Source of the DNA: Anaerolineae bacterium
GTDB taxonomy: Bacteria; Chloroflexota; Anaerolineae; Anaerolineales; UBA4823
Reading direction: 5' to 3'
Length of the DNA stretch: 64,000 nucleotides
Assembly (NCBI GenBank): GCA_003130835.1
Contig: QEXX01000120.1
Location: 23,997-87,996 of the forward strand
Shown: piece after piece, positions 1 to 64,000 of the stretch
Layout: each line of letters starts with the position of its first letter
Numbering within the stretch: position 1 is the first letter of the stretch
The notes under the pieces: generated by a model
Seen by the model: the letters and a program-made list of their open reading frames with translations, nothing else
What the model was told of the DNA's origin: nothing
The model's database searches: none
Made by a program: the position numbers and the translations under genes

Positions 1-85
1 GAATCAAGGTGCTTGTTTTCGATTTACACTGCCGGTTGCCCCAAACGAGCAACAGAATCATGAAAGTCAGACCCCTTTAGAGTGA
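1..85 (+). CDS. 3' end of a sensor histidine kinase (partial, runs off the window)
   Basis: Frame 2 reads NQGACFRFTLPVAPNEQQNHESQTPLE*. G-x-x-F-x-F-x-LP is the usual end of a HATPase_c domain. Stop TGA at 83-85. Confidence 0.45.
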   Translation, partial: NQGACFRFTLPVAPNEQQNHESQTPLE

Positions 86-89
86 CGTT

Positions 90-989
90 ATGGAAGAAAT
101 TCGACCGGGAATTTATTACGAAGACCTGTACTTGGGTGTTAATCTTGCGGCTTGCGTCTTTCCGCATGGCACAATTTATATTGACGCTCCCCTCAAAGCG
201 GAAGACGCTCGCGCTTGGCGATCGATGTTACTGAATCAACGCGGCGGAAACAATCGTCTCTTAATCTTACTCGACTCCCATATCGACCGCACTTTGGGAG
301 CAAAAGCTTTTGATTGCCCAATCTTGGCACATGAAAAAACTGCTTCGGTTTTTCGCAGCCGTCCGAGCGTTTTTAAGGGTCAATCCCCAGAAAATGGCTC
401 AGACTGGGAAGGTTACATCGATTCCATCGGGACGCGTTGGGCGATTCCTGACATTACCTTTACCAATCAGTTATCGCTTCATTGGGGTGGGCCAGAAATC
501 CGCCTTGAACATCATCCAGGTCCGGCTGCAGGCTCGATTTGGGTGATTATACCCGCCGAAAATGTGATTTTCATCGGTGATGCGGTGGTCGTCAATCAAC
601 CGCCTTTTCTGGCAAATGCTGATCTGGAGGCTTGGCAACAATCTCTGGACGAGTTAGCCAGTCACTATCGCCACTTTCAAATCTATAGCAGCCGCAGTGG
701 CTTGATTACCCTACAAGATATTCGCCATCAACAAACTTTCTTAAAAGACCTCCAAAAAAGGCTCGAACGACTGATCAAGAAGGATGCCAAACCGGAGGCA
801 GTGAACAAAATCGTTCCGGCTTTGCTGAGTCATTTCAGTTTTAGCCAAGAAAAAGAAGATGTTTACACAAAACGCTTACAAAGCGGGTTGTACGAATATC
901 TTCTGCGGCGCAATCAACCCATTCTCGAGGAAGCTGAAGGAGAAGAAACCGACATTGGCGAAAGCTTGGATGCTCCTTCGGAGTTGTAA
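90..989 (+). CDS. MBL-fold (metallo-beta-lactamase-like) protein with a degenerate metal motif
   Basis: 299-aa ORF. LLILLDSHIDRTLGA sits where HxHxDH normally lies (DSHIDR here), and a later HHPGPAAGS / IGDAV pattern is typical of the fold. Confidence 0.5.
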   Translation: MEEIRPGIYYEDLYLGVNLAACVFPHGTIYIDAPLKAEDARAWRSMLLNQRGGNNRLLILLDSHIDRTLGAKAFDCPILAHEKTASVFRSRPSVFKGQSPENGSDWEGYIDSIGTRWAIPDITFTNQLSLHWGGPEIRLEHHPGPAAGSIWVIIPAENVIFIGDAVVVNQPPFLANADLEAWQQSLDELASHYRHFQIYSSRSGLITLQDIRHQQTFLKDLQKRLERLIKKDAKPEAVNKIVPALLSHFSFSQEKEDVYTKRLQSGLYEYLLRRNQPILEEAEGEETDIGESLDAPSEL

Positions 990-1066
990 CAAGCGTTTAA
1001 AGGCTTATCTTTGATGAGGTTTTCAAAGAGTTACATTGGTATTTTGCTTTCGACAGGACAGAATTG

Positions 1067-2152
1067 ATGACCCAGTCTCCTTACCAGCCAATCTATCAAC
1101 TGAGCCGAGGCGATTCTTATCAGCAATTAGCCAATGCGATCACCGAATCGGTGCATTTTGGCGCCGTGGCCGTCGTGGATGCCTACGGCAAGTTGCTTGC
1201 CTCGTATGGCGATGCGAATACGATCACGTATCTGCGCTCCACCGCCAAACCCTTTCAAGCCTTGCCCCTGATTGAGAGTGAAGCGGTTCGTCAGTACGGA
1301 ATAGAGCAGGACGAGATTGCTATTATCTGCTCCTCTCATTCGGGGTGTGATGAACATGTTGCCACCGTGCAGAAGTTGCAGGCAAAATGCGGTATTCAGG
1401 AAAGCGATTTGTTGTGTGGCATTCATTATCCCCTCCATGAAGAAACTGCCCGTGCCTTGCGTCAACGCGGCGAAAAACCAACGCCCAATCGTCATAACTG
1501 CTCAGGTAAGCATAGCGGCATGATTGCGTTTTCCCGTTTCCAAAACTTGCCCTTCGATGACTATATCAACCCACAACATCCCATCCAGCAGACCATCTTA
1601 ACCGTTTTTGCAGAGCTCTGTGGGCTATCGCCACAGCAAGTGCAAATTGGCACCGACGGCTGTTCGGCGCCGAATTTCGCCGTACCTCTTTATAACGCTG
1701 CTCTGGCTTATGCCCGTCTGTGCGATCCGATTCGAGGCGGAGTCTCGCCGCAAGGCCGCGTAGAAGCTTGCCAACGCATTACGCAGGCGATGACAGCGTA
1801 CCCACATCTGGTTGGCGGGCCTGGCCGTTTTGATACCCGCCTCATGGAGGTTGCGCAGGGTCAAATCGTCTCTAAGATGGGTGCGGAAGGGTATCAGGGT
1901 ATCGGATTGATGCCCGGCTTGTTGGGCAAGGATTCGCCTGGCATTGGGATTGCTCTGAAGATCTCCGATGGCGACCAGCGCGGTAAGGTCAGTGCGGCGG
2001 TCAGTTTAGAAGTTCTTCGACAGCTTGGCGTCCTCAGCGATGAAACCTTAAACGCCCTGAGCGACCTTGGCCCCATCCTGCCGCTCACAAACTTCCGCCA
2101 GTTGGCGGTTGGCACAGCCAAACCCATCTTCACCTTGCAGTGGCATTCTTGA
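1067..2152 (+). CDS. L-asparaginase II family protein
   Basis: CSSHSG, NCSGKHSGM and GAEGYQGIG motifs are characteristic of the Rhizobium-type asparaginase II family. ATG at 1067 follows the in-frame TTG at 1064. Confidence 0.75.
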   Translation: MTQSPYQPIYQLSRGDSYQQLANAITESVHFGAVAVVDAYGKLLASYGDANTITYLRSTAKPFQALPLIESEAVRQYGIEQDEIAIICSSHSGCDEHVATVQKLQAKCGIQESDLLCGIHYPLHEETARALRQRGEKPTPNRHNCSGKHSGMIAFSRFQNLPFDDYINPQHPIQQTILTVFAELCGLSPQQVQIGTDGCSAPNFAVPLYNAALAYARLCDPIRGGVSPQGRVEACQRITQAMTAYPHLVGGPGRFDTRLMEVAQGQIVSKMGAEGYQGIGLMPGLLGKDSPGIGIALKISDGDQRGKVSAAVSLEVLRQLGVLSDETLNALSDLGPILPLTNFRQLAVGTAKPIFTLQWHS

Positions 2153-2841
2153 TGGAAGAACCCAAAGTCGATCAAGGAAAGAAACAACTCGCGCAGCGCA
2201 TTACCCAGAAGCTGTACCAGAAATACGGAGAACCGCATTGGAGACAACCCCTGCCGCCTCTGGATGAGCTTATCTCAACCATCCTCTCTCAAAACACAAA
2301 CGATGGCAACCGCGATCGAGCCTTTGAGTCCCTGCGCCAGCGTTTTCCGACTTGGGAAGCCGTACGGGATGCTCCACTTGCCGAGGTCATTGATGCGATT
2401 CGCACGGCTGGGTTAGCTCAACAGAAAGCGCCACGCATCCAAGCCGTCCTAAGGGCGATCACGGAACAACGTGGCCGTTTGGATTTGGATTTCTTAAGGG
2501 AACGAGATGCCGAAGAGGCGTTGCGGTGGCTGCGCCAGTTTAAGGGGGTTGGGCCGAAAACCGCCGCCATTGTGGTCTTATTCTCGTTGAACAAACCCGC
2601 TTTTCCAGTGGATACCCATATCCATCGCGTGACTCGCCGTCTAGGGCTGATTCCCAACTCAGCTTCCGCTGAGCAAGCCCACCAGCTTCTTGGTGAACTC
2701 TTTGAGGCGAGCGAGTATGCTTCAGCTCACTTGAACATCATTCGACTTGGCAGAGAGATCTGTCAGGCGCGCAAGCCCAAGTGTCCCATCTGTCCCCTGC
2801 AAGACGAATGTGCTTACTACCGGAGGCAAGATCATCGATGA
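2152..2841 (+). CDS. Endonuclease III-like HhH-GPD base-excision glycosylase
   Basis: Has an HhH motif (FKGVGPKTAAIV), PVDTHIHRV, and a C-terminal 4Fe-4S loop CQARKPKCPICPLQDEC. ATG 2152 overlaps the upstream stop (TGATG). Confidence 0.8.
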   Translation: MEEPKVDQGKKQLAQRITQKLYQKYGEPHWRQPLPPLDELISTILSQNTNDGNRDRAFESLRQRFPTWEAVRDAPLAEVIDAIRTAGLAQQKAPRIQAVLRAITEQRGRLDLDFLRERDAEEALRWLRQFKGVGPKTAAIVVLFSLNKPAFPVDTHIHRVTRRLGLIPNSASAEQAHQLLGELFEASEYASAHLNIIRLGREICQARKPKCPICPLQDECAYYRRQDHR

Positions 2842-4688
2842 ACACAGCCGAAACACCCCAATCTCTAAAGCCTCAATCTGTTCCCTTAAGTAAAGTAAAA
2901 GGACAGCCTGAGTGGCAATCGGTCTTAGAAGCTGTATTGGTCAACTTGGAGCAATTGCGCCGTTCTCCTCTTCCGCCTGATTTGCAGACTAACCTAGAAG
3001 CAGCGATCGAGAAAGCTCGCCAGTTGCCGCACATACTCTCTGAAGAGAGCGAACAATTGCGCTTGGCGGCCTTGTACCGGGTTTCACACTCTTTGGGCAA
3101 TACCCTAGATGTTGATGAGGTCTTAAATCAGGTTATGGATGCTGTCATCGATTTAAGCGGCGCCGAACGAGGGTTCCTGATGCTCTTGGATAAGGACACA
3201 GGGGAACTTCATTTGCGCGTGGCGCGGAATATGGAACACGAAACCTTACAAAGCAAAGATGCCGTCAGCCGCACCATCACGGATGCGGTCGTGCGCAATG
3301 GCACTTCCATTTTGACCACCGACGCGCAAAGTGACCCGCGTTTTGCCCGCCAAGAGTCGATTCTGTTGCATTCTTTACACTCAATTATGTGCGTTCCGCT
3401 GCGTTCACGTGGTGAGTTAATCGGGGTCATTTATGTCGATCATCGCATCAGCGCTGGCGTGTTTACCAACGAGGACTTAGACCTTCTCAGTGCTTTTGCC
3501 ACCCAGGCGGCTATTGCCATCGAAAACGCACGCCTCTATGCCCGCACCGATCAGGCGTTGCAACAGCGGCTATCGGAATTGGAAACCCTAACCCAAATCG
3601 ACCGCGACCTAAATGCCAGCTTAGATTTTGAGCGCATTATGGAAATCACCCGCTCTTGGGCATTGCGAGGAACGCAGGGTCTAGAAGCTTGGGTGCTGCT
3701 GAAAAACAACCAAGCATTACAAATTGCCAGTGGTCCACCCGAAGCCTATCCCCTAAGCCTCCAAATCCCAAATTTCGAGCGAGACTGGACCGCAAAGGTG
3801 ATATGGCAGGAAGCCGCTCAGACCTTGCTCGCAGCACCGATTTTTCACAGGGGCAATCTCACCGGCATGATTGCCGTTCAAAAAAACCGCCACTTCACCG
3901 ATCCAGAAAGCCTTTTCTTATCTCGTTTGGCAGCCCGCGCTGCCAATGCTATCGAAAACGCCCGTCTCTACGAGGCTGTTCAACATGCCAACCAAGAGAA
4001 AAACCGTTTTATCTCGGTCATCTCTCACGAACTGCGCATTCCGATGACTTCGATTCGCGGCTACACCGACCTATTGCGCCAACAAGCGGTCGGGCCGCTC
4101 AACGAACAACAACGCAGCTTTCTAGAGACCATTCGGAATAATGTTGACCGCATGGCGGCTTTGGTATCCGATCTTTCTGATATTTCGCGCATTGAGAGCG
4201 GCCGGCTGAAACTTGAACCGCGCCCCATTGCTTTGGCACAGTTAATTGACGAGACAGTCATGAGCTTGCGCCCTAGAATCGATGAAAAGGGACACCAACT
4301 CTACATTGAACTCACCCATCCTCTGGGAGAACTCTACGCCGATCCGACTAGGGTCAGCCAAGTCTTAACCAATCTGCTCACCAATGCCGTCAAATATACC
4401 CCAAGCGGCGGCTCGATCTGGGTGCGGGCTAGACGAGAAGGACAATCGATTCGTGTAGAAGTACAGGACAGCGGCATTGGCATCGCTCCCGAAGATCAAC
4501 AACGCCTGTTCGAGCAATTCTTCCGTTCCGAAGACCGCGCAGTCCGTGAGGAACAAGGCTGGGGGCTTGGACTGAATGTCACCAAACAATTGGTTGAGCT
4601 AATGGGTGGCCGGATTGGTTTTTCCAGCCAGCCTGGGCAAGGCTCCGTTTTCTGGTTTACGCTTCCTTTAGAGGGCAAAGCCCAATGA
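2838..4688 (+). CDS. GAF-domain sensor histidine kinase
   Basis: Two GAF-like regions, a HisKA H-box (SVISHELRIPMTSIRGY), and HATPase_c N/G boxes (LTNAVKYTP, DSGIGI, GWGLGL). ATG 2838 forms an ATGA overlap with the upstream stop. Confidence 0.85.
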   Translation: MNTAETPQSLKPQSVPLSKVKGQPEWQSVLEAVLVNLEQLRRSPLPPDLQTNLEAAIEKARQLPHILSEESEQLRLAALYRVSHSLGNTLDVDEVLNQVMDAVIDLSGAERGFLMLLDKDTGELHLRVARNMEHETLQSKDAVSRTITDAVVRNGTSILTTDAQSDPRFARQESILLHSLHSIMCVPLRSRGELIGVIYVDHRISAGVFTNEDLDLLSAFATQAAIAIENARLYARTDQALQQRLSELETLTQIDRDLNASLDFERIMEITRSWALRGTQGLEAWVLLKNNQALQIASGPPEAYPLSLQIPNFERDWTAKVIWQEAAQTLLAAPIFHRGNLTGMIAVQKNRHFTDPESLFLSRLAARAANAIENARLYEAVQHANQEKNRFISVISHELRIPMTSIRGYTDLLRQQAVGPLNEQQRSFLETIRNNVDRMAALVSDLSDISRIESGRLKLEPRPIALAQLIDETVMSLRPRIDEKGHQLYIELTHPLGELYADPTRVSQVLTNLLTNAVKYTPSGGSIWVRARREGQSIRVEVQDSGIGIAPEDQQRLFEQFFRSEDRAVREEQGWGLGLNVTKQLVELMGGRIGFSSQPGQGSVFWFTLPLEGKAQ

Positions 4689-5278
4689 AACGCTCCGTTT
4701 CTGGCAAGCGTCACCCTTTGCTCATGTACCGACGCACCCTCGACCGCCTTTGGCCCAGCATCTTCCTCAGCGGTGCGATCTTGATGGTCATTGGAATTTA
4801 TGTGCGCTTTGCTCAGACCCCCATTGACAAACAAGAAGCTGCCTGGCTAATGATCGCTGCAGCTCTGTTGCTGATTTTGAGTTTATTCTTCGTTTTCTTG
4901 CGCTATGCAGCTTATGTGCAACCCCGTGCCGATCATCTGCGCCTTGTCACGCCCTTTTTTCAAATGCGCATCTCGTATCGACGCATCCGTTCGGTTCATC
5001 CAGCAGAGATCAGTGCCTTATTTCCGCCGCAACGCATTGGCGGCTCGCTGCGTTCTTTTCTAGAACCTTTCTATGGACGGACGGCTGTTGTGCTGGAATT
5101 GAACGGTTACCCCATGCCGAAATCGATCTTGCGCCTCTTTCTAGCGCAGGCAATGTTTTATCCCCAAACCGAAGGATTGGTGTTGCTCGTCCCGGATTGG
5201 ATTGCCTTGAGCAGTGAATTGGATACCCTGCGCGCCGAATGGATGGCAAGCCTCAGGCGCAAAGGCTCGACTCGCTAG
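4685..5278 (+). CDS. Membrane protein, two predicted TM helices (possibly bacterial PH-domain type)
   Basis: 197-aa ORF with an ATGA overlap to the kinase gene. Two hydrophobic stretches (WPSIFLSGAILMVIGIYV, AAWLMIAAALLLILSLFFVFL). Confidence 0.5.
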   Translation: MKRSVSGKRHPLLMYRRTLDRLWPSIFLSGAILMVIGIYVRFAQTPIDKQEAAWLMIAAALLLILSLFFVFLRYAAYVQPRADHLRLVTPFFQMRISYRRIRSVHPAEISALFPPQRIGGSLRSFLEPFYGRTAVVLELNGYPMPKSILRLFLAQAMFYPQTEGLVLLVPDWIALSSELDTLRAEWMASLRRKGSTR

Positions 5279-5314
5279 GGTTGATGTCGCTCAAGAACGT
5301 TTCTGGAACCGAGT

Positions 5315-5355
5315 GGTTGGGCTGGCTGTGACTGGCTGCGTGGTTCTGCCCAACC
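5315..5355. terminator. Hairpin between convergent genes (possible bidirectional terminator)
   Basis: GGTTGGGC (5315-5322) pairs with GCCCAACC (5348-5355). It lies between the stop codons of the 4685..5278 (+) and 5362..7254 (-) genes. There is no clear U-tract. Confidence 0.3.
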
Positions 5356-5361
5356 GTGAAG

Positions 5362-7254
5362 TTAGGCAAATAAAACGTATTCTTTTAGAAAGGCTTCCAC
5401 GGCTCGATAAAAATGTTCGATCGTCTCGCTCTTGCGGAAGCCATGCCCTTCGCCCGGGTAGAGGTGGTAAACATGGGGCACACCGCGACGGCGCAAGGAC
5501 TCGACCACTGCATCTGACTGAGCGCGTGGCACCACTGTATCCTCCTCGCCTTGAAAGATGGCGATAGGATCACGAATGCGGTCAACGAAGTAAATTGGTG
5601 AGCGCTGGCGATAGACCGCTGCGGCTTCGGGAAGCACCCCCAGCAGGCTATCCGAATAATGCGCTTCAAATTTATGCGTCTCCTGAACCAAAGTGAATTG
5701 GTTGGATACCCCATAAAGGCAGATGCCAGCTTTGAAAAACCCGGCGTAATCTTCCAAGGCCTTGAGGACGGTGAACCCCCCTGCACTGCCTCCCATAATC
5801 ACCAGCTTTTCACCATCGGCTAAGCCGCGCTCGACACAAGCTTGGGCACCGCTCACGGCGTCCTCAACATCAACGATTCCCCATGCACCGCGCAGTTTCT
5901 CGCGGTATGCCCGTCCATAGCCGCTTGATCCACGGTAATTAACCTCCAAAAAGGCATAGCCGCGCGTCGCAAAATACTGAGCGCGGGGATTAAAACCGTT
6001 CTTGACTTGGCTGGTTGGACCGCCGTGAATGTGGACGATCAGGGGCGGCTGTCCCTTGCCTTTCGCCTTGGGATGGTGAGGTGGATAATACAAGCCGTGC
6101 ACCGTTTCGCCGTCTTTACCAGCCCATTCGATCGGTTGGGCAGGGGAATAAGAGTCCGAAGGAATATCTTCTGGGTAAGCTCGACCCCAAACCCGCGTTT
6201 TGCCTTGCGCGTTAACGGTAATGAGGCGAGGGGGAATGGTAGCTGCCGAAGCGATCAGAGCCAACAAAGGCTCACCCTGCCACTCGGTCAAGCAGATTTG
6301 TGATAAGGCGGTATAAGGGGTGTCCAAATCCATCACGGTTTCCTCGCCGCTTTCAGTGGAGATTCTGACCAAGCGATCCTGAGCCTTTTGATTGCGGATT
6401 ACATAGATTGAACTTCCATCGGGGCTAAACTGAAAGGTGCGCAAGCCCTGAATCCAAGCCGGCACGGCATGTTCGGCAGCCGTCTCGGTGAGTTGGCGGT
6501 GATTGCCCGTTTGTAGGTTATACAGCCATAATTGCCACCAATTGCCGCTTTCCTGCACGTATGCCAGGTAGCGGCCGTCGGGCGAGAAGAGGGGTTGAAA
6601 GGTGGAGGTTTGCTCGTCCCCGGCGATTGTCTCCACGCGCCTACAATGCCATCCTTCCCCCTGCTGCTCCAACTCTGCCAGACGCAGCCAGGTGCCATCC
6701 CAGGGCATATTCGGGTGATTCCAAGCCACCCAGGCTAGATACCGCCCTTGCGGATGCCAAGCTGGCTGCATATAAAAATCTTCCCCCTGCACCAGAATTT
6801 GTGGCCAACGTTTCCCCTGTCCGTCTACCAGGGCGAGGACATCTTTGTCTTCGTAGGTGTGGACATAGACCAACCCATTGCCGTCTGGGGAGGGGGTGGG
6901 GGCGGCGGCTCTTCCGAAAGCAGGGGTTATCGGCATAGCCGCATCCCCCAGCAGCGACTGACGGTATATGCGCCCCTGCGCAGCTTCAACAAAGTACACC
7001 CATTCGCCGCAAACGGCAAAGTCGCCGCCTCCGTATCCAACTTTGGCGCGCACCGAAAACTCGGCGTTCAGGTCTCGCCGCCCCTGGCCGTCCAAAGGTT
7101 GGACAACGATCACCCCTCGATCGGAGCGATTCTCCAACCACAAGAGATAGCCGAGTGGCGATAGAGCAAGTTCGGCAAAGGATAACCCGCGTGCCATCGA
7201 AAGGGGCGTGATCGGGCTTGGGAACAACCCATATTGGAGGACTTTCTCACTCAT
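5362..7254 (-). CDS. S9 family serine peptidase (prolyl oligopeptidase / acylaminoacyl-peptidase type)
   Basis: N-terminal beta-propeller-like region, nucleophile elbow GGSAGG, and a C-terminal GEGHGF histidine motif. The start is moved to ATG 7254 (MSEKV), which forms an ATGA overlap with the rnhB stop. Confidence 0.85.
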   Translation of the reverse strand: MSEKVLQYGLFPSPITPLSMARGLSFAELALSPLGYLLWLENRSDRGVIVVQPLDGQGRRDLNAEFSVRAKVGYGGGDFAVCGEWVYFVEAAQGRIYRQSLLGDAAMPITPAFGRAAAPTPSPDGNGLVYVHTYEDKDVLALVDGQGKRWPQILVQGEDFYMQPAWHPQGRYLAWVAWNHPNMPWDGTWLRLAELEQQGEGWHCRRVETIAGDEQTSTFQPLFSPDGRYLAYVQESGNWWQLWLYNLQTGNHRQLTETAAEHAVPAWIQGLRTFQFSPDGSSIYVIRNQKAQDRLVRISTESGEETVMDLDTPYTALSQICLTEWQGEPLLALIASAATIPPRLITVNAQGKTRVWGRAYPEDIPSDSYSPAQPIEWAGKDGETVHGLYYPPHHPKAKGKGQPPLIVHIHGGPTSQVKNGFNPRAQYFATRGYAFLEVNYRGSSGYGRAYREKLRGAWGIVDVEDAVSGAQACVERGLADGEKLVIMGGSAGGFTVLKALEDYAGFFKAGICLYGVSNQFTLVQETHKFEAHYSDSLLGVLPEAAAVYRQRSPIYFVDRIRDPIAIFQGEEDTVVPRAQSDAVVESLRRRGVPHVYHLYPGEGHGFRKSETIEHFYRAVEAFLKEYVLFA

Positions 7255-7910
7255 ACGATCTCCTTCTCTTGAAGCAAGTTGCACAATGGGGCGAACGAGC
7301 GGCGATGGAGGGGACAAATTCCCCAGCGTTGGATGCGTTCTAAATGTAACGCGGTGGCGTACCCTTTATGCGCAGCAAATGCGTATTGGGGATAGGCGCC
7401 ATCGCGCTCAATCATCCAGCGGTCGCGTTCAGTCTTCGCCAAGATCGAAGCCGCTGCAATGCTTAGGCACCGTTGATCGCCTTTAATCAGCGCTGTTTGG
7501 GGCAAGGGGCTGTGGGGCAGGCGGAAATAATCGATCAATAAATGCTGAGGTTGGCAGGATAGAGCCTCCAAAGCTCGCTGGGCAGCCCATTGGACGGCTG
7601 CCACGATCCCAAGTTGATCGATTTCTTCATTGGAAGCAAATCCCACTGCCCAAGCAAGAGCATTTTCCTTAATAATTCCCGCCCAATACGCCCGTTCGAC
7701 CGGGGTTAGCTGCTTTGAATCGCGCACCCCGGCTAAACGAGCTGCGATCTGCGAATCGGGTGGCAAACAAACTGCCCCTACCGCTACCGGCCCAGCCAGC
7801 GCGCCGCGCCCGGCTTCATCAAGTCCAACGATCTGGCGCAAGCCCTGCTGCCACAGCTCGCGCTCGAATTGCAAAGTGGGCTGGATAAGGTTGCTCTTTG
7901 CGGTTTTCAT
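7251..7910 (-). CDS. rnhB: Ribonuclease HII
   Basis: GLDEAGRGALAGPV catalytic motif, KDSKQL and ASILAK. ATG 7910 forms an ATGA overlap with the upstream GT2 stop. Confidence 0.9.
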   Translation of the reverse strand: MKTAKSNLIQPTLQFERELWQQGLRQIVGLDEAGRGALAGPVAVGAVCLPPDSQIAARLAGVRDSKQLTPVERAYWAGIIKENALAWAVGFASNEEIDQLGIVAAVQWAAQRALEALSCQPQHLLIDYFRLPHSPLPQTALIKGDQRCLSIAAASILAKTERDRWMIERDGAYPQYAFAAHKGYATALHLERIQRWGICPLHRRSFAPLCNLLQEKEIV

Positions 7911-8626
7911 GGCGGAAAATTGCTCCAATGAGAGCGGATATACAACAGATCCAAAGCCATGCGCAGGGAGTCACGTCCTACCCGAACTTTGCTCTCCGGG
8001 TTGAAATACCACTGGATGGGCACTTCGCAAATGCGCATCCCCAGACGGGTTGCCAGGTAGAGGATTTCCACATCAAACGTCCAGCCGCTGATGGTTTGTA
8101 AGGGGAACAAACGCTCTGCCGCCGCAGCCGTAAAGCACTTGAAACCGCATTGTGTGTCGTGAAACTGGGGCAGCAGCAACAGTCGAATGAGCAGATTAAA
8201 AGCCCGCCCGATCCAGTGGCGCAGGCGAGGTTCGTTGAAACGTTTTGCGCCAGGCGCTTCTCGGGAGGCGATGGCAACATCTGCCCCGATTAACGCGGGG
8301 GGCAGAAACCGCTCGATTTCTTGCGGTGGCATGGAGAGATCTGCATCGCACATCAGGCGGAATTCCCCCTGGGCAGTCAACATGCCGCGCTGTACCGCTA
8401 AACCTTTGCCGGCTTTCTCTTCATGCAGGACATAGAGCCGTTCATAGTACTGAGTAAGCTGTTGGGCGATGGCAAAGGTCCGGTCACAACTTCCATTCTC
8501 CACCACCCATACCTCGGAAGTGTAAGGCTGAGAATTTAAGTAGGTAAACAGACTTTCTAAGGTGTGGGGAAGGCGGTGTTCTTCGTTGTGGGCGGGAATG
8601 ATAACCGAAAGGTAGGGTGAACTCAA
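7907..8626 (-). CDS. Family 2 glycosyltransferase (polyprenyl-phosphate sugar synthase-like)
   Basis: LSVIIPAHNEE, VVENGSCDRT and CDADLS (DxD) motifs. TTG start preceded by AGGTGA. Confidence 0.8.
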   Translation of the reverse strand: MSSPYLSVIIPAHNEEHRLPHTLESLFTYLNSQPYTSEVWVVENGSCDRTFAIAQQLTQYYERLYVLHEEKAGKGLAVQRGMLTAQGEFRLMCDADLSMPPQEIERFLPPALIGADVAIASREAPGAKRFNEPRLRHWIGRAFNLLIRLLLLPQFHDTQCGFKCFTAAAAERLFPLQTISGWTFDVEILYLATRLGMRICEVPIQWYFNPESKVRVGRDSLRMALDLLYIRSHWSNFPP

Positions 8627-8826
8627 TTTATCACCTGTCAGAAAGGGCTTTGGAGATCTTCTTTGCCTCTGCGATTGATTATATCACCGCCATTAAGGGG
8701 CTTCCAGTTCTTTCCCAGCCGCCTTTCGTGAAAGCAGGTTTAGGTTGTACCTCGTTTCTGCCTAAGGTTTTCCGTGGATCGGGCTTGATTTCGCGCTTTG
8801 CACAGATCAAAATACCCCTGAGGCGG

Positions 8827-9177
8827 TCATTCAAAATGGATCAAGGCAGTTTTTATCGGGTTGGGGTGTGATGGACGATATTGTTTGCGGCGCTCATCTA
8901 ACTGTTCCCAGTCTGTTGCGCTTGCCCGAAACACCCCGCGCCGCTGGTCTAGGGAAAACAAGGTGATCCCGCTTGGGTTGACCAGTGCCAAAGGGGCTTG
9001 GATACCAACTTCCGGCAAGGAAAGATCGAAAATTAAAGTCGCTGTGTGATCAAAGACCCCGGCGAGAAGATGCTCAATCTGTTGCAAATGAGGGTCGCTC
9101 TTTGTTCGGGAGGCGCGTTTTTTCTGTGACGACGTTTGCGGAGTTATGGAGGGATCGATACAGTGCAGGACCTTCAC
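8827..9177 (-). CDS. Hypothetical protein
   Basis: 116-aa ORF whose start overlaps the stop of the upstream gene by 4 nt, so it is operonic. No motif recognised. Confidence 0.4.
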   Translation of the reverse strand: MKVLHCIDPSITPQTSSQKKRASRTKSDPHLQQIEHLLAGVFDHTATLIFDLSLPEVGIQAPLALVNPSGITLFSLDQRRGVFRASATDWEQLDERRKQYRPSHPNPIKTALIHFE

Positions 9178-9953
9178 AGCTTTCTCAGGCGATAGTCACT
9201 TACAGAAATCAAAGTCTCTTGGACCAATCGCAAACTTTCAGTCAAGATTTGCTGGCGGAAAGCCGTTAATCGAGTCATGGGCAGGCGCGAAAAAATCATC
9301 TCTTGCAGAATCGAAGGGGAACGAACCAAGCGCACGAACTCCTCCACCTGCAAGCCTTGGCGCGCTGCAAACACTTCTGCCGTTGCAACTTTGCTGCCGG
9401 GTTTGAGTTGCTCGGCGATTAAGTCGCGCCACTGAACGAGGTGGCTATCGTGCACAAAGGGCAACCACCGCTTGGGTGTGACCAGCTCAAGGCGATGCCC
9501 CCACTGCGGTTGGAGCGAGGGCAAGATTTGTTCATCTAAGTAGGCGCGCAGCACGTTGTGGAACATCAGACGTTGCTCAAAGGTTCCCCAAGGGCTATGA
9601 AGGCCGAAAACCGGCACGAAGATTTGTTGTACCCAGCGCCAATCGGCCTGTAAGTGACACAAATAACCGGCGATAAATGCCCTTTGGTCTTCGGGTAAAC
9701 CACTTGCGGGTAGCAATTCTGGATAGCTTTTCAACATTTGTTGCCAAGGCGGCATGCTGTTGCTCTGCAGGGGCAAATCAAAGAAATGGGTTTCTTGGCG
9801 AGGTTGCCCGGAGACCACTTGGACATCTGGGGCAATGTTTCCCAGTAGAAAAGCGCCGAGGTTTCTCTCCAATAAGGTTTGCGCCGCCGTTGGCAAAGCC
9901 TGTGAGTGCACAAGCTCCTGCGCCAGACTAAGGTGATAGAAGGGAGTGGGCAT
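9174..9953 (-). CDS. Hypothetical protein, possibly a zinc-dependent phospholipase C / S1-P1 nuclease-like fold
   Basis: N-terminal FYHLSLA, GNIAPDV and YLCHLQADW resemble His/Asp metal-ligand patterns of that fold. Start taken at ATG 9953 (MPTPFYH). Confidence 0.35.
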   Translation of the reverse strand: MPTPFYHLSLAQELVHSQALPTAAQTLLERNLGAFLLGNIAPDVQVVSGQPRQETHFFDLPLQSNSMPPWQQMLKSYPELLPASGLPEDQRAFIAGYLCHLQADWRWVQQIFVPVFGLHSPWGTFEQRLMFHNVLRAYLDEQILPSLQPQWGHRLELVTPKRWLPFVHDSHLVQWRDLIAEQLKPGSKVATAEVFAARQGLQVEEFVRLVRSPSILQEMIFSRLPMTRLTAFRQQILTESLRLVQETLISVSDYRLRKL

Positions 9954-9955
9954 GG

Positions 9956-10267
9956 CTAAATGGTCGGCGCACCCTCCAGACAATCGCTTGAAGCAGAAGT
10001 ATTCTCCGTCACAATCACCGCATTGCCGTTGTTCGCCATCAGCTTAACGGCTTTTGATAGCTCAAAGGCGCTACCCATTTTGTAGAGGCGCCGGCCGACA
10101 AAGACTTTCTTCCCTTTCTTTAGCCGTTCAAACAGTTCATGGCGCGGCAGGACAACCACATCGGAGAACACTTCTCCACGCCGTTCATAACCTCGTACCC
10201 ACTCAATCTGACCTTGCTGGTTGTATCGCACTGTTTCAATGACGAAATCTGCTTTCGGCCGTCCCAT
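9956..10267 (-). CDS. Small DUF3892-like protein
   Basis: 103 aa. The pattern I..V......G.I..V, G..F.V, then a C-terminal T.....D.L...P resembles DUF3892 from memory. Confidence 0.4.
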   Translation of the reverse strand: MGRPKADFVIETVRYNQQGQIEWVRGYERRGEVFSDVVVLPRHELFERLKKGKKVFVGRRLYKMGSAFELSKAVKLMANNGNAVIVTENTSASSDCLEGAPTI

Positions 10268-10362
10268 TCAAGATTCTCCCTGAACCGTGAGATTGTTCTT
10301 GCTCTTTATAAACCTTGCAGATTATACCGCGCCTTTCCCAGAGAGGTAGATGAACAGGCACA

Positions 10363-10393
10363 GGCCTCCGCCTTCTCGGGGAAGGCGGAGGCC
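10363..10393 (-). terminator. Strong hairpin downstream of ilvE (end of the ilv-leu supraoperon)
   Basis: Perfect 13-bp stem GGCCTCCGCCTTC / GAAGGCGGAGGCC with a 5-nt loop, about 50 nt after the ilvE stop. No U-tract. Confidence 0.5.
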
Positions 10394-10441
10394 ATCACAA
10401 AGGGAGGAGGACGAAATGGTCGTTTGAAGCCGCCGTGGGAT

Positions 10442-11410
10442 TTACTCTACCTTTTGAGATTGTTGAATGGGAAAGAGGGTTTCCATTGGAATGCGCACGA
10501 CATCACACCATTCGGCTGAGTGCGGATTGAGTCCACGCACGGCGTTGTGATAAGCCTTCTGCACGGCGCGGGTGATCGGCCCCATGCGGCCGTTGCCAAT
10601 CACCCGGAAATCGATCTCGGTCAGAGCAATGACTTCGGCAGCTGTGCCACAGACAAAGACTTCGTCAGAGATATACAGTTGGTCGCGAGAGATCGGTTGC
10701 TCGATGACGTCAATGCCGAGGTCATTGCACAGGGTAAAAATTGTGTCGCGGGTGATGCCTTCCAAGACTGCAGCAGTAGGTGGCGTATAGACTTTACCCT
10801 TGCGCACCAAAAAGATATTCTCGCCGGTGCATTCAGCGATATAGCCTTGCGGGTCGAGCATAATGGCTTCGTCAAAGCCTAGGCGGGCCGATTCGGTCTT
10901 GGCTAAGACGCTATTGGCATAATTCCCGCTGATCTTGGCTTTGGTCATCATCACATTGGGATGATGGCGGGTGAAGGTCGAAATATTGGCACGAATGCCT
11001 TTTTCCAGCGACTCCTCACCTAAATAATTCTTCCATTCCCACACGGCAATTGCCAATTTGGGTTTGCCGGCGTCAACGCACAGGTTCCAACCGCCTTCGT
11101 CGAGATAAATCATGGGACGAATGTAGCATTCATCGAAGCCATTGGCGGCAACCGTTTGACGCACCGCATTTGCCATTTCCTCTTCGCTATAGGGCAGTTC
11201 TCGAAAACCCAAAACCATTGCCGACTGGGCAAGGCGATGGATGTGCTCCTTCAGGCGAAAGACGGCCGGACCATCGGGGGTAGCATAGCAGCGAATGCCC
11301 TCAAAAACCGCTGTCCCGTAGTGCAGAGCAGGCGTAAGGAAATGTAGAGTGGCTTTCTCAAATTCCACCAGTTGCCCGTCAAACCAGATGTATTTCGATG
11401 TCGGCTTCAT
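10442..11410 (-). CDS. ilvE: Branched-chain amino acid aminotransferase
   Basis: Class IV aminotransferase pattern (FEGIRCY, EECTGENIF, GITR). ATG 11410 lies 10 nt after AGGAGG. Confidence 0.9.
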   Translation of the reverse strand: MKPTSKYIWFDGQLVEFEKATLHFLTPALHYGTAVFEGIRCYATPDGPAVFRLKEHIHRLAQSAMVLGFRELPYSEEEMANAVRQTVAANGFDECYIRPMIYLDEGGWNLCVDAGKPKLAIAVWEWKNYLGEESLEKGIRANISTFTRHHPNVMMTKAKISGNYANSVLAKTESARLGFDEAIMLDPQGYIAECTGENIFLVRKGKVYTPPTAAVLEGITRDTIFTLCNDLGIDVIEQPISRDQLYISDEVFVCGTAAEVIALTEIDFRVIGNGRMGPITRAVQKAYHNAVRGLNPHSAEWCDVVRIPMETLFPIQQSQKVE

Positions 11411-11472
11411 TTTGATCAACCTCCTTTAGTTGTCTAAAAAATGCTAATAGCTGTCCTTGGTAACGCAGCCGT

Positions 11473-12570
11473 TTAGGTCGGAATGGCAGCCGCATCCAAC
11501 TGTTCGATGATCTTGCGTGTCATGGCGGCTGTGTTGGCGCTTCCGCCTAGGTCAGGGCTGAGGATGCCCAAATTCAAGGTCTCCTCCACTGCCCGTTCTA
11601 CTGCCTCAGCTTCCCGTTCTAAGCCCAAGGAATATCGCAAAAGCAGGGCAGCGGATAGGATGGTGCCAACCGGGTTGGCAATTCCTTTGCCGGCGATATC
11701 CGGGGCTGAACCGTGAATGGGTTCATATAAGCCACGCGGCCTTCCATGTCGATTTTGGGTATCGCCAAGCGAAGCCGAAGCCATATTGCCCATCGAGCCG
11801 GTCAACATGGAGGCTTCGTCAGTCAAAATATCTCCAAACATATTTTCGGTTACCAGCACGTCGAAACTGGCTGGACGTTGCAGGAGGTACATTGCCGCCG
11901 CATCGACCAAAAGGTGTTCTAAGGTCACCTGCGGATAATCCTTAGCCACTTCATTGACCACCTTGCGCCATAAACGAGAGGTCTCTAGCACGTTTGCCTT
12001 GTCAATTGAGGTGACCTTGCGTTTTCTCTGACGAGCTAACTCAAAAGCTAATTTAGCCACGCGGCGCACTTCGCTCTCGGTGTAAGCCATCGTATCTACA
12101 GCCCGTTCTTCACCCGCTTCTACCCACCGTCGTTTTGGTTGTCCAAAATAGATGCCGGAGGTCAATTCACGGACAAAGATCAAATCCACCTCGGCAATTT
12201 TCTCCATTTTGAGCGGGGAGGCGTGCAATAAGCGGGGGTGCGGTTTAACCGGGCGCAGATTGGCAAAAACCTCCAGACCCTTGCGGATAGCCAATAAGCC
12301 CTGTTCGGGACGCATGGGCGCATCTGGAGAATCCCATTTTGGCCCGCCCACTGCCCCAAGCAGGACAGCATCGGCTGCTTGGCAGGCCTCAAGGGTAAAG
12401 GGCGGCAGAGGGGTCTGGTATTGGTCAATGGCAGCCCCACCGATGGGGTAATTTTCCATCTCGAAGGTGTGCCCATAAGCGTTCGCCACGGCTTGTAATA
12501 CCGTTTGGGTGGCTTCGATGACTTCCGGGCCGATTCCGTCACCGGGTAAACAGGCAATAATTGCTTTCAT
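11473..12570 (-). CDS. leuB: 3-isopropylmalate dehydrogenase
   Basis: [20 protein letters not shown] and [14 protein letters not shown] signatures. Confidence 0.95.
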
Positions 12571-12581
12571 TCGCTAAAGTC

Positions 12582-14171
12582 TCAGCTTTCAGAATGGGTT
12601 GTATGGTGGGCAAGGGCATATTCAAAACTATCAGCGATTGCCCGCCAACTGGCTTCGATGATATTGGTGCTGGCGCCCACCGTGCTCCAGCGACGGGTGC
12701 CGTTTTTGGTGTCGATCAGCACTCGTACGGCTGAAGCCGTCCCATTTTCGCTATCCACAATGCGCACTTTGTAATCATCGAGGCGCACTGCGCGGATGGC
12801 CGGATAGACGTCCTCTAACGCTTTGCGCAAAGCGGCGTCCAGAGCGTTGACCGGCCCGTTGCCTTCCGCAGCCGTGTGCAGGATGCGATCCCCAACCCGC
12901 ACCTTGACGGTCGCTTCGGCTAACATGCCGCGCCCCTGACGGTGCTCGACGACAACCGTAAAATCGATTAACTCAAAGGGAGGTTGATAACCGGGTTGGG
13001 CGCGTTGGAGCATTACATTGACCGATCCTTCGGCACCTTCAAAAGTAAATCCTTTCGCTTCCAGTTCCTTGATCTCGTTGAGAATGCGGCGAGCTTGCTC
13101 TGGGGTCAGGGATACACCCAGTTCCTGAGCTTTCTCAACCAGATTGCCTCGCCCGGAGAGTTCAGAGACAACCGAGCGACGTTGATTACCCACTAACTTG
13201 GGATCGATGTGCTGATAGGACTCTTCGTGCTTCAGCATGGCTGCCACGTGGATGCCGCCCTTATGGGTGAAGGCGCTGGCGCCTACATAAGGCTGATGAC
13301 GGTCGTGGGGCAAATTGGCAACCTCAGAGACAAAGTTGGATAGCTCAGTTAAGCGAGCTAACTGGTCATCGGATACACAACGTTTGCCCATCTTGAGTTG
13401 TAAACTGGCGGTAACGGCGCACAAATCCGCGTTACCAACCCGCTCACCATAGCCATTGATCGTCCCTTGCACGTGAACCGCCCCGGCTCGAACTGCTGCC
13501 AGAGTGTTGGCTACTCCACAGCCGCTGTCATTATGACAATGAATGCCCAACGGGGTGCCAATTTGCGCTTTGACTTCCCGGACAATTTGTTCAATCTCCC
13601 AGGGCAGGCAGCCGCCATTGGTGTCGCACAACACGATCACATCTGCCCCGTTTTGCTCGGCCGCCCGCAGGGTCTCTAGGGCATAGTTGGGGTCTGCTTT
13701 GTAGCCATCGAAAAAGTGTTCCGCGTCATAAATAACTTCTTTCCCCTGCGCTTTCATAAAGGCGACACTGCTGCCAATCATGCGCAGGTTTTCTTCTAAC
13801 GTCGTCTCCAACACATGAAAGACATGCAAATCCCAACTTTTGCCTACCAGCGTAACCACCGGCGTTTGGGCTTGCAACAAGGCTTGAATGTTGGCATCGT
13901 CTTCGGGAGGCGTGTCTTTGCGGGTGGTGGAACCAAAGGCGGCAATTTTGGCGTTTTGCCAGCTCATTTTGGCGGCTCGTTCAAAGAAGCGCGCATCTTT
14001 GGGATTTGAGCCTGGCCATCCGCCTTCGATATAGTGGACCCCGAAGCGATCGAGACGTTCAGCAATGCGAATCTTATCTTCCAGCGAATAGGAAATGCCC
14101 TCGCGCTGGGAACCATCGCGCAGGGTGGTGTCATAAAGAAAAACATCGGGGGAAGATTCATGCGAAGTCAT
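12582..14171 (-). CDS. cimA: (R)-citramalate synthase (long LeuA/CimA family member)
   Basis: DTTLRDGSQ, HCHNDSG, and a C-terminal LeuA-dimer regulatory domain. It is a 529-aa second paralog beside a canonical leuA. The CimA versus LeuA assignment is an inference. Confidence 0.75.
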   Translation of the reverse strand: MTSHESSPDVFLYDTTLRDGSQREGISYSLEDKIRIAERLDRFGVHYIEGGWPGSNPKDARFFERAAKMSWQNAKIAAFGSTTRKDTPPEDDANIQALLQAQTPVVTLVGKSWDLHVFHVLETTLEENLRMIGSSVAFMKAQGKEVIYDAEHFFDGYKADPNYALETLRAAEQNGADVIVLCDTNGGCLPWEIEQIVREVKAQIGTPLGIHCHNDSGCGVANTLAAVRAGAVHVQGTINGYGERVGNADLCAVTASLQLKMGKRCVSDDQLARLTELSNFVSEVANLPHDRHQPYVGASAFTHKGGIHVAAMLKHEESYQHIDPKLVGNQRRSVVSELSGRGNLVEKAQELGVSLTPEQARRILNEIKELEAKGFTFEGAEGSVNVMLQRAQPGYQPPFELIDFTVVVEHRQGRGMLAEATVKVRVGDRILHTAAEGNGPVNALDAALRKALEDVYPAIRAVRLDDYKVRIVDSENGTASAVRVLIDTKNGTRRWSTVGASTNIIEASWRAIADSFEYALAHHTTHSES

Positions 14172-14802
14172 AGCGCCTCACTCCAAAAGGATAAGCTCGT
14201 TCAGAATGTTCGTAGGCATCGATTTGAGCCGAGAAATCGAGCAAATAGCCTAGCGAGTCTAGACCTTTTAACAGACAAGTTTTATGGAAAGCTTCAATCG
14301 GAAAGTGGGCTTGAGAACCATCTGGCAGAGTTAGGGTTTGCGAAGCCAAATCAATCGTGATTGCCCAAGCCTGTGTTGCTCCTTCCTGTTGACGCTCTTG
14401 CTCGACCAGGTCAACCAGGCGCGCGTGGGTTTGTTGATCTACTTGGACCGGCAATAGACCGTTCTTGAGGGCATTATTGCGGAAGATGTCAGCAAAGGAG
14501 GTGCTGATGACAGCGCGGATGTTCCAAGCCATCAGCGCCCAAGGGGCGTGTTCCCGAGAGGAACCGCAGCCGAAATTATCCCCGGCCAATAAAATTTGGC
14601 GTCCCTGATAACGCGCTTGGTTGAGCGGAAAATCCGGATTTGGCGAGCCATCGGCTAGATAGCGCCAGCGGGCAAACAAACCTTCGGCTAAACCATTTTT
14701 ATCGGTCACCTTCAAGTAGCGAGCAGGAATAATCTGGTCGGTGTCGATGTCATTATGTAAGATGGGAAGGATCGCCGAGGTCAGACGCTCAAAGGGTTGC
14801 AT
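14158..14802 (-). CDS. leuD: 3-isopropylmalate dehydratase small subunit
   Basis: NFGCGSSREHAPWAL motif. Directly abuts leuC. Confidence 0.9.
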   Translation of the reverse strand: MQPFERLTSAILPILHNDIDTDQIIPARYLKVTDKNGLAEGLFARWRYLADGSPNPDFPLNQARYQGRQILLAGDNFGCGSSREHAPWALMAWNIRAVISTSFADIFRNNALKNGLLPVQVDQQTHARLVDLVEQERQQEGATQAWAITIDLASQTLTLPDGSQAHFPIEAFHKTCLLKGLDSLGYLLDFSAQIDAYEHSERAYPFGVRRYDFA

Positions 14803-16206
14803 TTATATACTCCTTGGATCGGTGATACGCCCGCGAATGGCGGCTGCGGCTGCGGTCAAAGGGCTTGCCAATAGGGTACGTCCGCCATCCCCTTGGCGGC
14901 CTTCAAAATTGCGGTTACTGGTGCTCACAGCAACTTGACCGGGCTGCAACTGATCGCCGTTCATCGCGATACACAGGCTGCAGCCGGCGTAACGCCATTC
15001 TCCGCCGGCTTCTAAGAAGATGCGGTGTAAGCCCTCCGCTTCAGCTTGGCGGCGCACGCTTTCTGAGCCTGGCACCACAATTAGGCGTACCCCCTCGGCG
15101 ACCTTGCGCCCTTTGAGCAATGTGGCTGCTTGGCGCAGGTCGGTGAGGCGGGAATTGGTGCAACTTCCGATAAAGACCACATCTACCGGCTGGCCTAGCA
15201 TCGGTTGGTTGGGCTGAAATCCCATATAACGCAAGGCTTTTTCAAGCGCAGCGCGCTTTTCAGCGTTTTTCTCTTGCTGTGGGTCCGGAATGCGCCCGCT
15301 GATCGGAATGCCCATGCCCGGGTTCGTGCCGTAGGTGATCATCGGCTCCAATTTTGAGACATCAATGGTCACCTGACGGTCATATTGTGCGCCAGGGTCG
15401 GATGGCAAACTGCGCCAATAGGCAAGCATCTGTTCCCATGCTTCTCCTTTCGGAGCGAAGGGGCGATTGGCGAGATATTCAAACGTGGTGTCATCTGGGG
15501 CGATCATCCCGGCCCGCGCGCCACCCTCAATGGACATATTGCACAAGGTCATGCGTTCTTCCATGTTGAGCGCTTGGACAGCTTCCCCGCAATACTCAAA
15601 GACATGCCCGGTGCCACCGCCGACGCCGATTTGGGCAATGAGGGCGAGAATCATATCTTTGGAGGTTACGCCGGGTTGCAAACGTCCCTCGAAGACGACT
15701 TGATAGGTCTTGGGGCGGTATTGGAGCAGACATTGGGTTGCCAATACCAGCTCCACTTCACTGGTGCCGATGCCAAAAGCCAGCGCGCCGAAGGCGCCAT
15801 GCGTTGCTGTATGGCTGTCGCCGCACACAATGGTCATGCCCGGTTGGGTGAATCCCAACTCTGGACCAATGACATGTACAATGCCGCGTTGCTCGTCTCC
15901 CAAATCGTATAGGCGAATGCCGAAATCCGCGCAGTTACGGCGCAGTTGCTCGAGTTGCTTGGCACCTTGAGCATCGATGGCACTTAACGAAAGGTCTTTG
16001 GTGGGGGTGGAGTGGTCCATGGTCGCCACACAGCGATCCGGTCGGCGTACCTTTAACCCTCGCTGGCGCAAACCCTGAAAGGCTTGCGGTGAAGTGACCT
16101 CGTGAATCAGGTGAAGGTCAATGTACAGCACAGCGGGAGAGCCTGGCTCTTCCACCACGACATGCTGATCCCAAATCTTTTCGAATAACGTTTTTGGTCT
16201 GCTCAT
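14803..16206 (-). CDS. leuC: 3-isopropylmalate dehydratase large subunit
   Basis: Aconitase-family motifs ([22 protein letters not shown]). The start is moved to ATG 16206 ([15 protein letters not shown]), the conserved LeuC N-terminus. Confidence 0.95.
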
Positions 16207-16210
16207 CTTC

Positions 16211-16486
16211 CTAAAAAGCTGCAAAGGAATCGCAACGATAGGTATCGTCATCGGGATAGTGACGGCTGATGTGCCAATCATCAAAGGCGCTGGAGGGCAG
16301 TGTTGCTCCAGGGCGGTCTTCGCCAGTTTGTGCAGCGCTAACCGCTCGCGTTTGGCGGTCGGCTTTGAAGTAGCCATTCTGCTCGGTAATCGAGGTCATA
16401 TCCCAATAGCGAGGATAAAGGCGCATGCGGTGATAATCTCCTAAGTACGGGGGGTTGGTCGAACGGGGCGATTCTTTCTTAGCCAT
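16211..16486 (-). CDS. Small hypothetical protein (91 aa) between pckA and leuC
   Basis: ATG 16486 is preceded by AAGGAG with an 8-nt spacer. The ORF fills the pckA-leuC gap exactly, with its stop 4 nt before the leuC start. No family recognised. Confidence 0.45.
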
Positions 16487-16511
16487 TTCTTTTGCTCCTT
16501 TTCTTAGTTCT

Positions 16512-18116
16512 CTAAATCGTTGACATGACCATGTTGATTTTGACATCCACATAGCGTTCGAATTGACGGAAGTTTTCGCGGAACAAGTCTGCCAAGTGTT
16601 CAGCCGTTTGATCATACGCTTTCGGGTCTTGCCAGGTATTGCGGGGCACTAACAACTCATCAGGTACATCTGGACAGTGTTGAGGTACGTCCAGGTTGAA
16701 GTAAGGAATGCGTTGATAGGGCACATCCTCCAACTTCCCTTGCATTGCCGCAGTGACCATGGCACGGGTATAAGGCAAAGGCATCCGTTGTCCGATGCCA
16801 TAAGGCCCCCCGGTCCAACCTGTGTTCACCAGCCACACCTGAGTGTCATGCTTTTGCAGTTTCTCTGCCAACATCTGGGCATAGCGCGCGGGATGCAAGG
16901 GCATGAATGGCGCTCCAAAGCAGGTTGAGAAGGTTGCTTGTGGTTCCTTCCCCAAACCTTTTTCGGTGCCGGCCAATTTCGAGGTATAGCCGGACAGGAA
17001 ATAATAAATCGCTTGTGAATGGTCAAGACGGGCAATGGGAGGCAACACCCCATACGCATCGGCTGTCAAGAAAAAGATATTTTTAGGATGGCCGGCAACA
17101 CCGTTTGGGACGATGTTATCAAGAAAGCCAATTGGATAAGCCGCCCGCGTGTTCTCGGTATAGGAATCATCGTCGAAGTCAACCCGGCGCGTGTAAGAGT
17201 CGATGGCGGCATTTTCAATCACAGTTCCAAAGTGGCGCGTGGCTTTCCAAATTAACGGTTCGTACTCTTTGGAAAGGCGGATCACTTTTGCGTAACAGCC
17301 ACCTTCGAAATTAAAAACTCCATCTTCTCCCCAGCCGTGTTCATCATCGCCGACCATTTTGCGTTGAGGGTCGGAAGAAAGCGTTGTTTTCCCCGTTCCA
17401 GAAAGGCCAAAGAACAGAGCGACATCACCTTGCTCCCCAACCGTTGCCGAACAGTGCATCGGTAGAACATCTTGCTGGGGGAGGAGGTAATTCATTGCTG
17501 TAAACATGGCTTTTTTGATCTCACCGGCGTACCCTGTGCCGCCGATGAGCGCCATCCGTTTGGAAAAGTTCAAGATGATAAAAACATCCGAGTTTAACCC
17601 ATCCAGATCTGGGATTGCCCGAAAGTTAGGCGCATGAAGGATGGTAAATTGTGGCACATGATTCGGTAATTCCTGCGGATTACAACGAATGAAGACATTG
17701 CGGGCGAATAGGCTGTGCCAGGCATTTTCGGTGATCACCCGAATCGGCAACCGATAGCGTGGATGAGCACAAATGGTTGTGTCTTGGACAAAAACATCCC
17801 GACCTTGAAAATAAGCTGTCATCCGTAAATGGAGTTGCTCAAAACGGGTTGGATCGAGAGGCTGATTGATCTTGCTCCAATTGACCCGCTCAGCACTTTC
17901 CAAATCGGAAACGATATACTTATCATTCGGCGCTCTGCCGGTATAAACACCCGTGCGCACGACAATGGCGCCCTCATGCGCTAAAACACCTTCACGACGA
18001 GAGACAATCCGCTCAACCAATGCCGGAGTTGGCAGAGTCCAATATTCCATATTTAAATTTCTTAAGCCATGATTTTCCAAGCCGTAACGGCTGGGAATAC
18101 CCATCGTATTGCTCAT
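16512..18116 (-). CDS. pckA: Phosphoenolpyruvate carboxykinase (ATP)
   Basis: [11 protein letters not shown] kinase-1a loop, DDEHGW, and the [10 protein letters not shown] signature. Its ATG overlaps the leuA stop (ATGA). Confidence 0.95.
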
Positions 18117-19759
18117 TGGGCTTGATTGCCTCCGTTTTTTGAAAACCCGCTTGCCATGAGCAGTTTATTCAATGCAGCCAAGTAAGCCTTGGCAGCAGCG
18201 ACGATGATATCGGTGTCGGCGCCATAGCCGCCGAAGGTGCGCGTGCGGGTCTGACCGTTTTGAGGCGAGGTGCGCTCGTGCAGGCTGGGATTTTCCGCTT
18301 GAAGGCGCACGGTTACTTCACCCAAGGCATCGATTCCTTCTGTTACTGCATGAACATTGAACTCTAACAAGGTATTGGGAGCACCGACAATGGCATCAAT
18401 GGCACGGTAGGTTGCATGCACAGGCCCGGTGCCTACAGCAGCGTGTATCTGAGTCTGCCCATCAGGACCACGCAAGCGCACTGTGGCGGTAGGCATCCCC
18501 ATCGTGCCACATGCCACCTGTAATCCATCCAGAGTATAGAACTCTTCACCGCGGCTTGCCTGGTCGCCTACCAAGGCTTCTAGGTCTGCTTCGGTGATCA
18601 CTTTCTTTTTATCTGCCAGTTCTTTATAGCGCTCAAAGGCAGCGTCCAGTTCTTCTTTGGTGAGTTGGTAACCCAGTTCTTCCAAATGCACGCGCAAGGC
18701 GTGTCGGCCGGAATGCTTGCCCATCACCAGTTTGGAGCGCCCCAAACCGATCGTTTCTGGGCGCATAATCTCATAGGTTTCCTGATGCTTCAACATACCA
18801 TCTTGATGAATGCCGGCTTCATGAGCAAAGGCATTGGCGCCGACAATAGCTTTGTTGGGTTGCACCGGGATGCCGGTATAGGTTGAAACCATGCGACTGA
18901 CGCGGGTGATTTGGGTCGTGTCGATGCCGGTGGTCAGTCCGAACAAGGCGCGGCGGGTATGCAGAGTCATAACGACTTCCTCTAGGGAGGTGTTCCCCGC
19001 CCGTTCGCCAATCCCGTTAATGGTCACCTCTGCTTGGCGGGCGCCGGCGCGAATGCCAGCAATGGTATTTGCGGTTGCTAAGCCAAGGTCGTTATGGCAA
19101 TGCACCGAGACAATGGCTTTCTCAATGCCATCGGTATTGGCGATAATGTTGCGGATCAGGTTGCCAAATTCGTCTGGGGTGGTGTACCCGACGGTATCGG
19201 GAATATTGATCGTCGTCGCACCGGCTTTGATGGCTTCCGATAGAACAAGGTAGAGGAACTCGGGTTCACTGCGCCCGGCATCTTCCGGTGAGAACTCGAC
19301 ATCTTCACACAGGCTACGGGCGTAAGCCACCATTTCTTTGACCCGCTCGACCACTTCTTCCGCATCCATGCGCAGTTTATAGCGCATGTGGATCGGTGAG
19401 GTGGCAATGAAAGTATGGATGCGCGGATGGGCTGCATATTTCACTGCATTCCAAGCTGCGTCAATGTCCTGCTTATTAGCACGTGCCAAACCACAGATGA
19501 TCGGCACCCGACGTGTGGTTTCGCCTTCGCCCCACACGGTATTGCCTACCTGCTCGGCGATCATGCGTACCCCTTCAGCATCATCGGGCGAGGCAGCCGG
19601 AAAGCCGGCTTCGATGACATCCACGCCAAGGCGAGCTAGGGCGCGGGCGATCTCCAGCTTTTCCGCCGAGGTCAAACTTGCGCCCGGCGATTGTTCCCCA
19701 TCCCGCAAGGTGGTGTCAAAGATGCGAACGTAATTGGGTTGAATGGTTGTCGGGTTCAT
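18113..19759 (-). CDS. leuA: 2-isopropylmalate synthase
   Basis: [22 protein letters not shown], and a C-terminal LeuA allosteric domain. Start taken at ATG 19759 (MNPTT). Confidence 0.9.
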
Positions 19760-19788
19760 CGCTTCTTCACCTTGTGCTTTCAAAGGGA

Positions 19789-20802
19789 TTATTCACCTGG
19801 CCGGATTTCAACGGGTTGAATGAATGGCATCATGCGGCGTAATTCAGCGCCAACCTTTTCGATTAGGTGATTCTGTTCTTGCTTGCGCCGTTCGTTGAAC
19901 CACGGACGACCGTTTTGGTTTTCCTCGATCCAACGTTGGGCGTAGGTGCCATCTTGGATGTCCTTCAGCAATTGCCACATGGTGTGACGAGTCTCTTCGG
20001 TAATCAAGCGCGGTCCGGCTGTGTAATCGCCATGCTCGGCGGTGTCGGAAACCGAATAGCGCATGTAGTTCAAGCCGCCGCGATACATCAGATCGACAAT
20101 CAATTTCAATTCATGCAGGCATTCAAAATAAGCCAGTTCGGGTTGATAGCCGGCTTCGACCAATGTCTCAAAGCCGGCTTTAACCAAAGCTGTCACACCA
20201 CCACACAAGACAGCCTGTTCCCCGAACAGATCAGTTTCGGTCTCTTCGGCAAAAGTGGTTTCCAATACTCCTGCGCGGGTGGCGCCGAGCGCATAGGCGT
20301 AAGAGAGCGCTTCGGCTTTGGCACGCCCGCTCGCATCCTGATGGACGGCTAAGAGCGATGGCGTTCCCCCGCCTTCAACATAGATTTCGCGCACGCGATG
20401 TCCGGGCGCTTTTGGAGCGACCATGCTGACATCCACGTCATGAGGGGGTTGAATCGTCCCGTAACGGATGTTAAACCCATGCGCAAACATCAAGGTCTTG
20501 CCGGCCGTCAGGTAGGGAGCAATGGATTCTGCATATACCTTGGGTTGCTCGGTATCCGGTAAAAGCAGCATGATCATATCGGCTTCCTGAACAGCTTGTG
20601 CCACTTCTCGCACCGGCAGTCCATGTTGCTCTGCCTTTTGCCAGCTTTTGCTGCCTTGCCGCAACCCGACTCGTACGTCCACACCGCTATCGTGTAAGTT
20701 TAGCGCGTGGGCATGTCCTTGCGATCCAAAACCGATGATGGCGACTTTTTTCTGGCGGATCAGAGTAGGGTCAACATCCTGATCGTAGTAAATCTTTGCC
20801 AT
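19789..20802 (-). CDS. ilvC: Ketol-acid reductoisomerase
   Basis: [15 protein letters not shown] Rossmann motif and [11 protein letters not shown]. Confidence 0.95.
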
Positions 20803-20825
20803 ACAATTCCTTTCACAAGCAGGGA

Positions 20826-21374
20826 TTAGTCGAACTCGAGCACTTCTTCGGGATGATGGCCGTTAGAACCGGCGCCGGGTGTATGGCGCACCGGTTCGTA
20901 TCCACCGCGCAACATGGCAACTTGCCCGGTGCGCACCATTTCGAGAATGCCGAACGGCCGCAATAACTCAATTAGGCTCTCGATCTTGTCTTCTGTGCCG
21001 GTGATTTCCACGATCACCGAATCGGCTGCCACATCCACAATGCGCCCGCGGAAAATCGACGCCAGATTGGCGATCTCGGCGCGCTGGTCAAGAGCAGCTT
21101 TAACTTTGATCAACGCCAAATCGCGGATGACCGCCGGCTGCGTAGAAACGTCCTGCACGTCAATGACATTGACCAACTTATAGAGATTGGCTTCAACTTT
21201 TCGGGCATCCACCTCATCGCTGTTGATCACAATCGTCATGCGCGAAATGTCCTTACGATCGGTGTGACCGACATTCAGCGATTCGATGTTAAAGTTGCGG
21301 CGTCGAAATAGGGATGCCACGCGGTTCAAGACGCCGGGTTTGTTTTCTACTAAAGCAATCAACGTGTGTTGCAT
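20826..21374 (-). CDS. ilvN: Acetolactate synthase small (regulatory) subunit
   Basis: ACT domain start [12 protein letters not shown] and a size of 182 aa. Confidence 0.9.
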
Positions 21375-21402
21375 CTTAGCCTCCGCAAATGAACCGAACA
21401 GA

Positions 21403-23100
21403 TTAGGCAGGCGATTTCTCGCGCACCGGACGGCGGATCATGTCGTGTAGATCGGCGCCAGCCGGCACCATCGGGTAAACAGCTTCCTCTTTCTCCACCC
21501 AGAAGTCTAATAACACTGGGCCAGGCGTTTGATTAGCAAATTGCAGGGCATCTTTGACTTCTTCGGGTTTGGTGATTCGCTGTGCAGGGATGCCATGTGC
21601 TTCGGCGATCTTGACAAAATCTGGCCCGTGCAATGGGGTGGCAGCATAACGACTTTCAAAGAAGAATTCCTGCCACTGGCGCACCATGCCCAGGAAATGG
21701 TTGTTCATAATGGCAATTTTGACGCTGGCGCCTTCTTGGACAATGGTCGAGAGTTCGGCCTGTGTCATCTGGAAGCTGCCGTCCCCGTCGATCACCCACA
21801 CATCACGGCTCTTATCGGTGAACCAAACCCCTAAAGCAGCCGGCACACCAAAGCCCATCGTGCCTGCACCACCAGAAGTGATAAACCGATAGGGCTCCTC
21901 AAAGGGATAATACTGAGCCGCCCACATTTGATGCTGTCCGACGCCGGTCGCCAGGGTTGCCTTGCCTTGTGTGGCTTCCCAAATGCTGCGGATGACATGC
22001 GCCGTATAGAGCTTGCCGTCATCGGGCCAGTAGATAATGTCGCGCGAGTCTGACTCTGCCCGCCACTCTTCGATTTGATCGAACCATTCATCATGGCGCG
22101 CTTCTTCAACGTAGGGCAATAAGTCGGTCAGCACCGCTTTTAGATCACCGAAGAGGGGCAAATCAACCACGACGTTTTTGTGAACTTCGGAAGGATCAAT
22201 TTCAACGTGGATTTTCTTGGCATGAGGCGCATAGGTTTTTAGATTGCCGGTTACGCGGTCATCAAAGCGCATGCCAAGGGCAATTAACAAATCGGCGTTC
22301 TGGATGGCGAGGTTGCAATACGCTTCGCCGTGCATCCCCATCATGCCGAGGTTATGAGGGTCGGAAGCCGGCATGGAACCGATGCCCAATAACGTCATCG
22401 CAACCGGGATATGGGCACGATGAGACAGCTCTTGCATCTCGCGATACGCCCGTGAGATCAGCAAACCGTGTCCAGCAAGGATAACCGGCCGGCGGGATTC
22501 TTTGATCATTTGAGCTGCCTTCTTCAACTCAGACGGCGGGGCAGTGCGGGGCGGTTTATAGCCTGGCAGTTCAATTTTCTCAGGATAGACAAACTCAGTT
22601 TTTTGAATCTGGGCGTTCTTACAAATATCAATGAGAACTGGACCCGGTCGGCCGGTGCGGGCGATATAGAAAGCTTCGCGAACAACCTGGGCAATCTCTT
22701 CTGCCCGCGTAACCAAGTAATTGTGCTTGGTGATCGGTAGTGTAATGCCGGTCACATCGGTCTCTTGAAAAGCGTCACCCCCAATCAAGTGTGCATGAAC
22801 TTGCCCGGTGATGAATACAACTGGGGAAGAGTCCATCATAGCCGTGGCGATACCGGTTACCAGATTGGTCGCCCCGGGACCCGAAGTCGCCAATGCAACC
22901 CCAACTTTACCGGATGCCCGTGCGTAACCATCTGCCATGTGGGCTGCGCCTTGTTCGTGGCGGACCAACACATGGTGAACGGGGTATTTCAGCATCGCAT
23001 CGTAGATTGGCATATTGGCACCGCCCGGAATGCCGAAGACGACTTCGACTCCTTCCCGCATAAGACATTCCCATAAAATTTCAGCTCCACTTAGTTCCAT
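21403..23100 (-). CDS. ilvB: Acetolactate synthase large subunit
   Basis: ThDP enzyme motifs (GGAGTMGFGVPAALG, GDGSFQM...NN). Confidence 0.95.
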   Translation of the reverse strand: MELSGAEILWECLMREGVEVVFGIPGGANMPIYDAMLKYPVHHVLVRHEQGAAHMADGYARASGKVGVALATSGPGATNLVTGIATAMMDSSPVVFITGQVHAHLIGGDAFQETDVTGITLPITKHNYLVTRAEEIAQVVREAFYIARTGRPGPVLIDICKNAQIQKTEFVYPEKIELPGYKPPRTAPPSELKKAAQMIKESRRPVILAGHGLLISRAYREMQELSHRAHIPVAMTLLGIGSMPASDPHNLGMMGMHGEAYCNLAIQNADLLIALGMRFDDRVTGNLKTYAPHAKKIHVEIDPSEVHKNVVVDLPLFGDLKAVLTDLLPYVEEARHDEWFDQIEEWRAESDSRDIIYWPDDGKLYTAHVIRSIWEATQGKATLATGVGQHQMWAAQYYPFEEPYRFITSGGAGTMGFGVPAALGVWFTDKSRDVWVIDGDGSFQMTQAELSTIVQEGASVKIAIMNNHFLGMVRQWQEFFFESRYAATPLHGPDFVKIAEAHGIPAQRITKPEEVKDALQFANQTPGPVLLDFWVEKEEAVYPMVPAGADLHDMIRRPVREKSPA

Positions 23101-23131
23101 CGTTTACCTCTCTTTCGTTGTCAACTGCAAA

Positions 23132-24796
23132 TTAGACTAATACGGCTCCTTGCGACGCGCTGGTGACAAAGCGCGCATAGCGACGCAACCACGGGCTAGT
23201 GGTGCGCGGTTCAAAAGGGGGTAGGGCTGCTAAACGGTCTTGAATTTCTTCGTCGCTTAAGCGCACGTTAAGGGTGCGGCGATCGATATCTATCTCAATG
23301 ATGTCTCCATCCCGCAGGGCAGCGATTGGCCCGCCAGCGGCAGCTTCTGGGCTGACATGTCCGATGCACGCTCCGCGGGTGCCACCCGAAAAACGCCCAT
23401 CGGTGATCAGGGCGACCGATTCGCCCAAACCCATCCCCATGATGGCAGAAGTGGGAGCAAGCATTTCCTGCATGCCAGGTCCACCGCGCGGCCCTTCATA
23501 ACGAATGACCACCACGTCACCGGGTTGCACTTGTTTGCCTAAAATGCCTTCTAGCGCTTCTTCTTGGCTCTCATAGATGCGGGCTGGACCGCTGAAACGG
23601 CGCATAGATGGCATCACGCCGCCGGTTTTGACGATGCTGCCCTGTGGGGCAAGGTTGCCGAACAAGACGGCGAGACCGCCAGTCGGGCTATGGGGATTCT
23701 CCAATGGGCGAATAACTTCCGAATCGCGGACGGTTATCCCAGCAATCGACTCTTTTAGCGTGCGCCCGCTGACCGTTAGCCGTTCGGTGTGCAAGGTGTT
23801 TCCACTTCGGGCGATCTCGTTCAAAATCGCCGGAATGCCGCCGGCGCGGTGCAAGTCCTCCATGTGCCACGGCCCAGAAGGGCTGATCTTGGACAGATAG
23901 GGGGTTTTGTCGGCAATGGCATTGATGCGCTCTAAGGAGTAGGAAATGCCGGCTTCGTGGGCAAAGGCTAAGGTGTGCAGGACGGTATTTGTGCTGCCAC
24001 CCATAGCCATATCCAACGCAAAGGCATCGTCAATGGCTTCCAGGGTGACCAGTTGGCGTGGCGTGATATTGCGTTCGACCAAGGTCAGGATTTGAGCGGC
24101 TGCTCGGCGTGCCAATTCCTCTCGCTCTGCGGTCTGCGCTAAAGCCGTGCCGTTATATGGCAACGCCAAACCGAGCGCTTCCAGTAAACAGTTCATCGAG
24201 TTGGCAGTGAATAATCCCGAACAAGACCCGCACGAAGGACAGGCAAAATCCTCTAGAACCTTTAGACGAGCCTCGCTAATCTTGCCAGCTTTATACGCTC
24301 CCACCCCCTCGAAAACTGAGATGAGATCGATGGTCTCCCCTTCCGGGGTTTTTCCGGCTGCCATTGGCCCACCGGAGATGAAAATTGTGGGGATGTCCAC
24401 CCGCAATGCGCCCATGATCATGCCCGGCACGATCTTGTCGCAGTTAGGGATGCATACCATCCCGTCAAACTGATGCGCCTCGATCATCGTCTCGACGCTA
24501 TCGGCGATCAGCTCACGCGAAGGCAGGCTGTATTTCATGCCTAGGTGCCCCATGGCGATGCCATCGTCAACACCAATGGTATTGAACTCAAAGGGTACAC
24601 CACCGGCCGCCCGCACTGCTTCTTTAACCAACTTGCCAAATTGCTGCAGGTGTACATGCCCTGGCACAATGTCGACATACGAGTTGACAATGGCGATAAA
24701 GGGCTTGGAGAAATCCTCATCGCGCACACCGGTTGCTTTGAGCAACGCTCGGTGGGGAGCTCTTTCAAAACCTTTCTTTATCCGATCTGATCTCAT
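23132..24796 (-). CDS. ilvD: Dihydroxy-acid dehydratase
   Basis: [13 protein letters not shown] and CPSCGSCSG motifs. ATG 24796 is preceded by AGAGG. The ORF track starts at the in-frame GTG 24802. Confidence 0.95.
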
Positions 24797-24807
24797 TGTC
24801 ACCTCTT

Positions 24808-24847
24808 CTAAAAATCAACGGGGCTGCTCTTGGTGGGCAGCCCCGTT
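24808..24847 (-). terminator. Attenuator terminator immediately upstream of ilvD
   Basis: On the minus strand: AACGGGGCTGC - 9 nt loop - GCAGCCCCGTT (11-bp perfect stem), followed by GATTTTTAG. It ends about 12 nt before the ilvD ATG. Confidence 0.7.
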
Positions 24848-24872
24848 TCGTTCGTTCCTTAGGTAGATAGAA

Positions 24873-24971
24873 TTATCTCCGCGAGGTTGCCCAAACCGGT
24901 AATGGGTTCTCAATGATAACCACGAGAACCAACAAGCTACCAAGTATGAGCGAAAGCGAGAGATAATTCAT
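24873..24971 (-). promoter_or_regulatory. ilv-leu leader peptide ORF (32 codons, rich in Leu/Val/Ile)
   Basis: The minus strand encodes MNYLSLSLILGSLLVLVVIIENPLPVWATSRR*, with AAAGGA 9 nt upstream of the ATG. The stop lies about 20 nt before the terminator stem. The run LLVLVVII resembles the E. coli ilvL leader. Confidence 0.6.
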
Positions 24972-25240
24972 CGCCAAGAATCCTTTCGGTCAATTCGTTT
25001 CTTGCGCATGAGTTTAGCTGATTCTATAGTGGCTGTCTATCGCAAAACTATACGAAAATGGCATCTCATCTTTTGTTAACCTTGTTGTTTTTCCTTGCCT
25101 AATAGACTGCCAATTTCGAATTTTGAACTCAAAACCTTTCCTCCGCTTTTCTGATTCTCAGGAAAGTTTTTCTTGAGGTGTAGGGTTCAACATCCTCGCC
25201 TGGCTCGGACGAGTCGTTTAGCAATTGGGCTTTAGAGGGG

Positions 25241-28168
25241 CTAGAAGCATACAATGCGGCGCAGAAATTGGCCGGTGTAAGAGCGGGGGTTGGCGCAGAT
25301 TTCCTCAGGTGTTCCAACGGCTACGATTTCGCCGCCGCGATCGCCTCCCTCCGGGCCCATATCAATAATGTAATCAGCCACCTTGATAATATCTAGATTG
25401 TGTTCGATGATTAAGACCGTGTTCCCCCCTTCCACCAGCCGTTGCAAGACCTCGATGAGCCTGTGCACATCTGCAGCATGTAGCCCAACCGACGGCTCAT
25501 CTAAGACGTAGAGCGTGCGCCCGGTCGACCGCTTGGAAAGCTCTTTGGCTAGTTTCACCCGCTGCGCTTCTCCGCCCGAAAGGGTGGGGGCGGGCTGGCC
25601 GATGCGAATATACCCCAGCCCGACATCCTGAAGGGTCTTCAGGCGGTTGATCATATTGGGAAAGGCCGCGAAGACCTCCATTGCCTTATCGACCGTCAAA
25701 TCCAATACATCGGCGATGCTATAATCCTTGAAGCGCACCTGCAAAGTCTCTCGGTTGAAGCGTGCCCCATGGCAGACATCACACGGCACGTAAATATCTG
25801 GCAGGAATTGCATCTCGATGCGCAGTTGCCCCTGCCCTTGACAGGCTTCACAGCGCCCACCGTGCACGTTAAAGGAAAAACGTCCGGGTTTATAGCCGCG
25901 CATTTTGCTTTCCGGCAGTTCGGCAAAAAGGGCGCGGATCAGGTCGAACAAGCCGGTGTAAGTGCCAGGGTTGGAGCGCGGTGTGCGACCGATGGGCGAT
26001 TGATCGATGTTGATGACCTTATCGATATGTTCTAAGCCTTCTATGCGGTCATGGTCGCCGGGTTGGGTGTGAGTGTGATAGAGGTGTTGCGCTAGGGCTT
26101 TATATAGAATTTCTATCATCAAGGTGGATTTGCCCGAGCCAGAGACGCCAGTAATGCACACCAAGCGGCCTAATGGAATCTCGACATCGATATTCTTTAG
26201 ATTGTTTTCGCGCGCCCCGATGATGCGTAGGACTTTTCCGTTGCCGTTGCGGCGCACGCTGGGAATCGGCACATGCAGACGCCGCGAGAGATACGCGCCG
26301 GTTAAGGAGCGGGGGTTGTTCAAGATGTCTTGCAAGGTGCCTTGCGCCACGATTTCCCCGCCGTTTTCTCCGGCGCCCGGGCCTAAGTCCACAATCCAAT
26401 CGGCCGACCGGATGGTTTCTTCATCGTGTTCAACAACCAGAACGGTATTGCCCTGGTCGCGCAAACCTTCCAAGGTTCGCAACAAGCGGGCGTTATCGCG
26501 GGGGTGCAAGCCAATGGAGGGTTCATCCAATACATACAACACCCCCATCAAGCGCGAGCCGATCTGGGTAGCCAAGCGGATGCGTTGTGCCTCGCCTCCC
26601 GAAAGCGAAGCAGCGGTGCGCTTGAGGGTCAAGTAGTCTAAGCCTACATCCACCAAAAAGCCTAAGCGTGCTTTGATTTCCTTTAGGATGCGCTCGGCAA
26701 TCATCTTCTGCCGAGCGGTCAGGGGAGACTGTTCGCCGCTTAGATAGTCCACCCATTGTAAGGTGCGCAGGACGGGCCATTCGGTCACTTCAATAATGTT
26801 ATAACCATCGATCGTTACCGCCAGAGCTTCCTGGCGCAAGCGTTGGCCATTACAGCGTGGGCACACCACTTCGCTCATCACTTCGGCGATTTTTTCACGA
26901 ATGTATTCTGAGTTGGTTTCTTGGTAACGACGATGGAGGTTGTTGATTACCCCTTCAAAGGGAGCGCGGAAGGTGGCTTCGCGGCCTTCGCGATTATAGC
27001 GGATGGTCACCTCTTTGCCACCGGTCCCATAAAGGATGATGTCCAATTTTTCCGCTGGCAGACTGCTAACTGGGGCGTTCAAGTCGATGTGGTATTCGCG
27101 AGCAACGGCTTGAAGCGCTTGCCAGTAATACCCTCCCTCTTCGCGCGGCCCGTGCCACTCTGAAACGATAATTGCCCCTTCGTTTAGCGATAGTTCCTTG
27201 TTGGGAATCAGCAGATCAGGGTCGATGACCAATCTGCCTCCTAATCCCTGACACTCCGGACAAGCCCCATGCGGGGTGTTGAATGAGAAAGTGCGCGGTT
27301 CGATCTCTGGCAAGCTAACCCCGTGTTCAGGACAAGCGAGGTGTTCGGAAAAATGCCAATCATACGGGGACGGTGGAGAGGCTGTCTCTGCTTCTGGATG
27401 TGGCGAAGTCTGTGGTGGCAGGGAGGGTATGACCTGCACAGTGAGATAACCCTCGCCGAATTTCAACGCTGTCTCGACCGAATCGGTCAAGCGGCTGCGG
27501 AAGGTCTTGCCATTCTCCTCGTCCTCTTCTTGCGGGATGATCAACCGATCGACAACGGCTTCGATAGTATGCAGTTTATAACGGTCTAGAGGAATTTCCT
27601 CTTCCAGCGGATAGACCGTGCCGTCCACTCGGGCACGGGTGAAGCCGGCTTTGCGTATCTCATCGAAGACCGCCTGATGGGTGCCTTTGCGTCCACGAAT
27701 CAGGGGGGCTAGGATCAAGAACCGTGTGCCAGGCGGTAGGGTTAGGATGGCATCCACGATTTCTTGGGCGGATTGTTTGGTCACTTCGCGCCCACACACC
27801 GGACAATGGGGAATGCCAACGCGTGCATAGAGCAAGCGCAGGTAGTCATAGATTTCGGTCACTGTCCCCACCGTTGAGCGCGGGTTGTGAGAAACGCCTT
27901 TTTGGTCAATCGAAACGGCCGGCGAAAGCCCTTCGATATAGTCAACATCGGGTTTCTCCATTTGCCCTAGAAATTGACGTGCGTAGGCTGAAAGCGATTC
28001 GACATAGCGCCGCTGGCCCTCGGCAAAGATGGTGTCGAAGGCGAGAGAGGATTTCCCCGAACCCGAAAGTCCGGTGATCACCACCAGCTTATCGCGGGGG
28101 ATGTCGACACTGATGTTTTTCAAATTGTGAACGCGCGCTCCAACGACCCGCAGAACATTTTGAGACAT
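25241..28168 (-). CDS. uvrA: Excinuclease ABC subunit A
   Basis: Two ABC ATPase modules ([18 protein letters not shown], two LSGGEAQR signatures) and zinc-finger CxxC pairs. Start moved to ATG 28168 ([18 protein letters not shown]). Confidence 0.97.
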
Positions 28169-28456
28169 ACCGTTCCTACCTGAGACAAAATTCTTCAGAC
28201 CTTTCATTATACCAAGCCATGCGAAAGGAAAGCTTTGCTGGCGAAAATCGCCCAAAAATCACTCTTTGAGTTGCGCATGTTTCCTCTCAAACTTCTCAAT
28301 TCAAAGGCAATGTTCCAAGCTGCTCTCTAGACGAAAAAACACCCCCAAAACGGCAGTTTGAAGCGACAAGTGTCAATTATAATCAGGGCAGGTTGTGCCT
28401 ATCGTCCAAGAGAGGGGCTTGATTCCTCGAATGGAAAGCGCAAGGGATGATTCCGC

Positions 28457-29149
28457 TTGAGCAAGTCAACTCTGGGCATAATCGAAAGAGCAGTACTCGC
28501 TGGAGGTGTCAACTTGAGTGCCAAGGATGAACTTGAACAAATTGCTCAACAAGTCGCCCAGTGCCAATTGTGCGAATTGCACTTTTCGCGCAAACGGGCG
28601 GTACCCGGCGAAGGTCCGGCCAACGCTGAGATTATGTTTATCGGCGAAGGACCTGGGTTTCATGAAAATGAGCAGGGAAGACCTTTTGTCGGCGCAGCAG
28701 GGAAGTTTTTGGATGAATTGCTAGGGAAAATTGGGATGCGTCGCGATCAGGTTTACATCACCAACGTGGTCAAGTGTCGTCCGCCATCCAACCGTGACCC
28801 CAAACCCGAAGAAGTCGAGATTTGCACCAAGCATTACCTTGAGCGTCAAATCCAAGCCATCAATCCCAAAGTGATTATCACGTTGGGGCGCTATTCGATG
28901 GGACTTTTCCTTTCGAACGCAAAAATCTCCGAAGTGCACGGGCAGTCTTTTTGGGTCAAGGGGCGCCTGATTGTGCCAATGTATCACCCCGCGGCCGGAT
29001 TGCATCAACTCTCCCTTAAGCCAGTGATTGAAAAAGACTTTTTGCGCTTACCAGAACTGTTGGAGAAATCGAGACATTCCGAGCAAGAAAGCACTCCTCC
29101 TTCGAGCTTTGATTCGGACCAACCTGCTAAACAACTTTCGTTATTCTAA
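28457..29149 (+). CDS. Family 4 uracil-DNA glycosylase
   Basis: CxxC...GEGPGFHENEQGRPFVGAAGKFL motif A and a YHPAA motif B. The TTG start is uncertain. Confidence 0.8.
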   Translation: MSKSTLGIIERAVLAGGVNLSAKDELEQIAQQVAQCQLCELHFSRKRAVPGEGPANAEIMFIGEGPGFHENEQGRPFVGAAGKFLDELLGKIGMRRDQVYITNVVKCRPPSNRDPKPEEVEICTKHYLERQIQAINPKVIITLGRYSMGLFLSNAKISEVHGQSFWVKGRLIVPMYHPAAGLHQLSLKPVIEKDFLRLPELLEKSRHSEQESTPPSSFDSDQPAKQLSLF

Positions 29150-29158
29150 GGAGTCTGT

Positions 29159-30478
29159 ATGAGTTATGCAAAGGATGCTCTGCTGGAAAAACTTGAGCAG
29201 AAAACGGCCCAAGTTGCTGTGCTGGGGTTGGGCTATGTGGGTCTGCCGCTAGCGGTCGTCTTTGCCGAAGCCGGCTTCCGGGTGGTCGGCATCGACCCCG
29301 ATGAGCGCAAGGTCGAGACGATCCTGCGTGGCGAAAGCCATATCCAAGATGTGCCTTCGGCTACCATCAAAGCCCTTGTGCAGACCCAGAAACTGCAAGC
29401 CACCAGCGATTTCGCCGCGATTCAAGAGGCCGATGCGGTCAGTATTTGCGTGCCAACCCCTTTGCGCAAAACCGGTGATCCCGATCTCTCTTTTATTCTG
29501 AACGCAACTGAGCACTTGGCGCGGTATATTCATCCTGGTATGGTAATTGTGTTGGAGTCAACCACCTATCCGGGCACCACTCGCGAAATCCTTCTGCCTC
29601 GCTTGGAGCAACACAACAGCCTGGTCGTGGGCGAAAACTTCTTTCTTGCTTTCTCCCCCGAACGGGTCGATCCGGGGCGCACCGACTGGACGACCTACAA
29701 CACGCCCAAAGTGGTCGGTGGGATTACCCAGGCTTGTACCGAAGTCGCCAGCCGCTGGTATCAACAAGCACTGCAAACGGTTGTGCCGGTTTCTTCTGCC
29801 GAAGTGGCGGAGATGGCAAAATTGCTCGAGAACACGTTTCGCATGATCAATATCGGCATGGTCAACGAGATGGCGATCATGTGCGACCGGTTGGGAATCG
29901 ATGTGTGGGAAGTGATCGACGCTGCTGCGACCAAGCCCTTTGGCTTTATGAAGTTTACGCCGGGTCCGGGCTTGGGTGGTCATTGTATCCCGATTGACCC
30001 CCTCTATCTTTCTTGGAAACTGCGTGCCTTGAAATACACTGCCCGCTTTATTGAGTTGGCTTCTGAGATCAATACCAATATGCCGCGCTATGTGGTGGGG
30101 AAGGTGCAGGATGCCCTTAACGAGCAAGGCAAAGCGCTGAAAGGCAGCGCGGTGCTGGTGTTGGGGGCAGCCTACAAAGCGGATATCGACGACCTACGCG
30201 AGTCCCCCGCATTGGATGTCATCGGCTTGCTGCATCAGAAAGGCGCACGGGTGAGCTATCACGACCCGTATATTCCCTCTTTGAACCATGATGGCTTGGA
30301 TTATCAAAGTGTTCCTGACCTCATGGAAGCCGTTCGTCAGGCGGATTGTGTGGTGATCGTCACCAATCACAGCAGCTACAACTATACCGCCATCCTTGAG
30401 AACGCCCAATTGATCGTTGATACCCGCAATGCGCTGGGCAAACTTGGCAAGGGGCATCCAAAGGTTATACGGTTGTGA
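29159..30478 (+). CDS. Nucleotide-sugar (UDP-N-acetyl-hexosamine / UDP-glucose family) 6-dehydrogenase
   Basis: VLGLGYVGLPLA Rossmann motif and the catalytic GGHCIPIDP motif. Confidence 0.9.
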   Translation: MSYAKDALLEKLEQKTAQVAVLGLGYVGLPLAVVFAEAGFRVVGIDPDERKVETILRGESHIQDVPSATIKALVQTQKLQATSDFAAIQEADAVSICVPTPLRKTGDPDLSFILNATEHLARYIHPGMVIVLESTTYPGTTREILLPRLEQHNSLVVGENFFLAFSPERVDPGRTDWTTYNTPKVVGGITQACTEVASRWYQQALQTVVPVSSAEVAEMAKLLENTFRMINIGMVNEMAIMCDRLGIDVWEVIDAAATKPFGFMKFTPGPGLGGHCIPIDPLYLSWKLRALKYTARFIELASEINTNMPRYVVGKVQDALNEQGKALKGSAVLVLGAAYKADIDDLRESPALDVIGLLHQKGARVSYHDPYIPSLNHDGLDYQSVPDLMEAVRQADCVVIVTNHSSYNYTAILENAQLIVDTRNALGKLGKGHPKVIRL

Positions 30479-30533
30479 AGGTCAGGCTAACGCACAAGCC
30501 CTTTTGGATTGAGGTCGTTTATAATACTTCGTG

Positions 30534-31932
30534 ATGACACCCCTTTCGCAAGATACTCTCTTTCGCTTAGAAGATTTTACTCTCCTAACAGCAAGACGGA
30601 AAAACGTCTTGTCCTCGCCGAAACAATATGGGAGCTCGGATGAAGATGCGCGACCCTATCTGATTGAGGGTGGTTGGCACTTAATTCATGCTCCTCAGGA
30701 AATACAATTTCAACCCAACACAAGTGAAGCCGTGCATCGTTGGTCGCCTTATGTGCAGGGCTTTTCAGCTAGTTTTGTCCAACGAACCCTTGAAAGATAT
30801 CGAGACGAGTACAATGTCCCAAAAGTCCTGGACCCATTTGCCGGCAGTGGAACGGTACTGGTGCAATCCAAATTCAATGGATTTCCCTCTTTTGGCATCG
30901 AATTAAACCCTCTTTTACACTTCATTACTAGTGTAAAGGTTGCCAATTGGCATATCGATCCGCAAAGGTGGTTGAGCACGGTAGAAATGTTGCTTGACAC
31001 AAGCCGTAGCCTTTCTACACCCAATTTCACCGCTCCATCCTTCCTGAAATCAGAAACCCATTTTCGAGCACCTGTTCTACGTAATCTGGAGAAACTTAAG
31101 GCGACAATCGATTGGCTGGATCCCGTAGACCCTGTAATGCAGGGGATTAAGAATCTATGTCTCCTTGCTTTTGCTTCAATCTTGATCGATTGCAGTAATC
31201 TTAAGCGTTCGCCTTGCCTGGGTTATTGCCGAACGAAAAAGGTTGAGGATGACGCACCGTTCCATCTTTTTGCCCAGAAAAGCAGACAAATAGCAGCCGA
31301 TTTAGAATTCTGCCAAAGTCAGTATGCCGCTGTACTGAACACGCCAAGCACGGTATTTTTGGGGAATTCAATGAGCCTTGGCTTGCCTGAAATGGTCGAC
31401 TTGATTATCACGTCTCCCCCCTATATGAATGGCCTTGACTATGTGATGAACTATAAAATTGAAATGGGTTGGTTGAATTTTGGACAGAGTCATCGGCAAC
31501 TTATTAAAAGATCAGATGGTGGTTTGCGATAACGTTTCTAAGGGTTTGATCCGAGATTTCGCTCAAACCGCTGGTTATACCCATCCATGGATTGAGCGAA
31601 TTAAAGCGGATATTCGGGACAGCATCAAGCGCAGAGGGAACTACCGTCGTAAAGATATGCCAGAAATTGTGCACAAATACTTTGATGATATGCACCAAGT
31701 TATGCGCAATGTGGTGCAATATCTGAGAAAGGGTGGGCGATTTATTCTTGTTGTCGGCGATAGCCTCATTGCAGATGTTTACGTACCGACTGACTTGATC
31801 CTGGCACGTATGGGGGAAGACCTTGGATTACGGGTTGAAAAGTTGGAAAAGGCTCGAGAGCGCCGTTCAGGTCAGATCCGCAGCTATCGTTTACGTGAAA
31901 CGATCCTTACGCTATACAAAGAGGTCGAGTGA
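30534..31932 (+). pseudogene. Amino (N6A/N4C) DNA methyltransferase split by a +1 frameshift
   Basis: Motif [11 protein letters not shown] and motif IV SPPYMNGLDY lie in frame 0, which stops at 31532. The C-terminal third continues in frame +1 from about 31500. Alignment by eye to the intact paralog at 53771..55255 places the shift at 31495-31512 (cttattaaaagatcag). Confidence 0.75.
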
Positions 31933-32864
31933 GTCGAGACGAATTGGGATTTCTGGACAGTCCAATTAATGGCTTAGGAATCATTAGAGCAAGGACACTT
32001 TTAGGCAACCTCCGTCTTTGGGATATACCTCGCTCCGAACAAGCTCTTCAAATGGTGATTCAAGAAATTGGGGTATCCCCTATTCCAGCACTCTACATTT
32101 TGATTGATGATCGATCTGAGAAGAAGGTTTATATTGGACAGTCGGAGGATATATCGGCGCGCTTGACGTCCCATCTCAAGTCTGCGGATCCAAAGATCAA
32201 GAATTGGCAGAGAGCCTTAATCTTAAACGATGGCAGAAATGCGTCACAGTCAGACTTAAACGATGAAAATATTCGCTTAACCCTAGAAAATTATTTGGTA
32301 TCTCTATTCAAACTTAATCGCTATCAAGTGGTCACCGCAGTAACCCGTCAGCCAAGCTTGTCCTCGTTAGAGGCAATTATTGTTGCTGCATTTCGACAAG
32401 AGATCAATATTCTTTTGTCCAATAAAGGGAGAATCTCTCGTTTCCTGAGCGGGAAAAGAGACGATGAGTTTTACCTTGACAAAGTTAGAAAAATCCTCTC
32501 TCGCAAAGGATACCAAGTCGATCAATGGGGAGAGAAGTATGCCATGGTGAATGGTAAACCGGTCATCATTCGGCCCGGCAGCCTGAAGCAAAAAGGTTGG
32601 CAGGTCACCTTTCGCGGCAGTAAGTCGCTTGCTCAACTAAAAAAAGGAGAAGGTACTCTGCTCATGCCGCGCGGCCAAATCGTTTACCTTCCTCTCCAGG
32701 AGATTGCAGACTTCATTCGCGATATTGATCCCCAAGCGTTTGAAAGAGATACCCTTGATATCTTTATTCGCTTTGAAGAAGAGCAGTTGTGGTTAGTCTA
32801 TAAAAACGGACAGAAAGATATTACACCTACAATATTTCCTTATTCCGAGAAAAAAGAAATATGA
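31929..32864 (+). CDS. GIY-YIG domain nuclease (putative restriction endonuclease partner)
   Basis: ALYILIDDRSEKKVYIGQSEDISARLTSH matches GIY-(10-11)-YIG-x-R-x3-H. The GTG start overlaps the methyltransferase stop (GTGA). Confidence 0.6.
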   Translation: MSRDELGFLDSPINGLGIIRARTLLGNLRLWDIPRSEQALQMVIQEIGVSPIPALYILIDDRSEKKVYIGQSEDISARLTSHLKSADPKIKNWQRALILNDGRNASQSDLNDENIRLTLENYLVSLFKLNRYQVVTAVTRQPSLSSLEAIIVAAFRQEINILLSNKGRISRFLSGKRDDEFYLDKVRKILSRKGYQVDQWGEKYAMVNGKPVIIRPGSLKQKGWQVTFRGSKSLAQLKKGEGTLLMPRGQIVYLPLQEIADFIRDIDPQAFERDTLDIFIRFEEEQLWLVYKNGQKDITPTIFPYSEKKEI

Positions 32865-33841
32865 AAGAATACCTGATCACCGGCGTGGCTGGCTTTATTG
32901 GGGCGCAGGTTGCCGAACGATTGCTGCGGGCGGGCAACCAAATCTATGGGGTGGATAATCTGAACGATGCCTATGATGTGCGCCTCAAAGAATATCGCCT
33001 CCAACAGCTTCAGACCTTCCCCAATTTCACCTTCGAACGCATGGATATCGGGGAAGCCGAGTCCGTGCAGCGCTTGTTCGCCAAAATGCCCGCTGAGGGC
33101 TGGCAAGCAGTGATTAATTTGGCGGCGCGTGCCGGGGTGCGTCAGTCCCTGCTCGACCCGTGGGTGTATTATCAGACCAATGTAACCGGCACGCTCAACT
33201 TGCTCGAAGCCTGTCGTCAGAACGGGGTAAAGAAATTTGTTTTGGCTTCTACATCGAGCGTCTATGGGGCAAATGCGCCTTTGCCTACTCCCGAAGAGGC
33301 ATCCAGCGATTTCCCGTTACAACCTTATGCCGCTAGCAAGAAAGCGGCCGAGGTTTTGTGTCATACTTATCACTATCTGTATGGTTTGGATGTCAGTGTG
33401 GTGCGTTATTTCACCGTTTACGGGCCGGCCGGACGACCGGATATGGTCATGTTCCGCTTTGTCCAGGGGATTCTTGAGGGCAAATCGATTACGATCTACG
33501 GCGATGGCACCCAATCGCGCGGTTTCACCTACGTAGAGGACATTGCTGAGGGCACGATTTTAGCCTTGCAACCCTTAGGATATGAGATTGTGAATTTGGG
33601 CGGACACGAGACGATCCAAATTGGCGAGTTGTTGAGCTTACTGGAGCAGTTAACCGGCCGGCGCGCTCAGGTTCATCATGCACCACCCCACCCAGCCGAT
33701 ATGTACGCCAATTGGGCGGACACGCGCAAAGCCCAAACGCTACTCGGATGGCAACCCAAAGTCGGCTTACAAGAGGGGGTGCAAAGACTGGTGGCGTGGT
33801 ATCTACAGGAGCGCGCCTGGGCAAGCCAAGTGGTCACATGA
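32861..33841 (+). CDS. NAD-dependent nucleotide-sugar epimerase/dehydratase (UDP-glucuronate 4-epimerase-like)
   Basis: GVAGFIGAQV Rossmann motif, the YAASK catalytic motif, and an extended SDR length. Confidence 0.88.
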   Translation: MKEYLITGVAGFIGAQVAERLLRAGNQIYGVDNLNDAYDVRLKEYRLQQLQTFPNFTFERMDIGEAESVQRLFAKMPAEGWQAVINLAARAGVRQSLLDPWVYYQTNVTGTLNLLEACRQNGVKKFVLASTSSVYGANAPLPTPEEASSDFPLQPYAASKKAAEVLCHTYHYLYGLDVSVVRYFTVYGPAGRPDMVMFRFVQGILEGKSITIYGDGTQSRGFTYVEDIAEGTILALQPLGYEIVNLGGHETIQIGELLSLLEQLTGRRAQVHHAPPHPADMYANWADTRKAQTLLGWQPKVGLQEGVQRLVAWYLQERAWASQVVT

Positions 33842-35211
33842 ATTCGAGTATCGCTGACCGCCTGCGCCAATGGGGGAATCGAATCCTAGCCAATCCCCTT
33901 TTGCGGCGGGTGGTGAAAAATTCTGCCTATCTTTTCAGCGCCACCGGCCTCTCGGCGGCAGTAGGCATGCTGCAGGGGATTCTCACTGCTCGCCTCTTGG
34001 GGGTAGAAACCTTTGGCATCTTGGGGGCGATCACCGTTTTCACCAGTGTGATCAACCGTTTCGCTTCTTTTCGCATGAGCGAATTGGTGGTGCGCTACGT
34101 CGGCGAATTTGAAGAACAGGGCAAACCAAAGCAAGCTGCAGCCTTGTTCAAAGGGGCGGCCGTGGTGGAAATGGGTGCCTCGCTGATCGCCTTTGCGCTC
34201 ATCTGGGCTTTGGCGCCTTTCGGCGCCCGCTGGCTGGCAAAGGACGTCCAAACGACAGCTTGGTTCACCCTCTACGGTTGGATCGTGATCGCCAACCTGA
34301 TCGCCGAATCGTCAACCGGCTTGTTGCAAATCTTCGATCGCTTTCGGCGCATGGCATGGTTGCAGGTTGCCGGCAGTTTGGTGACCTTGCTTTTCATCGG
34401 CTTTGCCTATCTCTACCGCAGCGGATTAGCGGGTGTGCTCTGGGCTTACATCTTGGGCAAGTCGCTTGGCGCGTTGGGATTCACCCTGGCTGCCCTGCGC
34501 GAGGCAAGAGCCCGCTGGGGGACTCATTGGTGGCGAACGCCGCTCAACCTGTTGCGCCCAAAGTTCGGCGAACTGGCGCGCTTTGCCATCAGCACCAACA
34601 TCAGCGCTTCGCTCAGCCTGATCAACAAAGACAGCGAGCTGTTGTGGATTTCTTTCCTGCGCAACCCGCTTGAAACGGGATATTATAAATTGGCGCTTTC
34701 GCTGATCAACATTGTGCAAATGCCGGTCAGCCCCTTGCCCCAAGCGACTTATGCCGAACTCTCGCGTGAGATGGCACGGGGCAATTGGGCTGGGGTGCGC
34801 ACCCTGCTCCGACAAGGCAGCCTGCTGGCCGGCGCTTATACCTTCGTGGCTGCCTTAGGCTTGGGATTACTGGGTAAACCGTTGATTCGTTACCTCTATA
34901 CCGAACCCTATCTGCCGGCTTACCCGGCGCTGATGATCCTGTTGGTTGGTTTTTTGGTTGCCAATACGTTCTACTGGCACCGTCCTGCCTTACTTGCTAT
35001 CGGACGGGCGGAATTCCCTGCTCAGGTCAATTTCGTCTTGGCGATTTTGAAGATCGGCGGCATCTTCTGGCTGGTGCCGAGATTTGGGTATTTAGCTAAC
35101 GCTGCCCTGCTTTCGGCTTCATATCTTCTTGGCATTAGTGTTTCGGTGGTTGTGTTCGCACTGACCCTGCGGCGGCGGGTAAGTCAATCGGTTGCTCAGA
35201 GTGCCTTATGA
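33838..35211 (+). CDS. Wzx-like polysaccharide flippase (MOP superfamily)
   Basis: About 12 hydrophobic segments. ATG 33838 forms an ATGA overlap with the epimerase stop. The 42-codon N-terminal extension in the ORF track overlaps the epimerase and is rejected. Confidence 0.8.
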   Translation: MNSSIADRLRQWGNRILANPLLRRVVKNSAYLFSATGLSAAVGMLQGILTARLLGVETFGILGAITVFTSVINRFASFRMSELVVRYVGEFEEQGKPKQAAALFKGAAVVEMGASLIAFALIWALAPFGARWLAKDVQTTAWFTLYGWIVIANLIAESSTGLLQIFDRFRRMAWLQVAGSLVTLLFIGFAYLYRSGLAGVLWAYILGKSLGALGFTLAALREARARWGTHWWRTPLNLLRPKFGELARFAISTNISASLSLINKDSELLWISFLRNPLETGYYKLALSLINIVQMPVSPLPQATYAELSREMARGNWAGVRTLLRQGSLLAGAYTFVAALGLGLLGKPLIRYLYTEPYLPAYPALMILLVGFLVANTFYWHRPALLAIGRAEFPAQVNFVLAILKIGGIFWLVPRFGYLANAALLSASYLLGISVSVVVFALTLRRRVSQSVAQSAL

Positions 35212-36371
35212 AAGTTGGCTTTGTCCTGCCTGCGTTGCAAAAACCGAGCGGCTGGCGAAGTTATGCGCTGGGGTTGATCGGCGAACTGTTGGATAAGGTC
35301 GAGGGGGTCTTATTCGTTCCGCAGGAGGAGGCCGCAGCAGCCCAACAGGAATTTCCTCACCTCGGTGTCGTTCCAATTGCGGCTACCCAAAATGCCAGTT
35401 TACAAAGCCCGAGTGGCGCCTTGCGCTTGTGGCAAACCTGGCGTTCGATCCGTTCTCTCAAGGTATCCCTGGATTTGGTGCACTCGTTGGAGGCTTACCC
35501 GACCGGCTTGGTGGGACATTGGCTCGCCAAACAGTGCCACTGCCCCCATATCCTCACTGCGCACGGCACTTATGGGGTGATTTGGATCACTTCGTTCTTC
35601 GATCGTATCCTGTATCGCCGCGTCCTAGCTTCCGCAGCCCGGTTGTGTCCGGTCTCGCAGGCAACCGCTCGGCGGATCGAGCAAACCTTTGGGCAGGCCC
35701 TAAAGCATGTCCCCATCGACGTGATTTTAAACGGCAATGCGTATTACCAACGAGTGCCCGATGAGATTGCCCAAACACGGCGCTTGCCATCTCGGCCAAC
35801 CTTGCTCAGCGTGGGGGAGGTCAAACCTCGCAAGGGGTATCATATCTCCTTGCAAGTTTTTGAGCGACTACAAAAGGAATTGCCTGAAGTGCGGTATGAC
35901 ATCGTGGGCAACTGCCCGGACAACGCCTACACCCACCGTCTGCGCGAGAGCATCCGCCAAAAGGGCTTAGCGGGCGTTCGATTGCATGGCACGGTGAGCG
36001 AGGCGGAGTTAGCGGGTTTCTATCGACAGGCTAGTCTGTTTCTGCTGACCCCACAGGAGGACGCCGGGTTGCAAAAATACGTCTTTGAAGGTTTTGGGCT
36101 GGTTTATTTGGAAGCCGGGGCGTATGGCTTGCCGGTGATTGCCAGCCGGTGTGGCGGGGTATCTGAAGCGGTGCGTCATGGTGAGACCGGTTTTGTTTTT
36201 GCCCAAGACGATGTGGATGGCATGGCACAGGCGGCCTTGCGTTTGCTGACCGACGAAGCCCTCAATCGGCGCATGGGACTGGCAAACCGCCGCTGGGCGG
36301 AGACGCTCACCTGGAAACGGTGCGCCGAGCAGTTTTGGTCAATTTATCAAAGGTGCGTGGAGGGAAAATGA
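35208..36371 (+). CDS. GT4-family glycosyltransferase
   Basis: C-terminal EGFGLVYLEAGAYGLPVIAS (E-x7-E region). ATGA overlap with the flippase gene. Confidence 0.85.
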   Translation: MKVGFVLPALQKPSGWRSYALGLIGELLDKVEGVLFVPQEEAAAAQQEFPHLGVVPIAATQNASLQSPSGALRLWQTWRSIRSLKVSLDLVHSLEAYPTGLVGHWLAKQCHCPHILTAHGTYGVIWITSFFDRILYRRVLASAARLCPVSQATARRIEQTFGQALKHVPIDVILNGNAYYQRVPDEIAQTRRLPSRPTLLSVGEVKPRKGYHISLQVFERLQKELPEVRYDIVGNCPDNAYTHRLRESIRQKGLAGVRLHGTVSEAELAGFYRQASLFLLTPQEDAGLQKYVFEGFGLVYLEAGAYGLPVIASRCGGVSEAVRHGETGFVFAQDDVDGMAQAALRLLTDEALNRRMGLANRRWAETLTWKRCAEQFWSIYQRCVEGK

Positions 36372-37729
36372 GAATCGCGGTCATTGCCCCAACCGCGTTG
36401 CCTTCCCGGCGGGCGAATGCCATTCAGACCGTCCGCATGGCGCACGCCTTTGCGCGTTTGGGGTATGAGGTGGTGTTGATCGCTTATCGCTCTGATGCTC
36501 AGATATACTCTGGGAAAAGGGAGATGCCCTCACCCCTGCGCCCTATTACAGGGGGAGAGAGGGGAAGAATCCTCCCTTCTCCCTTAGGGAGAAGGGTTAG
36601 GGATGAGGGAGAAGGTGAATTCTCATCATTGCTAGAACGAGTAGAAGGAATGCCCTCACCCCCGTCCCCTCTCCCGGGGGGAGAGGGGAGTGTGGAGTCA
36701 CCCCTTTCCCATCTCGCGAAGAGGGATGGTTGGGAGATATTGGCGCAGGAATATGGGTTAGAGACGCGGTTTGAAGTGCGATGGTTAAGGGCGCGGCATT
36801 GGGCGCGGCGTTATGATTTTTCGTTACAGGCATTATGGGAGGCATTGCGCTGGGGAGCGGATTGCCTTTTTACCCGTCTCCCCCAGGCGGCTGCTTGGGG
36901 AAGTCTTATAGGAAAAGCAACCATCTTTGAGGTGCACGATTTGCCCCGCGGGGGAGCGGCAAGATGGTTTCGCCTCTTTCTAATGGGCAAGGGAGCCAAG
37001 CGAACGGTTGCCATCTCCACAGCTCTCGCTGCAGACCTACGGGTGTTCTTCCCTGTATTGTGCAACCTGAAAGATGGATTCTTGATCACCGCGCCAGATG
37101 GTGTGGACTTGAGCCGTTATACCCCGCTGCTCTCTGTGTCACAGGCACGGCAACGATTACGTGAAAGCGGTTGGGAACTGCCGCCAGGGTTTATCGCGGG
37201 GTATACCGGGCACCTCTACCGTGGCCGCGGAGCAGAATTGATCGTTTCTCTGGCAGCCGCCGTGCCAGAAGTTCATTTCTTGATTGTGGGTGGGGATGGC
37301 GAGCAATGCCGGCAATTGGAACAGCAATTTGCTTCCCAAGCGGTAGATAATTACACTTTGACCGGCTTAGTTGCACCGCAGCAGGTGCCCTTGTTCCAGA
37401 TGGCGAGTGATGCTTTGCTGATGCCTTATCAAGCGCAAGTCGCTGCTTCATCGGGAGGCGATATTGCCCGCTATCTCAGCCCTATGAAACTTTTCGAGTA
37501 TCTTGCCAGCGCGCGTCCGATTTTGGCGAGTGATTTGCCGGTGCTGAGGGAAATCTTGAACGCCGACAACGCCGTGCTGTTACCGATGCAGGATGTGTCC
37601 GCTTGGGCGAACGCTTTGCAAGAGCTAATGCAAAATCCAGAGCAGTGGCGGAGATTGGCTGAAGCGGCGCGCCGTACTGCCGAACAACATAGCTGGGAAG
37701 AGCGGGCAGCGTCTATCCTAGCCGATTAA
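36368..37729 (+). CDS. GT4-like glycosyltransferase carrying an in-frame repeat-derived insertion
   Basis: MRIAVIAPT start with an ATGA overlap. The C-terminal half is GT-B like (GYTGHLYRGRG, MKLFEYLASARPILASD). Residues of about 52-115 are Pro/Gly/Glu low complexity encoded by DNA hairpin repeats. Confidence 0.7.
   Translation: MRIAVIAPTALPSRRANAIQTVRMAHAFARLGYEVVLIAYRSDAQIYSGKREMPSPLRPITGGERGRILPSPLGRRVRDEGEGEFSSLLERVEGMPSPPSPLPGGEGSVESPLSHLAKRDGWEILAQEYGLETRFEVRWLRARHWARRYDFSLQALWEALRWGADCLFTRLPQAAAWGSLIGKATIFEVHDLPRGGAARWFRLFLMGKGAKRTVAISTALAADLRVFFPVLCNLKDGFLITAPDGVDLSRYTPLLSVSQARQRLRESGWELPPGFIAGYTGHLYRGRGAELIVSLAAAVPEVHFLIVGGDGEQCRQLEQQFASQAVDNYTLTGLVAPQQVPLFQMASDALLMPYQAQVAASSGGDIARYLSPMKLFEYLASARPILASDLPVLREILNADNAVLLPMQDVSAWANALQELMQNPEQWRRLAEAARRTAEQHSWEERAASILAD
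36524..36700. repeat. Palindromic GC-rich repeat element inside the glycosyltransferase CDS
   Basis: Direct repeat ATGCCCTCACCCC at 36524-36536 and 36650-36662 (126 bp apart). Perfect hairpins CCCTTCTCCC-TTA-GGGAGAAGGG (36574-36596) and CCCCTCTCCC-GGG-GGGAGAGGGG (36666-36688). Confidence 0.65.
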
Positions 37730-37737
37730 ACGAAAAC

Positions 37738-38156
37738 CCAGGCCGGTCTATAAGCCGCATTCTGTCCAGCGGTGCTGCCCCATCGCGCCGCAGCGCAACT
37801 TGGCAGCCGCTTGGGTGATCATCTCTCTAAGGGCACGCGTAGCCGCGCACCTCATGCGGCCTACCCGGAACTCGGGGGAAACCCCAGGAGACGAGCAGCC
37901 TCCCCGCTTGCGCGCTTGTTCCTGCTTGGCCTTGCTCCCGACGGGGGTTACCTGGCCAACCGCATTGCTGCGGATGCCGGTGGTCTCTTACACCACCGTT
38001 TCACCCTTACCCTGCCGTTTGTGGCAAGGCGGTATGTTTCTGTGGCCCTTTCCGGCGGGTTACCCCGCCCCGGGTATTACCCGACGTCGTGCTCTCTGGA
38101 GTGCGGACTTTCCTCAGCCCTGACAAAGCAGAGCCGCGATCACCCGACCGACCTGG
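37738..38156 (-). ncRNA. rnpB: RNase P RNA, bacterial type A
   Basis: The minus strand carries GAGGAAAGTCCGCAC, ACAGAAACATACCGCC, GGGTAAGGGTGAAACGGTGGTGTAAGAGACCACC and ACAGAATGCGGCTTATAG. P1 pairs CCAGGTCGGTC (5') with GACCGGCCTGG (3'). Confidence 0.92.
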
Positions 38157-38190
38157 CACATTTTTATCTTACCGAATTTTTTAGGAAGAG

Positions 38191-39054
38191 TCAAGCGCGA
38201 TACGGCACCACATCCTGCCAGACGTAACGGGGTTGAAAGCCCAACAGCGTTTTGGCTTTGCGACAATCTAGCGGCGACATTCGTCCCCCATAACCCTCGC
38301 GGATGGTTTGCACACCGGGGTAATAGCGATTCACCAATTCAAGCGTGGGTTGTTTCATGAGCGTGTCTGGAGCAGCGATGTAGAAGGCTTCAAAGCCGGG
38401 TTGTGGGTATTCCATAGCCAGTCGGCAAGCAACTGCTGCATCACGGGCGTCAATGTAAGCCCATAGGTTGAAGTCGTTGCGGGCTTCGTCTCGCCAAGCG
38501 GCTTCCAATTCAGAGGCATAATCCTGGGGTTGTAAAATGTAGGATAAGCGCAAACTAATGATCGACATTTGTGGATCGCGGCGCACGAATCCCTTGGCTA
38601 ATTCTTCCAAGACGATCTTGGAAATCCCATACGCATCTTGGGCAAGCAGGGGATGGTCCTCGTCAATGGGTAAATAGAGCGGGGAGAATCGCCGAAACAT
38701 GAAAGGAAAACCCAAAGCGGATTCGCTGCCGGCAAGCACCACTTTTTTAACCCCTAACACGCAAGCCGCCTGTAAAACATTAAAGGTGGACATTACGTTG
38801 TTGCGGAAGACGACTTCGGCAGTATGCTCTCCGGGCCAAGGAATGGCTGCTAAGTGGATGATGGCATCTTTGTTTTCTACGACACCGAATGTTTGACCGA
38901 GGTCAGTCAGGTCAACATGGTAGGTTCGCACCAAGGGAGATGTCTTCTGGTCGGCGTTGATCACCTGATAGCCGTACTCTAAAAGGTGTTCAATCACCCA
39001 TTTGCCTGCTTTGCCGCTCCCCCCAGTTACCAACACTCGTTTTTGGGTTGACAT
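38191..39054 (-). CDS. NAD-dependent epimerase/dehydratase family (SDR) protein
   Basis: VLVTGGSGKAGK Rossmann motif and a YGISK catalytic motif. Confidence 0.85.
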   Translation of the reverse strand: MSTQKRVLVTGGSGKAGKWVIEHLLEYGYQVINADQKTSPLVRTYHVDLTDLGQTFGVVENKDAIIHLAAIPWPGEHTAEVVFRNNVMSTFNVLQAACVLGVKKVVLAGSESALGFPFMFRRFSPLYLPIDEDHPLLAQDAYGISKIVLEELAKGFVRRDPQMSIISLRLSYILQPQDYASELEAAWRDEARNDFNLWAYIDARDAAVACRLAMEYPQPGFEAFYIAAPDTLMKQPTLELVNRYYPGVQTIREGYGGRMSPLDCRKAKTLLGFQPRYVWQDVVPYRA

Positions 39055-39072
39055 GATGGTATCCTCCTAGAA

Positions 39073-39792
39073 TTAACGCTTTAGGACTACGGTATATTGG
39101 TAGCGATCGGGATGATAGACATCAAAAGCTGTTTCAATCGGCTGGTGATCCTGGTCGTACAAGGTTGACTTAAGCTTAATGGCTGCGCTGCCCACCGGCA
39201 ATTGAAGCAATTGGCTCAAGGCTTCATCAATTTGGATAGGGTAGAGGGTATGAACTGCATAAAGAAAGCGCGCCCCATATTTTTCAGTCAGCAACTGGTA
39301 GAGGGAAGTCTCCACGCTCCAGGGTTGGTCGAGCAGGTCGGGAAAGAGGCGGTTAGGCGTGTAGGAGGTCTCATGAGCAACCGGTTCGCCATTTGCTAAG
39401 CGAAGGCGCACCAGCAAGTTCACTGGCTCATCGGTGTCGATCTGCAACTCACAGGCAATGGCTTCTGGGGCTGGCACCACCTCGCGGCGCAAGATCACCC
39501 CGCCTGGCTGCATGCCACGCGCTTGCACGGATTCACTAAACGAAGCTAACGAGGAACCAATTTGCACCTTGGGCGCTGAAACAAACGTGCCTTTGCCGTG
39601 TTGTAGGGTGACCCAGCCTAAAGCCTGTAACTGGCGCAAAGCTTCACGCACCGAGCTCCTGCCCACATTAAGCTGGGCTGCCAGTTCTTCCACCGATGGC
39701 AATCGCTCCCCACTTTGATAGCGCCCTGAGCGAATGGCTTCTAGCAGCCAGTTTGAGACCTCATCGGCGATGTTTGTTCGCGCAATTTTCAT
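39073..39792 (-). CDS. GntR family transcriptional regulator, HutC/UTRA subfamily
   Basis: N-terminal winged HTH (LPSVEELAAQLNVGRSSVREALRQL) and a C-terminal UTRA-like domain. Divergent from the sugar-acid operon. Confidence 0.9.
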   Translation of the reverse strand: MKIARTNIADEVSNWLLEAIRSGRYQSGERLPSVEELAAQLNVGRSSVREALRQLQALGWVTLQHGKGTFVSAPKVQIGSSLASFSESVQARGMQPGGVILRREVVPAPEAIACELQIDTDEPVNLLVRLRLANGEPVAHETSYTPNRLFPDLLDQPWSVETSLYQLLTEKYGARFLYAVHTLYPIQIDEALSQLLQLPVGSAAIKLKSTLYDQDHQPIETAFDVYHPDRYQYTVVLKR

Positions 39793-39815
39793 AGTCCTTC
39801 CTTACCAAACCATCA

Positions 39816-39826
39816 GGTCATCAGAT
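39816..39826. promoter_or_regulatory. Candidate GntR operator, copy 1 (GTCATCAGATG)
   Basis: An identical 11-mer recurs at 39935-39945. It contains the TCATC-A-GATG(A) dyad and lies in the 5' leader of the gntR gene. Confidence 0.4.
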
Positions 39827-39899
39827 GTCTTCTTTCATTTTAGTCGCTTTCAGAGGCTATGTCAAGCCAAATAGCGCCAAAATTCGGTGGATTTTGTGC

Positions 39900-39928
39900 T
39901 TGACTGACGATAAAATCGGTGCTATACT
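39900..39928 (+). promoter_or_regulatory. Sigma-70-type promoter for the sugar-acid operon
   Basis: TTGACT (39900-39905), a 17-nt spacer, then TATACT (39923-39928), about 40 nt upstream of the 39970 ATG. Confidence 0.55.
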
Positions 39929-39934
39929 ATAATA

Positions 39935-39945
39935 GTCATCAGATG
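39935..39945. promoter_or_regulatory. Candidate GntR operator, copy 2 (GTCATCAGATG, extended dyad TCATCAGATGA)
   Basis: Sits just downstream of the -10 element, so a bound repressor would block initiation. Confidence 0.45.
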
Positions 39946-39969
39946 ATATGATGAGATATTTTCGGCGGC

Positions 39970-41175
39970 ATGAAAATCACACGCCTCTCCACGACCTTGG
40001 TTGACGCAAATTGGCGAAATTTCACTTTCGTCCAAATCTATACCGATGTCGGTTTGGTGGGGCTAGGAGAGGCAACCATCCGCTGTCGTGAACAGGCTGT
40101 GGTGGGGGCAATTGAAGATATGTCCCGCGTATTGATTGGGCAAGACCCCTTTGAGATTCAAGCTCATTGGCAAATGCTCTATCAAGATTTTCACAAGCGC
40201 GGGGGCGTGATCTTGATGGCTGCCCTCAGCGGGATCGAAATTGCCCTGTGGGATATCCTCGGTCAAGCGCTGGGTGTCCCAATTTACCAACTGCTTGGGG
40301 GGAAAGTTCGCCAACAGGTGCAGGTATACAACAACGGCTGGTTTGAAGGCTCACGCACCTTAGATGCGCTGTCTCAGGCTGCCCAACAAGCCGTCCAAGC
40401 GGGGTTCACAGCCTTGAAGTGGAATCCCTTTCATGGTGCCAATGGGTGGTTATCCCCAACACAACGAAAGCAGGTATTGGAAGAGGTCGATGTTGTCCGT
40501 CAGGCGGTTGGTGATCAGGTAGAACTGATGTTGGAGGCGCATGGTTTGTTTACACCGGCTGAAGCCGTGCGCATTGCCAATGAGCTGGCAGTGTATCGAC
40601 CTTTCTGGTTAGAAGAGCCGGTGCCACCCGAAGATGAAACCGCCATGGCTTTTGTGCGCCAGCGTTCTCCCATACCCATTGCTGCCGGAGAGCGCTTATA
40701 CGGAAAATATGAATTTTCCCGTCTGATCGAAGCACGGGCTGTCGATATTCTTCAACCAGACATCACTTATGCGGGCGGTCTCTTTGAGACGCGCTTGATC
40801 GCAGCTATGGGTGAAGCGCGCTATCTTAGCTTTGCGCCTCACAATTCTGGTAGTCCGGTCTCGACTGCCGCTGCCTTGCACCTTGCGGCTTGCACGCCCA
40901 ACTTTCTCATCCTTGAATTACCAACCAACGATGTGCCTTGGCGGCTTGAATTGGTTGAACCGGCTATCGAAATTCCGCAGCAAGGATTTTTGGAGATCCT
41001 TGAGCAACCGGGCTTAGGGGTCAAACTCAACCAAAAGATTGTCGATGCCCATCCCTATCAAAATCCCGATCGGGTTTATCTCTCGGATCGGGTTACCCCA
41101 GAGATGGAAAGCTTAAAACAGCGCCTAAAGAAACTTTCTTCTGCAGATGAGGAACGAGATGGTCTTGGGAATTAA
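39970..41175 (+). CDS. Enolase-superfamily acid-sugar dehydratase (galactonate/mannonate dehydratase-like)
   Basis: MR/MLE N- and C-terminal domains (GLGEAT, SGIEIALWDILG, metal-ligand region LEEP...GERL). Confidence 0.85.
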   Translation: MKITRLSTTLVDANWRNFTFVQIYTDVGLVGLGEATIRCREQAVVGAIEDMSRVLIGQDPFEIQAHWQMLYQDFHKRGGVILMAALSGIEIALWDILGQALGVPIYQLLGGKVRQQVQVYNNGWFEGSRTLDALSQAAQQAVQAGFTALKWNPFHGANGWLSPTQRKQVLEEVDVVRQAVGDQVELMLEAHGLFTPAEAVRIANELAVYRPFWLEEPVPPEDETAMAFVRQRSPIPIAAGERLYGKYEFSRLIEARAVDILQPDITYAGGLFETRLIAAMGEARYLSFAPHNSGSPVSTAAALHLAACTPNFLILELPTNDVPWRLELVEPAIEIPQQGFLEILEQPGLGVKLNQKIVDAHPYQNPDRVYLSDRVTPEMESLKQRLKKLSSADEERDGLGN

Positions 41176-43057
41176 TGGAAAACTGCTACGGGTTAACTTG
41201 AGCGACTCCTCTTGGCGAGTTGAGGCGATTGACGATGCGTTTTGGCGTTTATATTTTGGGGGTTGGGGGTTGATTGCCTACTACTTGTTGAAAGAACTGC
41301 CGCCGGGAATTGATCCGCTCAGCCCTGAGAACAAGCTGATTTTTGCTAACGGTTTGGTGACCGGGGCAGCCGTTGGCGGCAGTGGGCGTCATGCGGTTGG
41401 AGCAAAATCGCCCCTCATTGGCGGTTTTGGCGAAGCCGATGTGGGCGGCTTTTGGGGGGCGGAGCTTGCTAAGGCTGGCTACGATGCTATTCTCATCGAA
41501 GGCAAAGCTGCGAAGCCGGTCTATTTGGTGGTTCATGATGATCAGGTGGAAATTCGCCCTGCCGAACATTTGTGGGGGTTGCTCACGGCACGCACGCAAG
41601 CCCTGATTCATGAGGAGTTAGGCGATCACCGCGTGCGGGTGGCACAAATCGGCCCTGCTGGCGAACGGCTTTCCCCCATTTCAGCCATTATGCACGATAT
41701 CAATCGCGCTGCCGCCCGCACCGGTCTGGGAGCTGTGATGGGCAGCAAAAACCTGAAGGCAATTGCTGTACGGGGGACACAAAAGGTGACTCCCCATAAT
41801 TCCAAGGCGCTCAATGAGCTGGCAAAATGGTACGCCCAGCATTTTCCGGAAACCTGGGCGGCTGATCTGCGCTTAAACGGCACGGCTTCGGGTGTCGTTC
41901 ATCATCAGCTGAGCGGCGGCCTGCCCACCCGTAACTTCCGGCAGGGGATATTCGAGGGCTATGAAGCCATCAGCGGCGAGACGATGACTGAGACCATCCT
42001 TAAGGAGCGAGATACCTGTTTTGCTTGTCCAGTGCATTGTAAACGGGTGGTCGAAGTGCAAGAAGGGGAGGCTCCGGTCGAGGCGATTTATGGCGGGCCC
42101 GAATATGAAACGATCGCGGCTTTTGGTTCAATGTGCGCCGTGGATGATCTGACGGCCATTGCACGCGCCAATCAACTGTGCAACGCCTATGGGATGGACA
42201 CGATCTCGGCTGGCGTAACGGTTGCGTGGGCGATGGATTGTTTTGAGCGGGGCTTACTGACTGTGGAGGATACCGGGGGCATTGAACTGCGCTTTGGCAA
42301 TGCCCAAGCGATGGTGCAAGTTGTCGAACTCATGGGCAAGCGGGAAGGTTTCGGTTTTCTCCTTTCGCAAGGTTCGTTACGCGCCGCCCGCGCAATCGGA
42401 CGCGGCACAGAAGAATTGGCGGTGCAAGTTAAGGGGCAAGAAGTGCCCATGCACGAACCGCGGATCAAATATGCCCTGGGTATCGGTTATGCTGTCTCTC
42501 CTACCGGTGCCGATCATAACCATAATGTTCATGACACCGATTATACGACCGAAGAGAGCATAGCTCCTCTGCGACCCTTTGGAATCACACGCCCATTGCC
42601 GATTGACGACCTCAGCCGCGATAAGATGCGCTTGGCAGCCGTTGAAATCCCTTGGTCGGTGACGATGAATCTTATGGGCTTTTGTGGTTTTATCTTTTTC
42701 ACATTTGGCCGTCCTCAACTAGTGTCCCTAATCCAAGCGGTGACCGGCTGGGACATCACGATGGAAGAGTTATTAAGAGCTGGGGAACGGGCTTACACCT
42801 TGGCGCGCATCTTCAATCTGCGCGAGGGATTGTCGGCTGCTGATGACCGCTTGCCCAAAATCTTCCACCAACCTTTTGAAACAGGCCCTTCGGCGGGAAA
42901 CTATTTGCCCCCCGATCAAGTCCAAGAAGCCATTAAAACCTTCTATGAATTGATGGGCTGGGACCGTGAGCAGGGCATCCCTACCAAAGCCTGCCTGGAG
43001 CGTTTGCAGATTGCTTGGGCAGTGGATCATTTGCCGTTGACGAAGAACATTTTTTAG
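41159..43057 (+). CDS. Aldehyde:ferredoxin oxidoreductase family (tungstopterin) enzyme
   Basis: N-terminal GKLLRVNLS start, the 4Fe-4S ligand motif CFACPVHC, and a length of about 630 aa. The start overlaps the end of the dehydratase gene. Confidence 0.88.
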   Translation: MVLGINGKLLRVNLSDSSWRVEAIDDAFWRLYFGGWGLIAYYLLKELPPGIDPLSPENKLIFANGLVTGAAVGGSGRHAVGAKSPLIGGFGEADVGGFWGAELAKAGYDAILIEGKAAKPVYLVVHDDQVEIRPAEHLWGLLTARTQALIHEELGDHRVRVAQIGPAGERLSPISAIMHDINRAAARTGLGAVMGSKNLKAIAVRGTQKVTPHNSKALNELAKWYAQHFPETWAADLRLNGTASGVVHHQLSGGLPTRNFRQGIFEGYEAISGETMTETILKERDTCFACPVHCKRVVEVQEGEAPVEAIYGGPEYETIAAFGSMCAVDDLTAIARANQLCNAYGMDTISAGVTVAWAMDCFERGLLTVEDTGGIELRFGNAQAMVQVVELMGKREGFGFLLSQGSLRAARAIGRGTEELAVQVKGQEVPMHEPRIKYALGIGYAVSPTGADHNHNVHDTDYTTEESIAPLRPFGITRPLPIDDLSRDKMRLAAVEIPWSVTMNLMGFCGFIFFTFGRPQLVSLIQAVTGWDITMEELLRAGERAYTLARIFNLREGLSAADDRLPKIFHQPFETGPSAGNYLPPDQVQEAIKTFYELMGWDREQGIPTKACLERLQIAWAVDHLPLTKNIF

Positions 43058-43138
43058 CAATGACAGGTGATGGGGGTTGCTTACCCCCCGCTTGTTGATT
43101 TTGTTTGGTTTGATCGATTTGTAGTAAAGGAGGATGAC

Positions 43139-44602
43139 ATGAAGAAAAGGCTTTCTCGCCGTGAGTTCTTGAAGATTGGTGCCCTTGGCGGTGCAGCGTT
43201 GATCGTTTCGCGGTGCGCTCCAGCCCAAACGCCCACCCAACCAAGCCCCCCAACACCCACTGCGGCCGTCAGTATCCCAGAGACTGCAGCCCCCACGCCA
43301 ACCGTCAGCGACGCAACCTACGAAGAGTGGATTAACAGCATCGCCAGCACCGACCCGATTGAAATCCGCATTGCGCATTGGTTCGATCCCAATAACCCTT
43401 CTGAGCACAACCAAGAGCTGATCGATTGGGCAACGAGCGAATGGAAGAAACGGTATCCCAATGGCAAGATCAACTGGGAACTGATCGGATGGGGCGAGAT
43501 CGACCAAAAGACAGCCGGTTTTGTTATGGCAAATGAGCCGGTGGACATCACCTATAACTGGGGTGGAGCGACTGAAAACTGGTGCAGTGGCGATTTCGTC
43601 CTACCCTTAGACGGTCAAATGCCCAAGTGGTGGGTGGATTCGCGCATCCCTGCTACCTTGCAGCCTCCTTCCAATGGACTGTGCAGCGACGGACGCTTGG
43701 TCATGGCCGCCATGGGCATGGAAAATCAAGCCGTGATCGTGCGCTCCGATTTGCTAGAAGCTGCTGGGATTGACCCCAATAGCCTTGCCTCGCAAGAAGG
43801 TTTTGTGGCGGCTATGCAAGCCTTGAGCCAACAACCTGGCTTTGAGAAGCCCTACGCCTTTAAGATGGGCGCCGATTGGTCGATGATGGATTCAATCCTC
43901 TTTGCTTGGCGTGGAAACGGCTTGACCTTCGGCGATTTCCGCCCCGATAGCTCAGAGAAAGACGCTTGGCTGCAATCAGCCGAGTTTGTCAAAAAACTGA
44001 TGGAGCTAACCCCCGAAGCAGCTTTGAACTGGACTTGGGCAGAGGTTGAACAAGCTTACTCCACCGGTCAAATTGCCGCCATGGATCATGGCAATTGGTT
44101 TTATAGCGTTGGCAAGACCTTAGATACGGAAGGCAAGATTGTCAATGAAAAGATCACTGGCTTAGTGCCCTATCCCTATGGCCCCTCCAGCCCGGAGAAG
44201 AAGCCCTTTATCACCTTTAGTTTGACCGGCTTCTATCTGCTCAAAACCTCCCCCGAAAAGAACCGACGGGCTGCGCTTGATCTAATGGCAATCCTCTCGC
44301 AAACCAAAGCAGCCTGGAAGCACCAAGACGGCACAGTCCCTCCAACCACTGGCTGGACGATCGAAGAGCGGCTTAAAGAAGCCTATGATCCTTCCATTGC
44401 TTGGTGGTGGAAGCGTTGGGAAGAGATGAATCAGACCAGCCGCATTGTGCCTCTGAGCGGCTTTTTGGCGCGCGATGAGATCACCGGCGCTGCTTATCCA
44501 CTGCTGGTCTCTATGTACCGTAATGAAATCACCCCCGATCAGCTTTATACGCAGATGCGCGACATAGCATTGCCACTCATCGAAGCCGCCAAAAAACAAT
44601 AA
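43139..44602 (+). CDS. ABC transporter extracellular solute-binding lipoprotein (sugar type)
   Basis: MKKRLSRREFLKIGALGGAALIVSRC is a Tat-like signal with a lipobox Cys. AAGGAGGA precedes ATG 43139. Confidence 0.85.
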   Translation: MKKRLSRREFLKIGALGGAALIVSRCAPAQTPTQPSPPTPTAAVSIPETAAPTPTVSDATYEEWINSIASTDPIEIRIAHWFDPNNPSEHNQELIDWATSEWKKRYPNGKINWELIGWGEIDQKTAGFVMANEPVDITYNWGGATENWCSGDFVLPLDGQMPKWWVDSRIPATLQPPSNGLCSDGRLVMAAMGMENQAVIVRSDLLEAAGIDPNSLASQEGFVAAMQALSQQPGFEKPYAFKMGADWSMMDSILFAWRGNGLTFGDFRPDSSEKDAWLQSAEFVKKLMELTPEAALNWTWAEVEQAYSTGQIAAMDHGNWFYSVGKTLDTEGKIVNEKITGLVPYPYGPSSPEKKPFITFSLTGFYLLKTSPEKNRRAALDLMAILSQTKAAWKHQDGTVPPTTGWTIEERLKEAYDPSIAWWWKRWEEMNQTSRIVPLSGFLARDEITGAAYPLLVSMYRNEITPDQLYTQMRDIALPLIEAAKKQ

Positions 44603-44625
44603 AATGGAAGGTTAGATCTCATCCG

Positions 44626-45576
44626 ATGATCGAACCACAGACGATCTCTCAAGCCGTTGGCGCTTCTTCCAGAATACGAGGGCTGTTTTCTAGCCGTCTC
44701 AAACGCGATGAAATTGTCCTGGGATACGCTCTGCTGCTGCCTAGCTTTGTGTTTATTGGCTTGGTGATCGGCTATCCATTGGTTCGCTCTGCTCAATTGA
44801 GTCTGAATCGCTTTAAGTTAACTGCTGGGGTCGATTCGGAGCAGTTTTGCGGACTGTGTAACTTCCAAAGCCTGCTCCACGACCCCTTCTTAGATGTCTA
44901 TATGCGTAACCAGGTGATCTGGGTGTTGGGGGCGACCTTTTTGCCGATTCTCTTTGCTTTGGTCCTCGCCTTACTCATGGATCGGGAACTACGCGGGCGC
45001 TGGTTTTGGCGGTCGGTGGTTTTGATCCCGTGGATGATGCCTATTGCCACCACTGCCTTGACCTGGCGTTGGATTTATGACCGTCAGTGGGGGTTACTCA
45101 ACTATTTCTTGCGCCAACTAGGACTGATTTCCGAAAATGTGGGCTTTCTGACCGATAAACTGTGGCTCTGGCCTTCAATTTTGTTGATGGCAATGTGGAT
45201 GTGGTTCCCCTACAACTATGTTGCCATCTTAGCTGCCTTACAAGCTATCCCAAAAGAGATGCGGGAAGCTGCTCGTGTGGATGGCTGCACTTCTTGGAAA
45301 GAAATTTGGTATATTACCTTGCCCAGTATTCGCCCGGTGCTCACCCTTTTAGTCGTGTTGGGTTTGATCTGGTCGATGAATGACTTTACCGCCATCTTCT
45401 TGCTCACCGAGGGGGGACCCGGCATCGACTCGACCACCCTGGCGCCACTTGTCTATAAAGTTTCCTTTCGCTACTATGATTTGGGCAAAGGGGCGGCGAT
45501 TGGGATGGTTTTGATGCTCATCAGCCTCATTTTTGGAGCCATCTATCTACAAATGGTCAAGGCGGAGGAGAAATGA
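44626..45576 (+). CDS. ABC sugar transporter permease
   Basis: Six TM segments and an EAA loop (EAARVDGCTSWKEIWYITLP). Confidence 0.9.
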   Translation: MIEPQTISQAVGASSRIRGLFSSRLKRDEIVLGYALLLPSFVFIGLVIGYPLVRSAQLSLNRFKLTAGVDSEQFCGLCNFQSLLHDPFLDVYMRNQVIWVLGATFLPILFALVLALLMDRELRGRWFWRSVVLIPWMMPIATTALTWRWIYDRQWGLLNYFLRQLGLISENVGFLTDKLWLWPSILLMAMWMWFPYNYVAILAALQAIPKEMREAARVDGCTSWKEIWYITLPSIRPVLTLLVVLGLIWSMNDFTAIFLLTEGGPGIDSTTLAPLVYKVSFRYYDLGKGAAIGMVLMLISLIFGAIYLQMVKAEEK

Positions 45577-46430
45577 GCCGCTTGCGGCGTTTTCTGCGCA
45601 GGTTGAGGGAAGCAGTTCCAGTTTACACGGCGTTGGTCGGGTTAACCGTTTTTATTGTAGTCCCTTTCCTATGGCTCTTGACATCTACCCTGCGTCCGGT
45701 CTCGGAGCTTTATGTCTATCCACCGCGCTGGATTCCCCAAACTTTCACCCTGATTGCCTATCAGAAGGCTTTTCAGACCTTTGCCAAACCGTTGGTTAAT
45801 TCGGCCGTTTACGGGTTGGTGACAGCCATTTTGACTCTGATTGTAGCTTGTCCGGCAGCCTACAGCTTGACCCGTTTGAACTATCCGGGTAAGCGTAGTG
45901 TGACGGCTGTCTTCCTGCTAACCCAGATGTTGCCCTTTGTGCTCTTGCTTTTGCCATTGTATATCATTTACCTAAAGTTAGGGTTATACAACAGTCGTGT
46001 GGGTTTAATCGTTGGTTTCACTGCACTCACGGTGCCGTATTCCGTACTATTGCTGCGCAGCTTCTTTGCTGGGCTACCAATCGAATTAGAAGAGCAAGCG
46101 ATGATCGATGGTTGCACGCGATTGGGGGCATTATGGCGCATTGTGCTGCCCCTTTCGACACCCGTTTTGGTGGCCGTCGTGCTCAGCAGTATTGTTTTAG
46201 TGTGGAATGACGTCCTGTTCACCATCTTCCTCAGCAAAGATCTAGAAGTTCAAACCGCATCGGTAGCTCTCTATCGCTTTTTCACCGTACGGTCTGCCTC
46301 CGGAGGGGTTGCCCAAAAAGAAGTCATGTTAGCAGGAGGGGTCATTCTGACCTTACCGGTCATCGCATTGTTTACCTTTTTGCAGAAATATATCGCCGCT
46401 GGTATTACGGCCGGAGCGTTGAAAGGGTGA
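45573..46430 (+). CDS. ABC sugar transporter permease
   Basis: EAA loop (EQAMIDGCTRLGALWRIVLP). ATGA overlap with the preceding permease gene. Confidence 0.9.
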   Translation: MSRLRRFLRRLREAVPVYTALVGLTVFIVVPFLWLLTSTLRPVSELYVYPPRWIPQTFTLIAYQKAFQTFAKPLVNSAVYGLVTAILTLIVACPAAYSLTRLNYPGKRSVTAVFLLTQMLPFVLLLLPLYIIYLKLGLYNSRVGLIVGFTALTVPYSVLLLRSFFAGLPIELEEQAMIDGCTRLGALWRIVLPLSTPVLVAVVLSSIVLVWNDVLFTIFLSKDLEVQTASVALYRFFTVRSASGGVAQKEVMLAGGVILTLPVIALFTFLQKYIAAGITAGALKG

Positions 46431-46492
46431 AACTTAGATGAAGTAGCCATAGCGATCAATTGTTATGCATCACCAGGACAAGGAGTTTTAGG

Positions 46493-47326
46493 ATGTACCA
46501 AGAATGGTTTGTTACCGAGTATTTCTCTCAATATGATGAATTTGAGGATTGGGCAAAGGGGGGCAAAACGCGCAGTATTAATGTCTACGATAAGTGGATG
46601 CTCATTGTCAATCTCAACCAACAGGAGGAAGCGCAAGTCACACTTACGTTTTATTACATGGACGAGCCGCCGCAAGAGTTCACCTTTCGCTTGGCGGCCG
46701 GCAGACAAGGGCGACTGCACTTTTCCGATGAACCGGATAACCTAGGGACGATCAATCTGCCGCCCGGCTGCAACCCGCGCAAACGCTTTGGGGTGCGCGT
46801 GCGTAGCACCCAACCGGTGGTCGTCCAAGCTACGGCGGGTGATCGCATCGGTGAGGAACGCATCACCAACAGCATGGCAACTTATCTGTATCACCCAGGT
46901 CCACTCGGAGAAGCCGAGAAAACCTGGATGTACGTAGATTGTGTGTATTTAGTCTCCGATCGGTTTCCCTTGGAGGAGCGTGAATGGCTCTCTGTGCTGA
47001 ACCCCAATTCACAGACGGCGCATTGCACGGTGACCTTTATTCCAGGCGGCGACGTGGATGTTGGTTTACAAGTTTCGAAGCCGATTCAGGCTTCTGTGGC
47101 AGAAGTTCAACATGCCTTTGAAGTTGCCCCTGAGCGTTTGTTTTCGGTTTTGATCTCCGATTGGCAAGATGTGCTTCCCAACCAGCCGTATGCCGTGCGT
47201 GTGGAGAGTGATTTGCCGATCACTCTGCAAGGGATACGCCACATCTTCGAGCGCGGTCAGTACGAGTTCTCGCGCTGCTGGGCGGTCTTAGACGCTATTC
47301 CGATTCCGCCAGCGGTAAGGAGGTAG
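46493..47326 (+). CDS. Conserved hypothetical protein (possibly tandem ASRT/TM1070-like beta-sandwich)
   Basis: 277 aa from ATG 46493, with AAGGAG upstream. It has two internally similar halves. The family assignment is from memory only. Confidence 0.35.
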   Translation: MYQEWFVTEYFSQYDEFEDWAKGGKTRSINVYDKWMLIVNLNQQEEAQVTLTFYYMDEPPQEFTFRLAAGRQGRLHFSDEPDNLGTINLPPGCNPRKRFGVRVRSTQPVVVQATAGDRIGEERITNSMATYLYHPGPLGEAEKTWMYVDCVYLVSDRFPLEEREWLSVLNPNSQTAHCTVTFIPGGDVDVGLQVSKPIQASVAEVQHAFEVAPERLFSVLISDWQDVLPNQPYAVRVESDLPITLQGIRHIFERGQYEFSRCWAVLDAIPIPPAVRR

Positions 47327-47337
47327 AAAGGTGGCAC

Positions 47338-48078
47338 ATGGAAAACACCATTATTGCCAAATATTTTGAGACCGTCCGACAAGCTCTACAGAAAGTCGAA
47401 CAGACGCAATCGCTGGCAGTCCAGCAGGCGGCTCAACTCACTGCTCAACGCCTGATCGCAGGGAATATTCTGCACGTCTTTGGCACGGGTCATAGCCACA
47501 TTCTGGCTGAAGAGGTCTTTTTTCGTGCCGGTGGCTTGGTTCAGGTAAATGCCATTTTGGATCCGGCCTTGATGCTTCATCTTAGCGCCTCGAAAAGCAC
47601 CGACTTGGAACGCCTGGAGAACTATGCCCGCATTGTCCTCGATCGCTATGATCTCCGTTCCGGCGATGTTCTCCTCGTTGTCTCCAATTCAGGACGCAAT
47701 GCTGTGCCCATAGAGGCTGCGCTTTATGGGCGTGAACATGGCTTGCATGTAATTGCGATGACCTCGGCGAGCGCCTATGCTGGTTTGCCCTCCCGGCATC
47801 CATCTGGTAAAAAGCTCACCGATGTCGCCGATCTGGTCATCGATACCTGCGTTCCTGAAGGAGATGCCTCGTTGAGCTTGCCGGGCTTGGAACAGCGCTT
47901 TGGGCCCCTTTCGACCATTCTAGGTTCAGCCCTGATTCAAGCCTATATCTGCGCGATTATCGAAACCATGCTCAATCATCAGGTGCAGCCCAAGGTGCTG
48001 ATCAGCGCCAATGTGGATAGCGGGCAGGATCATTCAGCCTTGTTCCAAGAATATCGCCAACGCATTCGTCACTTCTAG
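47338..48078 (+). CDS. SIS (sugar isomerase) domain protein
   Basis: GTGHSHILAEE and VVSNSGRNAVPIE motifs, typical of the SIS fold. Confidence 0.75.
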   Translation: MENTIIAKYFETVRQALQKVEQTQSLAVQQAAQLTAQRLIAGNILHVFGTGHSHILAEEVFFRAGGLVQVNAILDPALMLHLSASKSTDLERLENYARIVLDRYDLRSGDVLLVVSNSGRNAVPIEAALYGREHGLHVIAMTSASAYAGLPSRHPSGKKLTDVADLVIDTCVPEGDASLSLPGLEQRFGPLSTILGSALIQAYICAIIETMLNHQVQPKVLISANVDSGQDHSALFQEYRQRIRHF

Positions 48079-48086
48079 TAGAAGGC

Positions 48087-49082
48087 ATGAGCGGCGACAA
48101 AACCTCTCTGTGTGCCTTAGGTTTGGACTTAGGCGGTGCCGGCCTCAAGGGCGGCATTGTCAACAGCGAGGGAAAACTTCTTGAAGGAAAGCATCTCCCC
48201 AGCCCGGTACACGATCAGCCCGAGCAGATAGCTGATGTTCTTGCCAAGCTGCTGCGTGACTTGGCGGAAGAAGCTCAGGCACAAGGGTGGGAGGTGGTTG
48301 GTGCTGGCGTTTCTTCTACATTAGATGTTGATCCCCAAAGTGGGTGTTTCTTGCCACCTCACTTTGCGCACTTAGAAGGCTGGCAGGGTTACCCGATCGC
48401 TCAATACTTGCAAGATGCCATCGATCTGCCGGTTTTGGTCGAAAATGACGGTCCGATGTGCGCGTGGGGTGAATACCTTGTCGGAGCAGGCAGAGACTAT
48501 AACAGCCTTGTCATGGTCACCTTAGGCAGCGGTGTAGGTGGAGGCGTTATCTTAGAGGGTAAACGCTTGCCCGATACGCTCGGTCGGGCAGCCTATTTTG
48601 GCCATCTTTGTATCGATCAGCATGGATTAGCCTGTCCGTGCGGGCGGCGGGGCTGTTGGGAAATGTATGTCTCAGCGACCGCCTTGGAACGGCGTGCAGC
48701 CGAGGCGGTCGCTGCGGCTTTGCATCCCACCCGCTTAGACAAGCGCCCAACCGCTCAGCAAATTGTTGCTATGGCTCAGCAGGGAGATGCTTTGGCTTGC
48801 AGGCTGCTCGTGGAACATGCTGGCTTTTTGGCGGTGGGCTTAACCGATTTAGCCAATCTTTTTGCACCGCCCCTGATCGTGATCGGTGGCGGGCTGTCAC
48901 AAGCTGGCGAACTGCTCTTGGCGCCTGCTCGGGAGCAGATGAATGCACTCCGTTTGCCAATCTGCCCAAAAATTGCTGTGGTTGCTTCGCAATTGCCGTT
49001 CGAAGCCGGCTTGCTAGGAGCAGCCCTACTTGCTCTAGAACGCTTTGGAGGTGTCTATGTCCGAAATGCCAAACAGTCCTAA
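48087..49082 (+). CDS. ROK family sugar kinase
   Basis: LGLDLGGAG ATP-binding start, ENDG, and the zinc motif CPCGRRGCWE. Confidence 0.85.
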   Translation: MSGDKTSLCALGLDLGGAGLKGGIVNSEGKLLEGKHLPSPVHDQPEQIADVLAKLLRDLAEEAQAQGWEVVGAGVSSTLDVDPQSGCFLPPHFAHLEGWQGYPIAQYLQDAIDLPVLVENDGPMCAWGEYLVGAGRDYNSLVMVTLGSGVGGGVILEGKRLPDTLGRAAYFGHLCIDQHGLACPCGRRGCWEMYVSATALERRAAEAVAAALHPTRLDKRPTAQQIVAMAQQGDALACRLLVEHAGFLAVGLTDLANLFAPPLIVIGGGLSQAGELLLAPAREQMNALRLPICPKIAVVASQLPFEAGLLGAALLALERFGGVYVRNAKQS

Positions 49083-49551
49083 TGTGGCTTTGCCCATCAA
49101 GGGCCCTTTTACTCCCGAAAAACTAGGCGAGTTCCTCTCTCGTCCGCTGATCGCCCGCTTTGCCACGGTGACCAAGACCGGGAAACCACATGTTGTCCCC
49201 GTTTGGTTTGACTGGGATGGAACGCATCTTTGGGTGACCCTTGACCGTCGCTCGCAAAAGTACCGCAATATGCTTTCCAATCCCTATTGTGCGGTGACCA
49301 TCGATGAGACGTGGGGAGGCTTACGCTTTATTGGGGTGATCTTTGAAGGGCGGGTGGAACTAATCGATCAACCTGAGGATTGGGCGCGGGACTTTGTCCG
49401 CAAGGTATACACCAAATATATGGGCGTAGAAGGCTTATGCGCCCGCACCATCCAGCGCATGATCAACGAAGGGCAGCATGTCGTGGCGAAGATCACGCCC
49501 GAAAAGATCCTCACCTGGGATGACACGTCTGGTGCGGCGCCGGTAGGGTAG
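49057..49551 (+). CDS. Pyridoxamine 5'-phosphate oxidase-like (split-barrel flavin/F420) protein
   Basis: ARFATVTKTGKPHVVPVWFDWDG pattern. GGAGG lies 5 nt upstream of ATG 49057. Confidence 0.65.
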   Translation: MSEMPNSPNVALPIKGPFTPEKLGEFLSRPLIARFATVTKTGKPHVVPVWFDWDGTHLWVTLDRRSQKYRNMLSNPYCAVTIDETWGGLRFIGVIFEGRVELIDQPEDWARDFVRKVYTKYMGVEGLCARTIQRMINEGQHVVAKITPEKILTWDDTSGAAPVG

Positions 49552-49704
49552 GCAAACTTCGTCTTCGTCTAAAGGCTCTCTCAACCAGCCAACAAACGCA
49601 TGAAAGCATAGGAAAGCTTGCCGTTGCTAAACTAGCAGGCTTCCTTAAGCTTTTTCGAACTTTGCCGATAAGGAGGATAGAAACCACATCGAAGAGCGCA
49701 GCAG

Positions 49705-50439
49705 ATGCAGGTGCAAGTCTCTACCCTTCAAAGCCTTCAGATGGAAGCCTGGCTCTCCACGTCGCTAGGGATTGCCAAAGGACGGCAAGCTTCTCCCGAA
49801 GCAAAGAATCAGCTTGCCCTGTCCGACTTAAGCCAGATCATCCTGCGCCAAGGCTGGAGTGAGGTGCAGTTCTCGGCTCAATCCAGCCGCTTGGTTTTGC
49901 GCCGCGATGGCAGCCTCGCCCTAGCGGTTGAAACCCACACTTCGTTGACGGCTCGTCGCCAGCAGACCTTGCTCGAAATCCATCTGCCGGCTTCGCTTTT
50001 GGGCAAAGGGCTGGAGTTGAAGGCGCCTTTGACGCTTGAGGTGCAGGCTTGGGATGAGCGCATGCGCGTGCAGACCTTGCGCCAGGTTTCTTTGATCAAG
50101 CCCATGCGGCGGGTGGAGGAGATTTTGGGCGATATCCTGAGCGCCATCCAAGAGGCTTTTGGGCAGAAGGATGCCAAAGCGTTGCGCCTGGTTTTCGATG
50201 AGGAGGCGCTGAAAATCCTCTCTGCGGACGAAAAGCTGCGTAAGCTCGTTCAGGAATTGCTCAGCTTGGTGCAGGTCATCCAAGCGCTACGCCAACAGGG
50301 GCAACCTGCTGAAACGTGGCTGGTTAACATCTCCGGTAAGGGAAAGCCCTATTGGCAGATAACTGAAGAGGAAGCAGTGCAAAGCGAAGAAAACCGCCTG
50401 ACACTGCGCTTGATTTTTGAACCTTCCGAACCAGCTTAA
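49705..50439 (+). CDS. Hypothetical protein
   Basis: 244-aa ORF with no recognised motif. Weak support. Confidence 0.35.
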   Translation: MQVQVSTLQSLQMEAWLSTSLGIAKGRQASPEAKNQLALSDLSQIILRQGWSEVQFSAQSSRLVLRRDGSLALAVETHTSLTARRQQTLLEIHLPASLLGKGLELKAPLTLEVQAWDERMRVQTLRQVSLIKPMRRVEEILGDILSAIQEAFGQKDAKALRLVFDEEALKILSADEKLRKLVQELLSLVQVIQALRQQGQPAETWLVNISGKGKPYWQITEEEAVQSEENRLTLRLIFEPSEPA

Positions 50440-50570
50440 TCCTGTGCTTGACTGCCGAAAAACCATGTTTGCGGGTGTTTGCACCCTGAGCCTATTCGGC
50501 TTTTTTATGGTAGCGATATTGCCGGACAGGTTTTGGTGGACGGGGACGTCCGCCCTGCGGCTTTGCTTTG

Positions 50571-50753
50571 CGGGTGAAGCAGCGAGCGTACCGAAACCCG
50601 TTGGGTTGGGTCTCGGTACGGCAGGGAGAGCACCTGCCTACTCGACCAGCGGGATTAAGCGGGTTGAGCAGCGAGCATACCGAAACCCGTTGGGTTGGGT
50701 CTCGGTACGGGCTGACGCCCTACTCGACCCGTAAGTATGAAGGCGGGTTGAAG
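50571..50753. repeat. Tandem hairpin repeat of about 88 bp, 2.1 copies
   Basis: GCGGGT(G/T)(A/G)AGCAGCGAGC(G/A)TACCGAAACCCGTTGGGTTGGGTCTCGGTACGG ... CTACTCGACC occurs at 50571-50647 and 50659-50729, with a partial third start at 50743. Each unit holds the hairpin GTACCGAAACCC / GGGTCTCGGTAC. Confidence 0.75.
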
Positions 50754-50805
50754 GGAAAGGGTTGAGGTGCGATCTGCGAAAATAGCAGGGTATAATCCGC
50801 TTGTT

Positions 50806-51765
50806 ATGGAAAAATCTGTGCTCCTTCCGGCTCCCGACCCTAGTCGCTTGGCAAAGGGTTACCTGATCTGCGTCGCCGCCACGATTTCGTGGGCTTTCAC
50901 CGGCATCTTCATTCGCTATTTGACGGTCAACTACCAGCTTTCCCCGCTGACGCTTTCTTTTTGGCGCGATGTCTTTGTGGTGCTGGGGTTAGTGATGATC
51001 TTTTCTGTTGGCAACCGAGCGCTCTTGCCGCCCGGCAAGGGGCGCTTGCCCTATTTTGCGCTTTATGGGGTGGTGGTTGCTTTGTTTAATGGCTTATGGT
51101 CGTTTTCGGTGGCGCTGAACGGCGCGGCGGCAGCCACCGTCTTGGCGTATAGCTCGGCTGCTTTCACCGCTTTGCTCGCCTGGCGGCTGTTCCGTGAGCC
51201 GCTGACCCCGATCAAAGTTCTGGCCGTCTCTTTGGGTTTGGGGGGCTGTGTACTGGTAGCAGGGGCGTATGACGCCGCGGCTTGGGCGCTCAATCCTTTC
51301 GGTATCTTGACCGGTTTGTGTTCGGGTTTGATCTTTGCTGTCTATAGCTTGATGGGAAAATTTACCGCCAATCGGGGCATTAATTCCTGGACAGCTCTGC
51401 TATATTCTTTCGCTTTCGCCGCTCTTTATTTCTTGCCGCTCAGCTTGCTGGGTGGTTGGCTGCAGGGCGTTTCCCCCCTGCAAAGCCTCTTTTGGCTGGG
51501 AAATCGTCCGCTGGGCTGGTTGGTGCTGTTCGTCCTGGGGGTTGGGCCGACCGTTGGCGGATTTGGCTTTTACAGCTTAAGCCTGAACTATTTACAAGCC
51601 AGCATTGCCAACCTGATTGCCATGATGGAGCCGTTGATTACGGCTGTCTTGGCTTATCTCTTGCTCGGTGAACGCCTGACTCCGCCGCAATTGCTGGGTG
51701 GAGGGATGATTTTAGGCAGCGTGCTTATCTTACGTTTGTTTGAGATGCGCTCGGGGAATCGATAG
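50806..51765 (+). CDS. DMT superfamily (EamA-type) transporter
   Basis: Ten hydrophobic segments and a duplicated EamA-like architecture. Start taken at ATG 50806 (MEKSV). Confidence 0.8.
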   Translation: MEKSVLLPAPDPSRLAKGYLICVAATISWAFTGIFIRYLTVNYQLSPLTLSFWRDVFVVLGLVMIFSVGNRALLPPGKGRLPYFALYGVVVALFNGLWSFSVALNGAAAATVLAYSSAAFTALLAWRLFREPLTPIKVLAVSLGLGGCVLVAGAYDAAAWALNPFGILTGLCSGLIFAVYSLMGKFTANRGINSWTALLYSFAFAALYFLPLSLLGGWLQGVSPLQSLFWLGNRPLGWLVLFVLGVGPTVGGFGFYSLSLNYLQASIANLIAMMEPLITAVLAYLLLGERLTPPQLLGGGMILGSVLILRLFEMRSGNR

Positions 51766-51941
51766 GTCTAAATCAAAGTAGCGAGGAAGGCTTTTGCGGC
51801 AGACGAAGGGTGGGGCGTCCGGCTACATGGGCAAAAAAGATGGACAATTGCAGAGCCATGAAAGGAAGAATCATTTTTTGATCTGGTCAAAATGCTGCTT
51901 TGCCGATTTTTCCTTTTCGGTCTCAATGTCCGCAGGAGTTT

Positions 51942-52547
51942 TTACGTTTTACGTAATGATAGTCTCCGCCCAACGGTTTGAGTGTCCGGTGGAGAGACGG
52001 GCATAGATAAAACTCCAAAATCTCTTGCATCCCGGACGGTGATCGTGCGGTAGCGGAAGTCAATATCCTTAACCCGCAATCGTATGCATTCCATCAAACG
52101 TAGACCGCAGCCATAGAGCAAACGTGCCATCAGCAGGTTTGTGCCCGGGAGATTGGTCAATACATGCTGCACCTCCTGCCTGGTTAGGATGGTCGGCAAA
52201 CGCTTTGGCTTCTTAGTATGCAGGGCATCGAGGGGGTGTTCCAAGTCTTTATGCAACACCTCTCAGTAAATGAGAAGCAATGCACGGTAGGCTTGATTTT
52301 GGGTGCAGGCGGCAGCATTTTCATTCACAGCCAGGTGGGTAAGAAAAGTCTCGATTTCGGCAGCGCCCATCTCGGCGGGGTGGCGTTTGTGATGGAAGAG
52401 GATGAAGCGGTGCACCCAGTCCACGTACGTGGTCTCGGTGCGATAGGAATAAGGTTTGAGCCGCAGGACTTTGCGCAGTTAGTCGAGAAGTTTCTTCGCC
52501 GTGATTGATAAAGCTCGGGAAGTATGATATGATGATTTTGCAAACAT
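51942..52547 (-). pseudogene. intI: Integron-type tyrosine recombinase (intI) pseudogene
   Basis: The minus-strand reading from ATG 52547 gives ...KKLLD*LRKVLRLKPYSYRTETTYVDWVHRFILFHHKRHPAEMGAAEIETFLTHLAV...TQNQAYRALLLIY*EVLHKDL...[10 protein letters not shown]...[32 protein letters not shown]. In-frame stops are TAA (52479-52481) and TGA (52263-52265). Similarity ends near 52026, before the catalytic H/Y region. Confidence 0.8.
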
Positions 52548-52870
52548 GATACATCTTTTTAGCACTTTGTCAAAATTTTGCTGTTTAGGCTGAGGGTGTC
52601 CGTAATTAACGCAATTATTTAGGCATTTGTCCGATTTTCGCATCAATTGCGGACGGAGGCAAGATATAAGCAGTTATCCTGAAGGATTCAACCTAATCCT
52701 ATGTTTTGCGGGGCATATCTGTGTCTAGGCAATCAAGCAAAGAAGATGGTAAACTAACAAAAGTCACTTTGTTGGCTGACCAAATATGCAGTTTCCTGAT
52801 GCCTCGAAAAGCCATCGGCATGCTATGTCCCCTACAATAGCCTATGTAGGTCCATACCGTTTCTTCTTAA

Positions 52871-53103
52871 CTGACGTTACGCAGTTCATTCGTGCCGCGA
52901 CATTCATGTCGCCTAAATCCACGAGATAAATCATTCGTGCCGCGACATGCATGGCGCCTGAAACCACGAGATAAATCTCGTGCTACCGCGTAAGCGACAT
53001 TCATGTCGCCTAAATCCACGAGATAAATCTCGCGCTACCGCGTAAGCGATATTCATGTCGCCTAAATCCACGAGATAAATCTCGCGCTACCGCGTAAGGT
53101 GAG
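52871..53103. mobile_element. MITE-like insertion with 7-bp target duplication
   Basis: Flanked by TTCTTAA at 52864-52870 and 53104-53110. The imperfect terminal inverted repeats are CTGACGTTACGCAGT and ACCGCGTAAGGTGAG (12 of 17). The interior is tandem repeats and there is no ORF. Confidence 0.5.
52887..53080. repeat. Four head-to-tail repeats (45, 45, 52 and 52 bp)
   Basis: The shared core is GCGACATTCATGTCGCCTAAATCCACGAGATAAAT. Each unit holds two mini-hairpins, GCGACAT/ATGTCGC and CGAGAT/ATCTCG. No spacers separate the units. Confidence 0.85.
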
Positions 53104-53285
53104 TTCTTAATACTCCGGTGATCGAAATGAGCCACCTCATGTTCATGTGGAAAGGGAAGGGAAAATTGCCAAGTTCTGGCTTAACCCAGTACGATTGCGA
53201 GACAGCGGCGGTTTTCGTCCCCACGAAGCCCGGCAGATTCAACAACTGGTGGAAGAGCGAGAAGCGATAATTTTGGAGCAGTGGA

Positions 53286-53597
53286 ATGAGTACTTTAGCG
53301 ATTGAACCACGGCTGGCAAAAGCCCAGGACGTGAAAGTGACAGACGATGAATTGATCGTTGCGCTCGATGATGGGCGGACGATCGTCGTGCCGTTAGTCT
53401 GGTATCCGCGGTTACTGCATGGCACAGCAGAAGAACGAAAGAAATGGCGCCTAATTGGGGGGGGACAAGGCATTCACTGGCCAGAATTGGATGAAGACAT
53501 CAGAGTGGAGCATTTGTTGGCAGGTATTCCATCAGGTGAGAGTCAGAAGTCGCTACAAAAGTGGCTAGCCAGCCGCAAGAAGTCCGGTTCTACGTAG
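53286..53597 (+). CDS. DUF2442 domain protein (partner of DUF4160)
   Basis: VPLVWYPRLLHGTAEERKKWRLIGGGQGIHWPELDEDI matches the DUF2442 pattern. The start overlaps the end of the DUF4160 remnant. Confidence 0.8.
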   Translation: MSTLAIEPRLAKAQDVKVTDDELIVALDDGRTIVVPLVWYPRLLHGTAEERKKWRLIGGGQGIHWPELDEDIRVEHLLAGIPSGESQKSLQKWLASRKKSGST

Positions 53598-53607
53598 GAG
53601 TAGCCCC

Positions 53608-53757
53608 GCCCAACACCGTTTGCAGCGGACACTTCGACTACGCTCAGTGCAGGCGGCGGCTTCGCCGCTTCGGGTATGCGCCATAAGCCAGCAGAGTTGA
53701 TTGCAGGCGAGGGAGTCTTGCCTGTCCCGCCGCTGCCGCTGAAACCAACCGTTGGGC
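53608..53757 (+). other. attC-like recombination site 1
   Basis: R'' GCCCAAC (53608-53614) and R' GTTGGGC (53751-53757) are perfect complements, extended as CCGCCCAAC / GTTGGGCGG. Internal imperfect dyad TTTGCAGCGG / CCGCTGAAA. Sits between cassettes. Confidence 0.6.
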
Positions 53758-53770
53758 GGCTTGGACTGCA

Positions 53771-55255
53771 TTGCCAAAAGGTTGTATACTTGTTGTAACT
53801 GCTACGAATTTGGAGTGTAAAGTGGTGCTAAATCCAGTCCAAGTCTCGAATGTTCTGGGTACCCAACAGAACATATCCCTCAACGAGATAGATCGCCTCG
53901 ACGAGCAGCTCTTTCAGCGGTTCAAAAGCAGGTTCGTCATCCAGCCCTCACTCTCTCGTCTTCTAGTCAGCTTTCAGGCCAATAAGACCAGACCCGTTTA
54001 TCGCTGGTACAGGTTCAAAGAAGCATTCTCTGCTTCTTTAGTGGAACATCTATTTCACAAATACGGAATTACCGCGGGCAGAATCCTAGATCCTTTCGCA
54101 GGAAGCGGAACGGCTCTGTTCGCAGCAAGCGCAATGGGCATAAACGCAGATGGCATAGAGCTGTTACCGATCGGTCACCAGATCATTACGGCCAAACAAA
54201 TTCTGGATGCAGAGTTCACACCCGAAGATTTTGAAAGATTACGCCAATGGGCAGAAATGCGGGTTTGGGAGCAGTCAGAAACGCGTTTCCCCTTACCAGA
54301 ACTGCGGATCACACAAGGAGCTTACCCTGACAGAACAAAGGAAGCCATTGAGAAATATTTGGGTGCATGTCAACAAGAGAATCGCAGAGTTCAGACCGTC
54401 TTGCGCTTTGCTTTACTCTGTGTCTTGGAGTCTATCAGTTTTACCCGCAAGGACGGCCAATATCTTCGGTGGGACTATCGGTCGGGACGCACCCATGGCA
54501 AAAAGATTTTTGACAAAGGGAACATTCCCAGTTTCGAACAAGCCATTTACGAGAAAATCAACGAAATTCTAGCCGATGTATCGCCCACTCACCAAGCCGG
54601 TTTATTCCCTACCGAAAAACTTCAGGGCGAAATTCGTTTGTACGATGGCTCATGCCTTCACATATTACCTACGTTGCCTGATGGGAACTATGATGCCATC
54701 ATGACCTCCCCGCCCTACTGCAACCGCTATGATTACACCCGCACGTATGCGTTGGAACTGGCATTACTGGGGACGAATGAACAAGGGTTGGTGAAACTCC
54801 GCCAGGAGATGCTCAGTTGCACGGTGGAAAACCGCGCTAAAGATCTGTTGGGTATTAATCCGCGGTGGATCACTGCATTGGCTGCTGCCGATAAGCAGAC
54901 GCTGTTACAGGCGATCCTGAAATACCTGGAAGACCAGAAAGCCCAAGGCGCTTTGAACAACAACGGCATTCCCAGGATGGTGAGGGGCTATTTTTACGAG
55001 ATGGCTTGTGTCATTTCAGAGTGTGCGCGTGTCTTGCAACCGAATGCGCTGCTATTGATGGTGAACGACAATGTACGCTATGCGGGCGCAAGTATTTCGG
55101 TGGATATGATACTCTCTGATATTGCTGAACAATTGGGTTTTCGCGTTGAGAATATTCTCGTTTTACCAGACGGCAAGGGCAACAGCAGTCAGCAGATGGG
55201 CGAGCATGGGCGAAAAGCTTTGCGCAAATGCGTGTACGTCTGGAGAAAATTATGA
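53771..55255 (+). CDS. Amino (N6A/N4C) DNA methyltransferase, intact paralog of the 30534 gene
   Basis: Motif [12 protein letters not shown] and motif [14 protein letters not shown] with a gap of about 200 aa between them. The likely true start is GTG 53822, preceded by GGAG. Confidence 0.85.
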
Positions 55256-56211
55256 TGCCCTCGCGCCCTTACCAAAACCATCTCCGCTCTAGCAATGACC
55301 TCGTAACGACTTACGAAGCCACGCGTGCAGGCTTTGTCGCACTTGCGCTTGAAAAGAATCGTCGCGCTACGCCTTACGTTGCCGAAGCGAGAGCATTACA
55401 AGAAGCCGCATCAAGGGCTAGAACCCCTGCTGACTTGCTGAGCATCAGGGGCATAGAATCGGGTCTCCTCACAGCGGCAGGATTGTCCGATAAAGCTCTC
55501 GTTCATTTACAGCCAGAAGATAAAAGGGAAGCCATCACTAATCTTATCAAGAACTTCCTCGATCCGGCAGGAGAAAAGTTTGTAGAGGAGCTGGTGTTCA
55601 GGTTTCTATTGACACGCGGCGACACGCTTGGCGGTTCAATGCGTAACATTGGCGGCGTCCTGGCACAGAGAAAACTTACTCGTGCCATCGTTTCCACCCT
55701 GACAATTGCTGGCATTCGATACCGCTGGCAACACGCCAAGACCAGACAATGGGTTGATATGACCGATGATGACTCGGAAATCGAGTTTTCTCTACGGGGA
55801 TTGAGTTGGGAAAGCGAAGGTAAGCCGCGCACCCTGATTTACAACTTGAGCGTGCCTTTGGTTAAGAACAATATAGATTTGTGCTTGTTCGATCTCAGTC
55901 CTGACGAATTGCAAGCCACCAGGTACAAATCAGCCCGGTCTTATATTGCTCTTGGCGAACTCAAAGGCGGAATAGACCCCGCAGGCGCAGATGAGCATTG
56001 GAAAACTGCGCGAGCGGCACTTGACCGTATCCGTGAAGTGTTTGCCAACGTGAGCCATTCCCCGTATCTCTTTTTTATTGGTGCGGCGATTGAGAAGAGA
56101 ATGGCCACTGAGATTTGGGATCAATTGGAAAAGGGAGTGCTCACAAACGCTGCCAATTTGAACGATCCGAACCAAATTGCATCAGTTTCTCGTTGGCTAT
56201 GTATGCTGTAA
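55252..56211 (+). CDS. Putative type II restriction endonuclease (PD-(D/E)xK-like)
   Basis: ATGA overlap with the methyltransferase stop. The candidate catalytic pattern is IDLCLFD ... [10 protein letters not shown]. No family recognised. Confidence 0.5.
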
Positions 56212-56222
56212 TCGATATGGCC

Positions 56223-56293
56223 GCCCAACAAGCGTTTCCAGCCGACCCGCTCCGCTTCGCTACGCGGGCGGCTGGAAACGCAGGCCGTTAGCC
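56223..56293 (+). other. attC-like recombination site 2
   Basis: R'' GCCCAAC (56223-56229), L'' GCGTTTCCAGCCG, L' CGGCTGGAAACGC (a perfect 13-bp dyad), and R' GTTAGCC (56287-56293). Confidence 0.65.
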
Positions 56294-56326
56294 CGCCTTT
56301 CCGAATCTAGGTGGTAAAATACACAA

Positions 56327-57109
56327 ATGGATAAAAACGATTTTCTGACCGCGCTTCAGACGGAAGTAGCAATGTTTAATTCGGCGGTTTCCACTCCAAA
56401 TGGCGACTGGATTATCAAGGGATTTATTGATATAGCCAAGAACATTTACACTATTTCAGTGGACACAAAAGTTATCTCAAAAATCATGGAACTTTTGTTG
56501 TTCCCAGAACTTGCACGCTTTGCTGAAAAACACGGCTTAAAAATGGTGTTGTCCGAACAACAGAACTCCTATCCAGACATAAGTTTTGTGGATGATGAGG
56601 GTCATCGCTTCGCACTCGACTTGAAAAGCACTTACAGAGTTGATGGCAATCGTGTGAACGGTATGACACTTGGAGCTTTTACTGGATATTTCCGAGAAAG
56701 GAATAGCACAAAAAATATAACCTTTCCTTACGGTTCTTATATGGGTCATTTCGTTTTGGGCGTAATCTATTCAAAAACAGATGATTTGATTGATGAGCGA
56801 AGAAGATACACCCTTAATGAACTTGAGCGGATTACATCTGTTATCAAGGACTTCCAGTTCTTTGTTCAAGAGAAATATCGCATCGCATCTGACCGCCCAG
56901 GAAGTGGCAACACCAAAAACATTGGTTCAGTCACGGAGATTGATAAACTTGTAAATGGCGCTGGACCATTTGCTTCATTAGGGGAAGATGTTTTTGATGA
57001 CTACTGGATGTATTATTTGACCAAAGATATGGCAAGAGCAGCGGAACTGAAACGACCGCCTTACACTAATTTGCGTAGTTATTTAAAATACAAAGGTTTG
57101 TCAAAGTGA
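56327..57109 (+). CDS. EcoRV-like type II restriction endonuclease
   Basis: Matches my recollection of R.EcoRV along its whole length: DTKVISKIMEL, AEKHG, QQNSYPD (EcoRV QQNHYPD, D74), FALDLKSTY (EcoRV IAIDIKTTY, D90/K92) and GSGNTKNIGS (EcoRV GSGNTTNIGS). Confidence 0.85.
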   Translation: MDKNDFLTALQTEVAMFNSAVSTPNGDWIIKGFIDIAKNIYTISVDTKVISKIMELLLFPELARFAEKHGLKMVLSEQQNSYPDISFVDDEGHRFALDLKSTYRVDGNRVNGMTLGAFTGYFRERNSTKNITFPYGSYMGHFVLGVIYSKTDDLIDERRRYTLNELERITSVIKDFQFFVQEKYRIASDRPGSGNTKNIGSVTEIDKLVNGAGPFASLGEDVFDDYWMYYLTKDMARAAELKRPPYTNLRSYLKYKGLSK

Positions 57110-58047
57110 TTAACCAGGGTTTGCCGCGTACAGTAAAACGAGTCATCGTCCCTCCAATAAAGTGTCAGGGAATTAAAACTAAACTTGTCAAATTCATCTT
57201 GAGTAACATTTCCTGGAATGGCAAAGGGCGGTGGATAGAACCGTTTCTTGGATCAGGCGTAGTGTTGTTCAATGTCCAGCCAGAACGCGCATTACTCAAT
57301 GATGTTAATCCTCACATCATCAGGTTATACCAGATGATTTATGATGGAAATCTGTCGCCTGAACAAGTAAGGTCATACTTGACCGCAGAAGGCAAAATGT
57401 TATTGTCAAAGGGCGGAGATTATTATTATGCGGTCAGAGAACGTTTCAATAGAACTGGAGACCCTTTAGATTTTATTTTCCTCAACAGGTCGTGCTTCAA
57501 TGGAGTCATGCGTTTTAACAGCAAGGGTGAATTCAATGTTCCGTTTTGTCGTAAGCGAGATCGCTTTCGTCAAGCCTACGTAACCAAGATAGTAAATCAA
57601 ATTTCTCAAATACATAAAATTATGCAAGGCAAAGATTGGGAATTTCGTGCTGGAGACTGGCGAGAAGTTCTTATGGATGTAGATATAAATGACTTTGTTT
57701 ATCTTGACCCGCCCTACATTGGCAGGCATACAGATTACTATCAACAGTGGTCAGAAGACGACGCGGCAGATTTAGCAAGAATTGCTCGAAACTTGCCATG
57801 TGGTTTTGCGCTGTCTATGTGGAAAGAAAACAAGTATCGTCTAAATCAGCACATTGCTTCCTACTGGGATGGGCTAATAGAAAGAACATTTACTCATTTT
57901 TATCACGTAGGTTCAACAGAAAATCTTAGAAATTCAATGGAAGAAGCCCTATTGATAAAACCTGGTTATGAGACAGTGCTTATTGAGACTGCAAAATCTG
58001 ATAAGCCCATCCAATTGGCGTTTGCCTTACATGAACAGGCAGGCTAA
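57106..58047 (+). CDS. Dam-family (D12 class, alpha) N6-adenine DNA methyltransferase
   Basis: EPFLGSGVVLFN (motif I), NRSCFNG, and YLDPPYIG (motif IV). The GTG start overlaps the REase stop (GTGA). Confidence 0.9.
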   Translation: MINQGLPRTVKRVIVPPIKCQGIKTKLVKFILSNISWNGKGRWIEPFLGSGVVLFNVQPERALLNDVNPHIIRLYQMIYDGNLSPEQVRSYLTAEGKMLLSKGGDYYYAVRERFNRTGDPLDFIFLNRSCFNGVMRFNSKGEFNVPFCRKRDRFRQAYVTKIVNQISQIHKIMQGKDWEFRAGDWREVLMDVDINDFVYLDPPYIGRHTDYYQQWSEDDAADLARIARNLPCGFALSMWKENKYRLNQHIASYWDGLIERTFTHFYHVGSTENLRNSMEEALLIKPGYETVLIETAKSDKPIQLAFALHEQAG

Positions 58048-58105
58048 CCTCGCGCGGCAGCCGACGCCGCCTGCGGCGGCGCAGGTGATGCGCAGGCCGT
58101 TGGAC
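58042..58105 (+). other. attC-like recombination site 3
   Basis: GGCTAAC (58042-58048, overlapping the TAA stop) ... GCGCAGGCCGTTGGAC (R' GTTGGAC at 58099-58105). The 3' arm CGCAGGCCGTT is shared with attC 2. Confidence 0.45.
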
Positions 58106-58149
58106 GGCTTCCTCCAAATTCGGAATATCCCTTAACCCATTCAGGCGGC

Positions 58150-58178
58150 TTGACAGCCGTTGTTTTTTTGCCTATCAT
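58150..58178 (+). promoter_or_regulatory. Near-consensus sigma-70 promoter of the arsR-ATPase operon
   Basis: TTGACA (58150-58155), a 17-nt spacer, then TATCAT (58173-58178). Confidence 0.65.
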
Positions 58179-58199
58179 ATCAGCATATACTGATACGAT
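58174..58199. promoter_or_regulatory. ArsR/SmtB-type operator (26-bp imperfect palindrome)
   Basis: ATCATATCAGCATATACTGATACGAT, with arms TATCAG / CTGATA. It overlaps the -10 and ends 6 nt before the arsR ATG. Confidence 0.6.
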
Positions 58200-58204
58200 G
58201 ATTT

Positions 58205-58567
58205 ATGGAGCGCACGATGCTTATTGCCGCCAATCCCAAGACCGGTGAGTTGAAAGCCAAACTCTTTCGTGGCTTTTCTGACCCGTCACGCCTTGCCATT
58301 CTGGAAGCATTGCGGGATGGGGCGCTCACCGTAAGCGAAATCGTACAAGCCACCGGCTTAACCCAATCAAACGTATCCAATCATCTCGGTTGTTTGCGCG
58401 ATTGCGGACTTGTCACTGCTGAACAGCAAGGGCGCTTTGTTCGCTATGCATTGAGTGATGAGCGTGTTGGACAACTACTCCGCCTTGCGGATGAACTCCT
58501 CGCCGAGGTCGCCAAAGGCGTTTACGAATGCACACGCTATAACGCTAAGGAGTCCAACCATGGTTAA
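58205..58567 (+). CDS. ArsR/SmtB family metal-responsive repressor
   Basis: LFRGFSDPSRLAILEAL...LTVSEIVQATGLTQSNVSNHLGCLRDCGLV is the classic ArsR winged HTH, here with a CxxxC next to it. Confidence 0.9.
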   Translation: MERTMLIAANPKTGELKAKLFRGFSDPSRLAILEALRDGALTVSEIVQATGLTQSNVSNHLGCLRDCGLVTAEQQGRFVRYALSDERVGQLLRLADELLAEVAKGVYECTRYNAKESNHG

Positions 58568-60671
58568 ACTGCAAACCTTGGAAGTCTCCGTCAAAGGCAT
58601 GGACTGTGCCGAATGCGCTCAGCATGTTCAACATGCCATCGCCAAGTTACCCGGCGTGGAGTCCGTCAACGTTTTGCTTGCCACTGAGAAAGCCATCATT
58701 CGGTTTGACCCTGACAAAGTGGACTTAAGCGCTATTCGCAAAGCCGTTGCCAGCGCAGGTGATTATTCCGTTCCTGAAACTACCCCATCAACCGCCGCCC
58801 CGCCGATGGGTGATGCTTCGACAATCTCAGCCCAAGCCTTCAACTGGCAATTGGTTCTATTACTGGCTGGTGTGTTTAGCGTTGTAGTATCCATTGTCGT
58901 TGTGGGCGAATGGCTAGGAATGTTCGAGATACTCAATGAACTTGTGCCGTTCCCTATTGGAGTTGCCATTGTACTTATGGGCGGTTTGCCTGTCTTTCGC
59001 AAAGTGATTCGCGCCACGCTCAAACGGCAAATCATCTCGCATACGCTCATGACCATCGGCGCAATGGCGGCGTTGGCTGTTGGTGAATGGGTCACAGCCG
59101 CGATTGTCGTTGTGTTTATGCGCGTGGGCGAGTACGTCGAAAACTTCACCACCGCAAGCGCCCGCCGCGCCGTGAAAGAATTGACCGCTATCGCGCCGCA
59201 AACAGCCCGCGTGGAGCGCGACGGCGCAGAAGCAGAAGTGCCAGTAGCAGAAGTGAAAGTTGGAGAAATCGTGATTGTCCGCCCTGGCGAAAAGATTCCG
59301 ATAGATGGCGAAGTCATTGCAGGACAAGCCACCATTGACCAAGCGGCTATCACTGGCGAGTCGATGCCCGTTGAAGTGGCAAGCGGTTCGCACGTTTTCG
59401 CCGCCACGATTGCGAAGTTGGGCAGCCTGCGCGTGAAGACTCTCAGTGTCGGCGCGGACACAACTTTCGGGCGTGTGGTCAAAATGGTGGAAGAAGCCGA
59501 AGCTCACCGGGCTGACGTTCAACGTTTCGCAGACAAATTCAGCGCATCCTATTTGCCCGTTGTCATTGGACTCGCCACGCTCACCTTTCTCATCAGCCGC
59601 AATCCGCTTTCCACTGCCGCCGTTCTGGTTGTAGCGTGTTCATGTTCCATCGCCTTAGCAACACCTATAGCAATGCTGGCGTCCATCGGCGCAAGTGCAA
59701 AGCGCGGCTTGCTGATCAAAGGCGGCAAGTATCTTGAGGCATTGGCGCATGCCGATGTTGTGTTGGTGGATAAAACCGGCACGCTGACACTCGGTCAACC
59801 GCAAATCACAGATGTCATCTCGCTCAACGGCTTGCCCACTTCCGAAGTCCTCGCCCTGGCCGCTGCCGCTGAACGCTACTCGGAGCATCCATTAGCCGCA
59901 GCCGTGCGCGCAGCCGCCCGCGCTCAAAATCTGTCACTCTCCGAACCACAAGATTTTGAAGCCATGCCCGGCCTAGGCGTTCGGGCAAGGGTGAACGGTA
60001 GTCTCGTAGCGGTTGGCAACCGCCGTCTGATTCCAGCGGCACAATCCTTGCCACTGGCTCAACAATTGGAAGGGCAAGGCAAGACGCTCTTATTTGTCGC
60101 CCAAAACGATCAACTTGTGGCAGTGCTTGCCGCCGCCGATGCGCTCCGTCCTGAAGTCCCTGGCGCCCTCGCCGAACTGCGCGCCCTTGGCATTAAGCAG
60201 ATTGAACTGCTCACAGGCGACAATCAACGCGCGGCCGCTGCGCTTGCCCAAAAACTGGGTGTTCAGTATCGCGCCAACCTTCTGCCCGAAAACAAGATTG
60301 AAGTTGTGAAGGACTACCAAGCCAAAGGGCATACGGTTGTAATGATCGGTGACGGCGTAAATGACGCGCCCGCATTGGCGCAATCCAATATCGGAATCGC
60401 AATGGGCGCGGCAGGCACAGACATTGCCCTTGAAGCGGCTCATGTGGCTCTAATGCGCGAAGACTGGTCTCTTGTGCCAGAAGTGATCCGCATTGCACGC
60501 CGAACGATGGGCATTGTGAAAATGAACCTGGCGTTTACGGCTGTCTATAATGTGGTGGGGTTGGCATTAGCGGCGCTTGGCATTTTGCCGCCTGTGCTTG
60601 CCGCTGCCGCACAATCGCTACCGGACTTAGGTATCCTCGCCAATTCAGCGCGGCTCCTGCGCCAAAAGTAA
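58560..60671 (+). CDS. Heavy-metal-translocating P1B-type ATPase
   Basis: N-terminal HMA domain GMDCAECA, TGES, DKTGTLT, GDGVNDAPAL. The TM6 motif reads CSC instead of CPC. Start ATG 58560 overlaps the arsR stop by 8 nt. Confidence 0.95.
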   Translation: MVKLQTLEVSVKGMDCAECAQHVQHAIAKLPGVESVNVLLATEKAIIRFDPDKVDLSAIRKAVASAGDYSVPETTPSTAAPPMGDASTISAQAFNWQLVLLLAGVFSVVVSIVVVGEWLGMFEILNELVPFPIGVAIVLMGGLPVFRKVIRATLKRQIISHTLMTIGAMAALAVGEWVTAAIVVVFMRVGEYVENFTTASARRAVKELTAIAPQTARVERDGAEAEVPVAEVKVGEIVIVRPGEKIPIDGEVIAGQATIDQAAITGESMPVEVASGSHVFAATIAKLGSLRVKTLSVGADTTFGRVVKMVEEAEAHRADVQRFADKFSASYLPVVIGLATLTFLISRNPLSTAAVLVVACSCSIALATPIAMLASIGASAKRGLLIKGGKYLEALAHADVVLVDKTGTLTLGQPQITDVISLNGLPTSEVLALAAAAERYSEHPLAAAVRAAARAQNLSLSEPQDFEAMPGLGVRARVNGSLVAVGNRRLIPAAQSLPLAQQLEGQGKTLLFVAQNDQLVAVLAAADALRPEVPGALAELRALGIKQIELLTGDNQRAAAALAQKLGVQYRANLLPENKIEVVKDYQAKGHTVVMIGDGVNDAPALAQSNIGIAMGAAGTDIALEAAHVALMREDWSLVPEVIRIARRTMGIVKMNLAFTAVYNVVGLALAALGILPPVLAAAAQSLPDLGILANSARLLRQK

Positions 60672-62978
60672 GGACGCATGAAAGGAAGCCGTCAAACATG
60701 AATTGCAGGCAGGTAGAGGAAGCGCCGTTTTCCACAGGGGTATCGCCTCGACGGGAAAAGCGGCGGCCATTGCTTGGCGCAGGCGTTTTTCGTCCATCCC
60801 GAACGGTTGCAGGAGGGTGCTGACGGCGCGCAGGAGCAGTTCCCGATAGCGGCGATAGTCCAATTCGGTTGGATGGGGGAGTGCGCCCAAATCCCAAGCG
60901 CGCACCCCGCTTTTTTCGCAGACATACCAGAAACGCACACATTGTCCTGCCATACGCAGTTTTCCTTGTGTTTGCAATTGCCTGGCGGCGCGGGCAGCCG
61001 CAGAGGGTTGACGATATTCTTCAAGCGAGTGGCTTAGTTTCTGGGCAAGGAGCAACTTCTGAGGGGGGACGGCGCCGCGCTTAAGCGCTTCCAATGAGGC
61101 GCGCACAAATTGGATCACATCGGGAATCTGCTCAGCCGCGCTGGTGGCGTCGGGGGCGGCGGCCAGGTGCTCCAAAATTGCCTGTTGCACCTCGGCGATC
61201 CAAAGCGGGGTATCGCGGCGGCGCAGTTCCAAGCCGCGCACTTTCAAGGAACCATCTTGGAAAACGCCAAAATAGCGATTGGGCACCGCGATACGCTCGT
61301 CCCGACGGGAGGGGAGAAAGGCAATCCAACGGTAAATCCCTTCCAAGACAATCGGCAAGCCGGTTCGCCGAGTGATCTCATCCAACAGGGGTTGAAAATC
61401 CGTCGCTTGCTCGGCGCCGCGTTTTTTGACCCATAACCCATCTACGTACAGGTGAAGCACTTCAAAGCCTTGCTGCTCGGCGGCTTCTTTGGCGCGCAGC
61501 AACGCTTCGCGCCCGTAGGCGGTTACAGCTTCATGAGCTTCGATACGCCCAAAGCGGGCGTTCTTGTAGCCCAAATAGCCAAAACAAGTGACCAACAGCC
61601 ACTTATGCGCCGAGGCGCAAGCCTGATATCGTTTGCGGCGCGGGTCATATTTCGGCAAGGTTGCCAGTCTTTTTTTGAGTTCCAGACGCTTTTCCAAGAG
61701 GGGAGAGAGCGTTTGCGGGATCAGGGCGGCTTGAGAAGCCTCGCTCAAGGGCTGCAGGTTCAAGACTGCCGAGCGCGTGTGTGCTGAGGAAGCGATGGTT
61801 TCGGGTGAGATGTTGAAGCGCGCCATGATGCTGGGGTACATGGAGACGAAATCCAATTCGGCAACGTGCTCGTGTAAGCCGGCAATGGGCTGATAGACCA
61901 GCCCCCCCTGATCGCTGGATAAGAGGTCGAGGGCGGTTTTGGGCAACTCGGCTTGCTGTTTATGCCATGGCACCAAAATATTCATCTGCAAAGCCGTGCG
62001 CATTTGCATGGCAGAGATGCCGCTGCCCGGCGAAAGGCGCGCCGCAGCTTGTAACGGTAAGCTGGTCACGCGCGCCATCTCCAAGATGCCCTCGATCCCA
62101 TAGTCGTGATAGAGAACGGCATTTTCGACATCAATGTGCCAACGTCCGAAGAGATAGGCTTGTCGCCCGCGGTGGATGACTTGCCCGTAGGAAAAATAGC
62201 TGCGCTGCGGCCGCCAAGCCACCCCGCGCTGCGGGTCGCGGCTGAGCGGCAGCCGAATGCCTAAGCGTTGTGCTAATCGCAGCAGATAAGGCATCAGCCA
62301 GGTGTCCCCCCAGCGGGTGAGCAACAGATCGGGATCGTGGCGTTGCAGAATGGCGCGTAAGTTGATCAGAAAAGGACGGCTGGGTTGCAATGCCAAACAA
62401 TAACGATAGCGACCGCTGCGCACGTGCAGGTAGGTGGGCGGGGCGTGGGCGGGGTCAACATCGGGTTCTACGTAGAGCATGCGCAGCGGCACAGGAGGCG
62501 CATCGATCTCCCAAGGGGTATCCAGCGTTTCCCAGTGCTGGATCAAACCCGCCGTGTCGATAGCTAAACGGCAGCGCGCCGCAGCAAACGACCCATAGCG
62601 TGCAGCATGACGCAGAGCGAGCGGCACATCGAGGTCGTAATACGTCAGATCGGGGAACACCTGCGTGAGACGCTGAACGAGCCGGGCATGGCTGGCTGCC
62701 TCTTGTACTTGCACCTTCAAAACGCTGATCGGTTGCGCTTGAAAAAGATCCCGCCGTTGGCAGGGTTCTAAATGCACTTGAAAAGGCTGGCGGCGCACAA
62801 AGCGCCCAACAGCGTCCAGCTCTTGTGCTCCTGCGCTCACGTAAGAGGTAATGGGAAAGCGCTGCTTCAGGGCACGGCAAACCACCCGCCCCTGCACGTC
62901 TGGCTGGAGCAGCCAAACGGTCAAAGTGCCTTCTTGGTTGGCATACAGATCCAAAAGCCAGCCTTCGATCTCATTCAT
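60645..62978 (-). CDS. Family B DNA polymerase, archaeal-like, with degenerate exonuclease motifs
   Basis: Motif A is ELDFVSMYPSI. Motif B is KWLLVTCFGYLGY (canonical KxxxNSxYG). Motif C is LHLYVDGLWV, with a single Asp instead of DTD, and VRGLELRRRD is present. The Exo I, II and III positions read LYVEPDV, WGDTWLMPYL and YGIEG, lacking the canonical acidic residues. Confidence 0.85.
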   Translation of the reverse strand: MNEIEGWLLDLYANQEGTLTVWLLQPDVQGRVVCRALKQRFPITSYVSAGAQELDAVGRFVRRQPFQVHLEPCQRRDLFQAQPISVLKVQVQEAASHARLVQRLTQVFPDLTYYDLDVPLALRHAARYGSFAAARCRLAIDTAGLIQHWETLDTPWEIDAPPVPLRMLYVEPDVDPAHAPPTYLHVRSGRYRYCLALQPSRPFLINLRAILQRHDPDLLLTRWGDTWLMPYLLRLAQRLGIRLPLSRDPQRGVAWRPQRSYFSYGQVIHRGRQAYLFGRWHIDVENAVLYHDYGIEGILEMARVTSLPLQAAARLSPGSGISAMQMRTALQMNILVPWHKQQAELPKTALDLLSSDQGGLVYQPIAGLHEHVAELDFVSMYPSIMARFNISPETIASSAHTRSAVLNLQPLSEASQAALIPQTLSPLLEKRLELKKRLATLPKYDPRRKRYQACASAHKWLLVTCFGYLGYKNARFGRIEAHEAVTAYGREALLRAKEAAEQQGFEVLHLYVDGLWVKKRGAEQATDFQPLLDEITRRTGLPIVLEGIYRWIAFLPSRRDERIAVPNRYFGVFQDGSLKVRGLELRRRDTPLWIAEVQQAILEHLAAAPDATSAAEQIPDVIQFVRASLEALKRGAVPPQKLLLAQKLSHSLEEYRQPSAAARAARQLQTQGKLRMAGQCVRFWYVCEKSGVRAWDLGALPHPTELDYRRYRELLLRAVSTLLQPFGMDEKRLRQAMAAAFPVEAIPLWKTALPLPACNSCLTASFHASLLLAQEPR

Positions 62979-63246
62979 TGGGTTCAGGCAAGCCAGATTG
63001 CAGGCTTTCCAAGTGTTGGCGCAGCGCCCTGACCTCTTTGTGTTCTTCCAAGAGCATGGCTAACAGAAACACCTCGAGGGGCAGGGCATGCGAGGCATAC
63101 GCTGCGGCGGCTAAGTGTTGGTGGGCACGCGCAAACAGGTCATCGAAAACCACTTGATCACTGCGCCGCAGGGCACGCCGAAAGCGCGCTAAGGCGCCTT
63201 GCTCTTCAAGAAAGGTCTGCGTGATGGAAGGATGGGTGCGTCCCAT
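62971..63246 (-). CDS. Small helical hypothetical protein (91 aa), middle gene of the PolB operon
   Basis: Its ORF overlaps the PolB start by 8 nt and begins 13 nt after the upstream stop. No motif recognised. Confidence 0.5.
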   Translation of the reverse strand: MGRTHPSITQTFLEEQGALARFRRALRRSDQVVFDDLFARAHQHLAAAAYASHALPLEVFLLAMLLEEHKEVRALRQHLESLQSGLPEPNE

Positions 63247-63258
63247 GTTAGCTCTCCT

Positions 63259-63792
63259 TTAGAACAAGCGAGATTGAAAGGCAGGCCGAGAAGGTCGCTC
63301 AATCTCCCACAGGGTTTGGGCGGCGGCTTGCAGCAGGTGCAGGAGATGCCCTTGCAGCGGCAAGTCCGCCGGGCTGGCGCTGACCAGGGTCGGCGCATTG
63401 CTGCTGAGGTGCTTGAGTTCGGCTAGGCAGTCCTGAAACAGTCTCAACCGCTCTGCTTGGGGAACGCTCTCGTCGCAAAACAAATCCGGCAGGTCGGTCA
63501 CCAGGCTGGGCAGACGCGTGTCGCGCTGGCAGCGCAACAGAGCTAGCACCTGATAAATGGTAAACGCGCGGGCAAGGCGAAGGCGTCCTAAAGCGGCTTC
63601 AAAGGCTTCGGTGTGATGGCGCAAGCGGCGGGCGATCTCGTGCGTGTGAAAGCGATTGCCGCACACCAGCACCTGCACCTCGCCGCGCAAAGCCAAGCGG
63701 GCGATGAACTCGTTCAAGAGCGGACGCTGGATGGCGCGCGGCGCCAGCAGGAGATAAAGATGACCTTTGGACAGTTCGGGCAGCAGTCTCAT
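63259..63792 (-). CDS. RecA/Rad51-fold protein lacking a Walker A P-loop (ImuA/SulA-like in architecture)
   Basis: GHLYLLLAPRAIQRPLL sits where GxxGxGK[ST] would be. ARAFTIYQVLALL resembles the Rad51 ARAYNxxHQxxLL helix. LPSLVTDLPDLF resembles a Walker B strand (hhhhD). Fold assignment is by eye only. Confidence 0.45.
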   Translation of the reverse strand: MRLLPELSKGHLYLLLAPRAIQRPLLNEFIARLALRGEVQVLVCGNRFHTHEIARRLRHHTEAFEAALGRLRLARAFTIYQVLALLRCQRDTRLPSLVTDLPDLFCDESVPQAERLRLFQDCLAELKHLSSNAPTLVSASPADLPLQGHLLHLLQAAAQTLWEIERPSRPAFQSRLF

Positions 63793-63817
63793 GCCCTGAG
63801 TCTCGCGCCAGACTCAT

Positions 63818-63831
63818 CGAACGACAATTCC
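63818..63831. promoter_or_regulatory. SOS-box-like site upstream of the PolB operon
   Basis: The minus strand reads GGAATTGTCGTTCG, one mismatch from the GAAC-N4-GTTC core of the Bacillus-type LexA box. It lies 26-39 nt upstream of the 63792 ATG. Confidence 0.3.
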
Positions 63832-63857
63832 ACTGCGGGTGAAATGGCGGGCGAAGG

Positions 63858-63871
63858 AACGGTTAACCGTT
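63858..63871. promoter_or_regulatory. Perfect 14-bp palindrome, candidate operator
   Basis: AACGGTTAACCGTT is its own reverse complement. It lies 66-79 nt upstream of the first gene of the PolB operon. Confidence 0.4.
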
Positions 63872-63916
63872 GGGTGATGGGGCAAAAAGGAGATGGGTGA
63901 AGAGGGCAAGGTATGG

Positions 63917-64000
63917 CTAAGACTCGGCGCGCAGTGCGTTGCGCAGGAATTGCTCGGCTTGATCTGGGTCAAGCACTTTGGCAATTAAGTACCCCTGAGC
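63917..64000 (-). CDS. 3' end of an upstream minus-strand gene (partial)
   Basis: The minus strand reads ...SGYLIAKVLDPDQAEQFLRNALRAES*, with stop TAG at 63917-63919. It faintly resembles the C-terminus of EAL-domain proteins. Confidence 0.35.
   Translation of the reverse strand, partial: AQGYLIAKVLDPDQAEQFLRNALRAES

Follow-up and report, generated by a model that had tools for sequence, protein, structure and literature searches.

The locus described here lies within a 64-kb stretch of DNA (the window) on contig QEXX01000120.1 of assembly GCA_003130835.1, from an uncultured Anaerolineae bacterium (Chloroflexota). It comprises an integrase pseudogene, three gene cassettes with their attC sites, and a neighbouring arsR-copA pair. 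Integrons are gene-capture elements, and the features relevant to reading the locus as the remnant of one are as follows.

51857-51868 (+): 12-bp direct repeat CATGAAAGGAAG, left copy; the right copy (60677-60688) closes a bracket of ~8.8 kb
52023-52547 (-): intI pseudogene, N-terminal half only (homology 52499-52023)
52505-52533 (+): promoter-like site TTGATA-17-TATGAT, with TG, inside the 5' end of intI and pointing toward the cassettes
52573->52546 (-): second promoter-like site, upstream of intI (consensus match only)
52548-52896 (no strand): former attI side, with no recognisable attI or attI-cassette junction
52897-53097 (+): 52-bp tandem repeat, four copies, abutting the truncated first cassette
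53111-53305 (+): remnant of a toxin-like DUF4160 gene, cassette 1 (profile positions 22-65 of 65; 5' end missing)
53286-53597 (+): antitoxin-like DUF2442 gene, cassette 1 (81.4 bits, profile positions 2-71 of 72; apparently full length)
53608-53757 (+): attC site 1, 150 nt; R'' GCCCAAC, R' GTTGGGC; extrahelical base on the L'' arm
53771-55255 (+): type II DNA methyltransferase of the BsoBI-type system, cassette 2 (PADLOC MTase_II, 546 bits, profile positions 27-480 of 481)
55228-56211 (+): BsoBI-family restriction endonuclease, cassette 2, full length (564 bits, 1-313 of 313)
56223-56293 (+): attC site 2, 71 nt; R'' GCCCAAC, R' GTTAGCC; one extrahelical T on the '' arm
56327-57109 (+): EcoRV-family restriction endonuclease, cassette 3, full length (367 bits; PD...D-x-K motif kept)
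57106-58047 (+): Dam-family (D12) N6-adenine methyltransferase, cassette 3 (TIGR00571, 184.9 bits)
58042-58105 (+): attC site 3, 64 nt; R'' GGCTAAC, R' GTTGGAC; degenerate, L'' arm mutated
58205-60671 (+): arsR-family regulator and heavy-metal P-type ATPase (copA), in the same island, not attC-bounded

As the same locus is present, near-identical, in an independent public contig, and the truncation junction of intI is also found in a relative at 95.6% identity, the locus is not an assembly artefact. The GC content of its pieces ranges from 0.42 to 0.55, against 0.535 and 0.589 in the flanks; the initial annotation had remarked that the region is richer in AT than its surroundings, and only cassette 1 (GC 0.545) is near flank values.

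The Integrase Pseudogene

In a profile search, the recombinase remnant matches the integron-integrase model TIGR02249 with 196 bits over model positions 1-156 of 315, a score from half a gene that is to be read beside a whole-protein cut-off of 265 bits, and the XerC and XerD models with 45.8 and 43.7 bits, respectively. The roughly fourfold score for the integron-integrase model places the remnant in that family, as first proposed, rather than among Xer or phage integrases. Its best database relatives (60-70% identity, several from Chloroflexota) are called integron integrase, integrase, or XerD recombinase where their sources name them, and it is 63% identical to residues 2-159 of the IntI of L001; the closest full-length relatives reach 465-484 bits against TIGR02249, and two of these (L020 and L012) adjoin attC arrays.

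Minus-strand translation from 52547 confirms two in-frame nonsense codons, TAA at 52479-52481 and TGA at 52263-52265, which align with Gln and Arg, respectively, of full-length homologues. Each had been attributed to a single C-to-T change; the replaced residues are as claimed, but where this gene has TGA the closest relative reads CGG rather than CGA, so such an origin of the TGA is plausible at most. Similarity is indeed lost directly after ITVRDA, at ~52023, and the catalytic half is missing, including K, H, R, H, and Y of the R-K-H-R-H-Y set and the IntI-specific additional segment of the C-terminal catalytic domain, which falls in the deleted half (the remnant breaks off near residue 160). 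The 64-kb window contains residues 2-159 alone: neither a C-terminal intI fragment nor a second intI was found anywhere in it. With two in-frame stops and a truncation, intI is a pseudogene. In the 95.6% relative, the intI 5' allele and the upstream region differ from those here beyond position 52389; its contig, of 1.1 kb, could be chimeric.

On the former attI side (52548-52896), the attC covariance search gave only an 8.3-bit match, at 52752-52777, and this segment resembles none of the intI upstream regions of other loci. The promoter-like site at 52505-52533, a consensus match only, occupies the position expected of a cassette promoter and is a putative Pc; promoter-like sites in the region number 15, only ~2 sd above the 8.3 (sd 3.4) in shuffled sequence. 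The adjoining tandem repeat has eight copies in the near-identical public contig, as compared with four here.

The attC Sites

Three hairpins with their core heptamers, and a perfect 13-bp dyad within site 2, were recovered at the positions at which they had been annotated, and the cores follow RYYYAAC/GTTRRRY apart from GTTAGCC and GGCTAAC, each one base off the strict consensus. Two home-made attC covariance models (R1 and R2), trained only on sites beside intI genes in other genomes, were applied. Under R2, which was built from 57 attC sites and gives rough E-values, site 2 scores 29.5 bits (E 9e-5), site 1 28.5 bits (E 1.6e-4), and site 3 14.7 bits (E 0.27); site 1 scores 25.2 bits under R1. 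With filters off and a search space of 128 kb of strand (E about 1e-4 for both), sites 1 and 2 are the top two matches in the whole window, with ends exactly as annotated, and both stand far above every match in 661 kb of control DNA, the best of which reaches 18.2 bits. As six control matches score 13.5 bits or more, the score of site 3 lies within the range of noise.

Folding of the bottom strand gives, for both site 1 and site 2, an R stem, a spacer without pairing, and an extrahelical base in the '' arm; site 2 forms a canonical hairpin (fold z -4.9 and -5.5 versus shuffles). Both thus combine an imperfect palindrome, AAC/GTT cores, and a foldable bottom strand, an architecture that site 3 lacks: its cores are kept, but its L'' arm is unpaired and its fold is no better than that of shuffled sequence (z -0.3). 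Nevertheless, site 3, the R'' of which shares bases with the stop codon of the methyltransferase gene, can be aligned with the strong attC sites located after this EcoRV-type cassette in other Chloroflexota (L190, L193, and L215). Judged by its position and its homology to these intact sites, rather than by its own score and fold, site 3 is the decayed form of a genuine attC.

Cassette Contents and Boundaries

The DUF4160/DUF2442 pair of cassette 1 was correctly identified by domain, although the DUF4160 gene is 5'-truncated, with a stop codon immediately before YSGDRNEPPHVHV. Such pairs are listed as dhiTA toxin-antitoxin modules (PMC8198452), and the type II dhiTA system of Dickeya dadantii has the same domains in overlapping, adjacent genes of the same order (PMC8198452); in contrast, the DUF4160 partner here is without its N-terminus, and the module is thus probably inactive. 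Cassette 1 as a unit was not found in other arrays.

Cassettes 2 and 3 hold two complete type II restriction-modification (R-M) systems, as the initial annotation stated, each an endonuclease adjacent to a methyltransferase of the cognate class, full length and with catalytic motifs kept. The cassette 2 methyltransferase belongs to the N6/N4 class (its public gene call begins at 53822), and its partner endonuclease matches PDB 1dc1 over the whole chain (E 2e-115). The cassette 3 endonuclease matches EcoRV structures (E 2e-39), and the accompanying methyltransferase scores 383 bits over profile positions 8-292 of 306 (PADLOC). Going by these intact sequences, both operons would probably still restrict incoming DNA. 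Within the window, GATATC is not notably avoided, and CYCGRG occurs at ~0.5 of expectation, a degree of avoidance that several unrelated palindromes match.

The core at the start of cassette 2 (R' GTTGGGC) is the reverse complement of that cassette's own R'' (GCCCAAC), and the same is true of cassette 3 (R' GTTAGCC, R'' GGCTAAC); own-core complementarity is 7/7 for both cassettes, versus 5/7 for the hybrid sites as arrayed. Both R-M cassettes recur in other genomes, in Cyanobacteria as well as Chloroflexota, at 77-84% DNA identity and with different neighbouring cassettes, and the shared homology blocks begin and end at the attC G|TT crossover points. The BsoBI-type block (79-84% identity; L269, L270, L272, and L289) spans window positions 53768-56296, exactly attC to attC; in L269 the cassette is preceded by a long attC related to site 1, and L272 has arms near-identical to those of site 2. 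The EcoRV-type cassette recurs in L189, L190, L193, and L215, with attC matches of 24-47 bits after the methyltransferase in the last three and a 29.4-bit attC just upstream of the cassette in L189. Cassettes 2 and 3 are thus mobile units of gene plus attC that appear in other arrays beside other neighbours, a pattern supporting cassette boundaries that behave as integron recombination predicts.

Relation to Known Systems

A complete integron comprises a functional intI, an attI, a cassette promoter, and at least one attC, of which attC sites alone are clearly present here. In the terminology of IntegronFinder, the locus is very probably an attC cluster (CALIN) beside an intI pseudogene: a CALIN is defined by two or more attC sites spaced by less than 4 kb in a neighbourhood lacking a functional intI (Cury et al., 2016; PMC4889954); the spacing here, measured between the starts of consecutive sites, is 2.6 kb and 1.8 kb, and the sole intI is a pseudogene. 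The array also resembles published CALINs in being small and free of antibiotic-resistance cargo, and in having an intI pseudogene within 10 kb, as reported for 15 of 279 CALINs (PMC4889954); it differs in that its pseudogene is an N-terminal half only and its host an uncultured Anaerolineaceae. As the pseudogene search of IntegronFinder used an IntI-specific C-terminal profile (PMC4889954), the remnant here would be missed.

Sedentary chromosomal integrons of Chloroflexota and other non-proteobacterial phyla share the divergent orientation of intI and cassettes and the attC architecture, and the cassettes here are common to arrays in other Chloroflexota. Unlike those integrons, the present locus has an inactivated and truncated integrase, has lost attI, retains only three cassettes, and sits in a lineage-specific island rather than at a conserved chromosomal position. 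Defence cassettes are known from both mobile and sedentary integrons, an XbaI cassette among them (PMC10661359; bioRxiv 10.1101/2024.07.02.601719), and integron R-M cassettes likewise consist of complete two-gene type II systems, one per attC-bounded cassette, that circulate between arrays (PMC10661359); those described here, with predicted activity, are of the BsoBI and EcoRV families and occur in Chloroflexota and Cyanobacteria rather than Proteobacteria. The suggestion that such a locus is unusual outside Proteobacteria does not hold, as Chloroflexi integrons, attC clusters beside intI pseudogenes, and R-M cassettes have all been published (PMC4889954; PMC10661359). The locus is a clear but ordinary case of a well-described phenomenon.

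Interpretation and Alternative Explanations

The intI profile score, the attC covariance matches, and the behaviour of the cassette boundaries show the integron reading of the initial annotation to be essentially right, and we regard the locus as a degenerate chromosomal integron of an Anaerolineaceae bacterium (probability about 0.9). The integrase gene is dead, and three captured cassettes persist, two of them intact R-M systems. An integron integrase would once have inserted the DUF4160/DUF2442 pair, the two-gene BsoBI-type system, and the two-gene EcoRV-type system by recombination at attC G|TT. intI lost its catalytic half to a deletion and acquired two nonsense codons in the remainder; beside the 52-bp tandem repeat, the attI junction disappeared along with the 5' end of the first cassette, and the last attC decayed. 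The addictive, post-segregational-killing behaviour of R-M systems may explain why these cassettes survived while the recombination machinery decayed.

That no integron existed, the hairpins being ordinary GC-rich terminators or REP-like palindromes and the recombinase a remnant of an Xer or phage integrase, is effectively refuted. In favour of such a reading, the hairpins lie between genes and are rich in GC, a simple score of arm complementarity failed to set them apart from shuffled sequence, and site 3 folds no better than shuffles; nevertheless, the integron-integrase model outscores the Xer models fourfold, attC models trained elsewhere rank sites 1 and 2 top at their exact ends, the hairpins lack following T-runs (the only nearby terminator-like site, at 58144-58161, comes after site 3), and homology blocks shared with other genomes stop at the G|TT crossover. 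A different matter is whether the array is still dynamic, its cassettes being reshuffled in trans by an intact IntI encoded elsewhere in the genome, which we consider unlikely. In favour of a dynamic array, the structure of sites 1 and 2 is still canonical and their scores are those of genuine sites, about half of integrase-less attC clusters sit in replicons that encode IntI elsewhere (PMC4889954), and the divergent 5' allele of the 95.6% relative hints at exchange on the cassette side; however, that short mosaic contig is possibly chimeric, the window holds no second intI, decay has reached both site 3 and the attI junction, and the two near-identical assemblies have identical cassette content. 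For the degenerate integron favoured here, the array would now be incapable of rearranging itself; as cassette 2 lies between two structurally competent attC sites, it could be excised by an integrase supplied from elsewhere, and cassette 3 is probably fixed.

The integron remnant and arsR-copA sit together in a lineage-specific island of ~9 kb (~8.8 kb between the repeats), and the remnant may not be a long-standing resident of this chromosome but have been carried with arsR-copA by a mobile island into the interval between a transporter and a polymerase gene. This variant of the main explanation is compatible with integron identity and is offered tentatively. In six related metagenome contigs, an EamA-family transporter gene (protein 88-90% identical) is followed directly by a family-B DNA polymerase gene and the whole stretch 51754-60728 is absent; the 91 + 12 + 40 bp outside the repeats fit the 110-160-bp spacer of these relatives. 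The exact 12-mer CATGAAAGGAAG that flanks the island has no copies in the window other than those at 51857 and 60677, a pair noticed post hoc with an estimated chance expectation of about 0.002-0.004. Nevertheless, the island has no transposase, no terminal inverted repeats, and no integrase besides the dead intI, and as DNA identity to the relatives is no more than 73-83%, loss in those lineages or stepwise build-up at a hotspot could produce the same pattern. It is improbable that the integron remnant and arsR-copA together represent a so-far undescribed ~8.8-kb vehicle that moves whole cassette arrays between Chloroflexota chromosomes; were this the case, the copies of the same R-M cassettes in Cyanobacteria would point to exchange between both phyla.

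The Integrase Remnant

The locus combines a dead recombinase, two intact attC sites and two full-length restriction-modification (R-M) operons, laid out together with neighboring features as follows:

37735-38155, minus strand: bacterial RNase P RNA gene, class A (262.8 bits)
51754-60728: lineage-specific island
52547 leftward, minus strand: intI ORF
52897-53097: 52-bp tandem repeat, two small palindromes per unit, between the intI remnant and truncated cassette 1 (DUF4160/DUF2442 pair)
53608-53757: site 1, attC preceding cassette 2 (BsoBI-type R-M)
56223-56293: site 2, attC preceding cassette 3 (EcoRV-type R-M)
58042-58105: site 3, candidate attC closing cassette 3

The initial annotation described a minus-strand integron integrase gene with two nonsense codons and no catalytic half, and both translation and tblastn agree with it. 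The ORF from 52547 contains in-frame TAA (52479-52481) and TGA (52263-52265) codons, which tblastn aligns with Gln and Arg of full-length IntI relatives; with two such relatives as queries, residues 2-159 are the only part present (52499-52023, minus strand), and no C-terminal fragment was found anywhere in the 64 kb, so intI is a pseudogene whose whole catalytic half is gone. Its identity as an integron integrase, not XerC/D, likewise holds, as the stop-repaired remnant scores 196 bits against TIGR02249 (integron integrase, NCBIfam; model positions 1-156 of 315) versus 45.8 bits for XerC and 43.7 bits for XerD, and in Pfam it matches both Phage_int_SAM_4 (95.7 bits) and the beginning of Phage_integrase. 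The full-length relatives, which come from Anaerolineae, Caldilineaceae and Scytonema loci, reach 465-484 bits with TIGR02249 (cut-off 265). Approximately 4,700 database proteins match the remnant at E below 1e-10, the best at 60-70% identity; the best relatives named by their source, several of them from Chloroflexota, bear the names integron integrase, integrase or XerD recombinase. The IntI-specific insertion falls within the deleted part, and a remnant retaining the N-terminal half alone would escape pseudogene searches based on an IntI-specific C-terminal profile.

A short Logan contig of 95.6% identity (L049) shares the truncation junction and carries Arg (CGG) at the position of the window's TGA, indicating that the deletion predates this nonsense mutation. 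The transporter-intI junction is common to both, and in L049 1-331, set against window 52389-52600, the first ~40 intI codons and the upstream DNA constitute a different allele (~60-65% identity, a 24-nt insertion and a TGA stop of its own), owing either to a recombination event within intI or to chimerism of this short-read contig.

attC Sites

A gathering-threshold scan of the window against Rfam returned RNase P RNA alone and no attC match, and an AAC/GTT-anchored arm-complementarity score, which failed to tell the sites apart from shuffled sequence, was dropped for covariance models. The first model comprised 13 aligned attC, annotated for the R box and for a short L box; they came from unrelated genomes (a gammaproteobacterial genome, Thiobacillus, Blastocatellia, Calditrichia, Scytonema and Caldilineaceae) in which the direct repeats flanking intI on its cassette side formed clear attC arrays. 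Over both strands of the whole window with filters off, its top two matches were site 1 (25.2 bits) and site 2 (20.6 bits), and site 3 ranked fourth (11.2 bits). Applied to 47 intI loci, the same model yielded 57 sites at E <=0.05, nearly all in arrays and in the expected orientation; these 57, none from the window, formed a second model, which gave site 2 29.5 bits (E 9e-5), site 1 28.5 bits (E 1.6e-4) and site 3 14.7 bits (E 0.27, rank 4). Unrelated control DNA (661 kb, mostly from Chloroflexota and Firmicutes) gave a maximum of 18.2 bits, with six matches reaching 13.5 bits; sites 1 and 2 score far above this background, whereas site 3 does not.

Bottom-strand folding, proposed initially as a check for extrahelical bases, divides the sites in the same way. 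Site 2 gives one hairpin (z -4.9 to -5.5), in which the R stem is accompanied by an unpaired spacer of 3 nt and a lone extrahelical T on the '' arm. In site 1 the paired R and L boxes enclose a long, variable central segment, and the '' arm again carries an extrahelical base. Site 3 folds no better than shuffled sequence. Of the three attC first proposed, sites 1 and 2 are thus upheld, their first-model ends coinciding exactly with those annotated, and site 3 fails on score and fold. Under a strict RYYYAAC...GTTRRRY scan, site 1 is the only one of the three recovered, alongside four pairs at other positions of the window, and that consensus is therefore too narrow. Further candidates were dismissed as chance: a hairpin at 7035-7104 (ATCCAAC...GTTGGAC), to which the models give no support, and weak model matches at 18967-19097 and 26534-26590, both within long ORFs. 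In several of the intI loci (L008, L010, L024, L030, L040 and L047) the attC arrays lie downstream of the integrase and run in its own direction, not divergently.

Cassette Boundaries and Recurrence

The strongest evidence for the integron reading is the behavior of the cassettes themselves. Integron recombination cuts R', the trailing outer core box, between G and TT; the TTRRRY after an attC is thus part of the cassette that comes next, whose R'' (leading outer box) it is expected to complement. Cassette 2 begins with GTTGGGC, the exact reverse complement of its own R'' GCCCAAC, and cassette 3 with GTTAGCC, the exact reverse complement of its own R'' GGCTAAC; as arrayed, the hybrid sites pair at 5/7 positions only. 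It is because of this hybrid nature that two of the initially annotated cores lie one base off the strict consensus.

The BsoBI-type cassette recurs in L269, L270, L272 and L289 at 79-84% DNA identity, the homology block spanning 53768-56296, opening just past site 1 and closing where site 2 ends. The same G|TTGGGCGG marks the cassette start in L270 and L289, with unrelated DNA before it. Immediately beyond the endonuclease lies an attC in L272 (40.4 bits), L269 (37.9 bits) and L289 (30.4 bits), as well as in three cyanobacterial loci. The cassette preceding it in L269 codes for another protein, possibly a serine hydrolase given its SxxK motif, and has an attC resembling site 1. For the EcoRV-type endonuclease, homologues of 89-94% identity occur in other Chloroflexota; a strong attC directly follows the Dam-type methyltransferase in L190 (24.2 bits), L193 (40.3 bits) and L215 (47.1 bits), and in L189 an attC (29.4 bits) lies directly upstream of the cassette, with further attC forming arrays. 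DNA homology of this cassette starts inside site 2 (56239) in L189 and just past it (56304) in L190. Two-gene BsoBI-type cassettes are thus found in both Chloroflexota and Cyanobacteria, and EcoRV-type cassettes with attC only in Chloroflexota. Searching the 47 intI loci by tblastn with the cargo proteins gave no cassette-gene homologues, only distant CopA matches. In a cyanobacterial locus (L332 2941-4226, Elainellales), a DUF4160/DUF2442 pair lies on the opposite strand just past the attC that follows the BsoBI-type cassette.

These relatives also offer a reading of site 3 other than chance resemblance. It aligns base for base with the strong attC of L215, L193 and L190 and retains GGCTAAC as well as the L'-R' half, whereas the L'' (inner) arm has changed from CACCTG to CAGCCG and the centre is shorter; judged by this alignment, site 3 is a decayed genuine attC.

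Cassette Cargo

Cassette 2 encodes a full-length type II methyltransferase (PADLOC, 546 bits) and a BsoBI-family endonuclease (Pfam, 564 bits over 313/313 positions), and cassette 3 an EcoRV-family endonuclease (367 bits) that keeps the PD...D-x-K motif, with a Dam-family methyltransferase as its second gene. Two complete type II R-M systems, as initially described, are accordingly present; the accompanying DUF4160/DUF2442 pair is there too, but its DUF4160 member is truncated. In cassette 1, a DUF2442 gene accompanies a DUF4160 gene that covers profile positions 22-65 only, with a stop codon directly upstream, beside the tandem repeat; since DUF4160/DUF2442 is listed as the dhiTA toxin-antitoxin pair in Dickeya (PMC8198452), it is the toxin-like gene that has been shortened. 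The impression that the region is AT-richer than its flanks is borne out in cassette 2 (GC 0.50) and cassette 3 (GC 0.42), the flanks having 0.535 and 0.589.

By family membership, the R-M targets are probably CYCGRG and GATATC. Within the 64-kb window CYCGRG occurs at about half of expectation, as do several unrelated palindromes, and GATATC is unremarkable. Counts on both strands against an order-3 Markov expectation are 0 vs 18 for CATATG, 4 vs 33 for CAGCTG, 6 vs 29 for GGATCC and 20 vs 103 for GRGCYC; such strong avoidance of several palindromes suggests prolonged past contact with other restriction systems.

The Island and Its Surroundings

In six related metagenome contigs an EamA-family transporter gene is followed directly by a family-B polymerase gene, and 51754-60728 (~9 kb, comprising the intI remnant, three cassettes and arsR-copA) is absent. 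An exact 12-mer direct repeat, CATGAAAGGAAG, found only at 51857-51868 and 60677-60688, brackets the island. The family-B DNA polymerase ORF ends (60645-60728) in ~28 codons that have no homology to the relatives and overlap the copA 3' end by 27 bp on the opposite strand; the C-terminal tail of the polymerase appears to have been replaced through island insertion. A fourth cassette (arsR-copA), suggested by an R''-like GTCCAAC at 58552, was rejected, as this motif sits within the overlapping arsR/copA coding region and occurs as often as chance predicts. A second AT-rich stretch (31001-33000, GC 0.45) adjoins polysaccharide-synthesis and glycosyltransferase genes and may be another horizontally acquired segment. 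The UvrA encoded in the window is 74-75% identical to that of Longilinea, Anaerolinea and Anaerolineaceae genomes, which identifies the host as an uncultured member of the Anaerolineaceae (Chloroflexota).

No attI was recognizable at the locus by attC model search of the window or BLAST against the fetched loci, and BLAST of the attI side, tandem repeat and left junction against all fetched loci returned the known relative L049 alone. Consensus matches place one promoter-like site inside the intI 5' end, aimed at the cassettes, and a second aimed into intI; a terminator-like hairpin with a T-run follows site 3. JGI metagenome contig Ga0401068_000078 (L048; 3300038964, 190,835 bp) differs from the window only by one SNP and by the copy number of the 52-bp repeat (8 copies versus 4 in the window), which may represent real variation or an assembly effect; the rest of the window and all fetched loci contain no further copies.

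Significance and Outlook

The locus fits a published category, the attC cluster adjoining an intI pseudogene, reported for 15/279 attC clusters (PMC4889954). Rarity outside Proteobacteria, which the initial annotation had claimed, does not survive comparison with the literature, integrons in Chloroflexi having already been reported (PMC4889954). R-M cassettes, XbaI included, are established in integrons (PMC10661359), as are other defence cassettes (PMC10661359; bioRxiv 10.1101/2024.07.02.601719). With each of these elements published, current understanding is unchanged; the original finding is correct, well bounded and ordinary, and the locus provides a clean case of integron decay outside Proteobacteria.

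Both R-M systems would still protect against foreign DNA, probably at the CYCGRG and GATATC targets of their families, a prediction that is firmer for the BsoBI homologue (full-length match to PDB 1dc1, E 2e-115) than for the EcoRV homologue (EcoRV structures, E 2e-39). The addictive nature of R-M systems may have kept these cassettes in place through the decay of intI, attI, the toxin gene and site 3. Cassette 2 could still be excised by an integrase supplied in trans, and cassette 3 probably could not. An eroded integrase, attI and one attC beside two intact R-M cassettes is the pattern expected if addictive cargo stabilises the array.

What the first reader, a model, noticed from the sequence alone, without database searches (positions are those of the whole stretch)
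60645..63792. Candidate undescribed system: P-loop-less RecA-fold protein + 91-aa protein + exonuclease-dead family B DNA polymerase in one tight operon
There are three minus-strand genes with a 12-nt gap and an 8-nt overlap. Gene 1 (177 aa) has the strand-helix layout of a RecA/Rad51 core. It contains an ARAFTIYQVLALL helix like Rad51 ARAYNxxHQxxLL and a hydrophobic strand ending in Asp (LVTD) like Walker B. Where the GxxxxGK[ST] loop should be it reads LLLAPRAIQRPLL, so it is presumably not an ATPase. This is the same kind of degeneration seen in ImuA/SulA-type proteins. Gene 2 is a 91-aa, apparently all-helical protein with no recognisable motif. Gene 3 is a 777-aa archaeal-like PolB with a good motif A (DFVSMYPSI) and an RGLELRRRD segment. 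Its motif B is altered (KWLLVTCFGY versus KxxxNSxYG), its motif C has one Asp (YVDG versus YxDTDS), and all three 3'-5' exonuclease motifs lack their acidic residues. The architecture parallels the imuA-imuB-dnaE2 mutagenesis cassette (inactive RecA-like protein, adaptor, error-prone polymerase) but is built on a B-family polymerase. I know of no described bacterial system of this composition. Alternative roles are possible, including damage-tolerance synthesis, an anti-phage function given the adjacent R-M island, or a non-catalytic PolB scaffold like archaeal PolB2. The GC content matches the host and there is no integrase, tRNA or terminal repeat nearby, so it does not look like a pipolin or casposon.
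Basis: partly seen in the sequence, partly recalled or inferred. Interest (0 to 1): 0.85.

Follow-up and report, generated by a model that had tools for sequence, protein, structure and literature searches.

The report
Known iRadA-PPB2-PolB2 translesion polymerase operon

Summary
There are three co-oriented minus-strand genes of 177, 91 and 777 aa, with a 12-nt gap and an 8-nt overlap. The 177-aa protein folds as a Rad51/RadA ATPase core (AlphaFold2 pLDDT 87; the top 50 PDB fold matches are all Rad51/RadA/DMC1). It has no P-loop. The 91-aa protein is a three-helix member of Pfam DUF8156 with an invariant N-terminal MGRT arm. The 777-aa protein is a B-family polymerase that keeps both metal-binding aspartates (D376, D513). 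It reads YVD where DTD is expected and has lost three of five exonuclease residues.

The novelty claim fails. This trio, in this order, is the iRadA-PPB2-PolB2 operon. Makarova et al. reported it in archaea and bacteria in 2014. Timinskas et al. modelled it in 2025 as a PolB2 mutasome, and their catalogue includes many Anaerolineae operons with the same HLYVDG motif. Of 80 genomic loci fetched through PPB2 alone, 77 have iRadA immediately upstream, and 73 of 76 evaluable loci have PolB immediately downstream. iRadA ends in QSRLF, which resembles the published beta-clamp motif.

The most likely function is translesion synthesis as a mismatch extender, inferred from archaeal Dpo2 experiments. 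About half of the related operons carry a LexA-type box. The window's clade does not. The neighbouring restriction-modification island is an unrelated insertion.

The parts
63259..63792 (-). iRadA: a 177-aa Rad51/RadA-like ATPase core with no N-terminal domain and no P-loop. The Walker-B-like Asp (D100) is retained.
   Evidence: ORF. AlphaFold2 pLDDT 87.3. Foldseek top 50 are all Rad51/RadA/DMC1. Profile hit to P. furiosus RadA at 7e-6. An iRadA-family ORF lies immediately upstream of PPB2 in 77 of 80 loci.
63262..63276 (-). C-terminal pentapeptide QSRLF of iRadA (residues 173-177), a candidate beta-clamp-binding motif (canonical QLxLF).
   Evidence: 43 of the 79 iRadA-family ORFs examined (77 of the fetched loci plus the window's own two contigs) end in Qxx[LIMV][FLWY]. 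The closest relatives have QLRLF. Timinskas 2025 reports beta-clamp motifs at the C-terminus of bacterial iRadA. Binding was not tested.
62971..63246 (-). PPB2 (Pfam PF26485/DUF8156; formerly arCOG07300): a 91-aa three-helix protein.
   Evidence: More than 3,779 homologs, all carrying PF26485. The family is named DUF8156. AlphaFold2 predicts three helices at 8-25, 28-54 and 57-84.
63235..63246 (-). The N-terminal 'MGRT' arm of PPB2. In published models it inserts between PolB2 and iRadA, close to the DNA.
   Evidence: M1, G2, R3 and T4 are invariant in 18 aligned homologs. The motif is described in PMC11791011 section 3.3.1.
60645..62978 (-). PolB2: a 777-aa B-family DNA polymerase with a decayed exonuclease domain.
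   Evidence: PF00136. NF004416 at 8.5e-114, below its cutoff. 49% identity over residues 1-399 to the catalogued Longilinea arvoryzae PolB2. 32% identity over 272 aa to A. fulgidus PolB2. hhalign to Pol II.
62295..62297 (-). L228, at the position of the Exo II catalytic Asp (Pfu D215 / Pol II D229).
   Evidence: Alignments to P. abyssi PolB and E. coli Pol II. Invariant Leu in 30 bacterial PolB2 sequences.
61902..61976 (-). Linker LVPWHKQQAELPKTALDLLSSDQGG (residues 335-359). It corresponds in position to the PolB2 beta-alpha loop plus the D(K/R) motif that bind iRadA and PPB2 in published models. The window reads D356-Q357.
   Evidence: P337, W338, K340, Q341, E344, K347, L352, D356, Q357, G358 and G359 are invariant in alignment A3. 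Archaeal PolB2 reads 'LVPW...DADRGG' at the same place. The interaction itself was not modelled here.
61827..61853 (-). Motif A, DFVSMYPSI (D376 is a catalytic metal ligand).
   Evidence: Aligns to LDFRSLYPSI of P. abyssi PolB and LDYKSLYPSI of Pol II. D376 is invariant.
61578..61604 (-). Motif B in its PolB2 form, K459-WLLVTCFG (canonical KxxxNSxYG). The Lys is kept; Asn becomes Val and Tyr becomes Phe.
   Evidence: The same KW[LM]LVTCFGY is found in A. fulgidus PolB2 and in catalogued bacterial PolB2.
61440..61448 (-). Motif C, Y511-V512-D513, in place of DTD. The first Asp is lost and the metal-ligand Asp is kept.
   Evidence: Invariant in A3. 'HLYVDG' / 'YVD' is listed for Anaerolineae PolB2 in the supplement of PMC11791011.
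63793..63916 (-). 124-nt upstream intergenic region. It contains a -35-like TTGTCG (63822-63827), a 17-nt spacer, a -10-like GAGACT (63799-63804) and then 6 nt to the ATG, which suggests a leaderless transcript. It also contains the palindrome AACGGTTAACCGTT (63858-63871). There is no conserved LexA box.
   Evidence: Sequence. Blocks conserved across the six closest relatives. 39 of 70 related loci have TAnnnT ending 5-8 nt before the start codon, against 3.3 of 70 in shifted controls. The consensus promoter scan finds nothing and there is no Rfam hit. The promoter assignment is an inference.

Best explanation
The three genes are a bacterial (Anaerolineales, Chloroflexota) copy of the iRadA-PPB2-PolB2 operon, the 'PolB2 mutasome'.

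Shown here:
- The gene order and tight coupling.
- The Rad51/RadA fold of gene 1, without ATPase motifs.
- Gene 2 belongs to the PPB2/DUF8156 family and has the MGRT arm.
- Gene 3 is a PolB2-type polymerase. It keeps both metal-ligand aspartates and the motif-B lysine. It has lost the first Asp of DTD and three of five exonuclease residues.
- The three genes co-occur almost without exception in other genomes.

Inferred from published AlphaFold models and archaeal experiments, not tested here:
- One PolB2, one iRadA and a PPB2 trimer assemble into a heteropentamer.
- PolB2 holds iRadA through a loop that mimics the Rad51 oligomerisation motif.
- The C-terminal QSRLF of iRadA tethers the complex to the beta sliding clamp.
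- The enzyme has no proofreading. It extends mismatched or lesion-paired primer ends during translesion synthesis, which allows survival of DNA damage at the cost of mutations.

In many relatives the operon sits behind a LexA-type operator and is therefore probably SOS-induced. In the window's own clade that operator is missing, so the regulation of this copy is unknown.
For: Anatomy.

Family identity of each gene:
- PolB.
- PPB2.
- iRadA.

Co-occurrence: a scan with PPB2 alone of one genome for each of 185,579 species gave 351 loci. Of the 80 loci fetched, 77 have an iRadA-profile ORF immediately upstream. 73 of the 76 loci with enough downstream sequence have PolB immediately downstream.

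Clamp motif.

Damage regulation in relatives: 16 of 76 loci have a perfect GAAC-N4-GTTC near the iRadA start, against about 2 expected. 37 of 76 have it with at most one mismatch, against about 11 expected. The box lies between the -35 and -10 elements.

Literature:
- Operon and complex model: PMC11791011.
- First report, including bacteria and lexA: PMC4104785.
- Bacterial PolB2 as a recognised group: PMC12926913.
- Dpo2 is damage-inducible and required for targeted mutagenesis: PMC7390963.
- Dpo2 is an active polymerase without exonuclease activity and a mismatch extender: PMC8764526.
Against: - I found no experiments on any bacterial PolB2 complex. The function is extrapolated from Sulfolobus.
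- The window's operon lacks the SOS box. Its only GAAC-N4-GTTC-like site has one mismatch, overlaps the -35 element rather than lying between -35 and -10, and its right half is not conserved in the five closest relatives. No lexA was found in the window or in any fetched locus.
- The published D(K/R) loop motif reads D-Q here.
- QSRLF departs from the canonical QLxLF at position 2.
- I could not model the multimer.
- I did not build a phylogeny against PolB1 and PolB3.
Confidence: 0.88

Rival explanations
1. The polymerase is catalytically dead, and the trio is a non-enzymatic scaffold or regulator, for example of replication initiation or fork processing. This is the older view of PolB2 and one of the first reader's alternatives.
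For: The first Asp of DTD is lost, and motif B has lost its Asn and Tyr. Makarova 2014 raised this possibility when PolB2 was thought to be inactive.
Against: The two metal-ligand aspartates (D376, D513), the motif-B Lys459 and R568-Y569 are invariant in 30 homologs. S. islandicus and S. solfataricus PolB2 have the same kind of DxD substitution (IID) and are robust polymerases (section 3.1 of PMC11791011).
Confidence: 0.06
2. The trio is an anti-phage or other defence module linked to the neighbouring restriction-modification island.
For: Two restriction-modification gene pairs lie 2.6-6.9 kb downstream of the polymerase. Cas1-Cas2 lies about 9 kb upstream, on the source contig beyond the window edge.
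Against: PADLOC has no match for iRadA or PPB2, and only an incidental PolB match to a homing-endonuclease model. In the closest relatives the upstream synteny is kept, but the ATPase and restriction-modification block is absent and is replaced by EamA and other genes. PPB2 occurs in only 2 of 2.9 million viral contigs. SOS boxes in relatives point to the DNA-damage response.
Confidence: 0.03
3. The trio is the replication module of a mobile element, such as a pipolin, a casposon or a prophage.
For: Self-replicating elements often carry B-family polymerases. One related locus (L015) has an integrase next to iRadA-PPB2.
Against: The window has no integrase, Cas1 or terminal repeats next to the operon. 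The flanking synteny is conserved in related genomes. In L015 the integrase replaces PolB, which looks like a disruption. There are almost no viral hits.
Confidence: 0.02
4. The polymerase is an ordinary Pol II ortholog whose motifs the reader misaligned by eye.
For: Some sources label homologs 'DNA polymerase II'.
Against: E. coli Pol II is only a weak match (1.7e-6 against 1.9e-44 for Thermococcales PolB). The profile alignment to Pol II confirms that D229, Y331, D335 and the first Asp of DTD are lost.
Confidence: 0.01

Closest known systems
Bacterial PolB2 operon type '1a (iRadA-PPB2-PolB2)', the PolB2 mutasome of Timinskas, Timinskas & Venclovas 2025 (PMC11791011). It was first noted by Makarova et al. 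2014 (PMC4104785).
   Same: Same three families in the same order and orientation. MGRT arm on PPB2. YVD in motif C and KWLLVTCFGY in motif B, as in the catalogued Anaerolineae entries. A decayed exonuclease domain. iRadA without an N-terminal domain or P-loop, and with a C-terminal QxxLF-type motif.
   Different: The loop motif reads D-Q instead of D-(K/R). There is no lexA, SRAP or DUF72 neighbour and no SOS box in this copy. The clamp motif is QSRLF rather than QLxLF.
Sulfolobus islandicus Dpo2 (archaeal PolB2) with its arCOG07300 and iRadA partners
   Same: Homologous trio. The polymerase keeps the second Asp of DxD only and lacks proofreading. It is the only member of the family with experimental data (damage-inducible, required for targeted mutagenesis, mismatch extender).
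   Different: The archaeal gene order is PPB2-PolB2-iRadA (type 3a). It uses PCNA rather than the beta clamp. The polymerase is shorter and its exonuclease domain is more decayed. Regulation is through Orc1/Cdc6-type factors rather than LexA.
E. coli Pol V mutasome (UmuD'2C-RecA)
   Same: Same architectural logic: a polymerase, a RecA/Rad51-family protein bound through an oligomerisation-like motif, a small subunit whose N-terminal arm lies near the active site, and clamp binding. Both are SOS-linked in many bacteria.
   Different: Pol V uses a Y-family polymerase, an active RecA with ATP, and a UmuD' dimer. The components are not homologous apart from the RecA superfamily.
ImuA-ImuB-DnaE2 mutagenesis cassette
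   Same: An inactive RecA-like protein, an accessory protein and an error-prone polymerase in one damage-response operon.
   Different: It uses a C-family polymerase, and ImuB is a Y-family pseudo-polymerase. The components are not homologous apart from the RecA fold. The literature compares PolB2 with Pol V and Pol zeta instead.
E. coli Pol II (PolB)
   Same: A bacterial B-family polymerase involved in damage tolerance as an extender.
   Different: Pol II is a single subunit with an intact exonuclease site (D156, E158, D229, Y331, D335) and intact DTD, and it carries its own clamp motif. It is only distantly related to the window protein.

Membership tests
PolB2 mutasome operon (iRadA-PPB2-PolB2) | Three adjacent co-oriented genes, in the bacterial order iRadA, PPB2, PolB2 | tested here: met
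   12-nt gap and 8-nt overlap on the minus strand. The same order is found in 73 of 76 evaluable PPB2-anchored loci.
PolB2 mutasome operon (iRadA-PPB2-PolB2) | PPB2: a helical protein of about 90 aa (three helices) with a conserved N-terminal MGRT arm | tested here: met
   PF26485/DUF8156. MGRT is invariant. Three helices are predicted after a free arm of 7 residues. Position 9 is Thr, as in S. islandicus.
PolB2 mutasome operon (iRadA-PPB2-PolB2) | iRadA: a Rad51/RadA core that lacks the N-terminal domain and the ATPase active-site residues | tested here: met
   The protein is 177 aa and the model begins at strand beta-1. The best fold matches are Rad51/RadA. A sequence profile finds RadA at 7e-6. 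There is no GK[ST], and the P-loop region is not conserved in alignment A5.
PolB2 mutasome operon (iRadA-PPB2-PolB2) | PolB2: the first Asp of the DxD motif is substituted and the second is kept | tested here: met
   Y511-V512-D513. Invariant in the family. Identical to the catalogued 'YVD' entries.
PolB2 mutasome operon (iRadA-PPB2-PolB2) | PolB2: the exonuclease active site is not intact | tested here: met
   Pol II D229 aligns to L228, Y331 to E285 and D335 to a gap. D156/E158 align to E171/D173. Loss of activity is inferred, not measured.
PolB2 mutasome operon (iRadA-PPB2-PolB2) | PolB2 belongs to the PolB2 clade (sister to PolB3) in a phylogeny | not tested
   No tree was built. Indirect support: 49% identity to the catalogued L. 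arvoryzae PolB2, a shared PolB2-type motif B with A. fulgidus PolB2, and a best PDB match to Thermococcales PolB rather than Pol II.
PolB2 mutasome operon (iRadA-PPB2-PolB2) | Conserved D(K/R) loop motif, preceded by a beta-alpha segment that binds iRadA | tested here: inconclusive
   The LVPW...helix...D356 segment is present and invariant, but the next residue is Gln rather than Lys or Arg in all 30 aligned relatives.
PolB2 mutasome operon (iRadA-PPB2-PolB2) | A C-terminal beta-clamp motif on iRadA or PolB2, rarely on both | tested here: met
   iRadA ends in QSRLF. Relatives end in QLRLF, QPRLF or QLTLL. The PolB2 C-terminus has no such motif. Only the sequence pattern was checked; binding was not tested.
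PolB2 mutasome operon (iRadA-PPB2-PolB2) | Assembly into a PolB2:iRadA:PPB2x3 heteropentamer | not testable with these tools
   Only monomer prediction was available.
PolB2 mutasome operon (iRadA-PPB2-PolB2) | Damage-inducible expression, or linkage to LexA | tested here: not met
   The window and the 10 kb beyond it on the source contig contain no lexA and no conserved SOS box. SOS boxes are strongly enriched in relatives. This feature is frequent in the family but does not define it: lexA is a neighbour in 108 of 1,823 catalogued neighbourhoods.
E. coli-type Pol II | Intact Exo I-III and DTD motifs in a single-subunit enzyme | tested here: not met
ImuA-ImuB-DnaE2 cassette | A C-family DnaE2 polymerase and a Y-family-like ImuB | tested here: not met
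   The polymerase is B-family. The 91-aa protein is DUF8156.

The most novel reading that the evidence does not exclude
In the window's clade of Anaerolineales, the PolB2 operon has left the LexA regulon. About half of the related operons have a GAAC-N4-GTTC operator between the -35 and -10 elements. This clade instead has a different, strongly conserved 110-nt upstream region with a GGTTAACC palindrome and a weak, leaderless-type promoter. It sits directly after a CHASE4-PAS-GAF-GGDEF-EAL sensor gene. If this reading is right, the copy would be controlled by an unidentified regulator, or expressed constitutively at a low level, rather than by DNA damage.
Probability: 0.25. Interest if true: 0.3.

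Novelty: already known. Interest (0 to 1): 0.15.

Why it matters
It matters little as a discovery. The operon family, its spread into bacteria, its partner proteins and a structural model have all been published, and Anaerolineae copies are already catalogued.

The residual value is practical. I found no experiments on any bacterial PolB2 complex. Chloroflexota carry many copies, including cultured strains such as Leptolinea tardivitalis, whose operon has clear SOS boxes. These would be good places to test three things: whether the complex assembles, whether it binds the beta clamp through iRadA, and whether it drives damage-induced mutagenesis in bacteria.

Tried and rejected
- Local Pfam, NCBIfam and PADLOC scans of the two small proteins gave nothing useful. 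The local Pfam copy lacks PF26485, which appeared only in the precomputed annotations.
- The word-indexed homolog search found only 20 iRadA relatives, which made the family look narrow. tblastn, BLASTP and a profile search on the PPB2-anchored loci showed that iRadA is present almost everywhere but evolves fast.
- I considered the window's GAATTGTCGTTC (63819-63830) as a degenerate LexA box. I rejected it because its right half is not conserved in close relatives and it lies in a different position from the true boxes.
- I considered the hairpin GAGTCT-N6-AGACTC just before the ATG. I rejected it because its left arm is not conserved.
- I looked at the C5-loop-G5 hairpins upstream of many relatives as possible regulatory RNA. 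They are followed by T-runs and are most simply terminators of the upstream gene.
- Rfam gave no match on the upstream region, and the sigma-70 consensus scan found no promoter in the operon or its upstream region.
- The exonuclease region could not be aligned to PDB polymerases with HMMER beyond Exo II. hhalign against E. coli Pol II solved this.


Full report
**1. The observation**

The ORF table shows the three minus-strand genes exactly as described.
- Gene 1: 63259-63792, 177 aa.
- Gene 2: 62971-63246, 91 aa.
- Gene 3: 60645-62978, 777 aa.
- A 12-nt gap separates genes 1 and 2. Genes 2 and 3 overlap by 8 nt.

The 3' end of gene 3 overlaps a convergent P-type ATPase gene by 27 nt. Gene 1 is preceded by a 124-nt intergenic region. 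On the same strand upstream lies a 1,228-aa sensor gene with CHASE4, HAMP, PAS and GAF domains.

**2. What each gene is**

*Gene 3.* It matches Pfam DNA_pol_B (5.6e-31). Its best NCBIfam match is NF004416, 'type B DNA-directed DNA polymerase' (8.5e-114, below the family cutoff). Among solved structures it is closest to Thermococcales PolB (1.9e-44). It is far from E. coli Pol II (1.7e-6).

A profile-profile alignment of 30 homologs against E. coli Pol II (hhalign probability 96.7, 589 columns) locates every motif:
- Motif A is intact (D376).
- Motif B is K459-WLLVTCFG. The Lys is kept; the canonical Asn and Tyr are replaced by Val and Phe.
- Motif C is Y511-V512-D513. The first Asp of DTD is lost and the metal-ligand Asp is kept.
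- The KKRY motif reads N567-R568-Y569.
- In the exonuclease domain, Pol II D156/E158 align to E171/D173. D229 aligns to L228. Y331 aligns to E285. D335 falls in a deletion.

L228, D376, K459 and Y511-V512-D513 are invariant in the 30 aligned homologs.

*Gene 2.* It has more than 3,779 homologs at 70-90% identity. All of them carry Pfam PF26485, which is named DUF8156. The first four residues, MGRT, are invariant. The monomer model has a free N-terminal arm followed by three helices.

*Gene 1.* It evolves fast; the word-indexed search found only 20 homologs. It nevertheless gives a confident model (pLDDT 87.3, pTM 0.82). All of its top 50 PDB fold matches are Rad51, RadA, DMC1 or Rad51 paralogs. 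A 69-sequence profile built from genomic neighbours also finds P. furiosus RadA by sequence (7e-6). That alignment begins after the P-loop. It covers the 'vaRaF' helix and the Walker-B strand. The sequence has no GK[ST].

**3. This is a published system**

A literature search led to Timinskas, Timinskas & Venclovas 2025 (PMC11791011). [quoted passage not shown]
- Bacteria have only the order iRadA-PPB2-PolB2.
- PPB2 carries a conserved 'MGRT' N-terminal arm and is modelled as a trimer.
- Most PolB2 sequences have lost the first Asp of DxD.
- None has an intact exonuclease site.
- Bacterial iRadA often ends in a beta-clamp motif.

The supplementary table lists Chloroflexota and Anaerolineae operons of type 1a. 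Their motif segment reads '...KMLLVCCFGYMGYKAAKFGRIESHEA...VLHLYVDGIWV / YVD', nearly identical to the window.

The window polymerase is 49% identical over residues 1-399 to the catalogued Longilinea arvoryzae PolB2. It is 32% identical over 272 aa to Archaeoglobus fulgidus PolB2, and the match includes the KWMLVTCFGY motif.

Makarova et al. 2014 (PMC4104785) had already reported the link between PolB2, arCOG07300 and inactivated RadA. They stated that the same three families are linked in bacterial genomes, sometimes together with lexA. A 2026 survey treats bacterial PolB2 as an established group (PMC12926913).

**4. An independent check of co-occurrence**

I scanned one genome for each of 185,579 species with PPB2 alone. 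This gave 351 loci, and the best 80 were fetched. Almost all are from Anaerolineales or other Chloroflexota.
- 77 of the 80 loci have an iRadA-profile ORF immediately upstream.
- Four loci are cut off too close to PPB2 to evaluate. Of the other 76, 73 have a PolB match immediately downstream.
- One locus (L082) has PolB 4 kb away.
- Two loci have no PolB. L015 has an integrase there instead, and L020 has a BNR-repeat protein.

The system is real. It is simply known.

**5. The clamp motif**

The window iRadA ends in QSRLF. Its closest relatives end in QLRLF or QPRLF. 43 of the 79 iRadA-family ORFs examined (77 of the fetched loci plus the window's own two contigs) end in Qxx[LIMV][FLWY] at the extreme C-terminus. 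The PolB2 C-terminus has no such motif. This fits the published pattern, in which the motif is found on iRadA or on PolB2 but rarely on both.

**6. Regulation and context**

*SOS boxes in relatives.* In the 360 nt around the iRadA start, 16 of 76 related loci have a perfect GAAC-N4-GTTC, against about 2 expected from the background density. 37 of 76 have it with at most one mismatch, against about 11 expected. The extended consensus is ATAGAACAnnTGTTCTAT. From general knowledge, this is the LexA box of Gram-positive bacteria and Dehalococcoides. I did not verify this for these genomes. The box lies between a -35-like TTGT.. and a -10 hexamer.

*Leaderless transcripts.* 39 of 70 loci have a TAnnnT hexamer ending 5-8 nt before the predicted start codon, and in 35 of them the distance is exactly 6 nt. 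Shifted control windows give 3.3 of 70 on average. Only 8 of 70 loci have a Shine-Dalgarno-like sequence. The operon therefore looks leaderless.

*The window's clade is different.* Its six members share a conserved upstream region that contains:
- GGTTAACC (in the window, the perfect palindrome AACGGTTAACCGTT at 63858-63871);
- TTGTCG at the -35 position;
- GAGACT 6 nt before the ATG.

No LexA box is conserved in this clade. The window's single one-mismatch site overlaps the -35 element, and its right half varies among relatives.

No lexA homolog was detected in the window or in any fetched locus.

*The restriction-modification island is unrelated.* The closest relatives keep the upstream synteny (periplasmic-binding protein, FecCD permease, ABC ATPase, NTPase, sensor). 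Downstream of PolB2 they have EamA and other genes instead of the window's ArsR regulator, P-type ATPase and two restriction-modification pairs. The restriction-modification island is therefore an unrelated insertion. PPB2 is almost absent from viral contigs (2 loci in 2.9 million contigs).

**7. Mechanism**

*Shown here:* the identities and the anatomy described above.

*Inferred from the literature:* the proteins form a PolB2:iRadA:PPB2x3 complex. PolB2 binds iRadA through a loop that mimics the Rad51 oligomerisation motif. In the window this loop is LVPWHKQQAELPKTALDLLSSDQGG, and it is invariant in relatives. It reads D-Q where the paper describes D-K/R. The MGRT arm of one PPB2 subunit reaches the cleft near the DNA. 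The complex rides on the beta clamp through the C-terminus of iRadA.

*Activity, by analogy with S. islandicus Dpo2:* Dpo2 is damage-inducible and solely responsible for targeted mutagenesis (PMC7390963). It is a robust polymerase without proofreading that extends mismatched and lesion-paired termini (PMC8764526). The bacterial enzyme is therefore most likely a translesion-synthesis extender. I found no experiments on bacterial PolB2.

**8. Verdict**

The functional analogy is reasonable. The novelty claim is refuted. This is an ordinary member of a described operon family. The only mildly unexplained point is the regulation of this clade, which lacks an SOS box.

Noticed in passing
window 63793-63916 (-); loci L083, L085, L087, L033, L027: The window's clade shares a strongly conserved upstream region of about 110 nt. 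The conserved blocks are TCACC, GGTTAACC, TTCTTC, ATTTCACCC, TGGAATTGTC and GCGCGAGACTCAGGGCATG. It has no LexA box, although about half of the related operons have one. GGTTAACC also occurs upstream of iRadA in L013, L053 and L069 (twice there). That is 5 of 76 loci against about 0.7 expected.
   Followed up: partly
loci L003-L082, just upstream of the predicted iRadA start codon: 39 of 70 loci have a TAnnnT hexamer ending 5-8 nt before the start codon (35 at exactly 6 nt). Shifted controls give 3.3 of 70. Only 8 of 70 have a Shine-Dalgarno-like sequence. The PolB2 operons of Anaerolineales look leaderless. The window has GAGACT at the same spacing.
   Followed up: partly
loci L014, L017, L025, L037, L044, L046, L050, L058, L060, L062, L065, L071, L073, L077, L078, L082 and others: LexA-type boxes (ATAGAAC-N4-GTTCTAT) lie between the -35 and -10 elements of the operon promoter. 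The Leptolinea loci (L065, L071, L077, L078) have two boxes.
   Followed up: partly
window 53771-58047 (+): Two restriction-modification gene pairs: an N6/N4 methyltransferase with a BsoBI-like endonuclease, and an EcoRV-like endonuclease with a Dam-like (MethyltransfD12) methyltransferase. GC drops to 0.42 at 56-58 kb. The block is absent from the equivalent position in the closest relatives, so it is probably a recent insertion.
   Followed up: partly
window 58205-60671 (+): An ArsR/MarR-type regulator and a heavy-metal P-type ATPase (HMA domain) run convergent to PolB2. Their 3' ends overlap by 27 nt. These genes are also absent at this position in relatives.
   Followed up: no
L001 1-825 (beyond the window edge, about 9 kb upstream of iRadA): Cas1 and Cas2 genes lie on the source contig (JGI 3300038964, Ga0401068_000078).
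   Followed up: no
loci L013, L016, L023, L024, L031, L034, L053, L056, L057, L061, L063, L064, L068, L076, L079, L080 (upstream of iRadA): The upstream gene ends in a conserved ...WDFS(A/Q)W* tail. At least in L013 it has a LuxR/GerE-like C-terminus (KKLGVHNRQELRKVL). This matches the GerE enrichment in Table S1 of Timinskas 2025 and may be a dedicated regulator. The window's clade has a GGDEF/EAL sensor gene at that position instead.
   Followed up: no
L015 6658-7632 (-); L020 6335-9103 (+): Two loci have iRadA-PPB2 without PolB. In L015 a tyrosine integrase follows PPB2. In L020 a 922-aa BNR/Asp-box protein follows it.
   Followed up: partly
L003 (JAIVTC010000114.1, labelled Candidatus Bathyarchaeota): This 3.8-kb contig carries an operon whose PPB2 is 75% identical and whose PolB is 57% identical to the window's. 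It is nearly identical to an Anaerolineales contig (L004). It is probably a bacterial contig mis-binned into an archaeal genome bin.
   Followed up: no
many loci, 20-130 nt upstream of iRadA (for example L004, L022, L026, L028, L029, L045, L067, L073): C5-loop-G5 hairpins followed by T-runs. They are most simply intrinsic terminators of the upstream gene. In some loci (L029, L030, L042, L045, L073) the G-run can pair with either of two C-runs.
   Followed up: no
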